From: Candidatus Berkelbacteria bacterium | Lineage (GTDB): Bacteria; Patescibacteriota; UBA1384; VFKW01 | Reading direction: 5' to 3' | Assembly: GCA_009885355.1 (NCBI GenBank) | Contig: VFKW01000035.1 | Span: 1 to 45,458 of the forward strand | DNA: 45,458 nucleotides | In this document: piece by piece, positions 1-45,458 of the stretch | Position numbering within the stretch: position 1 is the stretch's first letter | How the letters are laid out: the number at the start of each line of letters is the position of its first letter | Notes under the pieces: model-generated | What the model saw: the letters and a program-made list of their open reading frames with translations, nothing else | The model's database searches: none | Told to the model about the DNA's origin: nothing | Program-made: the position numbers and the translations under genes

Positions 1-1151
1 CTATCAGATGGTTGATACACATCTACTTCAAGAGCGTATGAAACCACCGTTGGAGTCAAGCCATCGTTCTGATCAACATCTTCCATCATAAGATGTGGAT
101 CATCGCCATTAGCCGGGTTGTTGCTGCTTAATGGCGCCCATTTTGTAGAAGAAAAGTTCGCAATACCTGTCAGACCGGAGTATTGAGTTGTATTATAACC
201 CAACCAGCCGGTATTAGCATTTTTAGTCGGTGCGGTTGGCGAAGTCCAGACTTGTGGAGTTGTCGCATTTGCCGCATTTCCAGCATAAGGATCAATATTA
301 TTTCCAGCGACCGACGTTCCTGTTAATGGTGTTGTCATTAGACCATAAACTATAAATCCATTATTAGCGTTGGTCCTCACCGTCAAACTGTGCGCCAATA
401 ATCTGATTGCATTTGGCGTCAAGGTCAAAAATGGAAGTGTATTGTAAGTTGAATCATTTGTTGTGTCATCTGTACCGTTTGCATCACCAACGGCTGTGGC
501 AACTGCAACTCCTGCTACGACAAATGTCAAAGCTGGATCAATTTTTGCCGTCATTGTCACATCAGCGGTAATATCATAAGTCAAAACTACATTATCTTTC
601 TTTTGACCATCAAGCATGCCTTCATTGTTCCAAGTTTGGATTTCGATAAAACATGTACCAGCCGATAAATTTCCATTGCCGGTCCCGGCATTGTTTGTAC
701 TTGTACAACCTGGAGTAACATCTCCACGCTGGGAAATATCCGGATTGACAATTCCATCCATGGTCCACTCAAGGGCTGCACCACTGGCAATTTCAGCTCC
801 TGCGGCATTTATCAATGTGATACCGGTTGAGATTGTGGAAACATCAGCTGTCCAATCCCCTACAACACCTGAATTTATAGCAAATAATGATGCTCCTAAA
901 ATGTCCAGTGAAGTTGGTGTCGTTCCACCTGTTGCCGCACTTTTCCAGTTCATTCTGATAGCTTTAACATTATGGGTTGAACCCAATGTCATCTTAAAGA
1001 TATATTTCGATCCAACTACTGGTTTTGGATTTGAAAGTCGGACACTTGCATTACCCATCAGTGCCGCTTGTGCCTGTATTGGCATGTAGAAACCAGCTAC
1101 CGTCATAAACGTTATGACAGCAACTAAAGCCTTGTGAAAATGTTTTTGCAT
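1..1151 (-). CDS. Secreted surface protein, N-terminal 383 codons (C-terminus lies beyond the left window edge)
   Basis: Absent from the supplied ORF track, probably because it is open at the window edge. Minus frame checked by hand: ATG at 1151-1149, GGAGGAG (complement of 1155-1161) just upstream, and no stop codon down to base 3. The N-terminus MQKHFHKALVAVITFMTVAGFYMPIQAQAA looks like a signal peptide. The body is T/N/G/A-rich. No family recognised. Confidence 0.75.
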   Translation of the reverse strand, partial: MQKHFHKALVAVITFMTVAGFYMPIQAQAALMGNASVRLSNPKPVVGSKYIFKMTLGSTHNVKAIRMNWKSAATGGTTPTSLDILGASLFAINSGVVGDWTADVSTISTGITLINAAGAEIASGAALEWTMDGIVNPDISQRGDVTPGCTSTNNAGTGNGNLSAGTCFIEIQTWNNEGMLDGQKKDNVVLTYDITADVTMTAKIDPALTFVVAGVAVATAVGDANGTDDTTNDSTYNTLPFLTLTPNAIRLLAHSLTVRTNANNGFIVYGLMTTPLTGTSVAGNNIDPYAGNAANATTPQVWTSPTAPTKNANTGWLGYNTTQYSGLTGIANFSSTKWAPLSSNNPANGDDPHLMMEDVDQNDGLTPTVVSYALEVDVYQPSD

Positions 1152-1267
1152 TTTCTCCTCCTTTTACTTAATAATTTTTATACTTCTTAAAACAAAAATA
1201 ATATCATATTCTAATAAATTCCCCTTCCTTAAGTTTTTTAAGAATATTTAAGTTTTATTCTTTTATT

Positions 1268-1305
1268 AATATACATGGGCCAAATAATAATATACATGGA
1301 CCAAA
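1268..1305. repeat. Tandem direct repeat upstream of the 1..1151 gene
   Basis: AATATACATGG(G/A)CCAAA occurs twice (1268-1284 and 1289-1305; 21-nt period, one mismatch), about 120-150 nt upstream of the start codon at 1151. Function unknown. Confidence 0.6.
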
Positions 1306-1398
1306 ATGGTTCGTTAACCTATAAAATTCTGACCAGTAAACAATCTATTATTATCATAAATTATACTAAAATGTCTGTCAATAGCTGCATTAGTATTC

Positions 1399-3982
<2,584 letters not shown>

Positions 3983-3995
3983 TTAGAGCTTCTCC

Positions 3996-5822
3996 TTAGG
4001 TTTTTGGTGCTGTTGTCGCCTCGGGCGCCTTTGACTTATCCACAGCCTCATCTGGCTTTGCTTCTTCTTTCTTTTCTGGACTTTCAGGTTTTTTATCATC
4101 TCCGGCCGCCCCTTCAACAGGTGCCGTGCTTGTCGGCTTTACTTGCGCCGCGATTACCTTATCATATTCAATTTTTAGTGATTTTGCTACCGGCGTGTCA
4201 TTTTCGGCTATAAATTTGACTAAAAAATCCTTCAACGGCGACAAATCTTTGTCATCTACCTTTTTAGTACTTGTTCTCTCGGTTAATACACTAAATTGGT
4301 CTATTTTTTTTCGATAAAAATCCACCAATTCAATCTTTAATTTTGCCACCAAATCTAAAGCTAAATAATCAATATAGCCTTCACAAGTCACAAAAAGTAA
4401 AATTGTTTCTTCCGTCGGCGTAAAATTTAATCCCGATGCTTGGTTGAAAAATTCCAAAATTCTTTTGCCGCGATTGATTTCTTTTTCTGTTTCTTGGGTG
4501 ATTTCCGTATTCATCGTCTCATAAGATTTCACTTCATTATAACGAGCCAATTGCGAACCGGCCATGCTGCCGTAATTTCTCAAAATTTTTGGCTGGATAC
4601 TTCCGCCGATACGAGAAACCGACGAGCTCGAATTTACCGCCGGCAATATACCATCGTGCAGCATCTGACTGTCAAGATAAATATGTCCGTCCGTGATCGA
4701 CATCAGATTTGTTGTTATATATTCTGAAATATCTCCATTTTGCGTTTCGCAAAGCGGCAAGGCTGTGATCGAGCCTCCGGTAAATTCAGTCGCCACCTTC
4801 GCGCTTCTTTCCAATAATCTGGAATGTAAATAGAAAATATCACCAGGATAGGCATCTCTACCAGGAGAGCGTTTTAAAAGTAGCGACATTTGACGATAAG
4901 CTTTGGCATGTTTTGATAAATCATCATATATAACCAGCGCATCTTTGCCCAAATCGCTAAAATATTCAGCGATTGCCGTTCCGGCGTAAGGCGCTAAATA
5001 ATTTAATGATGGCGGATCATCTGAACTCCCCATCACAATTGTTGTATATTCAAGCGCTCCATGCTTTCCCAAATACTGCGAAAAAGCCTTCACTTTTGCC
5101 TTTTGTCCTCCGATTGTCACATAAATACAGTAGATATTTTGACCTTTTAAATTACAAATAATATCTGCCATCAGGCGGGTTTTCCCGGTTTTTCTATCCC
5201 CAGTTACTAGTTCTCTTTGCCCGCGGCCAATCGGGATAATCGAATCAACCACCAAAAAACCGGTTTTCAATTGATCAATAATCGGTGTTCTCATATAAAC
5301 CGGCGGCGCCGGCCGTTCCACTTCCATCAATTTCGAGCCTCGAATTACTCCTTTGCCATCCAGTGGCTTGCCGATAGGAGAGATCACTCTTCCCAAAACT
5401 CCATTACCAGCCGGTATTTTTAAAGTTTTTTGCGTTGAAATTACCATATTACCTTTTTTGACTCCAAAATAATCACCCAAAACCACAGTTTCTACTAGGT
5501 CGCTTGAGATGCCAAGGACCAATACCAAAACATCGCCCCCCTCGTCCGTTTTGATTTTTAGCACATCATCAATCCGGGCATTTGACAGCCCGATAATTTT
5601 ACAAATCCCATCCCCGATATATATAACCTCGCCCACTTCCAAAATTTCAGGAGTAAGCTCGGCCTCGGGAAGTGATTTTTCCAGCATCTCGGTGATTTTT
5701 GATTGACTATCTCGGTCTTTTTTTATTATTTTTAAATCAATTCCCTCGAGTTCATCTTTCAAAAAATCTTCAATACTTCCAATCATCTGTTTTACCCTGC
5801 TTTCTGAATTGATTTCTTCCAT
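3996..5822 (-). CDS. atpA: F-type ATPase alpha subunit with N- and C-terminal extensions
   Basis: 608 aa with Walker A GDRKTGKT and an alpha-type core (..VIYDDLSKHAKAYRQMSLLLKRSPGRDAYPGDIFYLHSRLLERSAK..). It is about 100 aa longer than a typical alpha. The ATG at 5786 (M13) is an alternative start. Confidence 0.93.
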   Translation of the reverse strand: MEEINSESRVKQMIGSIEDFLKDELEGIDLKIIKKDRDSQSKITEMLEKSLPEAELTPEILEVGEVIYIGDGICKIIGLSNARIDDVLKIKTDEGGDVLVLVLGISSDLVETVVLGDYFGVKKGNMVISTQKTLKIPAGNGVLGRVISPIGKPLDGKGVIRGSKLMEVERPAPPVYMRTPIIDQLKTGFLVVDSIIPIGRGQRELVTGDRKTGKTRLMADIICNLKGQNIYCIYVTIGGQKAKVKAFSQYLGKHGALEYTTIVMGSSDDPPSLNYLAPYAGTAIAEYFSDLGKDALVIYDDLSKHAKAYRQMSLLLKRSPGRDAYPGDIFYLHSRLLERSAKVATEFTGGSITALPLCETQNGDISEYITTNLMSITDGHIYLDSQMLHDGILPAVNSSSSVSRIGGSIQPKILRNYGSMAGSQLARYNEVKSYETMNTEITQETEKEINRGKRILEFFNQASGLNFTPTEETILLFVTCEGYIDYLALDLVAKLKIELVDFYRKKIDQFSVLTERTSTKKVDDKDLSPLKDFLVKFIAENDTPVAKSLKIEYDKVIAAQVKPTSTAPVEGAAGDDKKPESPEKKEEAKPDEAVDKSKAPEATTAPKT

Positions 5823-6334
5823 TGACTAGTTAATATATTCATCCTGGTCTTTAATGAATAATCCAATATAAAATTATCTTTTTTAATAATTGCCCCACCC
5901 AGAATATTTTTATCGACTTTTAGTTGAATTACGACCTTTCTTTCCATTTTTTTGGAGAGTTTGTCAGTCAAATTTCGGGTATCTTCGTCATTTAATTCTA
6001 TTGCCGCCGTTAAATTGAAAAAAACTATCTTGGCCGAAATTTCTGCAAATTCATCTGAAAACGTTTTAAAATGCCCCGGATCAAACAGCCAAAGATCGCC
6101 CTTTTTAATCAATTCTTCAAAATAATTTCGAAGAGAGTCCGTCTCAATATTTTCCAGATTTGACTCTACTAAAATTCGTCTTTTATCTGTCTCATCTCCT
6201 GAGGATTTAACCACCGAATTATATCCGATCTTGTCGGAAAATATCGATAAATCAAAAGAGATTTGCTCTAATTCGTCTTTTCTATAGATCAAATCTAAGA
6301 TCGCCTTCAAATATTTTTCGATCTCACTTGTCAT
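5792..6334 (-). CDS. atpH: F-type ATPase delta (OSCP) subunit
   Basis: 180 aa, positioned between b and alpha, with a delta-like C-terminus (..VDKNILGGAIIKKDNFILDYSLKTRMNIL..). Confidence 0.85.
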   Translation of the reverse strand: MTSEIEKYLKAILDLIYRKDELEQISFDLSIFSDKIGYNSVVKSSGDETDKRRILVESNLENIETDSLRNYFEELIKKGDLWLFDPGHFKTFSDEFAEISAKIVFFNLTAAIELNDEDTRNLTDKLSKKMERKVVIQLKVDKNILGGAIIKKDNFILDYSLKTRMNILTSQWKKSIQKAG

Positions 6335-6839
6335 CGTTTATCTCGCCTTCAACTTCTAAAAATGCTTTTTCGATCAGTTCTCTGTGGTCTTCATAAGTCA
6401 AACTTTTTGCCAAAACTTTTTTTGCCACTCCCATCACCAAGTCAACCATTTTTGTCTGCACTTCTTTTTTCTGTTCTTCTAGAAAATTATCCGCTTCTTC
6501 TTTTACATCTTCTTCGATTTTCTTCGCTTTTTCTTGTGCTTTTTTAATGATCTCGTCTGCCTGGCTCTTATCAATTATTACTTCTTTTGGTTTATTGAGT
6601 CTTTCCCGCAATATTTGTCGGTGCTTGTCTTCCAAGTCCTGAACAATCGATTTTAATTTTGCAATCTCTTTTTTTTCTCTAGCTTTTCTCTCTGCGATCT
6701 GTTGCAAATACTTTTCTTTTATTTCATGCAATTTCTTTTCGGCGATTTGTTGGATCTTTTTTTCTCGGTAATTAAAATAATAGCCTAAGAGAAATAGACA
6801 AACTCCGGTAATTGCTAAATTGGTAAATAAAACGTTCAT
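6324..6839 (-). CDS. atpF: F-type ATPase b subunit (peripheral stalk)
   Basis: 171 aa with one N-terminal TM helix (NLAITGVCLFLLGYYF) followed by a long K/E-rich helix. GGAGGGG lies between the upstream TAG (6858-6860) and ATG 6839. Confidence 0.85.
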   Translation of the reverse strand: MNVLFTNLAITGVCLFLLGYYFNYREKKIQQIAEKKLHEIKEKYLQQIAERKAREKKEIAKLKSIVQDLEDKHRQILRERLNKPKEVIIDKSQADEIIKKAQEKAKKIEEDVKEEADNFLEEQKKEVQTKMVDLVMGVAKKVLAKSLTYEDHRELIEKAFLEVEGEINDDK

Positions 6840-6857
6840 CTTTCCCCTCCAAATTTT

Positions 6858-8936
<2,079 letters not shown>

Positions 8937-8960
8937 TCAAATATTTCCCCAACCGCAAAT

Positions 8961-9107
8961 TAGTAGTTAGTAGTTGGGAGTTGGTAGCTAGGGGAATGCC
9001 GACGACATTGCCACAAAAAACTAGTGTTGCTCCATATCGTTTAGAATCGTCAACAAAACTTTAAACGGCCCCACAACTACTATCTACTAACTACCAGCTA
9101 CTACTAG
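8961..9107. repeat. TAG/CTA-rich imperfect inverted repeat pair
   Basis: The left arm TAGTAGTTAGTAGTTGGGAGTTGGTAGCTAGGGG (8961-8994) and right arm CCCCACAACTACTATCTACTAACTACCAGCTACTACTAG (9069-9107) are imperfect reverse complements about 74 nt apart. The right arm overlaps the stop codon of the 9104..10342 gene. Confidence 0.65.
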
Positions 9108-10342
9108 GTTTGCCAGAAGAACATCATAATACTGAAGTCGATTAGATTAACAAGACCGTCATTATTTATATCAGCCAATGGACTTGTTGACGCCCAGTAA
9201 TAAAGCAGGATAGAAAAATCCGTTAAATTGGTGCGGCTATCACAACTCAAATCGCCTTGGGATATGTCACAAGCCGGGTCTCCATCGGGCGGATCAACTG
9301 ACGGATCAACTACTTTAAAATTCAAACTAAAACTAAATAAGCTTTTATTGCCGATATTATCATGAACAAGTGTATATAGTACATGGTCCCCCAACTCAAA
9401 ATCATTTGTATTTGTCAGTGTATAACTGTAAGATCCATTGCTGGCAACTGTGTCTTCATAGCTTTGCAATGGCGGCTCTGTATAAGTAGTCAATCCCCAA
9501 TCTGAAATACTAATACCACTAGCAGTCAAAGGTTCTCCCCTTGTTATTTCAGTTTTATCAAGCTCAATTGTCGGTGGGATTATTATGCCGCTTACCTGGG
9601 TAACTATATAAGGCTGGATAAACATTCGAATTTCAACCGATGGCGTATAACGATCACGGAAATCAGTTCCATAGACCAATATTAAATGTTCATTTGGAGA
9701 AAAACCTGACATTAGTTGGGAAAAAGCGCCAGCGCCGTCAGATAGACAAGTGCCAATATTTACATTATTTTCTGTAAATGCTATCAGCATATTTGGACCG
9801 GCCTGGCCAGATACTATTATTTGTCCGTTATTTGCCGGTACCTCTGCTCGCACAATAACCGATCCATCTGTACTGGTTGCTAATATATGTGCTCGATTAT
9901 AGGTTATAGCTCCGTTTGCATCTGGTGAAATTTTAATATAGACATCAAACGCTCCCGGAATTGAAGGATTTTTTGCACGCAGATCATTTATACTTAAATA
10001 ATTATCAGGCAATAATTCGATCCCGGTAATTGTTAATGTATTGCCATTAATAGTATATTCAGGTGTTCCAGTAAAGCCACCTCCAAGGAATATTGGTGCT
10101 TGTACATTTGAAAAATATACGAAGTTAATTATCAAATAATCATCCACATGAAGAGTTTGCGAACCGGTTGGTAAACCAAAACGAATGTTATGCATAGCAA
10201 ATGCTTCCGGTGTATCATTGGAAATAATATCTTTTGGTGCATCAAGATAATCAATAGTAGCCGCTTTTACAAGCGGCAGTCTTGGGATAAGCACGCAAAT
10301 TAAAAGTGCTATCGATATAAATTTGGCAAACTTAAAATTCAC
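9104..10342 (-). CDS. Secreted protein with C-terminal dockerin-like repeats
   Basis: 412 aa, starting at GTG 10342 with GAGAGGGG upstream, with a signal peptide (..LPLVKAAT). The C-terminus ..DLSCDSRTNLTDFSILLYYWASTSPLADINNDGLVNLIDFSIMMFFW contains two dockerin/EF-hand-like segments. Confidence 0.8.
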   Translation of the reverse strand: MNFKFAKFISIALLICVLIPRLPLVKAATIDYLDAPKDIISNDTPEAFAMHNIRFGLPTGSQTLHVDDYLIINFVYFSNVQAPIFLGGGFTGTPEYTINGNTLTITGIELLPDNYLSINDLRAKNPSIPGAFDVYIKISPDANGAITYNRAHILATSTDGSVIVRAEVPANNGQIIVSGQAGPNMLIAFTENNVNIGTCLSDGAGAFSQLMSGFSPNEHLILVYGTDFRDRYTPSVEIRMFIQPYIVTQVSGIIIPPTIELDKTEITRGEPLTASGISISDWGLTTYTEPPLQSYEDTVASNGSYSYTLTNTNDFELGDHVLYTLVHDNIGNKSLFSFSLNFKVVDPSVDPPDGDPACDISQGDLSCDSRTNLTDFSILLYYWASTSPLADINNDGLVNLIDFSIMMFFWQT

Positions 10343-10420
10343 AATAAATGCCCCTCTCTAACTAGATTATCATTTTTTTTATATAAATAACAGGCGTTTT
10401 AATGCATCCTTAGCTATGGA

Positions 10421-10470
10421 TAGAATATAGAAAAATAAGAGCCCGTAAGCTCTTATTTTTCTATATTCTA
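10421..10470. terminator. Long perfect hairpin downstream of the 10491 gene
   Basis: A perfect 22-bp stem TAGAATATAGAAAAATAAGAGC / GCTCTTATTTTTCTATATTCTA with the 6-nt loop CCGTAA, lying 20 nt beyond the 10491 stop codon. Confidence 0.6.
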
Positions 10471-10490
10471 GGTTCTATATATTCTAAATT

Positions 10491-11426
10491 CTATTTAGTC
10501 AGATTATGCAACATCTTTTTGACATTCTTTCGTCCGGTGATCATAGCTACCAGTAAGATGATTACAATTACTATGATCGCTATTAGATATTTTGGGAAGA
10601 CAATAAACGCTGTAGTTGCCGATAAAGATTTTCCATCATTTTGCCCATATTTTGCAACCAAAGTTGCTGTATATCGATTTGCCAACATTCCTTTTGGTTT
10701 CCACACGGTTTCCATCTTTCGAATTGCTCCTGGTAATACATTCAATCCATTTAGATCGATTTGAGCTACTTTTTGGCCAAACATATTTGTAATTACGATC
10801 GTACCTTTTGGTCGAACGTGGTTATTACCAGTATCTTTTACTCGAAGATCAAGTGAAATAGGCCCTTTTTCATAATAATTTTTAGTTGTTTTAAATGAAG
10901 CAACGTTCGCTTCCTCTTTAACATTTCCAGATACTCGAAGTAAGATAAGTGATCCAACACGACTACTAACCGAAGCACCACTCTTAACTTCGCCGCCACC
11001 CATTACTACTAAAATCGAACCATAATGTCCGCCTGGTTCAGCATTTTTTGGTACATTAATTGAAAATGGAATTTCTTTTTCTTGTCCGGCAGCAAGTGTA
11101 AAAGTTTTAGGTTCTGGAAATACCCATTTGGATAATGAATAAGTTGTACTAGATTGACCATCGTCAATTAAAGCTACCCCGCCTTCTTCGCCGACTGCTT
11201 TAAAATCATCAACTATAATAGAGTATTTTGTTTCACTACCGGAATCATTTCTTACCTTGATTTTATCATTCAAGCTATCGCCTGGATTAGCATAAAGCTC
11301 AAAAGAAGGTGGTATGACCGTAATTCCTCTACCGCTTGTATCAGCCGCACTCACAAAAGACGGCGTGCCGAATAAAAATACCAGTGTACAAGCTCCTGCC
11401 AGGACAATTATCATCCTTTTTAGCAT
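10491..11426 (-). CDS. Cell-surface protein with C-terminal TM anchor (DUF916/DUF3324-like, tentative)
   Basis: The ORF opens at 11471, but AAGGAG sits 5 nt before ATG 11426 (MLKRMIIVLAGACTLVFLF..SAAD signal peptide), giving 311 aa. It has a C-terminal TM helix (YLIAIIVIVIILLVAMI) plus a basic tail. The architecture and the ..VIPPSFELYANPGDS..KVRNDS.. region recall DUF916/DUF3324 surface proteins. Confidence 0.7.
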   Translation of the reverse strand: MLKRMIIVLAGACTLVFLFGTPSFVSAADTSGRGITVIPPSFELYANPGDSLNDKIKVRNDSGSETKYSIIVDDFKAVGEEGGVALIDDGQSSTTYSLSKWVFPEPKTFTLAAGQEKEIPFSINVPKNAEPGGHYGSILVVMGGGEVKSGASVSSRVGSLILLRVSGNVKEEANVASFKTTKNYYEKGPISLDLRVKDTGNNHVRPKGTIVITNMFGQKVAQIDLNGLNVLPGAIRKMETVWKPKGMLANRYTATLVAKYGQNDGKSLSATTAFIVFPKYLIAIIVIVIILLVAMITGRKNVKKMLHNLTK

Positions 11427-11637
11427 AGAAACTCCTTTATAGCTTCTTACAATTATCATCATATATAACAATGATATAAATTAATATTAATCTTGTCAAA
11501 TAAAAACCATCTATTAACAAAGATCCCTTGGATCTTACATCAAGTATTTAAACCAAAATACCATTCCAGCTAATAATAAGAGTATTTTTAGTAAATGTCA
11601 AATTTTTATGCATATTTTTATTAAATAGTTCGCAAAA

Positions 11638-12666
11638 TTAGCTTTTTAAAATCGATAATTTACTTTTTTCTTCAGTGGTTAATTCGTTTTTAGCTTGCTC
11701 AAATTCTTGGATTATTCTCTCTTTGCCTCCCTCAACTTTCTGATCTACCAGGTCAAGCTTGCTTTCCAAAGAGGAAAGTGTTCCCAAATGGCTGTCAAAT
11801 AGATGCACAAGCTCTAAGTGCCTTTTCTTCTCTGTAAAATACAGTTTAATCGCCAAATTTACGACCAGTACAATTAATAATACTGTTGGCAATAAGCCAT
11901 AATATAATGGATTTTTAAAAGCTGAACCTTTGACAGATACTTTTGTGTTATCTTCTGAAGCTTTCAAAACATCTTCTTTGTTTGCTCCTGATCGTCCATT
12001 AACTTGTTTTAAGGATCCTTTTATTCTGCCGGGCACAGTATTGATATTTTTCAAAATCGGAATTGTCATCGCGTCATTACTTGGTTTCAATCCGCTTTCC
12101 TCTGGTGCGATTTTTTCCGGCGGTCCGCTTGCGGAAGCTGCCTCGCCAGTAGATGTGTCAGTCGGTGTTTGCCCCACACCGTAAGTATTTATTGACAAGG
12201 TCTTTACTGTAAAACCTTCGACTTGTGCTCCGGTCGGTCCGTATCTGGCCTCAAAATTCTTAATTTCGATCAAGGCCGTGCCAGCCGTTTTTACCTTGAA
12301 AACTAAAGTAGTGATCAGTCCTATTCCTGTAAAGCCTGCCTTGCCTACAATTCCACATTCATAGCGTGTTGCCGATTGTGTTCCTCCTGGCATCGGTAAA
12401 ACTGATCCACTGTTGCTTGGCGAATTTGACTCTGCTTGTAAAATTTCCGTCGGGTATGAAATATCAAATCCTACCGCTCCAACTGGATCAGTGCCGGTGT
12501 CGATATTTATTTTAACTTCGAGCTTTTGGCCGACTTCAACTGAACTCATCGATGGCATCAAAGTAACTTCTTTAGCCGCCGCCAATGTTTCAAGCGGCGA
12601 CAAAAATATCGCCCCCAAAATCGGTAGCAACAAAATCACGCAGATTTTTCTGGCTAAATTTATCAT
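11638..12666 (-). CDS. Cohesin-like surface protein with TM helix and cytoplasmic coiled-coil tail
   Basis: 342 aa with a signal peptide and the cohesin-like module ..VEVGQKLEVKINIDTGTDPVGAVGFDISYPTEILQA... A TM helix (LLPTVLLIVLVVNLAIKLYF) is followed by a ~70-aa helical tail. There is an ATGA start/stop overlap with the upstream gene. Confidence 0.75.
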   Translation of the reverse strand: MINLARKICVILLLPILGAIFLSPLETLAAAKEVTLMPSMSSVEVGQKLEVKINIDTGTDPVGAVGFDISYPTEILQAESNSPSNSGSVLPMPGGTQSATRYECGIVGKAGFTGIGLITTLVFKVKTAGTALIEIKNFEARYGPTGAQVEGFTVKTLSINTYGVGQTPTDTSTGEAASASGPPEKIAPEESGLKPSNDAMTIPILKNINTVPGRIKGSLKQVNGRSGANKEDVLKASEDNTKVSVKGSAFKNPLYYGLLPTVLLIVLVVNLAIKLYFTEKKRHLELVHLFDSHLGTLSSLESKLDLVDQKVEGGKERIIQEFEQAKNELTTEEKSKLSILKS

Positions 12667-13223
12667 ATCCCCGCTTTGATCTTTATACTCACAGTATCCA
12701 AATCCTTCAATAAATTGGTTCCCTTACCGTCATTTGCCAACACCATACTCTGTTTACTAACCTTCAAATCGGTCGTTTTTATCGCTTTTGTTAAAAATTC
12801 GATCGTCTGCATCGTATTTTTCCCTTTAAATCCAGGGTAAGGCGTGCCGCAGGCTAGTTTTATCAAACCTTTTTCATTACTATAGCTATTTTCCGGATAA
12901 AATTTGCAAAAAGATTCAGTCGTATCATTTTTTATAACTTGCAGGACGCGCGGATCAAATTCAATATAGCTTTGGGCTGCATTTATATAATAATTATGAG
13001 TATCAACAATTATCTTCGCTTTAAAAGTTTTTCCCACTCCGCTTATTTCTGTCGGTGCTTCGATCGTCAAGGTCGAATTACTCTTATTGACCTGGGTTTT
13101 ATTCCAATCCACCCTCACTTTTGGATTTGGTTTAAAAAATAACGCATAAATAATAATTCCTGCTAATATTAAAACCAGCAAAAATTGCTTCTTGATAAAG
13201 TCTAGGATGATATCTTTATTCAC
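12663..13223 (-). CDS. Membrane-anchored cohesin-like protein
   Basis: 186 aa, starting at GTG 13223 with AGGAG about 8 nt upstream. It has an N-terminal TM anchor. ..GKTFKAKIIVDTHNYYINAAQSYIEFDPRVLQV.. is a weaker cohesin-like match. Confidence 0.65.
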   Translation of the reverse strand: MNKDIILDFIKKQFLLVLILAGIIIYALFFKPNPKVRVDWNKTQVNKSNSTLTIEAPTEISGVGKTFKAKIIVDTHNYYINAAQSYIEFDPRVLQVIKNDTTESFCKFYPENSYSNEKGLIKLACGTPYPGFKGKNTMQTIEFLTKAIKTTDLKVSKQSMVLANDGKGTNLLKDLDTVSIKIKAGI

Positions 13224-13393
13224 TTTTCGTTCTCCTATTTAAAAATAATAAAAAACTGGTTCAATTTAATTTTAAATCAATTTCCAGTTTATTTATCGCC
13301 CTCCTAGCTTATATTGTTATTAATACTATTATAAAGTAAACAAGCGTCTTTTGCCAATATCCCTGTGCAACAATTCAGCTCTTTTGTGATTTA

Positions 13394-13447
13394 CCGTAGC
13401 CCAGACTTTAGTCTGCCCCCAGTCCGTAGCCCAGACTTTAGTCTGCC
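13394..13447. promoter_or_regulatory. Two tandem palindrome-containing repeats in a divergent intergenic region (possible operator)
   Basis: CCGTAGCCCAGACTTTAGTCTGCC occurs twice (13394-13417 and 13424-13447; 30-nt period). Each unit carries the palindrome CAGACT-TT-AGTCTG. Confidence 0.4.
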
Positions 13448-13472
13448 TGGTTGGATCATAAGTTCCCGTCGC

Positions 13473-13501
13473 TTGCTCAAACTTCTTATACTCACTATAA
13501 T
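13473..13501 (+). promoter_or_regulatory. Candidate sigma-70-type promoter for the 13509 gene
   Basis: TTGCTC (13473-13478), a 17-nt spacer, then TATAAT (13496-13501). ATG 13509 lies 7 nt after the -10 box and has no SD, so the transcript may be leaderless. This is a pattern call only. Confidence 0.3.
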
Positions 13502-13508
13502 AAAATAG

Positions 13509-15041
13509 ATGATAATAAAACTGCGCAAACATAAATTCATATTTCTCCATACTGGTAAGGTGTTGGCGGGAGCTTTTTTAATTGCTTTAACGATTTTTTC
13601 CTATACTTTTGGCAAGAGTATTTCTCCAAAAAATAATACCCCTTCCATTCAAAAAAAGAATTATGTAAAAATAACACCAACCCCAACCCCAGTTCAAGTT
13701 GCTGCAATTCAAGAAGCCATAAAAAAAGATCCTTCCCAATCCCCGGTTGTTCCCAAAAAAGCCATTGCCAATAAAAAATCTTTTACCGGCAAGACAACTA
13801 CCAATTCCGATGGCACCAAAACAACCAGCGGGGGAGAAGGCGGCAGCTCTCCGGAATTAAATAGTTTATCCCCAAGCGGTGTCAACAACCCTTTAAATAT
13901 TAAAATTGAGGATAAAACCGGAAGCTATCCTTTGCTTATTACTCCGCTCAAAGATTATCTCAATACCTTGAAATGGTCCACCGAAATTGCCACCCTCGCT
14001 GACATTGAGATCGTTGACGTCGGCGACACCGGCTGGGCTGGCCAATATTCTTTTTCATATAATCAAAACCAATCCGGTCAAGTCACCTCTCTGGTCGGCC
14101 TCATCAAGCTCAATGTTTTTTACAGTAAAGATAAATCATATTTTACCGACTATATGAAACTCGTTTTATCCCATGAATACGGCCATCACTACACTCAGTA
14201 TTATAAATTATTCAAATGGAAACTGCTTTCCGGTACTCGTTTTCCCGATCAATATTACGCCATCAGGCCTCTGACCAAAGTCACAACTACTTTTGATTAT
14301 TCTCTCAATTGGGAAAATTGCGATGCCGAGATCATCGCCGAAGACTACTCCTATATATATTCCGGCTATAGTTATCATGGCATGAGCGAAAAATACGGTT
14401 ATCCAGCCTCTCCAGCCATCTCCAATTGGCTCGCCAATGACCTGCCAGGTGGACCAGGCGCTTCTCCAGTGGTTCCAGTAGTTACTCCGACTGATAATCC
14501 TCCGACGATCAATATCACCTCGCCTGTGGATAACTCAACCGTTTCTAGTAATATTACGATCCAAGCTACCGCCAGCGATGACCATGCTGTCTCAAAAGTC
14601 GCCTTTTATATCGGAGATATTCGTATTTTGGAAAAAACCTCCATCCCTTACGAAGCTACTTTCAATTCCGGTGCCTATGATAATATTTCGTATTCTATCC
14701 GTGCCATCGCCACCGATGACGCCAATCATTCAACCACCGCTACTATTAATTTAACTTTCAATAACATCAAACCGATCATCACCATCAACAGTCCCAACAA
14801 CGATCCATATACCTGGACCACCGGCGATCTCACCATCGACACCTCTGCCCAAAGCGAAAACAGCGTATCAAAAATCGAAATTTATATAAATGATCAATTA
14901 GGTATCACCAGAAATACAGATCATCTTGCAGCAGTCTGGTCATCATCAGGTGTTTCCGCCGGAACTTATGATATTAAAATAAAAGCTTACGATCAAAATG
15001 GAAATATCGGTACAAAAACATTTAAAGTCATCAAACAATAG
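13509..15041 (+). CDS. Membrane-anchored HExxH zinc metalloprotease-like protein with two C-terminal Ig-like repeats
   Basis: 510 aa with a TM helix (VLAGAFLIALTIFSYTF), a P/T/K-rich linker and LVLSHEYGHHY (HExxH). There are two Ig-like repeats (..INITSPVDNSTVSSNITIQATASDDHAVSKVAFYIGD.. and ..ITINSPNNDPYTWTTGDLTIDTSAQSENSVSKIEIYIND..). The start codon is uncertain. Confidence 0.75.
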   Translation: MIIKLRKHKFIFLHTGKVLAGAFLIALTIFSYTFGKSISPKNNTPSIQKKNYVKITPTPTPVQVAAIQEAIKKDPSQSPVVPKKAIANKKSFTGKTTTNSDGTKTTSGGEGGSSPELNSLSPSGVNNPLNIKIEDKTGSYPLLITPLKDYLNTLKWSTEIATLADIEIVDVGDTGWAGQYSFSYNQNQSGQVTSLVGLIKLNVFYSKDKSYFTDYMKLVLSHEYGHHYTQYYKLFKWKLLSGTRFPDQYYAIRPLTKVTTTFDYSLNWENCDAEIIAEDYSYIYSGYSYHGMSEKYGYPASPAISNWLANDLPGGPGASPVVPVVTPTDNPPTINITSPVDNSTVSSNITIQATASDDHAVSKVAFYIGDIRILEKTSIPYEATFNSGAYDNISYSIRAIATDDANHSTTATINLTFNNIKPIITINSPNNDPYTWTTGDLTIDTSAQSENSVSKIEIYINDQLGITRNTDHLAAVWSSSGVSAGTYDIKIKAYDQNGNIGTKTFKVIKQ

Positions 15042-15049
15042 GAGAAAAA

Positions 15050-15535
15050 ATGAATAGCTATATTTTTAAGACCAATCTTCACAAGGCCTCAATAAAAGTA
15101 AATATAAATTCATTCATGATCGGCGGATTATTTTTCGTTTTAACTATGATCTGGTCCACTGATGCTGATCACATTACCCCTCTAATTACCAGTGAAATTC
15201 TACTAGCTATCCCTTTGCTTTTCGCCTCCAGTCTTGCCTATATCAAAGTTGCCGAAAAAGAAGAGACAAAAGCTTGGGATACATTTGGTTGGATCGCAAA
15301 TACTCTCGGCAATACATTAGTCTTCAATATTATTGGTTTAATGGCCGCCGCCATCAACGGACGTCCCGCCGCCGTCATGTTCTTTTTTTCTTTTATGTTT
15401 ATCATGCTCATTTATACCATCATAAATATTTTAGAAAACAAAAACCTTATCGGCCAGCGCATCTTCAAATATGCCTTTCTAATTATCATCATTATCCTCG
15501 GCGGCCTGATCCCAGCCTACATAATCACCGGCTGA
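15050..15535 (+). CDS. Small integral membrane protein (about four TM helices)
   Basis: 161 aa with AGGAGAAAAA directly before the ATG and hydrophobic helices throughout. It ends in TGA. No family recognised. Confidence 0.7.
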   Translation: MNSYIFKTNLHKASIKVNINSFMIGGLFFVLTMIWSTDADHITPLITSEILLAIPLLFASSLAYIKVAEKEETKAWDTFGWIANTLGNTLVFNIIGLMAAAINGRPAAVMFFFSFMFIMLIYTIINILENKNLIGQRIFKYAFLIIIIILGGLIPAYIITG

Positions 15536-15599
15536 TCATTTCTCAAAATCAAATAGTGTATAATGAATTTGTAAACTGCTTTATTATATAAGTTTATTT

Positions 15600-15835
15600 A
15601 TTTTTACATTAGGGTTAATACCTCGCAGCTTACGGCGTGCGAATATCCCCCTCCAGTTGTCATTCCGGTTTCTGGCATGTCATTCCAGCGCAGGCTGGAA
15701 TCCAGGAAGCCTTATGTCTGGATCCCGGATATTCTCTCCATTTGTCGAGATAAACTTGTGCCACCCGCTTCCGGGATGACGATATGGGGCATGATACTCC
15801 ATCAGCTTGCTGAGGGTTAGTTTATTGAGGTTATT
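15600..15835. repeat. GC-rich structured intergenic element of the GTCAT(T/C)CC repeat family
   Basis: Visibly higher G+C than its neighbours. GTCATTCC occurs at 15659 and 15679. There is a hairpin TTCCAGC-GCAG-GCTGGAA (15683-15700) and an inverted pair ATCCCGGA (15722-15729) / TCCGGGAT (15770-15777). The complement of 15761-15789 (CCCCATATCGTCATCCCGGAAGCGGGTGG) resembles 21477-21508. Confidence 0.55.
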
Positions 15836-16306
15836 ATGCTGCATGAACTATTAAATAAAAAAGCGCCATCTTTCACTCTTTTATCCAGTGAAAAACATCC
15901 AATCTCACTGAAAGATTTTAAAAATCAATTTTTAGTTGTCTATTTTTACCCAAAAGACGAAACAAGTGGTTGTACTATTGAGGCACAAGCGTTTAAAAAT
16001 AATTTTTTTCAGTTTCAAGACCTGGATATAAATCTCATTGGCATTAGCCCGGATGATCCTAAACGTCATTGTGAATTTATTGAGCATTACGATCTTCCGT
16101 TCCCGCTTTTGAGTGATCTTGATCATCAAGCGGCCGTCAGTTTTGGAGTCTGGGTCCAAAAAACTATGTATGGAAAAACTTACTGGGGCATTGAACGTAC
16201 CACTTTTATCATCGACAAAGAGGGGATCATTCGCGATATCATCGATCACATCAAGCCAAACGAACACCCAGAAAAAGCCCTCGAATCAGTCAAGAAGATA
16301 ATATAA
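15836..16306 (+). CDS. bcp: Peroxiredoxin (Bcp-type thiol peroxidase)
   Basis: 156 aa. FYPKDETSGCTIEA is the Bcp/peroxiredoxin active-site motif. Confidence 0.9.
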   Translation: MLHELLNKKAPSFTLLSSEKHPISLKDFKNQFLVVYFYPKDETSGCTIEAQAFKNNFFQFQDLDINLIGISPDDPKRHCEFIEHYDLPFPLLSDLDHQAAVSFGVWVQKTMYGKTYWGIERTTFIIDKEGIIRDIIDHIKPNEHPEKALESVKKII

Positions 16307-16369
16307 ATATAAAAGCTCACGTAGTGAGCATCAATATTTTTGCATTTTTAGATTTGCTTTTTGCATTTT

Positions 16370-17521
16370 TTAGTATTTATTATTTTCAAAATACTTATTA
16401 TATTGCTCAGCGCTTTTATTTATAGAAAATTTATTCTTTGCCATCAAATATGAATTATGGCCAAAATCCCTCGCTTTTTCCGGGTTATTTCTCAAAAAAT
16501 CAACTTTTGCGATCATTTGTATCAGATTTTGTACCAAAAATCCATTTTTTCCGGTTTCGATGCAATCTTCTGCCAGCCCGATCGGAAATGAAATAATCGC
16601 CATCCCGCTTGCCATCGCTTGCATAATCGGTAAATTTCGAGTTTCATATCTAGCTGTTTGTAAATATATTTGCCCCTTGTGAAAAATGTGTTTTAAATGT
16701 TCCGTGCTTGGATTTTCGATCACCATTGCCCCGCGTTTTTGAAATAATATCCGGTATGCCGGATCATTTGTATTTAAAATTACCAGTTTTTGCAGTTCTC
16801 GGATACGCTGAAAGGTCTCCATGATTCTATCAATTCCCTGCGCCATAAAATCAGACAATCCGTAATGCAAATCAGCATAATAAACTAAAAGTGGTTTTTC
16901 CGGATCAAACATAGCAGTCATTCTTTCACATTCCTTGCAGCTTTGGTCATGCTGAAACCAGTCTTCGTTTAATCCATACGGAAGCACCGTCACCCTGCTA
17001 GCCGGCATATCGTAATATCGAAGTAGATCTTCTTTTGCATTGCGGTTCGGTACAACAATTGAGAAATTTGTTCGGCAAATCGTCTCTTGCGCTTCTTTTA
17101 TCAATCTATAATATTCTTCTTTTGAATGATCAAAATTAACCCCGAGGATTTTCGCTTCTTCCAAATGTTTTTTCAAGGCCAATATTTCCTCGCCATATTC
17201 CGGCCGGTCGATCGTTCTTTTTAATGCATCTGCGATATAAGTAAAGTTCACAATATGCTTGCTTTGGCTGTCCAAAAAAGGCAGACTGTTCATCGGCGAT
17301 CCGTAAATGATCCGAGCTTTAGAAATATCTTGCCAATATTTTGATAGCGAAAATGCCCGACAAATAGGCCCCAAAAAATCTAGCTGATCCCAGCCGTCAG
17401 TGACCGGATTAAATGCTTCAATTTCCAACCCCCGCTCATGTAATCTCGGGATTAGGTCGTTATGAAATTGATTGTAATCAGCGCCGTCAACGGCTGATTC
17501 TTGCAACAAGGAAAGTTGCAC
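16370..17521 (-). CDS. GT-B fold glycosyltransferase (GT4-like)
   Basis: 383 aa with the C-terminal motif ..ETRNLPIMQAMASGMAIISFPIGLAEDCIETGKNGFLV... It starts at GTG preceded by GGGAGGA. Confidence 0.8.
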   Translation of the reverse strand: MQLSLLQESAVDGADYNQFHNDLIPRLHERGLEIEAFNPVTDGWDQLDFLGPICRAFSLSKYWQDISKARIIYGSPMNSLPFLDSQSKHIVNFTYIADALKRTIDRPEYGEEILALKKHLEEAKILGVNFDHSKEEYYRLIKEAQETICRTNFSIVVPNRNAKEDLLRYYDMPASRVTVLPYGLNEDWFQHDQSCKECERMTAMFDPEKPLLVYYADLHYGLSDFMAQGIDRIMETFQRIRELQKLVILNTNDPAYRILFQKRGAMVIENPSTEHLKHIFHKGQIYLQTARYETRNLPIMQAMASGMAIISFPIGLAEDCIETGKNGFLVQNLIQMIAKVDFLRNNPEKARDFGHNSYLMAKNKFSINKSAEQYNKYFENNKY

Positions 17522-17577
17522 ATTTCCTCCCAGCTAATAGGTTACTATTCTTAGGCGTCAGCCGCCCTTCTTTTGTC

Positions 17578-17611
17578 CCTAACTACTAACTACGAACTAC
17601 TATCTACTATG
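17578..17611. repeat. Third copy of the CTA/TAG-rich repeat, directly after the rpoD stop
   Basis: CCCTAACTACTAACTACGAACTACTATCTACTATG shares AACTACTATCTACTA and CTACTAACTAC with 9069-9107. Both copies sit immediately 3' of a minus-strand stop codon. Confidence 0.55.
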
Positions 17612-18703
17612 TTATTTTTGTAAATAATCTTTCAATCGGCTGCTGTCTTCGTGTTTTTTCAATTTTTGCAGTGCTTTTGCCTCGATCTGTCGGATACGTT
17701 CACGCGTCACGCCGAATTCTTTGCCCACTTCTTCTAGTGTGTGAGTTTTACCGTCTTCCAGCCCAAATCTCATCTTTAAAATTCTTTGTTCGCGAGGTGA
17801 TAAATAACGTAAAAATTCTGTAATATGGCCTTTGAGCAATTGATAAATCGCCGATTCCTCAGGCGACATACTGTCTTTGTCTTCCAAAAAGTCGCCCAAG
17901 CGGGAATCTTCTTCTTCGCCAACCGGTGCTTCCAATGATACTGTTTCTTGGGAAATTTTCAAGATATTTTCCACTTTATCAATCTCGATGCCCATCTCCG
18001 CAGCGATCTCTTCTGGTAATGGTTCGCGGCCCAAATCTTGTACCAGTTGTCGTTGGACTCTGATCAATCGGTTGATTGTTTCAACCATATGCACAGGAAT
18101 ACGGATTGTTCTAGCTTGGTCGGCAATCGCTCTGGTGATCGCTTGTCGGATCCACCAGGTCGCATAAGTTGAGAATTTAAAACCTTTATGATAATCAAAT
18201 TTTTCAACCGCCCTTAAAAGTCCGGTATTGCCTTCTTGGATCAAATCCAAAAGTGACAATCCGCGCCCGATGTATTTTTTAGCAATCGATACTACCAAAC
18301 GCAAATTTGCCTCAGCCAATTTCTTTTTGGCTGTCTCATCACCTTGCACGATTCTCTTGGCCAATTTGATCTCTTCTTCACTATTTAATAGTGAGATTCG
18401 GCCGATTTCCCTCAGATACATTCGAACAGAATCATCCGAAATATCTGAAACTTCCGGCAATTTTTCTTTTTTTTCTTGACCTGGAATTTCCAAAAGTCTT
18501 TTTGGCTCGCGTATTTCAATTCCTTGTCGGTTTATATATTCATAAAAAGCATCTACCGTTGCGACATCTTCTTCCGCATCGGGCATTGCTTGTTCGATTT
18601 CCTGATATGTCACAAAACTATGCGCTTTGCCTTTATCGAGCAACGCTTGTAATGCTTCTGGGAAATCCAGTTCTATTTCTTGTTTAATTATCTTTTTCGC
18701 CAT
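17612..18703 (-). CDS. rpoD: RNA polymerase primary sigma factor
   Basis: The ORF opens at 18721, but GGAGG plus 9 nt precede ATG 18703 (MAKKIIKQ..). Region 2 is ..[31 protein letters not shown].. and region 4.2 is ..[24 protein letters not shown]... Confidence 0.95.
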
Positions 18704-20489
18704 TTTTAATACCTCCTGCACTCTGGAGAAATGTTTGCAATTGAGAAAGGAGCTCTTTCACTTTCTTTCTATCACCTGATTCTTCAGCTTCGCCGATTGC
18801 TCGGGCAAAGTCAAGTTTTTGGTTTTCGTGATAGTTTAAGCTTAGATGTTCCAAGGTCTGATTTATTGCAGATTCAATTGTCGCATTATCTTCGCCGGCC
18901 TCCAGCTCGTTTTTTGGATTCATCGAGCTGTCTATTATTTTTTTCAAAATCTCTTGATCAGCCTCATTTAAATTTTTGCGAAGATAGGAAATTAATTCTT
19001 TTTGAACATTTTCAGAAATAATAACAGCCTCATTATACCAGATTTTTATCATCTTTACAATTGTAATGTATGTATTGGTGAAATGTTTTTCATTAATTTT
19101 CCCGATAAATTCTTTTCCAAGCCCCGGGTTATTGATCAATTGTCCAATCAGTTCTCCTTGCAGGTCCAATTTTTCAATCTTTTTTATCTCCTCGCCAACT
19201 GGTTCACTCGGCTTTTTTGATGCATATTTATCTTGCTTGATCGATCCTTTTAAAATCTCGACAGTTACTGACAATCTATTGGCCAATTTTTGCAAATAAT
19301 GTTGCTTTTCCACACTGTCAGCAATTTGATTAATAATCGGCAGCAATTTTGCCGCAATCTGTTTTTTTTGTGTCCCGTTCAAAGACATTTCATCTCCAAC
19401 CATCGAAAATGCCCGATCAAAATGCCATTGCACAGCCGGAATCGCCTTTTTGATCAGCTCAGGCCACATTTGGGGTACTTTTTCGATCACTTCTCCCGCG
19501 TCTTTGAACTCGGCCGGCAGCACGCAGACATCGGCTGTATAATTTTCCCGCAGGCAAATTTCGATCACTTTTTCCGTCGCCTTTTGGCCCGCCTCGTCAT
19601 TATCAAACGCCAAAACAAAGCGCTGCGCATAGCGATACATTATCCTAAAATGATCTTCCGTCACCGCTGTTCCTGACGAAGCGACCACATTTTCCACTCC
19701 CGCTTGGTGCGAAGCGATCACATCCATCTGCCCCTCGACAAAGATGATTGAGCCTTTTTGACGAATCGCCATTTTGGCATTATTTAGTCCATACAAGGCG
19801 CGGCTTTTATGAAATAAAGCAGTCTCAGCCGTATTTAAATATTTTGGTCCCGGTCCGTCGGGAAATTCCCGTCCGGTAAATGCAATTGTCGTCCCCATCG
19901 GATCTGCAATTGGAAACATAATTCGCTTATAAAATCGTTCCGGCTTTCCAGCTGCCGCAATCTCTGATTCCCGAAATCCGCGCTTGACCAGAAAATCTCC
20001 CAAACCTCGTTTTTCCGGCGCAAATCCAATTCTGAACTTTCGGATCATCTCCTCAGAAATGCCTCTTTTTTTCAAATACTCCAGCGCCCCTTTGCCAAGC
20101 TCGTGATTGAGTAAAATCGTTTGAAAATATTTACTGGCCAGTTCATTTATATTGAGCAGTCTATTTTTGTCGTCTTTTTTCTCTTGTGTCGGCTCAAATT
20201 TATCTTCGATTTTGACCCCGGATCGATCGGCCAAAAACCTGATCGCCTCTGGGAAATTCAATCCTTCCATCTTTATTACAAAGCCGAAAATATCTCCCCC
20301 CTCATTGCATCCAAAGCATTTATAGATCTGTTTTTCCGGTGAGATCATAAACGAGCCGGTTCTTTCTTCGTGAAAAGGGCAAAGCGCTTTAAAATTCGCG
20401 CCCGCTTTTCTCATCGTCACATAATTTGAAATCAGATCGACAATATCCACTCGCCGTCTGATTTCCTCCAATTCTTGCTCACTCGCCAT
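18684..20489 (-). CDS. dnaG: DNA primase
   Basis: 601 aa with the CHC2 zinc finger [25 protein letters not shown] and TOPRIM motifs ..[11 protein letters not shown].. and ..[12 protein letters not shown]... It is in the dnaG-rpoD arrangement and overlaps the rpoD start. Confidence 0.95.
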
Positions 20490-20696
20490 AATCTCCTTGA
20501 AAAATTCTTCCGTTTCAGATATAATGTAAACGTTCTAGGTAAAAAAAGCAATAACTAAATATGTCATCCTGGGCTTGTCTTCGATACAACTCAGACCCTG
20601 AGCTTAGTCGAACGGGATCCGGGATCTACCCGCGTCAGCGTGATGTATCATATAAAAGCCGCCTAGATACAAAATGTAACTTTAAGGTTGGATATT

Positions 20697-20963
20697 ATGC
20701 ATTATGTCTATATCCTAAAAAGTGAAAAAGTGAAGCGCTTCTACGTCGGTTATACGATCGATTTAAAACGAAGAATCCTCGAGCACAACGACGGCAATAC
20801 TAGATCAACCAGACCTTTTCGCCCTTGGAAAATGATTTATTGGGAGCAGTTCGACAGTAAAAGCGAAGCCTACAAACGCGAATGGCACCTAAAACACGCC
20901 AAAGGCCGCAAAGAAAAACTGGAAATTATAGATAAGTATGCAGATCATCCCTTAAGTGCCTAG
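20697..20963 (+). CDS. Stand-alone GIY-YIG nuclease domain protein
   Basis: YVYILKSEKVKRFYVGYTIDLKRRILEHN is the GIY-YIG block. The track ORF starts at TTG 20688; the first ATG is 20697. Confidence 0.85.
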   Translation: MHYVYILKSEKVKRFYVGYTIDLKRRILEHNDGNTRSTRPFRPWKMIYWEQFDSKSEAYKREWHLKHAKGRKEKLEIIDKYADHPLSA

Positions 20964-20979
20964 CAATTATCCTTCGAGC

Positions 20980-20999
20980 CCTGCCTGCCGGCAGGCAGG
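20980..20999. repeat. Perfect 20-bp palindrome after the GIY-YIG gene (hairpin/terminator candidate)
   Basis: CCTGCCTGCC|GGCAGGCAGG begins 16 nt after the stop codon. It is G+C-rich in an A+T-rich context. Confidence 0.6.
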
Positions 21000-21088
21000 T
21001 TGTCGAGAAGTATCAAAAGCTTAATACTTGATGCAAAATACCCCGAAGGGGCCCCATTGGGGCTTAATACAGCGGCGAAGTCGCTTAT

Positions 21089-21172
21089 GGAGGAGTCGGA
21101 TAGTGGCTAATTCCACGCGCTTGGAAAGCGCGCGAGTGAAAGCTCACGTGGGTTCGAATCCCACCTCCTCCG
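21089..21172 (+). tRNA. tRNA-Ser (anticodon GGA)
   Basis: Acceptor GGAGGAG/CTCCTCC. The anticodon arm is CGCGC-TTGGAAA-GCGCG (anticodon GGA). It has a long variable arm, a T arm GTGGG-TTCGAAT-CCCAC and discriminator G, with no encoded CCA. Folded by eye. Confidence 0.88.
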
Positions 21173-21568
21173 CACGAAGCAGTTTGGAACCTTTTGCAGG
21201 TTCGAATCTGTATATAATAGAAGTCACAAAGACGAAAAAGGCCGCTTAAGGCTCTTTTTGGTGCTATTTAGGCTAGTTTTAAGACGACTAGGAACGGGAC
21301 TGGAACCGTGTTTTTAACCTTATAATTTTGAATACTTTGGTACTTTTTTGCTAAATCGCCTTAAATTCGACAAAAAAAGAAGGCCTTCTCATCGTCATTC
21401 TGTTCGTCATTTACATAGTCAATTTTCATCTTACGTGGCGAGTATCGTCCGAGCCACGCCTCAGCCGAAGAATCTTCCCCACCTTATCGTCATCCCAAAA
21501 CCGGATGGCATCCGATATTCCGCAGGTACTCGGCAGGGTGTGAGGATCCAGCTATAATGTCTTTTAGC

Positions 21569-22927
21569 TTACTCTTTTATTGAAATAGTACGATTTTCTA
21601 GATAAAGCGTTGTGTTCAAACAATTAATCAGTTCGTGTTTTTGAGTTCTTGACCCCTTTTGAAAAATGTAATTGATGAAATCTGTTATGTCGACATCAGT
21701 TTTAATTACTGATGTCGCATTATTTAGATTATTCATCGCCGTTTTTATGACCATAAATTTATCTAATTCAGGCTTAAGTGTAGCCTTGGTTTCTATTTCT
21801 TCAATTGACACCTTTTGGAGTAAGTTTATTAATTGCTCAGTGAGTTTTTCTTCCCGAATATATGGTTCTCGGCAATCAAAATCCTTGAATTGCGAACAAT
21901 GGTAATAAACATATCTCTTAAGTTCACCGCTTTTATACCTTTTAAACTTCTCTTGAGCGGTTATGCCGGAGCCACAAGCGCCACATTTTAGTAATTTTGT
22001 GAAGGCAAATTCTTTCGTACCAGGCTTAGATTTACGCGGAATCATCATTTTCTTTTGAACAAGTTCGAATAACTCACGTGAAATTATTGCTTCATGGGAT
22101 CCGGGGTACCATTTACCACTATACTCAAATATTCCGCAATAATAGAGATTATTAAGCATCCGATAAATCATGCTGAGTGTGTATACTTTGCCACTTTTAG
22201 AGCGGAAGGTAGTTTCATTTTTGAACCAATCGTAAAGATTTCGACCAGAAAAACCTTCATAAGCAACTTTTTCGAAAGCCTGCTTGATGAATGGGGCTCG
22301 CTCTTTGTCTGTAAATACCTGCTTCTGGCCCTTGCCTGAATAATAGTCATTTAAATATCCCAGTGGCGCTTGATTTGGTCGATATCCGAGTTCACATTTA
22401 GTTTTCATTCCTCGCTTGACGTTTATGCCTCGATTATCATTCTCAAGCTTCGCTTGTGAACATAAAATCATAAGAAGAAATTTGTCATTTGGCGAATTTG
22501 TGAGCGCTTGACCATGAGCTCTTATCTCCTTTAAATATCCACTATCCATAAGATCAACGATTGAACCAAGATCTCCTGCATTTCGGCTCAATCTATCTGG
22601 AGCCCATGTTAGAATTCCTTGAAAAACCCCTTTTCTAATATCTTGAATCATCTGATTAAAGACGGGTCGAGCGCTAGAATTTTTAGCTGAATGACTTTCT
22701 CTTCGAATATCAGTGACATTTAAATCCTCGCTTTGTGCCACAATTGTCATCTCCTTAATCTGTGAATCGATCGATAATGCCTGTCTTTCATCATCTTCAC
22801 TCGATTTGCGTGCATAAAGGCAATAATTGACGACTTTGGCTCGAACTTCTGGCTTGTAAGGATTTACCAGTGATCCATTAATATTCTGGGGTAAAACCAG
22901 CGGGCTAGTATTGGTCAAATTTGACAT
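21569..22927 (-). CDS. Large serine recombinase
   Basis: 452 aa with an N-terminal resolvase-type catalytic domain (..YCLYARKSSEDDERQALSIDSQ..) and a recombinase domain. It also has a Cys-rich zinc-ribbon (..CGACGSGITAQEK..YVYYHC..). Confidence 0.88.
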   Translation of the reverse strand: MSNLTNTSPLVLPQNINGSLVNPYKPEVRAKVVNYCLYARKSSEDDERQALSIDSQIKEMTIVAQSEDLNVTDIRRESHSAKNSSARPVFNQMIQDIRKGVFQGILTWAPDRLSRNAGDLGSIVDLMDSGYLKEIRAHGQALTNSPNDKFLLMILCSQAKLENDNRGINVKRGMKTKCELGYRPNQAPLGYLNDYYSGKGQKQVFTDKERAPFIKQAFEKVAYEGFSGRNLYDWFKNETTFRSKSGKVYTLSMIYRMLNNLYYCGIFEYSGKWYPGSHEAIISRELFELVQKKMMIPRKSKPGTKEFAFTKLLKCGACGSGITAQEKFKRYKSGELKRYVYYHCSQFKDFDCREPYIREEKLTEQLINLLQKVSIEEIETKATLKPELDKFMVIKTAMNNLNNATSVIKTDVDITDFINYIFQKGSRTQKHELINCLNTTLYLENRTISIKE

Positions 22928-23048
22928 GATCCCTCCCTTTTAAGGTTAAATTGATCCTTGCGTAGGGTGCATCATACCGCCCTGGTTTATTAAGTCCAGA
23001 CCTAATATATCTGAACTTAAAAATAAGGTTTACCTAGCCCTTCTGAAG

Positions 23049-23057
23049 TGATATGAT
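23049..23057 (+). promoter_or_regulatory. Candidate extended -10 element upstream of hsdM
   Basis: TGATATGAT (TGnTATGAT) lies 35-43 nt before ATG 23092, and GAGGA is at 23081-23085. Pattern call only. Confidence 0.25.
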
Positions 23058-23091
23058 ACAGGTGTAATTTAGTAATCAATGAGGACTATTT

Positions 23092-24591
23092 ATGGCTAAT
23101 CTAAAAACGACTGTAAGTTTTGAGCAATCATTTAAAAATATCGACAATATACTTCACACCGATTCTGGTTGCGGCACTGAGCTTGATTATGTCGAGCAGA
23201 CTTCCTGGATTTTATTTTTGAAGTATTTAGATGACCTTGAAGAATCTAAAAAAACGGAAGCGGCTCTGGCGGGAAAATCATATGAGTATATTTTGTCTCC
23301 AGTGTATCGTTGGAATTCTTGGGCTTGCCCCAAAATTTTTGATAGTAAGTTAGACCATAATAAAGCCCTGGATGGTGATGATCTGAAAGAATTTGTAAAC
23401 GGTGATCTCTTCAACTATCTTAAAAAATTTAAAGCTGATGACCCAGATACAATTATTTATAAAATAGGTGAAATTTTTCATGAATTAAAAAACAAAATCT
23501 CCAGTGGATATAAATTAAGGGAAATTCTAAATATTGTTGATGGTATGCATTTTCGACTTCATGAAGAGAAACATGAACTTTCACATCTTTACGAGTCAAA
23601 AATTAAGAACATGGGAAATGCCGGTCGAAATGGTGGCGAATATTACACGCCTCGACCGCTTATCAAGACAATAGTCAAAGTAGTGGCGCCAAAGATCGGC
23701 GACACAATCTACGACGGAGCCTGTGGTAGTGCGGGATTCTTGGTAGAAGCATATAATTATCTCACGCAAAACCAATCTCAGCTTTCTTCAAGTCAGATGG
23801 AAAAACTTCAAACTAAAACTTTTTATGGTAAAGAAATAAAATCGCTTGCATATATTATCGGAATTATGAATATGATCTTACATGGAATAGAAGCGCCAAA
23901 TATTGAACATGTAAATACTTTAGCCAAGAATATCAATGATATTGAAGAAAAACATCGTTACGATATTGTTTTAGCTAATCCACCGTTTGGCGCAGGCATT
24001 GGTCGAGAAATCCAGCAGAATTTCCCAATAAAAACAGGTGAAACAGCTTTTCTCTTTCTCCAGCATTTCATTAAAATATTGAGAGCCGGAGGCAAGGCAG
24101 GTATAGTAATTAAAAATACTTTTCTATCAAACACTGACAATGCTTCGGTCTCACTCCGTAAGCTTCTCTTGGAAAATTGTAACCTTCATACTGTGCTTGA
24201 TTTGCCGGGCGGTGCTTTTCAAGGTGCAGGTGTAAAAACCGTAGTGCTGTTTTTTGAAAAAGGCGCGCCCACAAAAAAAGTTTGGTATTATCAACTCAAT
24301 CTAGCTCGCAATCTTGGCAAAGGCAACCCTCTAAATGAAATTGACCTAGCGGAATTCGTAGAACTTCAAAAAATCAGATCAGACAGCGGCAACAGCTGGT
24401 CGATAGATATATGTAATATTGATCAAAAAACATTTGACCTCTCTGTCAAAAACCCAAATAGAGAAGATAATAAAAAAACACGAGAACCCGGCAATATAAC
24501 TAAGGAAATCCAAGAGCTAGATGCTACAAGTAGTGATATCATTAAAAAAATATCAAATCTAATTAGTCAGGAAAATAATGAAACTTATTAA
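23092..24591 (+). CDS. hsdM: Type I R-M N6-adenine DNA methyltransferase subunit
   Basis: 499 aa with the AdoMet motif ..YDGACGSAGFL.. and catalytic NPPFG. It also has an HsdM-type N-terminal helical domain. Confidence 0.93.
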   Translation: MANLKTTVSFEQSFKNIDNILHTDSGCGTELDYVEQTSWILFLKYLDDLEESKKTEAALAGKSYEYILSPVYRWNSWACPKIFDSKLDHNKALDGDDLKEFVNGDLFNYLKKFKADDPDTIIYKIGEIFHELKNKISSGYKLREILNIVDGMHFRLHEEKHELSHLYESKIKNMGNAGRNGGEYYTPRPLIKTIVKVVAPKIGDTIYDGACGSAGFLVEAYNYLTQNQSQLSSSQMEKLQTKTFYGKEIKSLAYIIGIMNMILHGIEAPNIEHVNTLAKNINDIEEKHRYDIVLANPPFGAGIGREIQQNFPIKTGETAFLFLQHFIKILRAGGKAGIVIKNTFLSNTDNASVSLRKLLLENCNLHTVLDLPGGAFQGAGVKTVVLFFEKGAPTKKVWYYQLNLARNLGKGNPLNEIDLAEFVELQKIRSDSGNSWSIDICNIDQKTFDLSVKNPNREDNKKTREPGNITKEIQELDATSSDIIKKISNLISQENNETY

Positions 24592-26005
24592 AGTTAGAAT
24601 TAAAAATTATAGAAGTGTTGAAGAGCTAGCTTTTGAAATTAAACCTCTTGATGATAGAACATTTACTTATGGATTAATAGGAGTTAATGAGGCGGGGAAA
24701 TCAACGATTTTAAAAGCGCTCGCCTTGAAGGACAAGCTTAAAAACGAAAGGGGGGAACCCCTACCTCACTTAAAAGATTTTAAAAATCCTCTAGATCCTA
24801 TTGAAATAATTTATGATTACGAATTAGATTCTGTCGAGGTTAAAGAATGTAAGGATTATTTGGCTAAAGAAAAAGAGACAATCATTTTAGATGGGGTAAC
24901 CTTTAGTTCTATTCAATTAGATATAGTTTTTAACCCTGAGTCACCTAATGAACCTTTGCCAATTTTAAGCATCTCAGATTTATCAGAAACTGAGTCTCGA
25001 GAAGAAATAGAATTAGCCTTAACAGAACACATTTTAAACAAAATGCACAAATCAATCTTCTGGACAGCTGAAGACCGATATTTATTATCACAGCCGATAA
25101 ATTTATCAACTTTTGCAAGTGACCCAGATATAATTTCAATCCCTTTAAGAAATTGCTTTGCGCTAGCAGGAATTAACGGTCAAGCTGAAATTGCAAGGAA
25201 AATTTCTATGATATCTGATTCGACAGAAAGAGAATATTTGGAAGACATTCTAGGTGAAAAAGTTACTGAACATATTCAAACTGCTTGGCCAATGCATAGA
25301 ATAAAGATTACATTTGATATATCAGATGGTTTGATAAATTTTCACATTCATGACCTTGAGGCGAAAGAGAGGGCAAAAACTGCCGATCAGAGAAGCGATG
25401 GATTCAAGCAATTTATTTCTTTCTTACTAACGATTTCTGCTGAAAATAAAAGTAATGTGTTGCGCCAGTCGATTCTTTTATTGGATGAGCCAGAAACACA
25501 CCTCCACCCTCAGGCGCAAGAAGACTTGCTAAAAGAACTTACTGATATAACGAATAATGATCGAGATAATATTGTATTTTTTGCAACTCACTCAAATTAT
25601 ATGATTGACAAAGATGACCTAAGCCGAAATTATCGAATTACTAAAATTGGCGGTAAAACCGAAAAGATCCAACTTGATAAAAAAAATTCTACATACGCTA
25701 GTGTTACCTATGAAGCTTTTGAAATTTCAAGTACCGATTATCATAACCAGCTATACGATACTCTTCGAGAAAAATATGCCTCTAATATTAATAAAGACCT
25801 CGACGGAGTTAGTATCTTGGAATTTGATAGATTTTTAATACAAGATAAAAAATTAAAAGCATCTTTCCCATTTAAAAACAAAGACAATTGGGTAGCACTG
25901 CCGACATATGTCCGTAATGCAATACATTATCCAGCAAATAAAGATAAAAATTTTGATAAGCATCTAAAAGAATCCATTGACTTAATGAGATCGTATGAAG
26001 AATAA
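24578..26005 (+). CDS. ABC/SMC-type P-loop ATPase embedded between hsdM and hsdS
   Basis: 475 aa with Walker A GVNEAGKST and a Walker B/D-loop LLLDEPETHLHP. It overlaps hsdM by 14 nt and hsdS by 11 nt. The C-terminal ~110 aa are unassigned. Confidence 0.8.
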   Translation: MKLIKVRIKNYRSVEELAFEIKPLDDRTFTYGLIGVNEAGKSTILKALALKDKLKNERGEPLPHLKDFKNPLDPIEIIYDYELDSVEVKECKDYLAKEKETIILDGVTFSSIQLDIVFNPESPNEPLPILSISDLSETESREEIELALTEHILNKMHKSIFWTAEDRYLLSQPINLSTFASDPDIISIPLRNCFALAGINGQAEIARKISMISDSTEREYLEDILGEKVTEHIQTAWPMHRIKITFDISDGLINFHIHDLEAKERAKTADQRSDGFKQFISFLLTISAENKSNVLRQSILLLDEPETHLHPQAQEDLLKELTDITNNDRDNIVFFATHSNYMIDKDDLSRNYRITKIGGKTEKIQLDKKNSTYASVTYEAFEISSTDYHNQLYDTLREKYASNINKDLDGVSILEFDRFLIQDKKLKASFPFKNKDNWVALPTYVRNAIHYPANKDKNFDKHLKESIDLMRSYEE

Positions 26006-27164
26006 TTGGCATAATAAAAAAATCAGAGATGTATGTAAGGTAATCGCTGGCCAATCACCAGAGGGAAAATTTTACAATACCCAGGGTGATGGATTACCTT
26101 TTTATCAAGGCAAAAAGGAGTTCGGCAAAAAACATATTGGACCGCCTAAAGTATGGACAACTTATACTACAAAAGAGGCGTATCAAGGAGATATTTTAAT
26201 GTCAGTGCGTGCGCCAGTCGGTCCAGTAAATTACGCAACAGAAAAAATTTGCATCGGCCGGGGGCTTGCTGTAATCAGAGCAAACGAAAAAATATTACCT
26301 GAATTTCTTTTTTACTTCCTAACGTTTAACGAAAATAAAATTTCCTGCAACATTGGCGCTGTTTTCCCTTCAATAAACAAAGCTCAAATAGGAAATATTG
26401 AAATTTCTATCCCCCCCATTGAAGAACAGAAAAGAATTGTGAAAATTTTGGACGAGGTTTTTGAAAATATTGCCAAAGCGAAAGAAAATACTGAAAAAAA
26501 TCTTCAGAATACTAAAGAACTTTTTGAGTCGTACTTGCAGAGTGTTTTTGCAAATTCTGAGAATAATTGGGAAGAGGAAACTCTTGGCAATGTTAGTGAA
26601 CTAGTATCAAGAGGCGTTTCGCCTAAATATATTGAATTGAATGGACTCTGTGTTTTAAATCAAAAATGCATACGAGACCATAAAATAAATTTTGCTTTTT
26701 CTCGACTTCATGATCTTGAAAACAAAAGTGTTAGTGTTGAAAAATATATTCAAACTGGTGATGTATTAGTTAACTCAACTGGTACAGGTACGCTTGGCAG
26801 AGTAGCGCAAGTTAGGGAGATGGGTACAAATGCTACCGTTGATTCTCATATCACAATTGTTCGGCCAATAAAAAATCTATTTTATAATGAGTTTTTTGGT
26901 TGGGTGCTTGTGCATATTGAAGAGGAAATTGCAAAAAGAGGCCATGGCTGTGGAGGACAAACGGAATTAGCAAGGAATACATTGAAAAATGATTTTAAAA
27001 TTTCTTATCCAAAATCTTTTTCCGAACAAAAAACTATAGTTGTAAAACTTGATTCCCTTTCTGAGCAAACAAAAAAACTTAAAGAAACTTACAAAAAAAA
27101 ACTTGAATTATTAGATGAGCTGAAAAAATCTATTCTTAAAAAAGCGTTTGACGGAAAATTATAA
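25995..27164 (+). CDS. hsdS: Type I R-M specificity subunit
   Basis: 389 aa with two target-recognition halves, each followed by a conserved helical spacer (..PPIEEQKRIVKILDEVF.. and ..SFSEQKTIVVKLDSLSEQTKKLKE..). Confidence 0.9.
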   Translation: MKNNWHNKKIRDVCKVIAGQSPEGKFYNTQGDGLPFYQGKKEFGKKHIGPPKVWTTYTTKEAYQGDILMSVRAPVGPVNYATEKICIGRGLAVIRANEKILPEFLFYFLTFNENKISCNIGAVFPSINKAQIGNIEISIPPIEEQKRIVKILDEVFENIAKAKENTEKNLQNTKELFESYLQSVFANSENNWEEETLGNVSELVSRGVSPKYIELNGLCVLNQKCIRDHKINFAFSRLHDLENKSVSVEKYIQTGDVLVNSTGTGTLGRVAQVREMGTNATVDSHITIVRPIKNLFYNEFFGWVLVHIEEEIAKRGHGCGGQTELARNTLKNDFKISYPKSFSEQKTIVVKLDSLSEQTKKLKETYKKKLELLDELKKSILKKAFDGKL

Positions 27165-27173
27165 GGGGTAAAA

Positions 27174-29519
27174 ATGAATGAAGCAGAGACACGAGCGGAA
27201 TATATTGATCCAAAACTAAAATCTAGCGGCTGGGGCGAAATCGAAGGATCAAAAGTTCTGCGTGAATTTCGTATAACCGACGGCAAGATACAAACTGGCG
27301 GAATGCGTGGCAAGCCGGAAATTGCCGACTATATTTTGGTCTATAAAAATCATAAGATTGGCGTGATTGAAGCTAAGGCGGAGAATTTATCAGCGACTGA
27401 AGGCGTAGCTCAGGCCCAATCATATGCCGATAAATTAAAAATTGATTACACTTACTCCACCAATGGCAAAGAAATCTATGAAATAAATATGAAAACCGGG
27501 AAAGAATGGTCTCCTGAAAGGTTCCCGACTCCAGATGAATTATGGAACGCCACCTTCTCAGATCGAAATGATTGGAAAGAAAAATTTATCAATATACCTA
27601 ATGAAGGCGAATACGGTAAACGTTATTACCAGGAAATTGCTATTAATAATGTGTTGAGTGCGATTACAGAAGATAAAAAAAGAATTCTCTTAACTATGGC
27701 GACTGGCACTGGAAAAACAGCAGTTGCATTTCAGATTGCCTGGAAACTTTTTCAAACACGCTGGAATTTAAAACATGATGGCTCTCGCCGTCCGAGGATA
27801 TTGTTTTTAGCAGACAGAAATATTCTAGCCGACCAAGCATTTAATGCTTTTTCAGCTTTTGATAAAGATGCGCTTATTCGGATTAACCCATTAGATATTC
27901 GCAAAAAAGGCGGCGTGCCAATGAGCGGAAGTGTTTATTTCACAATATTTCAAACCTTTATGAGCGGTAAAAACGGATCATCATACTTTGGCGAATACCC
28001 AACAGATTTTTTTGATTTTATTATTATTGATGAGTGCCACCGAGGTGGTGCAAATGATGAGGGAAATTGGCGTGGGATTTTAGATTATTTTTCTCCTGCA
28101 GTTCAACTTGGTCTTACTGCCACGCCAAAGCGCCAAGATAACGCTGATACATATAAGTATTTTGGTGATCCTGTTTACACCTATTCACTTAAAGAAGGTG
28201 TAAACGATGGCTTTTTAACTCCCTTCAAAGTGAAAAGAATCCAAACAACATTAGATCAGTATATCTATACATCCGACGATCAAGTTATTGAGGGTGAAGT
28301 GGAAGAAGGCAAAATTTATGAGGAAGATGATTTTGCCCAGGGCAATATTCAGATATTAGAAAGAGAACGAAATAGGGTACGGATAATTCTTGATGAGATA
28401 AACCAAAATGAAAAAACGATTATTTTTTGCGCTACTCAAGGGCATGCATTATTGGTTCGTGACCTCATAAATCAATTAAAAAAGAGTAAGGATCCGTATT
28501 ATTGTGTAAGGGTAACCGCCAACGACGGATTTCGGGGTGAGCAATTTTTACGAGAATTCCAAGATAATGAAAAGACGATCCCAACTATTCTGACAACTTC
28601 ACAAAAACTTTCCACCGGTGTGGATGCTCGTAATATTCGAAATATCGTTTTAATGAGACCTGTGAATTCTATGATTGAATTCAAACAAATTATCGGTCGT
28701 GGTACAAGACTTTTCGACGGTAAAGAATATTTTACAATTTACGATTTTGTTGATGCTTATCACCATTTCCTTGACAAAGAATGGGACGGAGAACCTATAG
28801 ATGAGATTTGTTTAAAATGTGGCCAAGATCCGTGTATGTGTGAAGATAAGCCACCTAAAGAGCCAACATACCAACGGCCCCCGAAGCCATGTTCTAAATG
28901 TGGGAAAAATCCTTGTGAGTGCATAGTTGAACCGCCTGGCCAAAAATTAAAAATTAAATTGCGTGATGGTAAAGAAAGAGAAATTCAGCATATGATTTCA
29001 ACATCATTCTGGGATGTGAGCGGTAAACCTATTTCAGAGGAAGAGTTCATGCAAAATATGCTTGGAGACATGCCTGAATTTATAGAAAATGAGGGAGAGC
29101 TGAGAGAAATTTGGTCTGACCCAATAACTCGTATGGAATTTTTAGGGAAGATTGCCGAAATCGGATACGGTAAAGACGAATTAGAAACATTACAAAAGGT
29201 AGTAAATGCCGAAAAATCTGATCTATTCGATGTATTTAATTATATTTTATTTTGTGTGCCAAAAGTATTAAGGACAGAAAGAGTAGAGAAATCTAAAAAT
29301 AAGATCTTAGACAAATTAGATATTAAACAAAAAGAATTTATAGAGTTCGTCTTGGAAAAATATATTGAAAAAGGTGTCGAGGAATTAGATGAAGAAAAAC
29401 TGCCGATATTGTTAAATTTGAAATATCACGCAATCGCAAATGCAGAACAGGAACTAGGTAGTGTAGAGAATATTCGCTCAACATTCTTCGAATTTCAGAA
29501 AAATTTGTATGCTAGATAA
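27174..29519 (+). CDS. hsdR: Type I R-M restriction (helicase-nuclease) subunit
   Basis: 781 aa with an HsdR-type N-terminus (..AETRAEYIDPKLKSSGWG..). Helicase motif I is MATGTGKT and motif II is DECHRG. The C-terminus is EcoEI_R_C-like (..SDLFDVFNYILF..), and there is a Cys-rich insert at 28809-28922. Confidence 0.93.
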   Translation: MNEAETRAEYIDPKLKSSGWGEIEGSKVLREFRITDGKIQTGGMRGKPEIADYILVYKNHKIGVIEAKAENLSATEGVAQAQSYADKLKIDYTYSTNGKEIYEINMKTGKEWSPERFPTPDELWNATFSDRNDWKEKFINIPNEGEYGKRYYQEIAINNVLSAITEDKKRILLTMATGTGKTAVAFQIAWKLFQTRWNLKHDGSRRPRILFLADRNILADQAFNAFSAFDKDALIRINPLDIRKKGGVPMSGSVYFTIFQTFMSGKNGSSYFGEYPTDFFDFIIIDECHRGGANDEGNWRGILDYFSPAVQLGLTATPKRQDNADTYKYFGDPVYTYSLKEGVNDGFLTPFKVKRIQTTLDQYIYTSDDQVIEGEVEEGKIYEEDDFAQGNIQILERERNRVRIILDEINQNEKTIIFCATQGHALLVRDLINQLKKSKDPYYCVRVTANDGFRGEQFLREFQDNEKTIPTILTTSQKLSTGVDARNIRNIVLMRPVNSMIEFKQIIGRGTRLFDGKEYFTIYDFVDAYHHFLDKEWDGEPIDEICLKCGQDPCMCEDKPPKEPTYQRPPKPCSKCGKNPCECIVEPPGQKLKIKLRDGKEREIQHMISTSFWDVSGKPISEEEFMQNMLGDMPEFIENEGELREIWSDPITRMEFLGKIAEIGYGKDELETLQKVVNAEKSDLFDVFNYILFCVPKVLRTERVEKSKNKILDKLDIKQKEFIEFVLEKYIEKGVEELDEEKLPILLNLKYHAIANAEQELGSVENIRSTFFEFQKNLYAR

Positions 29520-29549
29520 TACTAATTAAATACTTTACAAGGAGCTGAA

Positions 29550-30122
29550 ATGTGGTTTAAGAAAAAAAGTCAACTTACTAAATCTAAATGTGGAGAAATT
29601 ACTTTTGATTTCTACAATAGCTATTATTTATTTAAATGTGACATCCCAGAAAATGATGATAAAAACGTATATTTGACAGCATGTTTCATTGCTATGTGTA
29701 GAATAGAAAAAGAGCTTTGTGAAGAAACATACAGCATCGTTAGTTCTTTTTTGGTTAATTCAATGCTCAATCCGATCAAGAATCCAGATAAATATCTTTA
29801 TAAATTTTATGATGCCCTCGAAGGAAGACTGACAATTAAACAATTAAAAGAAATAAACACTCTCGGGCATTCTGTTACTTCGATTGAAGTACCATTAACC
29901 GAAACAAAGAAGAAACCGGAAACTCCTTTTATAACTCAATGTAAAATTGGCATTTACAAAACAGAAGAAGGGTTGGAGACAAAATATTTAAATACCAACA
30001 AAAAACTCGACTATATATTAATGCCGATAGTAATTACTAGGCTGTTTGTTTACATCCAAAATATTCTACCAGTTGAAGACAGAGATATTTTTTATAAAAC
30101 AACCACTGATTTTATAGATTAA
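29550..30122 (+). CDS. Hypothetical protein, 3' passenger of the R-M operon
   Basis: 190 aa. AAGGAG lies 5 nt before the ATG, which is 30 nt after the hsdR stop, and a hairpin follows at 30141-30165. No domain recognised. Confidence 0.6.
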   Translation: MWFKKKSQLTKSKCGEITFDFYNSYYLFKCDIPENDDKNVYLTACFIAMCRIEKELCEETYSIVSSFLVNSMLNPIKNPDKYLYKFYDALEGRLTIKQLKEINTLGHSVTSIEVPLTETKKKPETPFITQCKIGIYKTEEGLETKYLNTNKKLDYILMPIVITRLFVYIQNILPVEDRDIFYKTTTDFID

Positions 30123-30140
30123 CCTTAAGATTACGAAAAG

Positions 30141-30165
30141 TAAATAGGGGACAGTCCCCTATTTA
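30141..30165 (+). terminator. Hairpin after the 29550 gene
   Basis: TAAATAGGGGAC-A-GTCCCCTATTTA is a near-perfect palindrome (about 10 bp of usable stem). No strong T-tract follows. Confidence 0.45.
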
Positions 30166-30197
30166 TCATCGGATTTATAAGGTGATAAGGATCTACT

Positions 30198-30932
30198 ATG
30201 AACCCGCCAGATTTTACCTTAGACAAAATTAAATTTGCAACAGATGAATCGACTTTTGACAAAGCGGCTGTTTTATATTCCAAAGGTAAGGTAACCCAAA
30301 TAACGGAAGGAATAAGATCATACTCGGGAATTGTACTAGGCACCAAACCCTATCGAGTATCAGTCGAGGCACGAGATTTTAGATATGCCACATGTGACTG
30401 TTATTTAGGGAAAAGGGATACTTTATGCAAGCACATGATTGCCTTGGCATTATATGTCGTTAAAGACGGTAAGCCATTATCCGACGGAGAAGCTAAATCA
30501 ATTTCAACACCAAGTTGCAGCGGAATAGCCCGTCCAATATCTGATGAAGAGTTGGCCGAATCTAAAGAGCAAGTAGCCAAAGCGATGCGATATATAAAAC
30601 CATATAACGGCCCATCGAGAACTTGGGAAGCTAGCCAAAACTCACTTGAAGAAGGATGCAAAAGACTATCGGTAATAATAACAGAATTACCTGTTACCCA
30701 AGATATGGCAAAATTGCTTGTTGATATGTTACTTAGACTTGATCGCAAGCTACAAACAGGCGGTGTTGATGATTCCAATGGGATTGTCGGTGGATTTATC
30801 CAAGAAGCCGTCACCATATTACTGGAATTTGCACGTCTCGATCCGACTTGTAAAAAAGCCTTTTCTAAGTTGGCTACTGCAAGTACTTGTTTCGGCTGGG
30901 AAGAGCCCCTGGTCCAGTTAATCGAAAACTAA
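30198..30932 (+). CDS. SWIM zinc-finger protein
   Basis: 244 aa. CDCYLGKRDTLCKHMIAL matches the CxCx(n)CxH SWIM signature. The remainder is helical and unassigned. Confidence 0.75.
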   Translation: MNPPDFTLDKIKFATDESTFDKAAVLYSKGKVTQITEGIRSYSGIVLGTKPYRVSVEARDFRYATCDCYLGKRDTLCKHMIALALYVVKDGKPLSDGEAKSISTPSCSGIARPISDEELAESKEQVAKAMRYIKPYNGPSRTWEASQNSLEEGCKRLSVIITELPVTQDMAKLLVDMLLRLDRKLQTGGVDDSNGIVGGFIQEAVTILLEFARLDPTCKKAFSKLATASTCFGWEEPLVQLIEN

Positions 30933-30937
30933 TTTAT

Positions 30938-31324
30938 TTAACATCTTGTTTGCCCCAGCAGACCCGTCACTCTTTTTACTAGTTCATCTGGCATAATATC
31001 AATTTTGAGAATATAATCGTCCGCTTTATCAGTAATTGTTTGTTCTTGTCCGCTGACAAAATTCAATGCAGTTAGGACGACAACTTTAATATCTTTTGTC
31101 TTTGGGTTATTCTTAACAATTCCCAATAATTCATCACCTTGCATCTTTGGAAGCATAATGTCTAAAAGAATAGCGTCAGGTAAATATTCTTTATTAAGCA
31201 TCTCGATCGCTTTTTCGGCTGAAGCTGCGATTTTGACTTCCCAATCGGCATATTCAAAGCGCATTTTATACATATCACTACAGCCTTTGCTGTCATCGAC
31301 GATTAATAATTTGTGAGCCACCAT
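30938..31324 (-). CDS. Stand-alone response-regulator receiver domain
   Basis: 128 aa with an acidic pocket (LLIVDDS), the phospho-acceptor context AILLDIMLP, VVVLTA and ..ADDYILK... There is no output domain. Confidence 0.88.
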   Translation of the reverse strand: MVAHKLLIVDDSKGCSDMYKMRFEYADWEVKIAASAEKAIEMLNKEYLPDAILLDIMLPKMQGDELLGIVKNNPKTKDIKVVVLTALNFVSGQEQTITDKADDYILKIDIMPDELVKRVTGLLGQTRC

Positions 31325-31359
31325 AACTCCTTATTTGAAAAATTAATCTTTTAAGTCAT

Positions 31360-32982
31360 CTACGCTGATATCCCAATTTCTTTATACTTTAATGGGAGTG
31401 AAAAGTAAAAGGTTGATCCTTTGCCTTTTGCTGAATCAAATTGAATTTTTCCACCATGGAGCTCTATGATATTTTTAGAGATAAACAATCCTAGCCCTGT
31501 ACCTTGTTGTTCCTGAGGATTATCAGGGTCAAATCTTCCAGCTTGGAAGAATTTTTCAAAGAGATGCTTTTGCTCTTCTTTTTCTATGCCAACACCAGAA
31601 TCTCCGATGGTAATAATCATATCATCATCTTTTGCCTTAGCAGTTACAGCGATTTTACCATTCTCAGTGAATTTATTAGCGTTGCTGATTAAATTTGTAA
31701 GTACCTCGGTGATCTTACTCTGGTCGATCATTATTTTAGGAAGAGATTGATTGAGGCGTATATAAGCGATAGAATTACCTTTTTCTTTAGCTTTCAATTC
31801 AAAGCCAGATACGATCGAAGAAATCAGGGAATCAATATCAGCTTCTGTGACGTTGATCTTCATACGATGCTGATCGATCCTCGCCACATTGAGAATGTCT
31901 TTTGATAATTGTGCCAGACGCTTAGTATCGGTTAATATTGGCTGTAAAAACTTTTTCTGTTCATCATTCAAATGACACATGTTTTCTTCAATCGCCATGC
32001 TTAATCTACCTTGAATTACGGTGATTGGAGTATTTAATTCGTGAGTTGCCATCTGTAGGAATTCATCTTTCATTCGGTCAAGATCGACTAATTCCCTCTT
32101 GTCTTGTTCTAATTGGTGAGTCAAATTCTGCAATTGCCTATTATGAGCAATCTCTTTTTTTACTGAAGCGATAATCAAATACCCCCCGTAAGCTACAATT
32201 ATCAATATTGATGCATTAATTATTCCTCTCCCAAGATTCTCCGATGATAATGTTTGTACTAAAAGTGCCAGAATAACTAATAGTACTGCTAATTCTGTCA
32301 CGATTACTTTGACATTTAATAATCCTCGTTCAATAATCGCGTAAGTAGTAAATACTAAAAAGATAATTACACTATATATGCCCCACTTGTAAATGTTTGG
32401 GTTATGTGTAATTACTGGCATAACTAAACTAAAAAATAATGCCAAAAAAGCGTATATCGAAAAACCCAATAAAACAACAAAAATTTGCTCCTTTCTAATG
32501 CCCTTTTCCTGTCGATAATTAACAAAAAGTTTTATAATGCTAGCAACAGCATAAGATAAAAGAAACAAAAAATACGGAATATAGAAGAAACCGGGTGAAA
32601 CTTTAAAATTTACCCCTTCATCCGGGGTTGCTTTTGCTACAAGATTCATAAAAGAAAGTATAATGAATATTAAAGGCATCACCGATAATATATGCCACCA
32701 GCTTTTATAGACATTGGGGCTGTTAGGAAAAGCTATGCTAAACATTAGAAAGAAGTAAACAACTAATGACGTGGCTGCAAACCCGATGTTTACAAAAGGC
32801 TGCACCGTATCGATGGTCAAGAATTTAGCCACTAAACTAGATGATATCCAAACTGATGCAGAAAAATTGAAAGCAAAAAATAGCCGATTGCTAATATTTT
32901 TATAATCGTTGGCTAAAACTATGCAGCCAAGTAGAAGACTTATAACTGCAATCAACGCAGTAATAATGGTATCAAAATTCAT
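31360..32982 (-). CDS. Sensor histidine kinase with multi-TM N-terminal domain
   Basis: 540 aa. The first ~270 aa are almost entirely hydrophobic helices. The H-box is MATHELNTPIT, the N-box NLISNANKF, G1 IGDSGVGI and G2 GTGLGL. Confidence 0.9.
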   Translation of the reverse strand: MNFDTIITALIAVISLLLGCIVLANDYKNISNRLFFAFNFSASVWISSSLVAKFLTIDTVQPFVNIGFAATSLVVYFFLMFSIAFPNSPNVYKSWWHILSVMPLIFIILSFMNLVAKATPDEGVNFKVSPGFFYIPYFLFLLSYAVASIIKLFVNYRQEKGIRKEQIFVVLLGFSIYAFLALFFSLVMPVITHNPNIYKWGIYSVIIFLVFTTYAIIERGLLNVKVIVTELAVLLVILALLVQTLSSENLGRGIINASILIIVAYGGYLIIASVKKEIAHNRQLQNLTHQLEQDKRELVDLDRMKDEFLQMATHELNTPITVIQGRLSMAIEENMCHLNDEQKKFLQPILTDTKRLAQLSKDILNVARIDQHRMKINVTEADIDSLISSIVSGFELKAKEKGNSIAYIRLNQSLPKIMIDQSKITEVLTNLISNANKFTENGKIAVTAKAKDDDMIITIGDSGVGIEKEEQKHLFEKFFQAGRFDPDNPQEQQGTGLGLFISKNIIELHGGKIQFDSAKGKGSTFYFSLPLKYKEIGISA

Positions 32983-33088
32983 AGAATTCCTATTGTTCGT
33001 TAGCGTGTTAAATTGATATGACTATGAATTAAGTATACAATAATTAATTTGATATTTACAATTTAGATAAAAAAATGGACTGACCGCA

Positions 33089-33754
33089 TTAAGCAATCAG
33101 TCCTTGAGTAACTACCATATTCTTCTCTAAATTAGGATTAAGTATTTCTACCATTGTGCTGAGACCGCAAGATCGAGGGTCTCCGCCTCCTTCAACATAA
33201 TCCTTGAATATTATAGGAGGCTCAATGGATACAAGGCCATAATTACCCAGAACTCGAAGCTCCGGATCTAATGGTCTTTCGTTTCTTTGGCTACGCACAT
33301 ACTCTTCAGGACTCATACTCTCCTGAAAACGTTGATAGCCAGGGATTCTGGTCATAAATCGACAGCCTCGCTTCCTATTAGCAACCATATAGTCGTAAAG
33401 GAAACTAATCAGGCTTTCGGTCATGCCGGCTCGGCAGCCCTTAGGCGTTACTGCGAGACCAACTCCATGAAGCCATTCACCGTATGGGTTATGGGTTCTT
33501 GTGAAGTGGCCGGAATCAGTTGCTTCATCCCAAGTCGGACGAAGGATGGTATCATCGTTTGCAAGCTGCACGGAAACATATCCTTCGATGCATCCGTCGA
33601 TCTCACCTACCACTATCCCGCATTCCGGAAAAGTGGTTATTCGATCGATGAACATCTGTCTGTTTCCTTGCCAGACGCCCTTCCACGCCTGATCACAAAC
33701 ACGTATGACATCATCAATATCTGCCACCACAGCCGGTCTTACTTTCCTGTTCAT
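33089..33754 (-). CDS. GNAT-like acetyltransferase (tentative)
   Basis: The ORF opens at 33775, but GAGGTG lies 7 nt before ATG 33754 (MNRKVRPAVVADIDDV..). ..LHGVGLAVTPKGCRAGMTESLISFLYDY.. resembles a GNAT acetyl-CoA-binding segment. G+C is visibly higher than in flanking DNA. Confidence 0.55.
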   Translation of the reverse strand: MNRKVRPAVVADIDDVIRVCDQAWKGVWQGNRQMFIDRITTFPECGIVVGEIDGCIEGYVSVQLANDDTILRPTWDEATDSGHFTRTHNPYGEWLHGVGLAVTPKGCRAGMTESLISFLYDYMVANRKRGCRFMTRIPGYQRFQESMSPEEYVRSQRNERPLDPELRVLGNYGLVSIEPPIIFKDYVEGGGDPRSCGLSTMVEILNPNLEKNMVVTQGLIA

Positions 33755-33962
33755 TTGATTCACCTCGACTCCCACCGTTATGGTGGCGTGTATTTTGATA
33801 TCAGGTCGCTTACCTGTTATATAACAGTAAGGTAACTGAGCTTTTTATGCTCAATCTATCCTACTAGCAAAGCCAATGCCTCTTAGTTTTCAATGTACTC
33901 ATCGCTTATTATACCATAATGAATTTGATATAATATTGTAACACAAAAATCTCTATCTGTCA

Positions 33963-33980
33963 ATATGGTTAGGACTCGAT
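33963..33980. repeat. Left flanking direct repeat of the IS (ATATGGTTAGGACTCGAT)
   Basis: Exact 18-bp match to 35372-35389, immediately outside the left inverted repeat. Confidence 0.8.
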
Positions 33981-35371
33981 GTTAGCGCAATATAGTAATG
34001 TCACCTTAATGGGCAATATAGGAATGTCCCCTTTCTCTGGTTTTTAGGTTATACTGTTTAGTTAACTAAATAAGAGAAAGGGTAAAGTGGAGACATTCAA
34101 TATGAGCCGAAGGGAAATGGGACAGATTAATATATTTGAAAAGCTAAAGGATAAACAAATGAAACAAAAAGAAGCCGCCAAGATATTAAATTTAAGCACG
34201 CGTCAGATTAAACGGAAACTAAAAGTATATCGCATATCCGGAGAAATAAGCCTGGTTAATAAAAGTCGAGGCAAACCTGGAAATCACCGTCATACAGATG
34301 AATTTTGGACTAAAGTAATTACATTGGTAAAAGATAAGTACCCAGACTTCGGGCCAACATTTGCCTCCGAAAAACTTTTAGAAAATCACAACATAATTGT
34401 CAATCATGAATCTTTAAGACTAAAAATGATCGATGAAATATTATGGAAAGCTAAGCGAAGGAAAGCTTCACCTCGACAAATGCGCGAGCGCAAAGAATGC
34501 TTTGGTGAGCTGGTACAGTTGGATGGCTCTGATCATGCTTGGTTCGAAGATAGAGCGCCGAAATGTTGTCTAATCGCCTTCATCGACGATGCCACCAGCC
34601 AGATCGTTTATCTGGAATTTACCAGTGGTGAAACCACCGAAAACTTGATGAGAACAACCCGGGAATACCTAGAAACATATGGTAAGCCAGTCGCCCTGTA
34701 TTCCGATCGTGGCGGAGTTTACAAGGTTAACCTTAATAATCCCAATGATGACAAATTAACCCAGTATGGCAGATCGTTAGAAGAGCTGGACATCAGCCAC
34801 ATCCACGCCCGATCACCCCAGGCCAAAGGACGAGTAGAGCGACTATTTGGAACCCTGCAGGATCGTCTGGTGAAGGAATTAAGACTAAAAGGAATCTCAT
34901 CAATTGAAGAGGCAAATAAGTATTTAAAAGAAGAATATATTGCCATGCATAATGCTAAATTCGCAGAAGTTCCAAAAAGTAAAACTGACCTTCATCAGTC
35001 AATTGATGGTTATGAGCTTAATAATATTTTCTGTCTAAAAGAAGATCGTAAGATTAACAATGACTTTACCATTGCCTACAAAACCAAATGGCTGCAACTT
35101 ACAAAAACCCAACCAACTATTATCTACCCCAAAGAAACCGTCCAAGTCTGGCAGCATTTAGATGGGACAATAACAATTCACCAAAACAAGAGTACCCTTA
35201 ATTTTAAAGAAGTATGCCAAAGACCAATTATTGAAAAAAGAAAGGAGGAAATAAAGCCACGAATTCCATGGGCCCCGTCAGCTACACACCCATGGAGAGA
35301 GCCTGTTTTAGCGCATTAAAAAAGTGACATTTCTATTTTGCAAAAAAGTGACATTTCTATTTTGTGTTGAC
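33981..35371 (+). mobile_element. Insertion sequence, ISNCY-like (about 1.39 kb)
   Basis: A single transposase ORF bounded by ~50-bp terminal inverted repeats. The left end carries GCAATATAG(T/G)AATGTC(A/C)C twice, and the right end carries GTGACATTTCTATTTTG twice. It is flanked by an exact 18-bp direct repeat. Confidence 0.8.
34087..35319 (+). CDS. Transposase (HTH + rve/DDE integrase core; ISNCY-family-like)
   Basis: 410 aa with an N-terminal HTH (..QKEAAKILNLSTRQIKRKLK..). The core contains ..FGELVQLDGSDHAWFEDRAPKCCLIAFIDDAT.., ..ALYSDRGGVY.. and ..RSPQAKGRVERLFGTLQDRL... The start is either GTG 34087 or ATG 34102. The family call is from memory of ISNCY transposases. Confidence 0.85.
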   Translation: METFNMSRREMGQINIFEKLKDKQMKQKEAAKILNLSTRQIKRKLKVYRISGEISLVNKSRGKPGNHRHTDEFWTKVITLVKDKYPDFGPTFASEKLLENHNIIVNHESLRLKMIDEILWKAKRRKASPRQMRERKECFGELVQLDGSDHAWFEDRAPKCCLIAFIDDATSQIVYLEFTSGETTENLMRTTREYLETYGKPVALYSDRGGVYKVNLNNPNDDKLTQYGRSLEELDISHIHARSPQAKGRVERLFGTLQDRLVKELRLKGISSIEEANKYLKEEYIAMHNAKFAEVPKSKTDLHQSIDGYELNNIFCLKEDRKINNDFTIAYKTKWLQLTKTQPTIIYPKETVQVWQHLDGTITIHQNKSTLNFKEVCQRPIIEKRKEEIKPRIPWAPSATHPWREPVLAH

Positions 35372-35389
35372 ATATGGTTAGGACTCGAT
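35372..35389. repeat. Right flanking direct repeat of the IS (ATATGGTTAGGACTCGAT)
   Basis: Exact 18-bp match to 33963-33980. Confidence 0.8.
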
Positions 35390-35401
35390 TGAGAGTAGGA
35401 G

Positions 35402-36157
35402 TTATAAGGTTGGTGAAAATGATTCTATAATTCGTTGGGTTTCTTGGCTGTCTTTTTCATCTATTTCCAATGAAACAATGGGGTAACGGGCGTTACCAGT
35501 AAAATAGTACCCCGTATAATAAGCAACCGTTCCATTAAAATTCGTAGAGAATCTTTTTTCAATAATTCCGATGATCTTTGTGTTTTTCATTATCTCCTGA
35601 CAACCATCTAAGCTGAAATTATAGTTTTTAGAAACTTGCGTATAGTCGGCACAGCTTTTGAATTTTATTTTATTCTTAGGATCTGTATATAGTAGAGCCG
35701 AAGGATTGCCTTCCATGTCATCGTTAAAATTTGAGGTCAAATAATCTATTCTGGAATTACTTTTTTCAAACATGATTATATAATCTGTTCCGCTAATATC
35801 TCCTTTGTGTTCAGTAATTTCAGGATTTCCCCACTGTTCGGGATATTCAAACGATTGTTTTAAATCTGGTAGAGAATATTTTAACCAATTAGTAGTAACC
35901 GTGGGGGTGATGGTTTCCGCATTGGCCGGGGTGGGGCTTGCCGTGTTTATCTCGTCGTTAATTGACGGTGTTGATTTTGGTATAATCTTTTCTTGACTAT
36001 TACTGATCGGTTTTTGAAATAGTGACTTAATTCTTGTTGGAGATAAATTACCTGTTTTAAAATAAATTGCGCCCTCAATAATTATTAATAAAATTATAAT
36101 AGTTCCTCCGATAATCCATGGCCAAGGCACTATTTTTTTAATTGGCTCCGTATCCAT
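35402..36157 (-). CDS. Membrane-anchored extracytoplasmic hypothetical protein
   Basis: 251 aa with GAGGGGG upstream of ATG 36157. It has an N-terminal TM helix (WPWIIGGTIIILLIIIEGAIYF). No domain recognised. Confidence 0.65.
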   Translation of the reverse strand: MDTEPIKKIVPWPWIIGGTIIILLIIIEGAIYFKTGNLSPTRIKSLFQKPISNSQEKIIPKSTPSINDEINTASPTPANAETITPTVTTNWLKYSLPDLKQSFEYPEQWGNPEITEHKGDISGTDYIIMFEKSNSRIDYLTSNFNDDMEGNPSALLYTDPKNKIKFKSCADYTQVSKNYNFSLDGCQEIMKNTKIIGIIEKRFSTNFNGTVAYYTGYYFTGNARYPIVSLEIDEKDSQETQRIIESFSPTL

Positions 36158-36303
36158 TTCCCCCTCTTTTTCTAACTTATTTCTATCATCTAATTTGTAT
36201 GATTTTTTGTCAATTCATAAATTAAAATACTTCACTTGTTTTCCGTCGGATTGGACTGTTAGAATTTAGGTTTATAAGATATAATTTAAGTACGGGAGAA
36301 ATA

Positions 36304-36909
36304 ATGGGTAATCTAAAATTAATTTTTGATTTAATCGGCGTTATAACAGAAGAAGAGTATATTGCGACAAAGCTTGTGTATCCATTGGTTGAAAAATCGG
36401 TATCATATGATTTGTTTAAGAAAAAATACCTGCTTTATTGTATTGATAACATTGATCGCAGCGATTTTTGGCAAGGAATTGTTCCAGAGGTTGAGATATC
36501 CTTAATGGAGGAAGAAATTATTAGCCGTGTTGCTTTAAATTTAGACGTTGTCGAACTAATAAAAGATTATAACAATAAAGGGGTGAACATATTTCTAGCG
36601 TCAGAGATTCCTGCAAAATGGGGAGAGATGATACTTGCAAAAGCCGGACTCAAGGATGTTTTTAAAGAAAAGTTTTATAGTAGTACTCTCAGATCAACCA
36701 AACCATTTAAAAATTATTATGATAAAATTTTTAAACCAGAATTTATGCAAAGTTCTCATGTTATATATATTGATGACACTAATTATAACGTCGAAGTAGT
36801 TAGAGGATACGGGGCTGAAGCGATCTGGTTCAACAAGACAGGAGAAGATGGACTCATCGAGCATCTAACAGCGGGAAACGCAAAAGAGATAAAAAATATT
36901 ATCGGGTAA
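36304..36909 (+). CDS. HAD-superfamily hydrolase-like protein with non-canonical motif I
   Basis: 201 aa. Motif I reads LIFDLIGVIT (DxIxV instead of DxDxT/V). Motif II is FLASE, the Lys is in ..STKPF.., and motif IV is YIDDTNYN. Confidence 0.7.
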   Translation: MGNLKLIFDLIGVITEEEYIATKLVYPLVEKSVSYDLFKKKYLLYCIDNIDRSDFWQGIVPEVEISLMEEEIISRVALNLDVVELIKDYNNKGVNIFLASEIPAKWGEMILAKAGLKDVFKEKFYSSTLRSTKPFKNYYDKIFKPEFMQSSHVIYIDDTNYNVEVVRGYGAEAIWFNKTGEDGLIEHLTAGNAKEIKNIIG

Positions 36910-36979
36910 TCCCCCGTTGGGCTTGATTTATAGTCTGAAATATTGTATGATTTGGAGTAATTTAACAGACTAGGTATTT

Positions 36980-38023
36980 ATGCTTAAAATTATTAATTTC
37001 CAAGATAAAATTAAAGAACTTAATCCGCCGTATGGCTCATTGAGTGTGGACGATAATAATTATTTCTATAAAATCGTCGACAATCACTTGGCCAAACTGG
37101 AAGTTTTAGGACATGAGAAACTTTCCTACAATTATCCGGTTGCGAAGCTGATAAGCGATTATCCTTTCGATAATAAAAGAACGGCTCTGATTTTTGAATA
37201 TGAGAATTCTGTTGGTAAAGAATCCGGACTACTAGTGGATTTATTTGCAGCCGAGGAGATAATTAATAATAAATTTACAAATATATTAGAGATCTATAAT
37301 AAGGTTTTTGCCGCAACATTAAGAGAAGATAAAGGTGAAAGCTCGGATATTCTTTTCAAATCAAGAGTCGAAACGAGGTTAAAGAAATATTATGATAAAA
37401 AATTCATTAGCCAAGTGAATGGATACCAATATAACCTCAACGGTAGAAAGATTACGCTGGATCTTGAAAAAATTCTAGAATCAATTGAGGTCTTTTACAA
37501 TAACCGATCCAAAACATGGTGCGTTTTATCGCAATGCGATCCAAATGACTTAAACATTGGCACCAAGCCCATTGTTTTAGATTATTTGGCCGGTGGTTGG
37601 AACCCATTAATGGCTGAATTTGCCACACTCTTTTGGTATCAGTTGGCTCAGGGCAGCTACCTTGCTCTTAAATACAACGCACGAGCGTTTAAAAATCATG
37701 AAAATATATTCTCAAAAATAGAGACTGTCACTTTCAATAATAATCAATTATCTCATCAAATAACGCCATTGAGAAAAGAATTTACGCAACTATACATTAA
37801 GCAAGTAATTGATCCTTTAATGCTAACTATTGGTGATTACCCAAATTGGTATGAGGAATTCAAAAATTTCATCGTCATGAAAATTCTTTGTGTTTTTGAT
37901 GTAACCAAAATGGATAAAGAAGACATGTTTTTATCTTTAGGATATCTTCAATTATTCTATGGCCAAGAATTTAAAAAGCCGATAGATTTAATGCAATTTT
38001 TTGAGGAAAATAATGGAAAATAA
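36980..38023 (+). CDS. Divergent APH/choline-kinase-fold phosphotransferase
   Basis: 347 aa. SQCDPNDLNIG matches the HxDxxxxN catalytic loop with Cys in place of His. It is followed by VLDYLAGGWNPLMAEFA, similar to the IDxE..G..D(L/F)A metal-binding segment of APH-type kinases. Confidence 0.6.
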   Translation: MLKIINFQDKIKELNPPYGSLSVDDNNYFYKIVDNHLAKLEVLGHEKLSYNYPVAKLISDYPFDNKRTALIFEYENSVGKESGLLVDLFAAEEIINNKFTNILEIYNKVFAATLREDKGESSDILFKSRVETRLKKYYDKKFISQVNGYQYNLNGRKITLDLEKILESIEVFYNNRSKTWCVLSQCDPNDLNIGTKPIVLDYLAGGWNPLMAEFATLFWYQLAQGSYLALKYNARAFKNHENIFSKIETVTFNNNQLSHQITPLRKEFTQLYIKQVIDPLMLTIGDYPNWYEEFKNFIVMKILCVFDVTKMDKEDMFLSLGYLQLFYGQEFKKPIDLMQFFEENNGK

Positions 38024-38708
38024 TCAATATTATAAAGTTGAGAATGATTTTTTCAAAATTATCGAGCGTCTTGAAAACGATAACCTGCTATTTTATTGCG
38101 TAACTGGCAGTTTGGCACGAAACGACCTGATTGAAGGCTGGAGCGATATCGATCTATTGATGGTTTTTAAAGAATATAGCTCAGATCTTTTCTCCCATAT
38201 AAATGAGGCTCTATCCGGTAATAAAAGCATGATTAAAATCGGTACAACTTTTTATTCAAGGAAAGAATTTAATAGTAAAGAATTATTTAAGGACCCAAAA
38301 ACTCGCCATGCAATCGAGTATATTAATAAAGCAATTTATATACCCAGAATTAATAACCAAACTATTGTATTACCAGAGTTAGATAAAAAAATGACTATGA
38401 CCTACGACTTAGTGGACATGGCGAAATATCTTCATAATATAAGAAGGGAATTAATTGATCAAACAAAATTTAATGAACGATCAGTATATAAACTAATAAT
38501 CTCCGTTATAAAAATGCTGCTTTATCGACAGAATATTCAAGCTTTAGGATATAAAGATGCTTTAGCAATGGCGAAGGATAATTTGACTTATTTCAATATT
38601 GAATTGCCGCTACCGATGGAAATACTAGAATTTCCTAAGGATAAAAATAAAAGATATAATAATTATATTAAATTTTTAAACTGGTTAAAGGAGTACAGAA
38701 TTGCTTAA
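38013..38708 (+). CDS. Pol-beta-superfamily nucleotidyltransferase (ANT/Lnu-like layout)
   Basis: The track ORF starts at TTG 38001, but GAGGA lies 5 nt before ATG 38013. ..FYCVTGSLARNDLIEGWSDIDLLMVF.. matches the G-S-x(n)-D-x-D NTase motif, and a helical C-terminal domain follows. It overlaps the upstream stop by 11 nt. Confidence 0.75.
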   Translation: MENNQYYKVENDFFKIIERLENDNLLFYCVTGSLARNDLIEGWSDIDLLMVFKEYSSDLFSHINEALSGNKSMIKIGTTFYSRKEFNSKELFKDPKTRHAIEYINKAIYIPRINNQTIVLPELDKKMTMTYDLVDMAKYLHNIRRELIDQTKFNERSVYKLIISVIKMLLYRQNIQALGYKDALAMAKDNLTYFNIELPLPMEILEFPKDKNKRYNNYIKFLNWLKEYRIA

Positions 38709-40350
38709 TTTTGATAAACCAAACAATAATAAAATCATATTCGGATATAATACAGGCCATCATGGCGGCGGTGCAATTATCACTGGTGGCAGTCTAGCTA
38801 GTATTTCAGAAGAAAGACTCTCTAGACAAAAATACTCTTCAGGTTATTTATATTCACTATTCTACCTTATTAATCGTATGAATCTAAAAATTCAGGACAT
38901 TGATTTGTTTGTTTCAAGCAGCTACCATAACCCACTTGAAGATGATTATCAGGGGATATTAGCGTCTTTAGGTGTAGCTCGAGAAAAATTTGTCAGTGTT
39001 GACCATCATTTATCACATGCTTACAGCACATATTTCCTATCCCCGTTCAATAAAGCATTAGTAGTGGTGGTAGATGGTTTAGGGAATTTAAATGATACGG
39101 AAAGTTATTACTTAGCCGAGGGCGAAGATATTAAAAAAATCGGGGGTAATGATCCCAACCGCTCTATCCATAAAGGTATCGGACGTGCATATGAATCATT
39201 CACGAATTTTTGTGGTTGGAGTGCTCAAGAGGCAGGTAAAACGATGGGATTGGCATCATATGGACAAGAGAAGAATCTAGGAGTAGATCTCTATGAAATT
39301 AATAATAAAAATCAGATTAGCAGCAAATTGGAAGGTAAATACTCACAAGGTGCACTCAAGATTACAAGGGACAATAACCTAGATTTTGGAGTGCCATTTT
39401 CAGAATTTAACAATAAAGATGCAGCTTTTTTTGTTCAGGATAGGACAGAAAAAATAATCATCGAATTGATAAATAATCTGTATGAACAATACAAAATTAC
39501 TGATCTTTGTCTGGCAGGAGGGGTGTTCCTTAATAGTATTATTAATAAAAAGATATTGGACCAAACTCCGATAAAAAATATATTTGTACCACCGTGCTGT
39601 GATGATACAGGCCAACCATTAGGGAATGCACTATATGGTTATCATGGATATTTTGGTATTCCAAAGAATATCCAGTTAAATCATGCGTATTTGGGAATGG
39701 ATTATGAGGAGAAAGAAATTATTGATGTGTTAGAAAAGAAACAGGAAATATATTCATTGCCGTACGAGGTAAAATCTTTCAACTTTAAATATAAATATCA
39801 TAAAGATATCGCTTCCATTACAGCAGAATTATTGGCTAATGGTAAAATAATTGGTTGGTTCCAAGGTGGCTCGGAAATTGGGCCCAGAGCGTTAGGCCAT
39901 CGTAGCATATTAACGGCGCCTTATCCTGCCGAGATGAAAGACATCCTAAATGAAAAAGTGAAACATAGAGAAGGATTTCGTCCCTTCGCGCCATCAGTGT
40001 TGGAAGAATATGCACAAGATTTCTTTGAGCTTGAAGTGCCAAGTCCATTTATGTTATTAGTTGCTAAGGCAAAAGAAGATAAAGTAGATAAAATACCAGC
40101 TGCTTTACATGTCGATAAAACAGCCCGCGTGCAAACTGTTAATAAAAAAGACAATGGCATCTACTATGATCTGATAAAAGAATTTTATAAAATCACAGAT
40201 GTGCCAGTACTGCTTAACACTTCATTTAATGATTCAGGTGAGCCAGTAGTAGAAACGCCAAAGGATGCCTTAAGAATGTTCTGTACAACACCAATTGATT
40301 ATTTAGTACTAGGGAATTACCTGGTTTCAAAAAGTAGTAGCGATGAATAA
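38701..40350 (+). CDS. Carbamoyltransferase (NodU/CmcH/TobZ family)
   Basis: 549 aa, starting at TTG 38701 with AAGGAG 7 nt upstream. Family motifs present: ..DHHLSHAYSTYFLSPF.., GPRALGHRSIL, ..KHREGFRPFAPSVLEE.., ..DKTARVQTV.. and LLNTSFNDSGEPVV. Confidence 0.88.
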   Translation: MLNFDKPNNNKIIFGYNTGHHGGGAIITGGSLASISEERLSRQKYSSGYLYSLFYLINRMNLKIQDIDLFVSSSYHNPLEDDYQGILASLGVAREKFVSVDHHLSHAYSTYFLSPFNKALVVVVDGLGNLNDTESYYLAEGEDIKKIGGNDPNRSIHKGIGRAYESFTNFCGWSAQEAGKTMGLASYGQEKNLGVDLYEINNKNQISSKLEGKYSQGALKITRDNNLDFGVPFSEFNNKDAAFFVQDRTEKIIIELINNLYEQYKITDLCLAGGVFLNSIINKKILDQTPIKNIFVPPCCDDTGQPLGNALYGYHGYFGIPKNIQLNHAYLGMDYEEKEIIDVLEKKQEIYSLPYEVKSFNFKYKYHKDIASITAELLANGKIIGWFQGGSEIGPRALGHRSILTAPYPAEMKDILNEKVKHREGFRPFAPSVLEEYAQDFFELEVPSPFMLLVAKAKEDKVDKIPAALHVDKTARVQTVNKKDNGIYYDLIKEFYKITDVPVLLNTSFNDSGEPVVETPKDALRMFCTTPIDYLVLGNYLVSKSSSDE

Positions 40351-41437
40351 TCCAAACAAACTATCATTTCAGCTTCCATCTGGACAAGAAGAAGTTTATA
40401 TAGGGCATGGCGTACTGGATTATTATGGCAAACTACTTGAAAAAAATAATTATGATAAAGTGATCACCATTGCTGATAAAAATGCTTACAAACACTATAA
40501 GTTAGGAATTAATAATCTATTGCTTAAAAGCGTCGATAAAAAGATTATTTTTGTAAGCGCCAAGCCTCATTATAAAGATTATAAACACGCTGCTCATTTG
40601 CTTAATAAGCTAATTGAATTAAAAGCCAGTCGCAAAACTTGTCTTTTGGCAATCGGGGGCGGTTATGTATCAGACATAACGGGTTTCGTTGCCTCTATTT
40701 ATATGAGAGGAATTGACTTTATCCAAGTACCGACAACATATATGTCTGCTGCAGATATTGTAATTGGGAAAGTGGCAGTTAATTATAACGGACACAAAAA
40801 TCTGGTTGGATCGTTTTACTCACCAAGACAGGTTTTTGTAGACACTGATTTTTTAACAACACTACCACCACGAGAGGTTGTTAATGGATTAGTAGAAATC
40901 TGGAAACATGCTTTACTTGTACAAAATAACCAAATTATTGGTTTAATAAGCGATCATCTGAATACTAAAAAATTTGATAATTCAGACACGATAATAGAGT
41001 TCTCAATCAGATCAAAAATGAGCTTTGTCGAAAAAGATTATTACGATACTGAAGATTCTCACAAGGCTTTGAGTTTAGGCCATACGTTAGCAAATTATTT
41101 AGAGAGAAATACGACAATTAGACACGGTGAAGCAGTTTTTTATGGGATAATTTTTTCAGCAATTTTAGCGCATAATAGCAATCTTATTAATACTTCCCGT
41201 TATGATTCGATTATTGAGTTAGGCAAAAAGTTTGAAAAATACTTCGGCATATTTCCGCAAGTTAAAAAATTGGTCTGTAATAATAATATTTTAACTGAAT
41301 TGAAGTTTGATAAAATTAATCATTCGGGTAACTATTCTTTTGTCTTATTAACGGATAACAACTTTTTAATAAAGAGAGACTTGGATAAAGGTGCTTTAGA
41401 AAACGCAATCAGAGAATTTTGCAATTTGGCTCTATAG
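40343..41437 (+). CDS. DHQS-like sugar-phosphate cyclase (probably not a bona fide AroB)
   Basis: 364 aa with an ATGAATAA overlap onto the upstream gene. The core ..LLAIGGGYVSDITGFVASIYMRGIDFIQVPTTYMSAADIVIGKVAVNYNGHKNLVGSFYSP.. and ..HGEAVFYG.. is DHQS-like. However ..HKALSLGHTLANYLE.. replaces the canonical ..R..LLN.GHT.GHA.E... Confidence 0.8.
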   Translation: MNNPNKLSFQLPSGQEEVYIGHGVLDYYGKLLEKNNYDKVITIADKNAYKHYKLGINNLLLKSVDKKIIFVSAKPHYKDYKHAAHLLNKLIELKASRKTCLLAIGGGYVSDITGFVASIYMRGIDFIQVPTTYMSAADIVIGKVAVNYNGHKNLVGSFYSPRQVFVDTDFLTTLPPREVVNGLVEIWKHALLVQNNQIIGLISDHLNTKKFDNSDTIIEFSIRSKMSFVEKDYYDTEDSHKALSLGHTLANYLERNTTIRHGEAVFYGIIFSAILAHNSNLINTSRYDSIIELGKKFEKYFGIFPQVKKLVCNNNILTELKFDKINHSGNYSFVLLTDNNFLIKRDLDKGALENAIREFCNLAL

Positions 41438-41499
41438 CAATTGACAGGTTAGGTTTTTTGATGTAAAATATAACTCTATCATTGATAGGGGGTATTCGC

Positions 41500-41901
41500 A
41501 TGCGAGTAAGAGCAGTAATAGTTGATAACCAGCGCATCCTTCTCATCGAGAGGACGAAGCAGGGAAACCATTATTGGATTTTCCCAGGGGGTGGGGTTGA
41601 AACATATGATTCCACGCCAGAATCGGCTTTGTTGCGCGAATGCCAAGAAGAGCTTGGTGTTGAGGTAGAAGTGGGACCACTCTTCGATACTTTCAAGGGC
41701 AATGAAGAGGAGCTATTCTTTCTTAGCCGCATAATAAGCGGCACTATCGATAAGATCGGCGGCCCTGAATCTACCCGAGACCCAGCCCTTTGGGGAGAAT
41801 ACAAACCTGTTTGGCTCACAATTGAGGAGATTGCAGAAAGAAATGTTCTGCCAGAACCGATAAAACGAGCTATACTAGACCGTGGGGTCGGCAATTCCTA
41901 G
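41500..41901 (+). CDS. Nudix hydrolase (higher-GC)
   Basis: The track ORF starts at TTG 41482, but AGGGGG lies 7 nt before ATG 41500 (MRVRAVIV..). The Nudix box is GGGVETYDSTPESALLRECQEELGVEV. Confidence 0.85.
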   Translation: MRVRAVIVDNQRILLIERTKQGNHYWIFPGGGVETYDSTPESALLRECQEELGVEVEVGPLFDTFKGNEEELFFLSRIISGTIDKIGGPESTRDPALWGEYKPVWLTIEEIAERNVLPEPIKRAILDRGVGNS

Positions 41902-41922
41902 GGGCTGCCGACCCCTTTTTTT
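41884..41922. terminator. Bidirectional rho-independent terminator between convergent Nudix genes
   Basis: GGGGTCGGCA (41884-41893) pairs perfectly with TGCCGACCCC (41906-41915) across a 12-nt loop, followed by TTTTTTT (41916-41922). Confidence 0.7.
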
Positions 41923-42358
41923 ATACTTGATTTATTAAAAAATCATTAGCTTCTTTGAGAATTCTTATACAACTTTCGTGTGATATTTTTTCTAGAGCTC
42001 GATCGTAATCAAGCCAGGCAAAATCAATAATTTCTTCAGTTCTAATAATTTCAGCTTTTAATTCAGCAATTTTCCCTAGATAATAAGTTACAGTTTTATC
42101 AAGGATTTTTTCTCCCTTTTCGAATTTGTATTTTTCTTCAAAAGTTGGCTTTGGTAATATTTCAAACTTAGTAATACCTGTTTCTTCATAAATTTCTCGT
42201 TGAATAGTTTCGGGTATGCTTTCACCTGCTTCAGGATGACCCTTTGGGAACGCCCAATGCCCTGCTTTATGGCAAATTAATAAATAGATAAGCTTATCGC
42301 CCTCTTTGTAGTAAGGAATTATTCCAAATGATTGATCTTTAATTATTTCTTTTTCCAT
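41921..42358 (-). CDS. Nudix hydrolase (low-GC)
   Basis: The ORF opens at 42436, but the likely start is ATG 42358 (MEKEIIKDQSFGIIPYY..). The Nudix box is GHWAFPKGHPEAGESIPETIQREIYEETGI. Confidence 0.85.
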   Translation of the reverse strand: MEKEIIKDQSFGIIPYYKEGDKLIYLLICHKAGHWAFPKGHPEAGESIPETIQREIYEETGITKFEILPKPTFEEKYKFEKGEKILDKTVTYYLGKIAELKAEIIRTEEIIDFAWLDYDRALEKISHESCIRILKEANDFLINQV

Positions 42359-42435
42359 GAATACAATATAGCACTTTTTGATTAAAAAAATAAGGCGGCG
42401 GAACAATGGTGTTCCTACCGCCTTGGTTGTGGCCA

Positions 42436-43602
42436 TTAGAGGCCGAGCTTTTTTGCGAATCTCTGTGTGTTTTCGTCGATCCCATCAGACTCATTGCTAA
42501 ACACCAGATCGGCGATATCTTCGACTTGATGAGCACCGCGAGATCGCTTGGTTTCATCTTTGCTTCGTACCTTCGATGTGGCTTCCTCAATAGTCATTCC
42601 TGTCTTGGCGACAGTACGACTGATCCTCAGATCTTCAGGGGCCGTAAGGAACGCAATCGTGAAACGATCTCCTAGGAGCAACTTGAAGTACGCCGGGAGA
42701 ATTGGATCATGGATGCTCTCGACTGATGCTCGAGTCACATGGGGATGGCAGTGGAGGAACGAAAGGTACTCGAACCCCATACTCCCCGCGTGCACATCCT
42801 GGCCAGCCCTAATCAAGATGTCCTCAAAATATCGCAACTTGAGGCGGTAAAAGCCATACTTCTTGGAAAGCGCATCCCCGAAACCGCTCTTGCCAGATTC
42901 ACTGAGACCGCCTAAAGCGATTCCTCTTTCGAAGTTCTCGCATGCTAACGGCAGACTAATCCCCAAGTCGAGATTAGCCCGGGAGCGAATCTCGTTCTGG
43001 ATATTCAATATACAGTCATTCACTACCACCCTCCGCTCTTGGGGGATATTATCATAGTAGTGTTCGATAGTAGTGCCCAGATAGCCCTGGTACGATGCAT
43101 ATCGTGCCGCTTGTTCGGGCGTGTACTGGTTGGTTCTGATATCTATGATCTGGAGTAGCGTCTTTATTTTCTGCTGATAGACACTATTCGGAACTAGTAA
43201 CAGTTCATATTCCTCCGGGGTGTATTCCAAGAGGTCCGCGAACATGTTATCAACTCGTTCATAGGCATCGTCTAGACTGCCTAGGTGCTTTGTAGAATAT
43301 GTCGCTGCAAGGACAGCCTTGAACATCAGGGTCCCTCGGTCAAATATGTTGACTTTGTCCGAGATACAGCTCTGGTTACGAATGTTGAGTGATTGGATGA
43401 TGATCTGAGCCAAGTCATCGAATTCGACCCGACCGAACCACCATTCGTGAGATGCTGTTTCTGATTGTGCTGGCCAATTGTCGCCATATTCGACGAGTCT
43501 CTTAAGTCGATGGGTAATCTTACGAGTACCCAAGCTAGATAAAAAACTGATCTGCTGTGTCTTTCCGATCCCGTCAAAACCACTGATTGCCAATTTTGAC
43601 AA
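42436..43602 (-). CDS. Two-domain P-loop nucleotide-kinase-like protein
   Basis: The ORF opens at GTG 43611, which abuts AGGAGG. TTG 43602 lies 7 nt after the SD and is the more likely start. The N-terminal half has ISGFDGIGKTQQ (dTMP-kinase-like P-loop). The C-terminal half has a second P-loop, GGLSESGKSGFGDAL (CMP/adenylate-kinase-like). G+C is higher than in the surrounding cassette. Confidence 0.65.
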   Translation of the reverse strand: MSKLAISGFDGIGKTQQISFLSSLGTRKITHRLKRLVEYGDNWPAQSETASHEWWFGRVEFDDLAQIIIQSLNIRNQSCISDKVNIFDRGTLMFKAVLAATYSTKHLGSLDDAYERVDNMFADLLEYTPEEYELLLVPNSVYQQKIKTLLQIIDIRTNQYTPEQAARYASYQGYLGTTIEHYYDNIPQERRVVVNDCILNIQNEIRSRANLDLGISLPLACENFERGIALGGLSESGKSGFGDALSKKYGFYRLKLRYFEDILIRAGQDVHAGSMGFEYLSFLHCHPHVTRASVESIHDPILPAYFKLLLGDRFTIAFLTAPEDLRISRTVAKTGMTIEEATSKVRSKDETKRSRGAHQVEDIADLVFSNESDGIDENTQRFAKKLGL

Positions 43603-43722
43603 AGTAATCACCTCCTAGGTTAAGATTGAGCTTGACATATAATTATACCAAATCTATCGAAAAAATCAATACCTTCGATCGTTGGAATGTGACTTGAATT
43701 TTTGATGGATAACTGATATAAT

Positions 43723-44607
43723 GTGCAGGATCATAGAATACCGTTGCCACTGCCTAGAGCACAACAAAGGGAGGTGATGAGGTTGGGCAAAGTATTTTCT
43801 TGGCAGCAAGTTTCCAAGAGATCAGTACCTTCAACAGAAGATTTCCTTGATGTGTCGTGCTATCTTGACGATAGAATCAAGGAGAGTGACCAAGTATTAT
43901 GTGCATTAAAGCTCGGCTCTGTCCTCAGAAATGATTTTAATGCGCGCAGCGACCTTGACTACTTGGTGATTTATTCATCTGAGCATAGGTTGCTTGCAAT
44001 GAAACTCTTTGGTGATTTTATAGACTATGCATCTAGACATAATGTACCATTGGGACTAATACCAATCAGCGAAATTGCATCAACCCAGTCCTTGCACTCA
44101 ATCACCAGGTACTTTTCAGGCCATATGCGTTGGTCGGCTGAACATGATGGGGCGATCAAGGGCAATCCAATTGAGACGATCAGCTTGGATCATCTCCACT
44201 CAAGTTTGAACATGGAAGTGGGAGACTATCTGCGGAATCGGTTGCTGACTCTAGAAAAGCTCTCCATTGAAATGGCTAGATGCAGCAATTCCATTTCAAA
44301 TGAGCACCTCTCAAAAGCCATGGGTATACCCGTCCATGTTGCACGTCAGATGCTCTGGATGAAGGGTGAAGATAGAGGTGAAGGGTCAAAATCAGTAGTC
44401 TGTGATGCTTACAGGGAATTATTTCCGGGTGAATTGGCAGATATACTGGCTCAGCTGGTAACGGCAGACGGTCACTACACCGAGGAGCTAAACAAGCAAC
44501 TCGTGAGACAAGACGAAGGAACCTATCGCCAAGCGCTGGGCATATTAGCAGATCTAATTCCTTTTATATATGAGTTTACAGAGAAGAACGCTCTGTTGAC
44601 CATATAG
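43723..44607 (+). CDS. Pol-beta-superfamily nucleotidyltransferase with helical C-terminal domain
   Basis: 294 aa. ..LKLGSVLRNDFNARSDLDYLVIY.. matches the G-S-x(n)-D-x-D motif. The start is uncertain: GTG 43723, ATG 43777 or TTG 43783 after GGGAGG. G+C is higher than in the surrounding cassette. Confidence 0.7.
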   Translation: MQDHRIPLPLPRAQQREVMRLGKVFSWQQVSKRSVPSTEDFLDVSCYLDDRIKESDQVLCALKLGSVLRNDFNARSDLDYLVIYSSEHRLLAMKLFGDFIDYASRHNVPLGLIPISEIASTQSLHSITRYFSGHMRWSAEHDGAIKGNPIETISLDHLHSSLNMEVGDYLRNRLLTLEKLSIEMARCSNSISNEHLSKAMGIPVHVARQMLWMKGEDRGEGSKSVVCDAYRELFPGELADILAQLVTADGHYTEELNKQLVRQDEGTYRQALGILADLIPFIYEFTEKNALLTI

Positions 44608-44622
44608 ATGAGATATACTAAC

Positions 44623-44651
44623 GTCCGGTAATTCGTTACCGGACTCTTTTT
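44623..44651 (+). terminator. Rho-independent terminator after the 43723 gene
   Basis: GTCCGGTAA-TTCG-TTACCGGAC followed by TCTTTTT. Confidence 0.7.
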
Positions 44652-44820
44652 AAACTTTAGATACTTGTGCCCGACGACTACAGACTTCACCGAAAGTGAT
44701 TTAAAACCTGCAAGAGCCTCAAATTTTACAACTATATTTATATTCATTTACAAGATTATATTATTGGATTAAAATGATAATAAACTATTAGTCCGAATAA
44801 CTTATATCGAAAAATAGATA

Positions 44821-45396
44821 ATGTTTAAGAAAAAAGTATGTGGAATGAAACAATTTAAACCAAATAAAATAATTATTCTGCTCGCACCTTCTGGCTGCGG
44901 CAAAGATACTGTAATTAACTTATTAAAGACTGCTACCAACCTTAAAGTTGAGGCAGTAAAAAGACACACCACCAGAGAACTGCGGTTTGATGATAATGGT
45001 GAATATGAATTCGTATCACATTGCGAATTTGAAAATTTATTAAAGGATGATTTCTTCATATTGCCCAATATCTTTGCTGGACATTACTATGGGACATCAG
45101 TTAATGAAATAAAAGCTGTCGTTGACCGAAACCACATACCAATTTTGAAAGGTATGATTTATCAAGTTGAAGATTCTAAGCTTCGTTTAAAAAGGTTATT
45201 TCCAGAGAAGGAAGTAATTACTATATATATGAAAACCGATCCCGAAGATGCATGGCGTAATGTTTTAAAGCAGCGCAAATTTGAAGACTACCTGAAACGC
45301 ATAGAAGAGTCCAATAAAGAATACGAAGCAGCTCTTGGATCACATAAACATCTAGTATCAAATCATCTTAGTCTTTGTGCAATATCTCAAGCTTAA
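44821..45396 (+). CDS. Guanylate-kinase-like P-loop kinase
   Basis: 191 aa. IIILLAPSGCGKDTVINLL resembles the Gmk P-loop GPSGxGK. The start is either ATG 44821 or ATG 44845. Confidence 0.6.
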   Translation: MFKKKVCGMKQFKPNKIIILLAPSGCGKDTVINLLKTATNLKVEAVKRHTTRELRFDDNGEYEFVSHCEFENLLKDDFFILPNIFAGHYYGTSVNEIKAVVDRNHIPILKGMIYQVEDSKLRLKRLFPEKEVITIYMKTDPEDAWRNVLKQRKFEDYLKRIEESNKEYEAALGSHKHLVSNHLSLCAISQA

Positions 45397-45458
45397 ACTT
45401 TTTAATTGCTTTTTCTTTTGTAAATGTCCAGTTTATCTTGGATCTTTTTTTATTTCGA

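What the first reader, a model, noticed from the sequence alone, without database searches (positions are those of the whole stretch)
9104..13223. Cohesin-like / dockerin-like surface protein set directly upstream of, and co-directional with, the atypical ATPase operon
Four consecutive minus-strand genes encode the following:
- a TM-anchored cohesin-like protein;
- a secreted cohesin-like protein with a TM helix and a ~70-aa cytoplasmic coiled-coil tail;
- a DUF916-like C-terminally anchored protein;
- a secreted protein ending in two dockerin-like repeats (..ADINNDGLVNLIDFSIMMFFW).

No glycoside hydrolase is present, so this is not a cellulosome. It looks like a self-assembling surface scaffold. 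The cytoplasmic tail of the 11638..12666 protein offers a possible link to a cytoplasmic partner. With the Ig-like/c fusion and the secreted protein at 1..1151, the whole 13-kb block is exported proteins plus an ATPase. A functional connection is inference from adjacency and shared strand only.
Basis: partly seen in the sequence, partly recalled or inferred. Interest (0 to 1): 0.6.

Follow-up and report, generated by a model that had tools for sequence, protein, structure and literature searches.

The report
Cohesin-dockerin anchor of CPR pilus locus
The four genes are real cohesin, dockerin and chaperone-like surface genes of an ultra-small (CPR) bacterium. They most likely clip the base of a thin "Pam-type" surface fibre to the cell membrane, and in this lineage the fibre genes are wrapped around an odd ATPase operon without a proven functional tie.

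Summary
**Observation: confirmed.**
- 12663-13223 is an N-terminally anchored cohesin. Its model has pLDDT 90, and its 50 best PDB matches are all cohesins.
- 11638-12666 encodes a signal peptide, a cohesin, a Pro/Thr-rich linker, a TM helix and a conserved 67-aa cytoplasmic tail.
- 10491-11426 is a two-domain, C-terminally anchored homologue of WxLIP (DUF916).
- 9104-10342 is the genome's only dockerin protein.

**Interpretation: partly supported.**
- It is not a cellulosome.
- The set is the anchoring part of a module that is widespread in CPR: pilin-like genes, a DUF916 chaperone, a dockerin protein and membrane cohesins. The module matches the Pam donor-strand-exchange pilus (Troman 2026). 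That paper mentions neither cohesin nor dockerin.
- Here the dockerin protein has a pilin-like N-terminal domain and a copy of the pilin linker strand (VTV[ST]AT[VI]). It therefore looks like a chain terminator that plugs into the cohesins.

**ATPase link: real as genomic association, unproven as function.**
- All 22 genomes with the long-form dockerin protein carry the c-fusion ATPase.
- The blocks are adjacent in several different orders, but 20-29 kb apart or on separate contigs in others.
- Short-form modules occur without the ATPase.
- The ATPase's constant neighbour is the pilin gene, not this set.

This scan reached the pilus-anchor reading before, on at least 64 other genomes.

The parts
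12663..13223 (-). D_coh: 186-aa type-II membrane protein. An N-terminal TM helix (residues ~14-32) is followed by one extracellular cohesin module (residues ~48-183).
   Evidence: Pfam gives 22.5 bits. Six of 9 orthologues hit PF00963. The AF2 model has pLDDT 90. Foldseek's top 50 matches are all cohesins. TM scan.
11638..12666 (-). C_cohTM: signal peptide, cohesin (residues ~33-155), Pro/Thr-rich stalk, TM helix (257-275) and a 67-aa conserved helical cytoplasmic tail. Its start overlaps the D_coh stop by 4 nt.
   Evidence: PF00963 scores 24.5 bits, above the cut-off. hhalign against the D_coh family gives E 1e-29. The orthologue alignment shows a conserved tail motif, R-x-x-x-L-x-x-L-F...LE-x-K-L/M-D-L. 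TM scan.
10491..11426 (-). WxLIP / DUF916-type two-domain protein with a signal peptide and a C-terminal TM helix. It is the candidate membrane-anchored pilus chaperone (PamC/D-like, ElrE-like). The ORF runs up to a TTG at 11471, but the ATG at 11426 fits the orthologues.
   Evidence: PF06030 scores 31 bits, above the cut-off. The family profile matches PDB EfmWxLIP1 at E 5e-7 over residues 43-268. Thirty of 35 orthologues hit PF06030.
9104..10342 (-). A_doc: 412-aa secreted protein. It has a signal peptide, a beta-sandwich N-terminal domain (30-155), a low-confidence conserved strand (160-169), two Ig-like domains (173-345) and a dockerin (359-410).
   Evidence: The AF2 model has pLDDT 89.5. 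Foldseek matches tandem-Ig adhesin stalks. Pfam families Big_6 and Big_13 hit orthologues.
9113..9268 (-). Dockerin module of A_doc: two Ca-loop plus helix segments, GDLSCDSRTNLTDFSILLYYW and ADINNDGLVNLIDFSIMMFFW.
   Evidence: PF00404 hits. The family profile matches PDB dockerins, with 2y3n_B at E 1.1e-8. Invariant D/N columns. Predicted helices 373-381 and 400-410.
9836..9865 (-). Conserved strand of A_doc (GSVIVRAEVP; family consensus GSVTVSATI[P/E]) that mimics the linker (donor) strand of the pilin-like family. It is the candidate donor strand.
   Evidence: pLDDT is below 50 at residues 161-169, yet the columns carry 2.7-3.1 bits of information. The pilin-family linker consensus is DVTVTATVDP. 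In short-form orthologues the strand sits near the mature N-terminus.
9869..10258 (-). Pilin-like N-terminal beta-sandwich domain of A_doc, present only in the long form of the protein.
   Evidence: hhalign of the A_doc family against the Sec383 family gives E 1.2e-8. Without signal peptides it gives E 3.2e-5 and probability 73%, spanning the whole domain plus linker.
3..1151 (-). Sec383: two-domain secreted pilin-like protein, a candidate Pam-type pilin, cut by the contig end. It lies directly downstream of the ATPase operon.
   Evidence: Family alignment A7. It follows the ATPase in every c-fusion genome examined. It has no Pfam or PDB sequence match.
1399..8900 (-). Atypical F-type ATPase operon (c-fusion, b, delta, alpha, gamma, beta, epsilon). 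It lies between the dockerin gene and the pilin-like gene. This is context, not part of the cohesin-dockerin set.
   Evidence: Earlier notes e1-3356565, e1-3356567 and e1-3356568.
8931..9107 (-). Intergenic region between the A_doc stop and the c-fusion start. It holds a long imperfect inverted repeat (~25 bp arms, ~74-nt spacer), then an extended -10-like TGATACAAT (8931-8939) and a ribosome-binding site AAGAGGGG. This suggests the ATPase operon has its own promoter.
   Evidence: Sequence read directly. Fold: where the z-score of the whole stretch is not significant. The consensus promoter scan did not list this site.
13328..13357 (-). Promoter-like site (TTGGCA, 18-nt spacer, TATAAT; 11 of 12 matches) upstream of D_coh.
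   Evidence: This is a consensus match only.

Best explanation
The four genes encode the membrane-anchoring and assembly part of a CPR surface-fibre system of the Pam / WxL donor-strand-exchange kind.

**Shown.**
- D_coh and C_cohTM display cohesin modules outside the membrane. One is on an N-terminal anchor. The other is on a Pro/Thr-rich stalk with a C-terminal anchor and a conserved cytoplasmic tail.
- A_doc is the only dockerin protein in the genome.
- The DUF916 protein is a two-domain, C-terminally anchored homologue of WxLIP, the family shown to be the membrane chaperone of the Elr pilus.

**Inferred.**
- The Sec383-type proteins are the fibre subunits. The DUF916 protein chaperones them.
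- A_doc has a pilin-like N-terminal domain and a pilin-like donor strand, but two complete Ig domains and a dockerin where a pilin has its acceptor domain. It would insert its strand into the last pilin, stop growth, and plug the fibre base into the membrane cohesins in a Ca-dependent way.
- A_doc would thus do the job of PamR (TM-anchored) or ElrB (sortase-anchored). No sortase was found in this genome.
- The ATPase operon is a lineage-specific genomic companion of the pilin genes. Physical or energetic coupling is not shown.
For: - **Cohesin fold:**
- **Dockerin:**
- **Uniqueness:** one dockerin locus, and D and C are the only clear cohesins in the genome.
- **WxLIP homology over both domains, plus TM helix:**
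- **Conserved order DUF916 > dockerin gene > cohesin gene(s):** seen in 7 relatives and across 56 CPR loci. Thirty-eight of 52 loci with enough flank have a cohesin gene within 2.2 kb downstream of the dockerin gene, and four more have it upstream.
- **Prevalence:** about 30 of 301 evenly sampled Patescibacteria genomes carry an Ig-Ig-dockerin homologue.
- **Pilin-like domain and strand:** the A_doc N-terminal domain plus linker is homologous to the pilin-like family. Both families share the strand motif VTV[ST]AT[VI]. In A_doc it is conserved but modelled with pLDDT below 50. A loose form of the motif occurs only 8 times in about 404,000 residues of this genome.
- **No rival anchoring route:** no sortase and no PF13731 WxL protein were found in the genome.
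- **Literature:**
  - PMC13278184 describes Pam pilins as an N-terminal domain, a linker donor strand and a truncated Ig domain. It describes TM-anchored chaperones, and a terminator, PamR, made of an N-terminal strand, two FnIII domains and a TM helix. It reports that ATP synthase genes co-localise with the pam operon.
  - 10.64898/2026.10.17.759780 shows that the DUF916/DUF3324 protein ElrE is a membrane chaperone and that ElrB is a donor-strand base subunit.
Against: - No Pam protein sequence or structure was on hand. Homology of Sec383 to PamA or PamB is inferred from architecture, size pairs (~369 and ~590 aa against 38.7 and 55.3 kDa) and context only. The Sec383 profile hits nothing in Pfam or in PDB sequences.
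- No complex prediction could be run. Dockerin-cohesin pairing, and insertion of the strand into a pilin groove, are both untested.
- The shared strand is short and of a common beta-strand type. I noticed the match post hoc.
- In this window's own copy the [ST] position of the motif is Arg.
- hhalign without signal peptides gives only 73% probability.
- In several relatives the cohesin pair lies 11-56 kb from the dockerin gene or on another contig.
Confidence: 0.55

Rival explanations
1. Stand-alone adhesin display. A_doc is simply an Ig-like adhesin or spacer held on the membrane cohesins by its dockerin. The DUF916 protein and the Sec383-type proteins are separate surface proteins, and no fibre is built.
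For: The A_doc model resembles the tandem-Ig stalks of giant adhesins such as MpIBP, SiiE and Bap. Non-cellulosomal cohesin-dockerin pairs that merely tether proteins are known; Foldseek matched the C. perfringens and Archaeoglobus fulgidus cohesins. Sec383 has no detectable sequence match to any pilin family.
Against: The dockerin gene sits immediately after the DUF916 gene wherever both were detected in the closer relatives. The A_doc N-terminal domain plus linker is homologous to the pilin-like family. The published Pam and Elr systems give DUF916-like chaperones a fibre-assembly role.
Confidence: 0.2
2. One machine with the ATPase. The cohesin-dockerin-pilus module is physically coupled to the ion-blind F-type ATPase. 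The cytoplasmic tail of C_cohTM, or the coiled-coil TM protein, would contact the stator or F1. ATP hydrolysis would then move, rotate, extend or release the surface fibre.
For: All 22 genomes with the long-form A_doc have the c-fusion ATPase. The blocks stay adjacent in several different orders: Z-Y-X in the window, L035-L037 and L042; X-Y-Z in L044, L046 and L054; Y-X...Z in the CPR2 genomes; convergent in G061. Pilin genes always follow the ATPase. The cytoplasmic tail of C_cohTM is conserved. PMC13278184 reports ATP synthase genes next to pam operons.
Against: The evidence is adjacency only, and the genomes are kin. The set and the ATPase are 20-29 kb apart in G061 and G062, and on different contigs in G063-G065. 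Short-form modules work without any c-fusion (G026, G052, G053 and Parcubacteria-type loci), and only 7 of 25 loci with 8 kb or more on both flanks have an ATPase. The c-fusion ectodomain shows no similarity to any module family and carries no dockerin or cohesin. A hairpin and an extended -10 element separate the two units.
Confidence: 0.12
3. Cellulosome-like polysaccharide-degrading complex, or a Csc-type carbohydrate-utilisation complex.
For: Cohesin and dockerin modules are present. The DUF916 (CscA) family was first proposed to act in carbohydrate use (PMC1534035, listed).
Against: There is one dockerin in the genome and it is on an Ig-like protein. No glycoside hydrolase or CBM was found among the neighbours or in 56 related loci.
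Confidence: 0.02

Closest known systems
Pam pilus of Candidatus Mycosynbacter amalyticus (Troman et al. 2026, PMC13278184): PamA/B/E/T pilins, PamC/D chaperones, PamR terminator-anchor
   Same: Both are CPR-restricted. Both have secreted two-domain subunits with a conserved inter-domain linker strand, in pairs of about 38 and 55-60 kDa. Both have two-domain chaperone-like proteins with a C-terminal TM helix. Both have a terminator built from a strand plus two Ig/FnIII domains. ATP synthase genes lie next to the operon in both.
   Different: Here the terminator candidate has no TM helix. It ends in a dockerin, and two membrane-anchored cohesin proteins are encoded beside it; the paper mentions neither cohesin nor dockerin. 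The long form also carries a pilin-like N-terminal domain. The neighbouring ATPase is the c-fusion type without an a subunit. Direct homology to the Pam proteins could not be tested here.
Elr / WxL (Csc) pilus clusters of Bacillota (Sleutel et al. 2026, 10.64898/2026.10.17.759780; Hassan et al. 2023, PMC10599100)
   Same: The DUF916 protein is a sequence homologue of WxLIP over both domains and has the same C-terminal TM helix. The logic is the same: a membrane chaperone, secreted subunits, and a base subunit that has a donor strand and a C-terminal anchoring device.
   Different: There is no PF13731 WxL protein, no LPxTG protein and no sortase. Anchoring would be non-covalent, through cohesin-dockerin. 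That paper reports the system as confined to Bacillota, based on RefSeq sampling.
Cell-surface anchoring of cellulosomes by cohesin-dockerin pairs (anchoring scaffoldins of Clostridium/Acetivibrio) and non-cellulosomal pairs (C. perfringens glycoside hydrolases, Archaeoglobus fulgidus)
   Same: The cohesin has the same jelly-roll fold, and the dockerin is a duplicated Ca-loop module. In both cases the pair is used to tether a protein to the cell surface.
   Different: The cohesins are anchored by TM helices rather than SLH domains or sortase. There is a single dockerin and no enzymes. The cargo appears to be a fibre base.
Chaperone-usher pilus terminators (PapH type)
   Same: Both involve a pilin-derived subunit that can donate a strand but cannot accept one, which ends growth and anchors the fibre. 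This is an analogy from established knowledge and was not tested here.
   Different: There is no usher and no outer membrane. Termination would come from replacing the acceptor domain with Ig domains and a dockerin.

Membership tests
Cohesin (PF00963) | Match to the family HMM at or above the gathering score | tested here: met
   C_cohTM scores 24.5 bits against a cut-off of 24.1. D_coh scores 22.5, just below it, but 6 of 9 orthologues match with best E 1.5e-7. D and C are homologous by hhalign, E 1e-29.
Cohesin (PF00963) | Nine-stranded beta-sandwich (jelly-roll) cohesin fold | tested here: met
   The D_coh AF2 model has pLDDT 90.1. Foldseek's top 50 PDB matches are all cohesins of types I, II and III, with E from 2e-8 and TM-score up to 0.81. 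C_cohTM was not modelled.
Cohesin (PF00963) | Binds a cognate dockerin | not testable with these tools
   No multimer prediction or binding assay was available.
Dockerin type I (PF00404) | Two tandem ~22-residue segments, each a Ca-binding loop (D/N at positions 1, 3, 5, 12) followed by a helix | tested here: met
   The loops are D364-S366-D368...D375 and D391-N393-D395...D402, followed by helices 373-381 and 400-410.
Dockerin type I (PF00404) | Match to the family HMM at or above the gathering score | tested here: inconclusive
   hmmscan gives 19.5 bits against a cut-off of 22.9. The six-frame search gives 22.7 for the match and 24.6 with neighbours in the frame. Seven of 9 orthologues match, best E 8e-9. 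The family profile matches the solved dockerin 2y3n_B at E 1.1e-8.
Cellulosome | Dockerin-bearing glycoside hydrolases assembled on a multi-cohesin scaffoldin | tested here: not met
   The genome has one dockerin locus, on an Ig-like protein. Each cohesin protein has one cohesin. No GH or CBM hits were found among the neighbours.
WxLIP / DUF916-DUF3324 membrane chaperone (CscA, ElrE) | PF06030 domain, a second Ig-like domain and a C-terminal TM helix | tested here: met
   PF06030 scores 31 bits against a cut-off of 27.3. The family profile aligns to EfmWxLIP1 residues 23-253, which covers both domains, at E 5e-7. The TM helix is at 295-313. PF11797 itself was not hit.
WxL / Elr pilus system | WxL-domain (PF13731) pilin within 10 kb of the chaperone | tested here: not met
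   PF13731 gives no match in the whole genome at E up to 1, and none in 22 Sec383-family members at E up to 10.
WxL / Elr pilus system | LPxTG base subunit and sortase anchoring (optional in that paper's definition) | tested here: not met
   PF04203 (sortase) gives no match in the genome, which is 93.8% complete.
Pam pilus system (CPR) | Two-domain pilins homologous to PamA/PamB, with a linker donor strand and a truncated Ig C-terminal domain | tested here: inconclusive
   The Sec383 family has two domains with a highly conserved linker (DVTVTATVDP) and a conserved C-terminal domain. Size pairs fit. The profile found nothing in PDB sequences.
Pam pilus system (CPR) | Membrane-anchored two-domain chaperones (PamC/D) | tested here: met
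   The genome has three DUF916-type copies: C10, C156 and C146. Architecture as above. Equivalence to PamC/D is by description only.
Pam pilus system (CPR) | PamR-type terminator with a C-terminal TM helix | tested here: not met
   A_doc has the strand and two Ig domains, but it ends in a dockerin and has no C-terminal TM helix.

The most novel reading that the evidence does not exclude
The pilus module and the ion-blind, subunit-a-less F-type ATPase form one apparatus. ATP-driven rotation or conformational work of the c-ring, with its extracellular Ig arms, would act on a Pam-type fibre that is held beside it by cohesin-dockerin anchors. The conserved cytoplasmic tail of C_cohTM, and the coiled-coil TM protein, would serve as links to the stator. 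If so, this would be an F-type motor repurposed to move, extend or shed a surface fibre.
Probability: 0.12. Interest if true: 0.95.

Novelty: new variant of a known kind. Interest (0 to 1): 0.6.

Why it matters
CPR/Patescibacteria are mostly episymbionts that must hold on to a host cell. Pam pili are the first fibres of theirs to be solved.

A fibre whose base is fixed non-covalently, by a dockerin plugged into membrane cohesins, would be a use of the cohesin-dockerin pair not described for any pilus. It would also replace both the sortase route (Elr) and the TM-helix route (PamR).

It gives simple tests: Ca/EDTA-dependent pull-downs of three small domains in E. coli.

The CPR DUF916 proteins also show that the WxLIP chaperone family reaches beyond Bacillota.

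The long-form terminator co-occurs strictly with the c-fusion ATPase. In addition, "ATP synthase next to pam" is already published but read there as ATP production. Together these make the odd ATPase a concrete candidate partner worth an experiment.

Tried and rejected
1. **Cellulosome reading.** Rejected: one dockerin and no enzymes.
2. **Sec383 as a WxL protein.** I saw a motif resemblance from memory (Y-x-G-x-L-x-Y...P at the C-terminus). PF13731 finds nothing in the genome or in 22 family members, and the profile finds nothing in PDB. It remains an untested lead.
3. **c-fusion ectodomain related to pilins, A_doc, cohesins or DUF916.** hhalign probabilities were 0.1-6.5%, so rejected. Its "SVTITATAV" strand is the end of an ordinary Ig domain and does not fit the motif.
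4. **Cohesin profiles against PDB sequences.** These gave only weak hits, E 0.08-0.16. Structure comparison was needed to settle the fold.
5. **First related-loci run with the 9-sequence alignment.** It failed because no stretch was conserved enough. I repeated it with 4 sequences.
6. **Terminator scan.** It found nothing after A_doc. The long hairpin there does not fold better than shuffles as a whole stretch.
8. **Direct comparison with PamA, PamB and PamR.** No tool gave access to those sequences.
9. **Literature search for cohesin, dockerin and CPR together.** It returned nothing relevant.

Full report
**Anatomy**

The window is contig C10 of a 1.26-Mb, 188-contig genome that is 93.8% complete. 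Its closest named relatives at this locus are CPR2, Berkelbacteria and Microgenomates-type MAGs.

On the minus strand the gene order is as follows:
- D_coh, 13223-12663
- C_cohTM, 12666-11638, overlapping D_coh by 4 nt
- the DUF916 gene, 11426-10491
- A_doc, 10342-9104
- a 203-nt spacer
- the ATPase operon, 8900-1399
- a secreted 383+ aa protein (Sec383), 1151-3, cut by the contig end

**Checking the four domain calls**

Single-sequence Pfam hits are marginal. The cohesins score 24.5 and 22.5 bits against a cut-off of 24.1. The dockerin scores 19.5 against 22.9. DUF916 scores 31.1 against 27.3.

Family-level and structural evidence settles them:
- **D_coh.** The model has pLDDT 90.1. Its 50 best PDB matches are all cohesins, with E from 2e-8 and TM-score up to 0.81.
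- **C_cohTM.** Its cohesin is homologous to D's, hhalign E 1e-29.
- **A_doc dockerin.** The family profile hits solved dockerins, with 2y3n_B at E 1.1e-8. Seven of 9 orthologues hit PF00404. The Ca-loop Asp/Asn positions are invariant or nearly so in 37 orthologues.
- **A_doc overall.** The model (pLDDT 89.5) is a string of a beta-sandwich domain, a low-confidence linker, two Ig domains and a two-helix dockerin. It resembles adhesin stalks.
- **DUF916.** The family profile aligns to solved EfmWxLIP1 over both domains, E 5e-7. Thirty of 35 orthologues hit PF06030.

This is the only dockerin locus in the genome. D and C are the only clear cohesins. A third, weak cohesin-like domain ends a 555-aa TM/dCache protein on contig C156.

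**Context in other genomes**

In 61 relatives the dockerin gene, a small cohesin gene and a cohesin-TM gene lie together in seven genomes. The DUF916 gene lies directly upstream of the dockerin gene in them.

A pattern scan of one genome per species found 56 loci, all CPR. Gene maps show a core order of DUF916 > dockerin protein > cohesin(s). Thirty-eight of 52 loci with enough flank have a cohesin gene within 2.2 kb downstream. Sec383-type genes often lie upstream.

In an even sample of 301 Patescibacteria genomes, about 30 carry an Ig-Ig-dockerin homologue. Only three carry the long form with the extra N-terminal domain.

**What the module is**

Two 2026 preprints bear on it:
[quoted passage not shown] It polymerises WxL pilins by donor-strand exchange. 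ElrB, which has an N-terminal donor strand and an LPxTG motif, forms the base.
- **Troman et al.** solved Pam pili of a CPR bacterium.
  - The pilins are an N-terminal beta-sandwich, a linker donor strand and a truncated Ig domain.
  - The chaperones are TM-anchored.
  - PamR is a terminator made of an N-terminal strand, two FnIII domains and a TM helix.
  - ATP synthase genes lie next to the operon.
  - The paper mentions neither cohesin nor dockerin.

The Sec383 family fits that description. It has two domains, a very conserved linker (DVTVTATVDP) and a conserved C-terminal domain. Pairs of about 369 and 590 aa occur in relatives, against 38.7 and 55.3 kDa for PamB and PamA. However, it has no Pfam or PDB sequence match, and I could not compare it with the Pam sequences.

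**The dockerin protein as a terminator**

- A_doc residues 160-169 are conserved (2.7-3.1 bits per column) yet modelled with pLDDT below 50.
- The family consensus there, GSVTVSATI, matches the pilin linker consensus.
- In short-form orthologues this strand lies just after the signal peptide, as in ElrB and PamR.
- A loose form of the motif occurs 8 times in about 404,000 residues of this genome.
- The N-terminal domain plus linker of the long form is homologous to the pilin N-terminal domain plus linker. hhalign gives E 1.2e-8, or E 3.2e-5 and 73% probability once signal peptides are removed.

A_doc therefore looks like a pilin whose acceptor domain is replaced by two complete Ig domains and a dockerin. 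It could donate a strand but not accept one.

The genome has no sortase and no WxL protein. Cohesin-dockerin docking to D_coh and/or C_cohTM is then the likely anchoring route. This step is inference.

**The ATPase link**

Call the three blocks X (ATPase plus pilin genes), Y (DUF916 plus A_doc) and Z (the cohesin pair). The arrangements seen are:

| Arrangement | Genomes or loci |
|---|---|
| Z-Y-X | window, L035, L036, L037, L042 |
| X-Y-Z, followed by a coiled-coil TM protein and a dCache/CHASE protein | L044, L046, L054 |
| Y-X, then Z 11-18 kb further on | two CPR2 genomes |
| Y-Z convergent with X, 20 kb apart | G061 |
| Y and X 29 kb apart, Z on another contig | G062 |
| Y and X on different contigs | G063-G065 |

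Every genome with the long-form A_doc that I examined has a c-fusion. That is 22 genomes: the window, L035-L039, L042, L044, L046, L054, L059/G045, G032, G061-G065 and G352-G356.

Genomes with only short-form modules lack the c-fusion (G026, G052, G053). Only 7 of 25 loci with 8 kb or more on both flanks hold an ATPase.

The ATPase is always followed by pilin-type genes. Its constant partner is therefore the pilin block, not the cohesin-dockerin set.

The genomes are kin, so these counts overstate independence.

The c-fusion ectodomain is unrelated to any module family. Between A_doc and the c-fusion lie a long inverted repeat and an extended -10-like element, which suggests separate transcription units.

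**The own genome beyond the window**

Contig C156 begins with 309 bp that are 94% identical to the start of C10 in reverse. It is probably the continuation of the window. It holds:
- a second pilin (369 aa)
- the 555-aa TM/dCache/cohesin-like protein
- a 619-aa protein with a coiled coil, a TM helix and an ectodomain, homologous to the protein that follows the cohesins in X-Y-Z genomes
- a second DUF916 gene

**Verdict**

It is incomplete on what the parts belong to, and unproven on the ATPase.

This scan had already reached the reading "Pam-type pilus with cohesin-dockerin anchor" on at least 64 other genomes. I reached it here from my own tests, and I took the lead to the Pam paper from note e1-1196119.

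New here:
- the pilin-derived long form of the dockerin protein
- its strict co-occurrence with the c-fusion ATPase
- the shuffled but often preserved adjacency of the three blocks

Noticed in passing
window 1-309 and own-genome contig C156 1-309: The two contig ends overlap in reverse orientation at 94% identity inside the pilin-like gene. This is probably an assembly break at a strain-variable or paralogous pilin, and C156 likely continues the locus. C156 holds a second pilin, a TM/dCache/cohesin-like protein, a coiled-coil TM protein, a second DUF916 gene and an aminoacyl-tRNA synthetase.
   Followed up: partly
own genome C26:5673-6851 (+) and C93:7882-8949 (-): Two further proteins match only the N-terminal domain plus linker of the pilin-like profile (profile positions 6-182 and 54-182) and have different C-terminal parts. 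Like A_doc, they may be donor-strand-bearing subunits with other cargo.
   Followed up: no
L044:7075-8166, L054:7084-8190, L059:1196-2284: The second pilin paralogue of the X-Y-Z genomes lacks the conserved VTVTATV linker strand in the alignment. These are candidates for tip subunits that accept a strand but do not donate one (PamT-like).
   Followed up: no
window 13509-15041 (+): This gene is transcribed divergently from D_coh. It encodes a 510-aa membrane-anchored protein with an HEYGH zinc-protease-like motif and two Big_7 Ig domains. In relative L042 the cohesin genes instead follow the homologues of 17612-20489 directly, so 13.3-17.5 kb looks like an insertion here.
   Followed up: no
L093:9117-13345, L094:8568-10769, L091:7317-11152: In genomes where the blocks are dispersed, one to three other genes lie between the ATPase operon and the pilin genes. 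They are a protein O-mannosyltransferase-like gene (TMEM260/PMT_2), a TrwB/HerA-like P-loop ATPase gene and a TPR protein gene. The glycosyltransferase could modify the Pro/Thr-rich stalks or the pilins.
   Followed up: no
L027:1389-2573, L028:14609-15817, own C156:3675-5534: A conserved bitopic protein follows or precedes the cohesin pair in many genomes. It has a cytoplasmic coiled coil, a basic stretch, one TM helix and an extracellular domain of about 190 aa. Its function is unknown, and it is a possible cytoplasmic partner of the C_cohTM tail.
   Followed up: partly
window 8931-9107: A long imperfect inverted repeat made of TAG/CTA-rich arms lies between the dockerin gene and the ATPase operon. 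It is followed by TGATACAAT (an extended -10-like element) and a strong ribosome-binding site. Note e1-3356569 already flagged the repeat.
   Followed up: partly
literature: Sleutel et al. report the DUF916/DUF3324 chaperone family as confined to Bacillota, with a small Actinomycetota satellite, based on RefSeq proteomes. Clear homologues (PF06030 above its cut-off, profile match to EfmWxLIP1) are common in CPR MAGs, which RefSeq largely omits.
   Followed up: partly

Follow-up and report, generated by a model that had tools for sequence, protein, structure and literature searches.

The window, a 45,458-nucleotide contig (VFKW01000035.1) from a Candidatus Berkelbacteria bacterium, carries four overlapping forward-strand genes that encode an APH-fold (eukaryotic-protein-kinase-like) small-molecule kinase of an orphan family (K347, 347 aa, 36980..38023), a Pol-beta-type nucleotidyltransferase with the two-domain aminoglycoside-nucleotidyltransferase architecture (NT231, 231 aa from its ATG, 38013..38708), a carbamoyltransferase of the NodU/CmcH/TobZ family that contains Kae1-like and YrdC-like domains (CT549, 549 aa, TTG start, 38701..40350) and a DHQS-like cyclase (364 aa, 40343..41437). 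Consecutive genes overlap by 11, 8 and 8 nt, and the gene for a HAD-superfamily hydrolase (36304..36909, +) stops 70 nt before the K347 reading frame, the same arrangement that the preliminary description gave. Shine-Dalgarno-like sequences (GAGGA and AAGGAG) precede the NT231 and CT549 starts; a TTG at 38001 is a possible alternative start for NT231, and the TTG start of CT549 aligns with ATG starts in 12 orthologues (MLNFD versus MLKFD). At the corresponding junctions of orthologous operons the genes again overlap or are separated by at most 2 nt, indicating that this tight coupling is conserved rather than a product of chance.

The four genes are contained in a larger operon that has not been described before and occurs mainly in ultra-small (Patescibacteria-like) bacteria. 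Its last forward-strand gene encodes a MutT-type Nudix hydrolase (NUDa139, 41482..41901, +, with an ATG at 41500 as the likelier start) and is followed by a terminator-like hairpin (41900..41916; AGGGGCTGCCGACCCCT and then a T run) that separates two convergent transcription units. On the reverse strand lie a tandem P-loop kinase (P391, 42436..43611, −), whose N half resembles thymidylate kinase and whose C half resembles adenylate/cytidylate kinase, and, downstream of it with a 1-nt overlap, a second Nudix hydrolase (NUDb171, 41921..42436, −). About 900 nt upstream of the cluster, and outside the pathway, is a forward-strand IS element (33963..35389, +) with exact 18-nt direct repeats at its ends (33963-33980 and 35372-35389) and an rve-type transposase (34087-35319) that matches HTH_28 and rve profiles weakly. 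The window also carries a type I restriction-modification system, a recombinase and a guanylate kinase gene (44821-45396).

We found the cassette in at least 43 non-redundant loci, a recurrence that marks it as a real unit; its genes lie together in dozens of other genomes and metagenomes, which answers the objection, foreseen in the preliminary description, that no other genome might share the combination. Co-occurrence was counted over 20 non-redundant, well-flanked loci, and all 20 contain K347, NT231, one or two MutT-type Nudix proteins and P391 (~390 aa), with NT231 adjacent to K347 in every case. The boundary drawn earlier around four genes was therefore too narrow, since the unit extends through both Nudix genes to P391. 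CT549 and the cyclase, previously placed at the heart of the pathway, are optional (12/20 loci each). The HAD gene is an accessory that travels with the cyclase: it occurs in 6/20 loci, exclusively with a cyclase present, and its orthologues directly precede the cyclase gene in L008-L013, L026, L034-L038, L051 and L052. An SDR gene is found in 5/20 loci, exclusively where the cyclase is missing; of the eight loci that lack a cyclase, three lack the SDR as well.

In the closest relatives of the window locus, L031 and L070, the kinase, nucleotidyltransferase and Nudix genes converge with P391 and both the carbamoyltransferase and the cyclase are missing, which identifies these two genes as a plug-in between the nucleotidyltransferase and Nudix genes. 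A series of cyclase, kinase, nucleotidyltransferase and phosphatase, as first proposed, therefore cannot be the general logic of the pathway. Gut-metagenome variants carry SDR, His-phosphatase and HD genes in place of the cyclase and HAD, and in L025 and L029 a fusion of NDK and a P-loop kinase substitutes for P391 beside a Nudix-NTase fusion and a cyclase. Every pair of core functions is linked by fusion (Nudix-K347, K347-Nudix, NTase-Nudix, Nudix-NTase, Nudix-P391, P391-NTase and P391-NTase-Nudix), and an adenosine deaminase gene lies directly upstream in at least nine distinct loci. That Nudix, nucleotide kinases, NDK and adenosine deaminase keep recurring as partners, and are found fused, places nucleotides at the centre of the pathway and makes them more than the activating handle envisaged at the outset. 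In L030 a distant K347 homologue is found beside a HAD, a GT1 and a cyclase that is likewise distant.

All four folds assigned in the preliminary description were borne out by profile, PDB or AF2/Foldseek matches. K347 has no match in Pfam, NCBIfam, PDB sequences or PADLOC, but its AF2 model (pLDDT 94.6) matches APH(4)-Ia, APH(3'), APH(9), APH(2'') and FN3K (Foldseek E 1e-5, TM 0.5-0.58; 0.51/0.58 and E 1e-5 for APH(4)-Ia), and residues K31, E41, D187, N192 and D201 are invariant among 45 homologues. Its best viral structural neighbours include phage proteins annotated as (kinase +) NTP transferase/guanylyltransferase fusions. NT231 matches PF01909 (29.2 bits, cut-off 21) and conserves the GS...DxD...D motif (G32-S33...D45-x-D47...D94); over its full length, its model (pLDDT 94.1) matches ANT(4'), AAD(9) and AadA (Foldseek E 3e-6, TM up to 0.64). 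The structural neighbours of the two proteins are thus APH and ANT enzymes, as had been anticipated from their aminoglycoside-modifying relatives, with all fold matches at 10-15% identity and neither PF01636 nor any ANT family matched by either protein.

The cyclase matches PF01761 (124 bits) and PF24621 (66 bits). Its best HMM is NCBIfam aroB (TIGR01357), which it matches at 237.6 bits, below the cut-off of 305, and PDB sequence searches rank DHQS (142 bits) and DOIS (131) above DDGS (85) and ValA (79), with DHQS and BtrC as the best matches. DHQS and BtrC have the same fold as this protein, which also keeps their NAD-binding GGG motif, their E, H and H metal ligands and the majority of their phosphate-binding positions. 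However, the DHQS motif RxxLNxGHTxGH is replaced by HKALSLGHTLAN, a change kept in 104-109 of 110 clade members (clade signature HKALS[LY]GHTFAN), so that the invariant R, N and H of DHQS become H, S and N, whereas BtrC has G, E and H at these positions. It further differs from both enzymes in a one-residue deletion in the GGK loop and in having no shikimate or 2-deoxystreptamine gene context; no other shikimate gene occurs in the window or in any locus. By its sequence, the cyclase belongs to a distinct clade with specific changes at three DHQS-invariant positions, and is not a housekeeping AroB, a possibility that the preliminary description had raised against its own proposal.

CT549 is the best-conserved gene of the cluster (58-67% identity between loci). 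As in TobZ, NodU and CmcH, both domains are recognised at high score (PF16861, 236 bits; PF02543, 122 bits), the sequence shows an HHxxH metal motif, and PDB sequence matches include a novobiocin carbamoyltransferase, GdmN and TobZ (E 1e-59 to 1e-64). CT549 scores far below the cut-off of the NodU equivalog model (145 versus 1000), and its Nudix and nucleotide-kinase partners are unmatched by any characterised carbamoyltransferase cluster. The HAD protein matches PF13419 (35.4 bits, cut-off 23.8) and has an invariant nucleophile, D9, but the Asp+2 general acid/base position is I, L, F or V in 8/8 orthologues, leaving insecure the phosphatase step to which it had been assigned. NUDa139 (PF00293, 62.5 bits) has MutT and CTP pyrophosphohydrolase as best PDB matches and is 74% identical to the Nudix gene product at the matching position in L031. 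Orthologues of NUDb171 (PF00293, 57.7 bits) occupy the matching position in L039, L054 and L064 and, in L025 and L029, make up the Nudix portion of the Nudix-NTase fusion. Invariant features of P391 are the lid arginines and a pair of Walker A motifs (G.DG.GKSQQ and GGLSECGKSS); PDB profile searches pair its C half with 3lw7 and 3h0k, both archaeal AdkA-like proteins (E 6e-5), and give a weak Tmk match for its N half.

The fixed core of kinase, nucleotidyltransferase, Nudix and double nucleotide kinase, with cyclase and carbamoyltransferase as add-ons, indicates that the operon probably makes a small nucleotide-linked metabolite. Our preferred reading, a tentative one at about 40% confidence, is that a small hydroxylated molecule, in the window a carbamoylated carbocycle, is first phosphorylated and then nucleotidylated by a modular pathway that secures its own supply of nucleotides and their clean-up. 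K347 would phosphorylate a hydroxyl on a small (pseudo)sugar-like molecule, NT231 would attach a nucleoside monophosphate to give an NDP-X or X-O-NMP conjugate, P391 would rebuild or supply the NTP (NMP to NDP to NTP), and the Nudix enzymes may cleave the NTP or the NDP-X conjugate as control or clean-up. Since kinases come with the operon, a non-canonical nucleotide may be involved, and the adenosine deaminase often encoded alongside is a hint that its base is hypoxanthine or adenine. In the window's version, the DHQS-like cyclase would form the acceptor X, a carbocycle, using a neutral sugar phosphate rather than DAHP, partnered by the atypical HAD, and the TobZ-like enzyme would O-carbamoylate the molecule; such a route should yield a small carbamoylated cyclitol phospho-nucleotide conjugate.

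Kinase-nucleotidyltransferase-phosphatase logic is established in the ADP-heptose, UDP-MurNAc salvage, NDP-valienol and cobalamin nucleotide-loop pathways. As in validamycin and acarbose C7-cyclitol activation (EEVS cyclase, ValC/AcbM kinase, VldB/AcbR nucleotidyltransferase, HAD-type phosphatase), cyclase, kinase, nucleotidyltransferase and HAD are encoded together, and the same progression from carbocycle to phosphate to NDP-carbocycle could apply. In contrast to those pathways, the operon's kinase is APH-fold rather than ROK-type, its nucleotidyltransferase Pol-beta/ANT-fold rather than GlgC-type, and its cyclase nearer DHQS and DOIS than ValA; it has no pseudoglycosyltransferase, aminotransferase or dehydrogenase, its cyclase is dispensable, and two Nudix enzymes and a tandem nucleotide kinase are obligatory. 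The absence of an aminotransferase or glycosyltransferase from the cluster agrees with the preliminary description. APH-fold kinases include the anomeric sugar kinases NahK, AmgK and MtnK, and anomeric-sugar salvage or activation employs MupP (HAD), AmgK (APH-fold kinase) and MurU (nucleotidyltransferase), as well as NahK and HldE/GmhB. The MupP/AmgK/MurU series likewise places a HAD, an APH-fold small-molecule kinase and a nucleotidyltransferase in succession to make an NDP-sugar, and the kinase and NTP-transferase fusions annotated among the phage look-alikes of K347 are a further likeness. However, MurU and HldE are Rossmann-type nucleotidyltransferases, K347 does not match PF01636, and the operon has no peptidoglycan or heptose context and adds Nudix, P391, carbamoyltransferase and cyclase.

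Several observations count against this sugar-activation-like reading. None of the loci encodes a glycosyl-, pseudoglycosyl- or phosphotransferase that would consume NDP-X, and the ANT-fold enzymes known so far O-adenylylate hydroxyls and do not form NDP-sugars. The loci without a cyclase, three of which also lack the SDR, leave the acceptor X undefined for the minimal core. Two Nudix enzymes and a nucleotidyltransferase appear futile if all share one conjugate, and the HAD does not have the canonical phosphatase acid/base residue.

The main rival, possible but on balance doubtful, is that the operon produces a non-canonical nucleotide, an antimetabolite or chain-terminator-like compound directed against phages or neighbouring cells. 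The substrate of K347 would then be a nucleoside or nucleotide, three kinase domains (K347 and both P391 halves) would raise the modified nucleoside to its triphosphate, and Nudix would provide an initial NTP-to-NMP step or act as a safety valve. Oxidation, phosphate elimination and reduction on the ribose would fall to an NAD-dependent module, either the DHQS-like cyclase or the SDR with HD, and the carbamoyltransferase would cap a hydroxyl. The universal presence of Nudix and P391, the recurrence of NDK, adenosine deaminase and HD/His-phosphatase, and the fusions among core proteins favour such a product; a dedicated NMP-to-NTP kinase pair would be hard to justify with canonical nucleotides, and the mutual exclusion of cyclase and SDR fits an interchangeable NAD-dependent redox step. 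Mobile or defence-like neighbours point the same way: restriction-modification, recombinase and IS in the window, AbiE in L027, methyltransferases and a resolvase in L001 and L005, and a Lactococcus plasmid copy. Precedents also exist in the puromycin and 2'-aminodeoxyadenosine pathways (Nudix Pur7 and AdaJ, NAD-dependent Pur10, phosphatase Pur3), in cordycepin synthesis (kinase, HD and reductase; Cns1-3) and in prokaryotic viperins, whose genes adjoin nucleotide kinases. These systems similarly combine Nudix, NAD-dependent oxidoreductase, phosphatase and kinases and are associated with an adenosine-deaminase theme, but none has a DHQS-like enzyme, an APH-fold kinase, an ANT-fold nucleotidyltransferase or a TobZ-like enzyme, and the operon has no aminotransferase or radical-SAM enzyme. 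We know of no DHQS-superfamily enzyme that acts on a nucleotide, and a base-attaching enzyme for building a carbocyclic nucleoside is missing. PADLOC matched generic Nudix and NTase models and no system beyond these, the family was not found in 50,697 phage genomes nor K347 in IMG/VR, and K347 and NT231 are closer to small-molecule antibiotic-modifying enzymes than to nucleoside kinases or polymerases.

A resistance or detoxification cassette, an alternative already offered in the preliminary description, would have the APH-like kinase, ANT-like nucleotidyltransferase and carbamoyltransferase inactivate a foreign aminoglycoside- or aminocyclitol-type toxin. In its favour, the closest solved structures are APH(4), APH(3'), ANT(4'), AAD(9) and AadA, a distant Lactococcus copy is accompanied by a hexapeptide acyltransferase, and the context is mobile. 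PDB coverage of these folds is skewed to resistance enzymes, however, and the low identity and unmatched PF01636 and ANT families, together with a cyclase, HAD, two Nudix enzymes and a tandem nucleotide kinase that resistance would not need yet that are strictly syntenic and fused across 43 lineages, make detoxification very improbable. Slimmer still is the chance of a housekeeping role, in which a shikimate AroB and/or routine purine nucleotide salvage genes are clustered by happenstance. Patescibacteria rely on salvage, aroB is the best HMM for the cyclase, and adenosine deaminase, Nudix, NMP kinases and the guanylate kinase encoded at 44821-45396 are salvage-type functions. Against this stand the sub-threshold aroB score, the altered DHQS signature residues and the want of other shikimate genes; moreover, the K347 family, present in only 19 of 185,579 species genomes, is far too rare for housekeeping, and its spread is patchy.

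The K347 family comprises 62 clusters at 90% identity, with 335 representatives among 1.84e9 proteins, and the NT231 family comprises 67 clusters in all. Searches for literature, defence-system and phage matches to the operon returned none. Members of the K347 family come from Patescibacteria and gut MAGs, from one viral contig of high GC content and from Lactococcus, where the copy is IS6-flanked and carried on a conjugative plasmid. The operon is modular and horizontally mobile, and the window carries one version of it. This patchy, mobile distribution suggests a role in antagonism or defence.

The four genes of the cassette lie in the window exactly where the preliminary description had placed them, with open reading frames at 36980-38023 (the APH-fold kinase K347), 38013-38708 (the ANT-fold nucleotidyltransferase NT231), 38701-40350 (the carbamoyltransferase CT549) and 40343-41437 (the DHQS-like cyclase CYC364). 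The successive overlaps of 11, 8 and 8 nt were borne out, as was the HAD-family gene at 36304-36909, which ends 70 nt upstream of the kinase frame. On alignment, the N-terminus produced by the TTG start of CT549 (MLNFD...) matches ATG-started N-termini in 12 orthologues, and Shine-Dalgarno-like motifs lie ahead of NT231 and CT549, the second and third genes. Corresponding junctions overlap or nearly abut in orthologous operons, indicating that the tight coupling is conserved and not a matter of chance. While the four genes are real, they are not the complete unit, as the Nudix and P391 genes just beyond them belong to it too. The first Nudix gene (41482-41901) is followed by a terminator-like hairpin at 41900-41916; the second (41921-42436) lies on the strand opposite to the cassette and overlaps by 1 base with P391, the tandem P-loop kinase gene at 42436-43611 on that same strand.

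We gathered related loci by exact-protein look-ups, a scan of one genome per species and a metagenome scan, annotated them by BLAST against the window proteins, and obtained 64 loci with a K347 homologue, which fall into 43 groups at 90% identity. Occurrence was counted in the 20 groups having at least 3.5 kb of upstream and 6 kb of downstream sequence. The ANT-fold nucleotidyltransferase, one or two Nudix genes and the approximately 390-aa tandem P-loop protein (P391) were each present in all 20 groups, and this bare core stands alone in three lineages. The carbamoyltransferase and the cyclase each occurred in 12 of the 20 groups, the HAD gene in six (only alongside the cyclase), a short-chain dehydrogenase (SDR) in five (only without the cyclase) and an adenosine deaminase in five (at least nine distinct loci overall). 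The real unit is larger than the cassette first described, and it is modular.

The core proteins are tied together by fusions across lineages, which join Nudix-K347, K347-Nudix, NTase-Nudix, Nudix-NTase, Nudix-P391 and P391-NTase and include an 810-aa P391-NTase-Nudix triple fusion. The nearest relatives of the window locus, L031 and L070 (54-56% identical in K347, 74% in Nudix and 68% in P391), consist of kinase, nucleotidyltransferase and Nudix genes convergent with P391 and nothing more; relative to them, the window has a carbamoyltransferase and a cyclase between its nucleotidyltransferase and Nudix genes and a HAD gene added upstream. Locus L039 has a full layout identical to that of the window. 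The carbamoyltransferase and the cyclase are plug-ins to the core. Two gut-metagenome forms were found, one with Nudix, His-phosphatase, HD and SDR genes upstream of K347 followed by a carbamoyltransferase and the triple fusion, the other with an SDR, an unknown gene and a canonical HAD upstream and carbamoyltransferase, nucleotidyltransferase, Nudix and further P-loop and His-phosphatase genes downstream. More distantly, a Paceibacterota-type variant (L025, L029) carries an NDK and P-loop kinase fusion and a Nudix-NTase fusion directly upstream of its cyclase, and a Magasanikbacteria-type contig (L030) pairs a distant K347 homologue with a distant cyclase, a HAD and a GT1 gene, the nucleotide genes being absent. 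One high-GC K347 relative has an apparent C-terminal histidine-phosphatase domain, read from an RHG motif alone, and in the multidomain K347 relatives P0294 and P0307 the N-terminal 300-400 aa match nothing in the cluster.

Several neighbours of the cluster at other loci were also recorded. The gene immediately upstream of the cluster in L003/L004/L014, L008, L010, L012, L027, L033-L035, L040, L051, L052 and L054 is of the adenosine-deaminase family (PF00962) and spans, for instance, 6927-7847 in L003; these copies are 62-79% identical among themselves, and the window has none. A class Ib aminoacyl-tRNA synthetase of the TyrRS/TrpRS family adjoins the cluster in L005 (7089-9320) and L027 (11252-12271), which may be coincidence or may represent a resistance-type paralogue. 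L005 also contains a chorismate-mutase and methyltransferase fusion near the cluster.

All fold assignments of the preliminary description, for kinase, nucleotidyltransferase, carbamoyltransferase and cyclase, proved correct. K347 has no Pfam or NCBIfam match at E <= 0.01, and thus is not in PF01636 by sequence, and it matched neither PDB sequences nor PADLOC. Its AlphaFold2 model, built from an alignment of 45 homologues (pLDDT 94.6), has aminoglycoside phosphotransferases and fructosamine-3-kinase as nearest solved structures (E 1e-5, TM ~0.5-0.58, 10-12% identity), with APH(4)-Ia matched by Foldseek at E 1e-5 and TM 0.51/0.58. The catalytic set is invariant, comprising K31 (beta3 Lys), E41 (alphaC Glu), the D187-x4-N192 loop and D201 (metal-binding Asp). 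The model thus predicts a bilobal APH-type kinase fold for K347, though its sequence falls outside PF01636. NT231 passes PF01909 at 29 bits and keeps the GS...DxD...D triad; its model (pLDDT 94.1) matches ANT(4'), AAD(9) and AadA across both domains by Foldseek (TM 0.55-0.64), at 11-16% identity to solved ANT enzymes. As modelled, NT231 has the architecture of aminoglycoside nucleotidyltransferases, with a predicted N-terminal Pol-beta domain carrying GS...DxD and a C-terminal helical substrate domain. By its domain matches CT549 is assigned unambiguously to the NodU/CmcH/TobZ family, with a Kae1-like N-terminal domain (PF02543, 122 bits against a cut-off of 24), a YrdC-like C-terminal domain (PF16861, 236 bits against a cut-off of 27) and PDB sequence matches at E 1e-59 to 1e-64.

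In P391 both Walker A motifs are conserved, as are lid arginines; the C-terminal half resembles adenylate-kinase-like proteins of archaea, and the N-terminal half shows a weak match to thymidylate kinase. The families of three core proteins are tiny and have virtually no annotation: no Pfam family scores above cut-off for the APH-fold kinase or the tandem P-loop kinase, and the ANT-fold nucleotidyltransferase matches the generic PF01909 only. Motif I of the HAD protein reads FDLIGV (FDLxGV in orthologues) and keeps the nucleophile Asp, and the general acid/base position at Asp+2 is occupied by I, L, F or V in eight of eight cluster orthologues, with DxD found only in the gut-variant HAD of L018. 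These motifs suggest that the HAD protein travelling with the cyclase may not be a simple phosphatase.

We then compared the cyclase with AroB and related enzymes. CYC364 is a member of the DHQS superfamily (PF01761, 124 bits; PF24621, 66 bits) with conserved motifs IGGGYVSD, GLVEIWK, GHT and RHGEAV; the NAD-binding GGGxxxD and the Glu/His/His metal ligands are present, and most phosphate-binding positions of DHQS are kept. Its score on the aroB equivalog model (NCBIfam TIGR01357) is 237.6 bits, below the cut-off of 305. On alignment to four DHQS structures, BtrC and a manually entered E. coli AroB sequence, the DHQS-invariant R-x-x-L-N-x-G-H-T-x-G-H reads H-K-A-L-S-L-G-H-T-L-A-N in CYC364, and the GGK loop is one residue shorter. 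The changed residues H, S and N are retained in 104, 109 and 109 of the 110 closest homologues, respectively, the source of every one of these homologues being a Patescibacteria-type MAG or an unlabelled metagenome contig. We take these positions to be Arg264, Asn268 and His275 in A. nidulans DHQS numbering; in that enzyme the Arg presumably contacts the carboxylate of DAHP, and the Asn and His its phosphate. The simplest inference from the alignment is that CYC364 would act on a neutral sugar phosphate, bound somewhat differently. No other shikimate-pathway gene lies within the 45-kb window or any fetched locus. The preliminary description had set its cyclitol proposal against a housekeeping AroB, and by the aroB score and the motif alignment CYC364 is not AroB; the annotation as 3-dehydroquinate synthase (EC 4.2.3.4) was rejected on the sub-threshold TIGR01357 score and the changed substrate-binding motif.

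Comparison with characterized cyclases and their pathways likewise revealed differences. In BtrC the three altered positions are occupied by G, E and H, with Glu at the Asn268 position in place of the Ser of CYC364, and the 2-deoxystreptamine pathway needs a partner aminotransferase and dehydrogenase, neither of which is in the window cluster. PDB sequence scores of CYC364 were 142 bits for DHQS, 85 for DDGS (5tpr) and 79 for ValA (4p53). Unlike the validamycin and acarbose C7-cyclitol clusters, which have an EEVS-clade cyclase, a ROK-type cyclitol kinase, a GlgC-type nucleotidyltransferase and a pseudoglycosyltransferase, the window has a cyclase nearer DHQS and DOIS and a kinase and nucleotidyltransferase of other folds, and no such transferase occurs across the 43 locus groups. 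CYC364 and its homologues appear from these comparisons to form a new cyclase clade.

The K347 family is rare: 5.8 billion sequences yielded 62 clusters, 1.84 billion yielded 335 representatives, and 19 of 185,579 species genomes have a member. Carrier record titles name Parcubacteria, Falkowbacteria, Saccharibacteria and Patescibacteria, and others bear ENA labels such as uncultured Clostridia, Bacilli or Gammaproteobacteria, given here as recorded. The conjugative Lactococcus lactis plasmid p275D (L069; NZ_CP016702.1, record 30819-34471) has a distant version of the core in a segment flanked by IS6, where a 709-aa P391-like and NTase protein and a hexapeptide acyltransferase accompany a K347-like gene that is annotated as two hypothetical ORFs and is possibly frameshifted. 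An IMG/VR search with P391 returned one distant match, on a high-GC viral contig (L028; IMGVR_UViG_2863349733_000003, 9880-13760) with a major capsid gene ~3 kb upstream. Besides a P391-NTase fusion, that stretch encodes a K347-like segment in a different frame, and an SDR lies next to it. A K347 homologue was absent from IMG/VR and from INPHARED phages. Mobile and defence-type neighbours comprise a type I R-M system, a serine recombinase by tRNA-Ser and an IS in the window, and AbiE, methyltransferases and a resolvase at other loci. No component or fusion protein had a system-specific or system-level match in PADLOC-DB v2; matches were generic, to Nudix (PDC-S07), a minimal NTase (PDC-S09, weak CD-NTase) and, for the neighbouring deaminase, CARF_ADA, where the 77-bit score reflects domain-level resemblance only. 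A full-text literature search found no description of the cluster.

In GC content, the kinase, nucleotidyltransferase, carbamoyltransferase and cyclase genes in the window stand 10-17 points below both the flanks and the genes for Nudix and P391. We dropped recent transfer into the window genome as the cause, as the contrast between this block and the Nudix and P391 genes recurs in five other lineages (L070, L031, L001, L011 and L003); it could reflect amino-acid composition or repeated transfer of the cassette from low-GC donors.

Elsewhere in the window, an IS-like element at 33963-35389 contains an HTH and rve-type transposase (34087-35319) between exact 18-nt direct repeats (33963-33980 and 35372-35389), and a perfect 23-nt tandem duplication (35318-35364) lies just upstream of the cluster. 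The tRNA-Ser(GGA)-associated stretch at 21089-29519 carries a large serine recombinase (21569-22927, minus strand) and then the type I R-M system, with an AAA_15/AAA_21 ATPase gene (24578-26005) between hsdM and hsdS. Its GC content is below that of the ATP-synthase, dnaG and rpoD region, and it may be an integrated island; no convincing att-type repeat bounding an island from tRNA-Ser was found in the window. Within the ATP synthase operon, a 680-aa ORF (6858-8900, minus strand) combines a Big_1 Ig-like match with a C-terminal ATP-synthase subunit c match (residues 613-676), and is either over-extended from an upstream GTG or a subunit c with an unusual N-terminal extension. Past P391, a gene at 43723-44607 with a promoter-like site of its own and a strong terminator (44623-44644) encodes a 294-aa protein with a minimal NTase motif (GS...SDLDYLV), which has no Pfam match and no homologue in any related locus; a guanylate-kinase-family gene (44821-45396, 58 bits) follows it.

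Our best explanation of the operon, to which we give a probability of about 40%, is a kinase-then-nucleotidyltransferase pathway with a nucleotide-handling core and, in the window, carbamoylated cyclitol add-ons. K347 would phosphorylate a hydroxyl of a small sugar- or pseudosugar-like molecule, NT231 would next add a nucleotide to the phosphorylated molecule, P391 (or the NDK and kinase fusion) would take NMP to NDP and NTP, and the Nudix enzymes would hydrolyse the NTP or an NDP-X conjugate. For the window add-ons, the cyclase would supply a carbocyclic acceptor, the atypical HAD protein would assist it and the TobZ-like enzyme would carbamoylate the molecule. The carbamoylated, nucleotide-linked cyclitol first proposed is retained for this locus, but the centre of the pathway shifts to the core, which is present in all 20 groups as against 12 for the carbamoyltransferase and cyclase. 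Kinase-then-nucleotidyltransferase logic is known from AmgK/MurU with MupP, HldE/GmhB, ValC/VldB and CobU/CobC, and these pathways, together with phage proteins that are structurally like K347 and carry NTP-transferase-fusion annotations, support it here. The weak points of this explanation are that nothing present would consume an NDP-X donor, that the bare core leaves its acceptor unspecified and that the HAD protein lacks Asp+2; to our knowledge, no ANT-type enzyme makes NDP-sugars.

If the operon makes a non-canonical nucleotide, several features are better explained: why Nudix and nucleotide-kinase genes are universal, why there is a dedicated NMP-to-NTP capacity and an adenosine deaminase, why cyclase and SDR interchange, and why the context is mobile. 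We nonetheless consider this reading somewhat unlikely, as it demands unprecedented chemistry from a DHQS-like enzyme and, were the product a carbocyclic nucleoside, would leave the operon with no base-attaching enzyme. A specific and, taken jointly, improbable version is a previously unknown, radical-SAM-independent route in which the DHQS-like enzyme, or the SDR with HD, would perform NAD-dependent oxidation, phosphate beta-elimination and re-reduction on a phosphorylated ribose or nucleotide instead of a free sugar phosphate; kinase, nucleotidyltransferase and carbamoyltransferase would block a ribose hydroxyl, three kinase domains would carry the product to the triphosphate, and Nudix and adenosine deaminase would shield the producer. 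If true, ultra-small episymbionts would gain a chain-terminator-like or toxic nucleotide for antiviral defence or host manipulation. Two other readings were rejected. A plain resistance cassette is very unlikely, leaving the conserved synteny with cyclase, Nudix genes and kinases unexplained, and housekeeping AroB or salvage, which accounts for neither the rarity of the family nor the changed active site, is likewise very unlikely.

Every component of the operon comes from a known superfamily, and kinase-then-nucleotidyltransferase activation of a cyclitol is known logic. No source searched describes their combination in Patescibacteria, in which a fixed core of APH-fold kinase, ANT-fold nucleotidyltransferase, Nudix and tandem nucleotide kinase is joined by exchangeable modules (cyclase or SDR, and carbamoyltransferase) and by what appears to be a new cyclase clade. 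This fixed nucleotide core with modules that can be swapped (cyclase or SDR; carbamoyl or acyl; deaminase) amounts to a natural experiment for function assignment, and the distant copy on the conjugative Lactococcus plasmid provides a tractable experimental entry point. Secondary metabolism is considered nearly absent from Patescibacteria, and a conserved, mobile small-molecule or nucleotide pathway of 7-9 genes in these organisms would offer a rare handle on the chemistry of episymbionts with hosts, competitors and phages.
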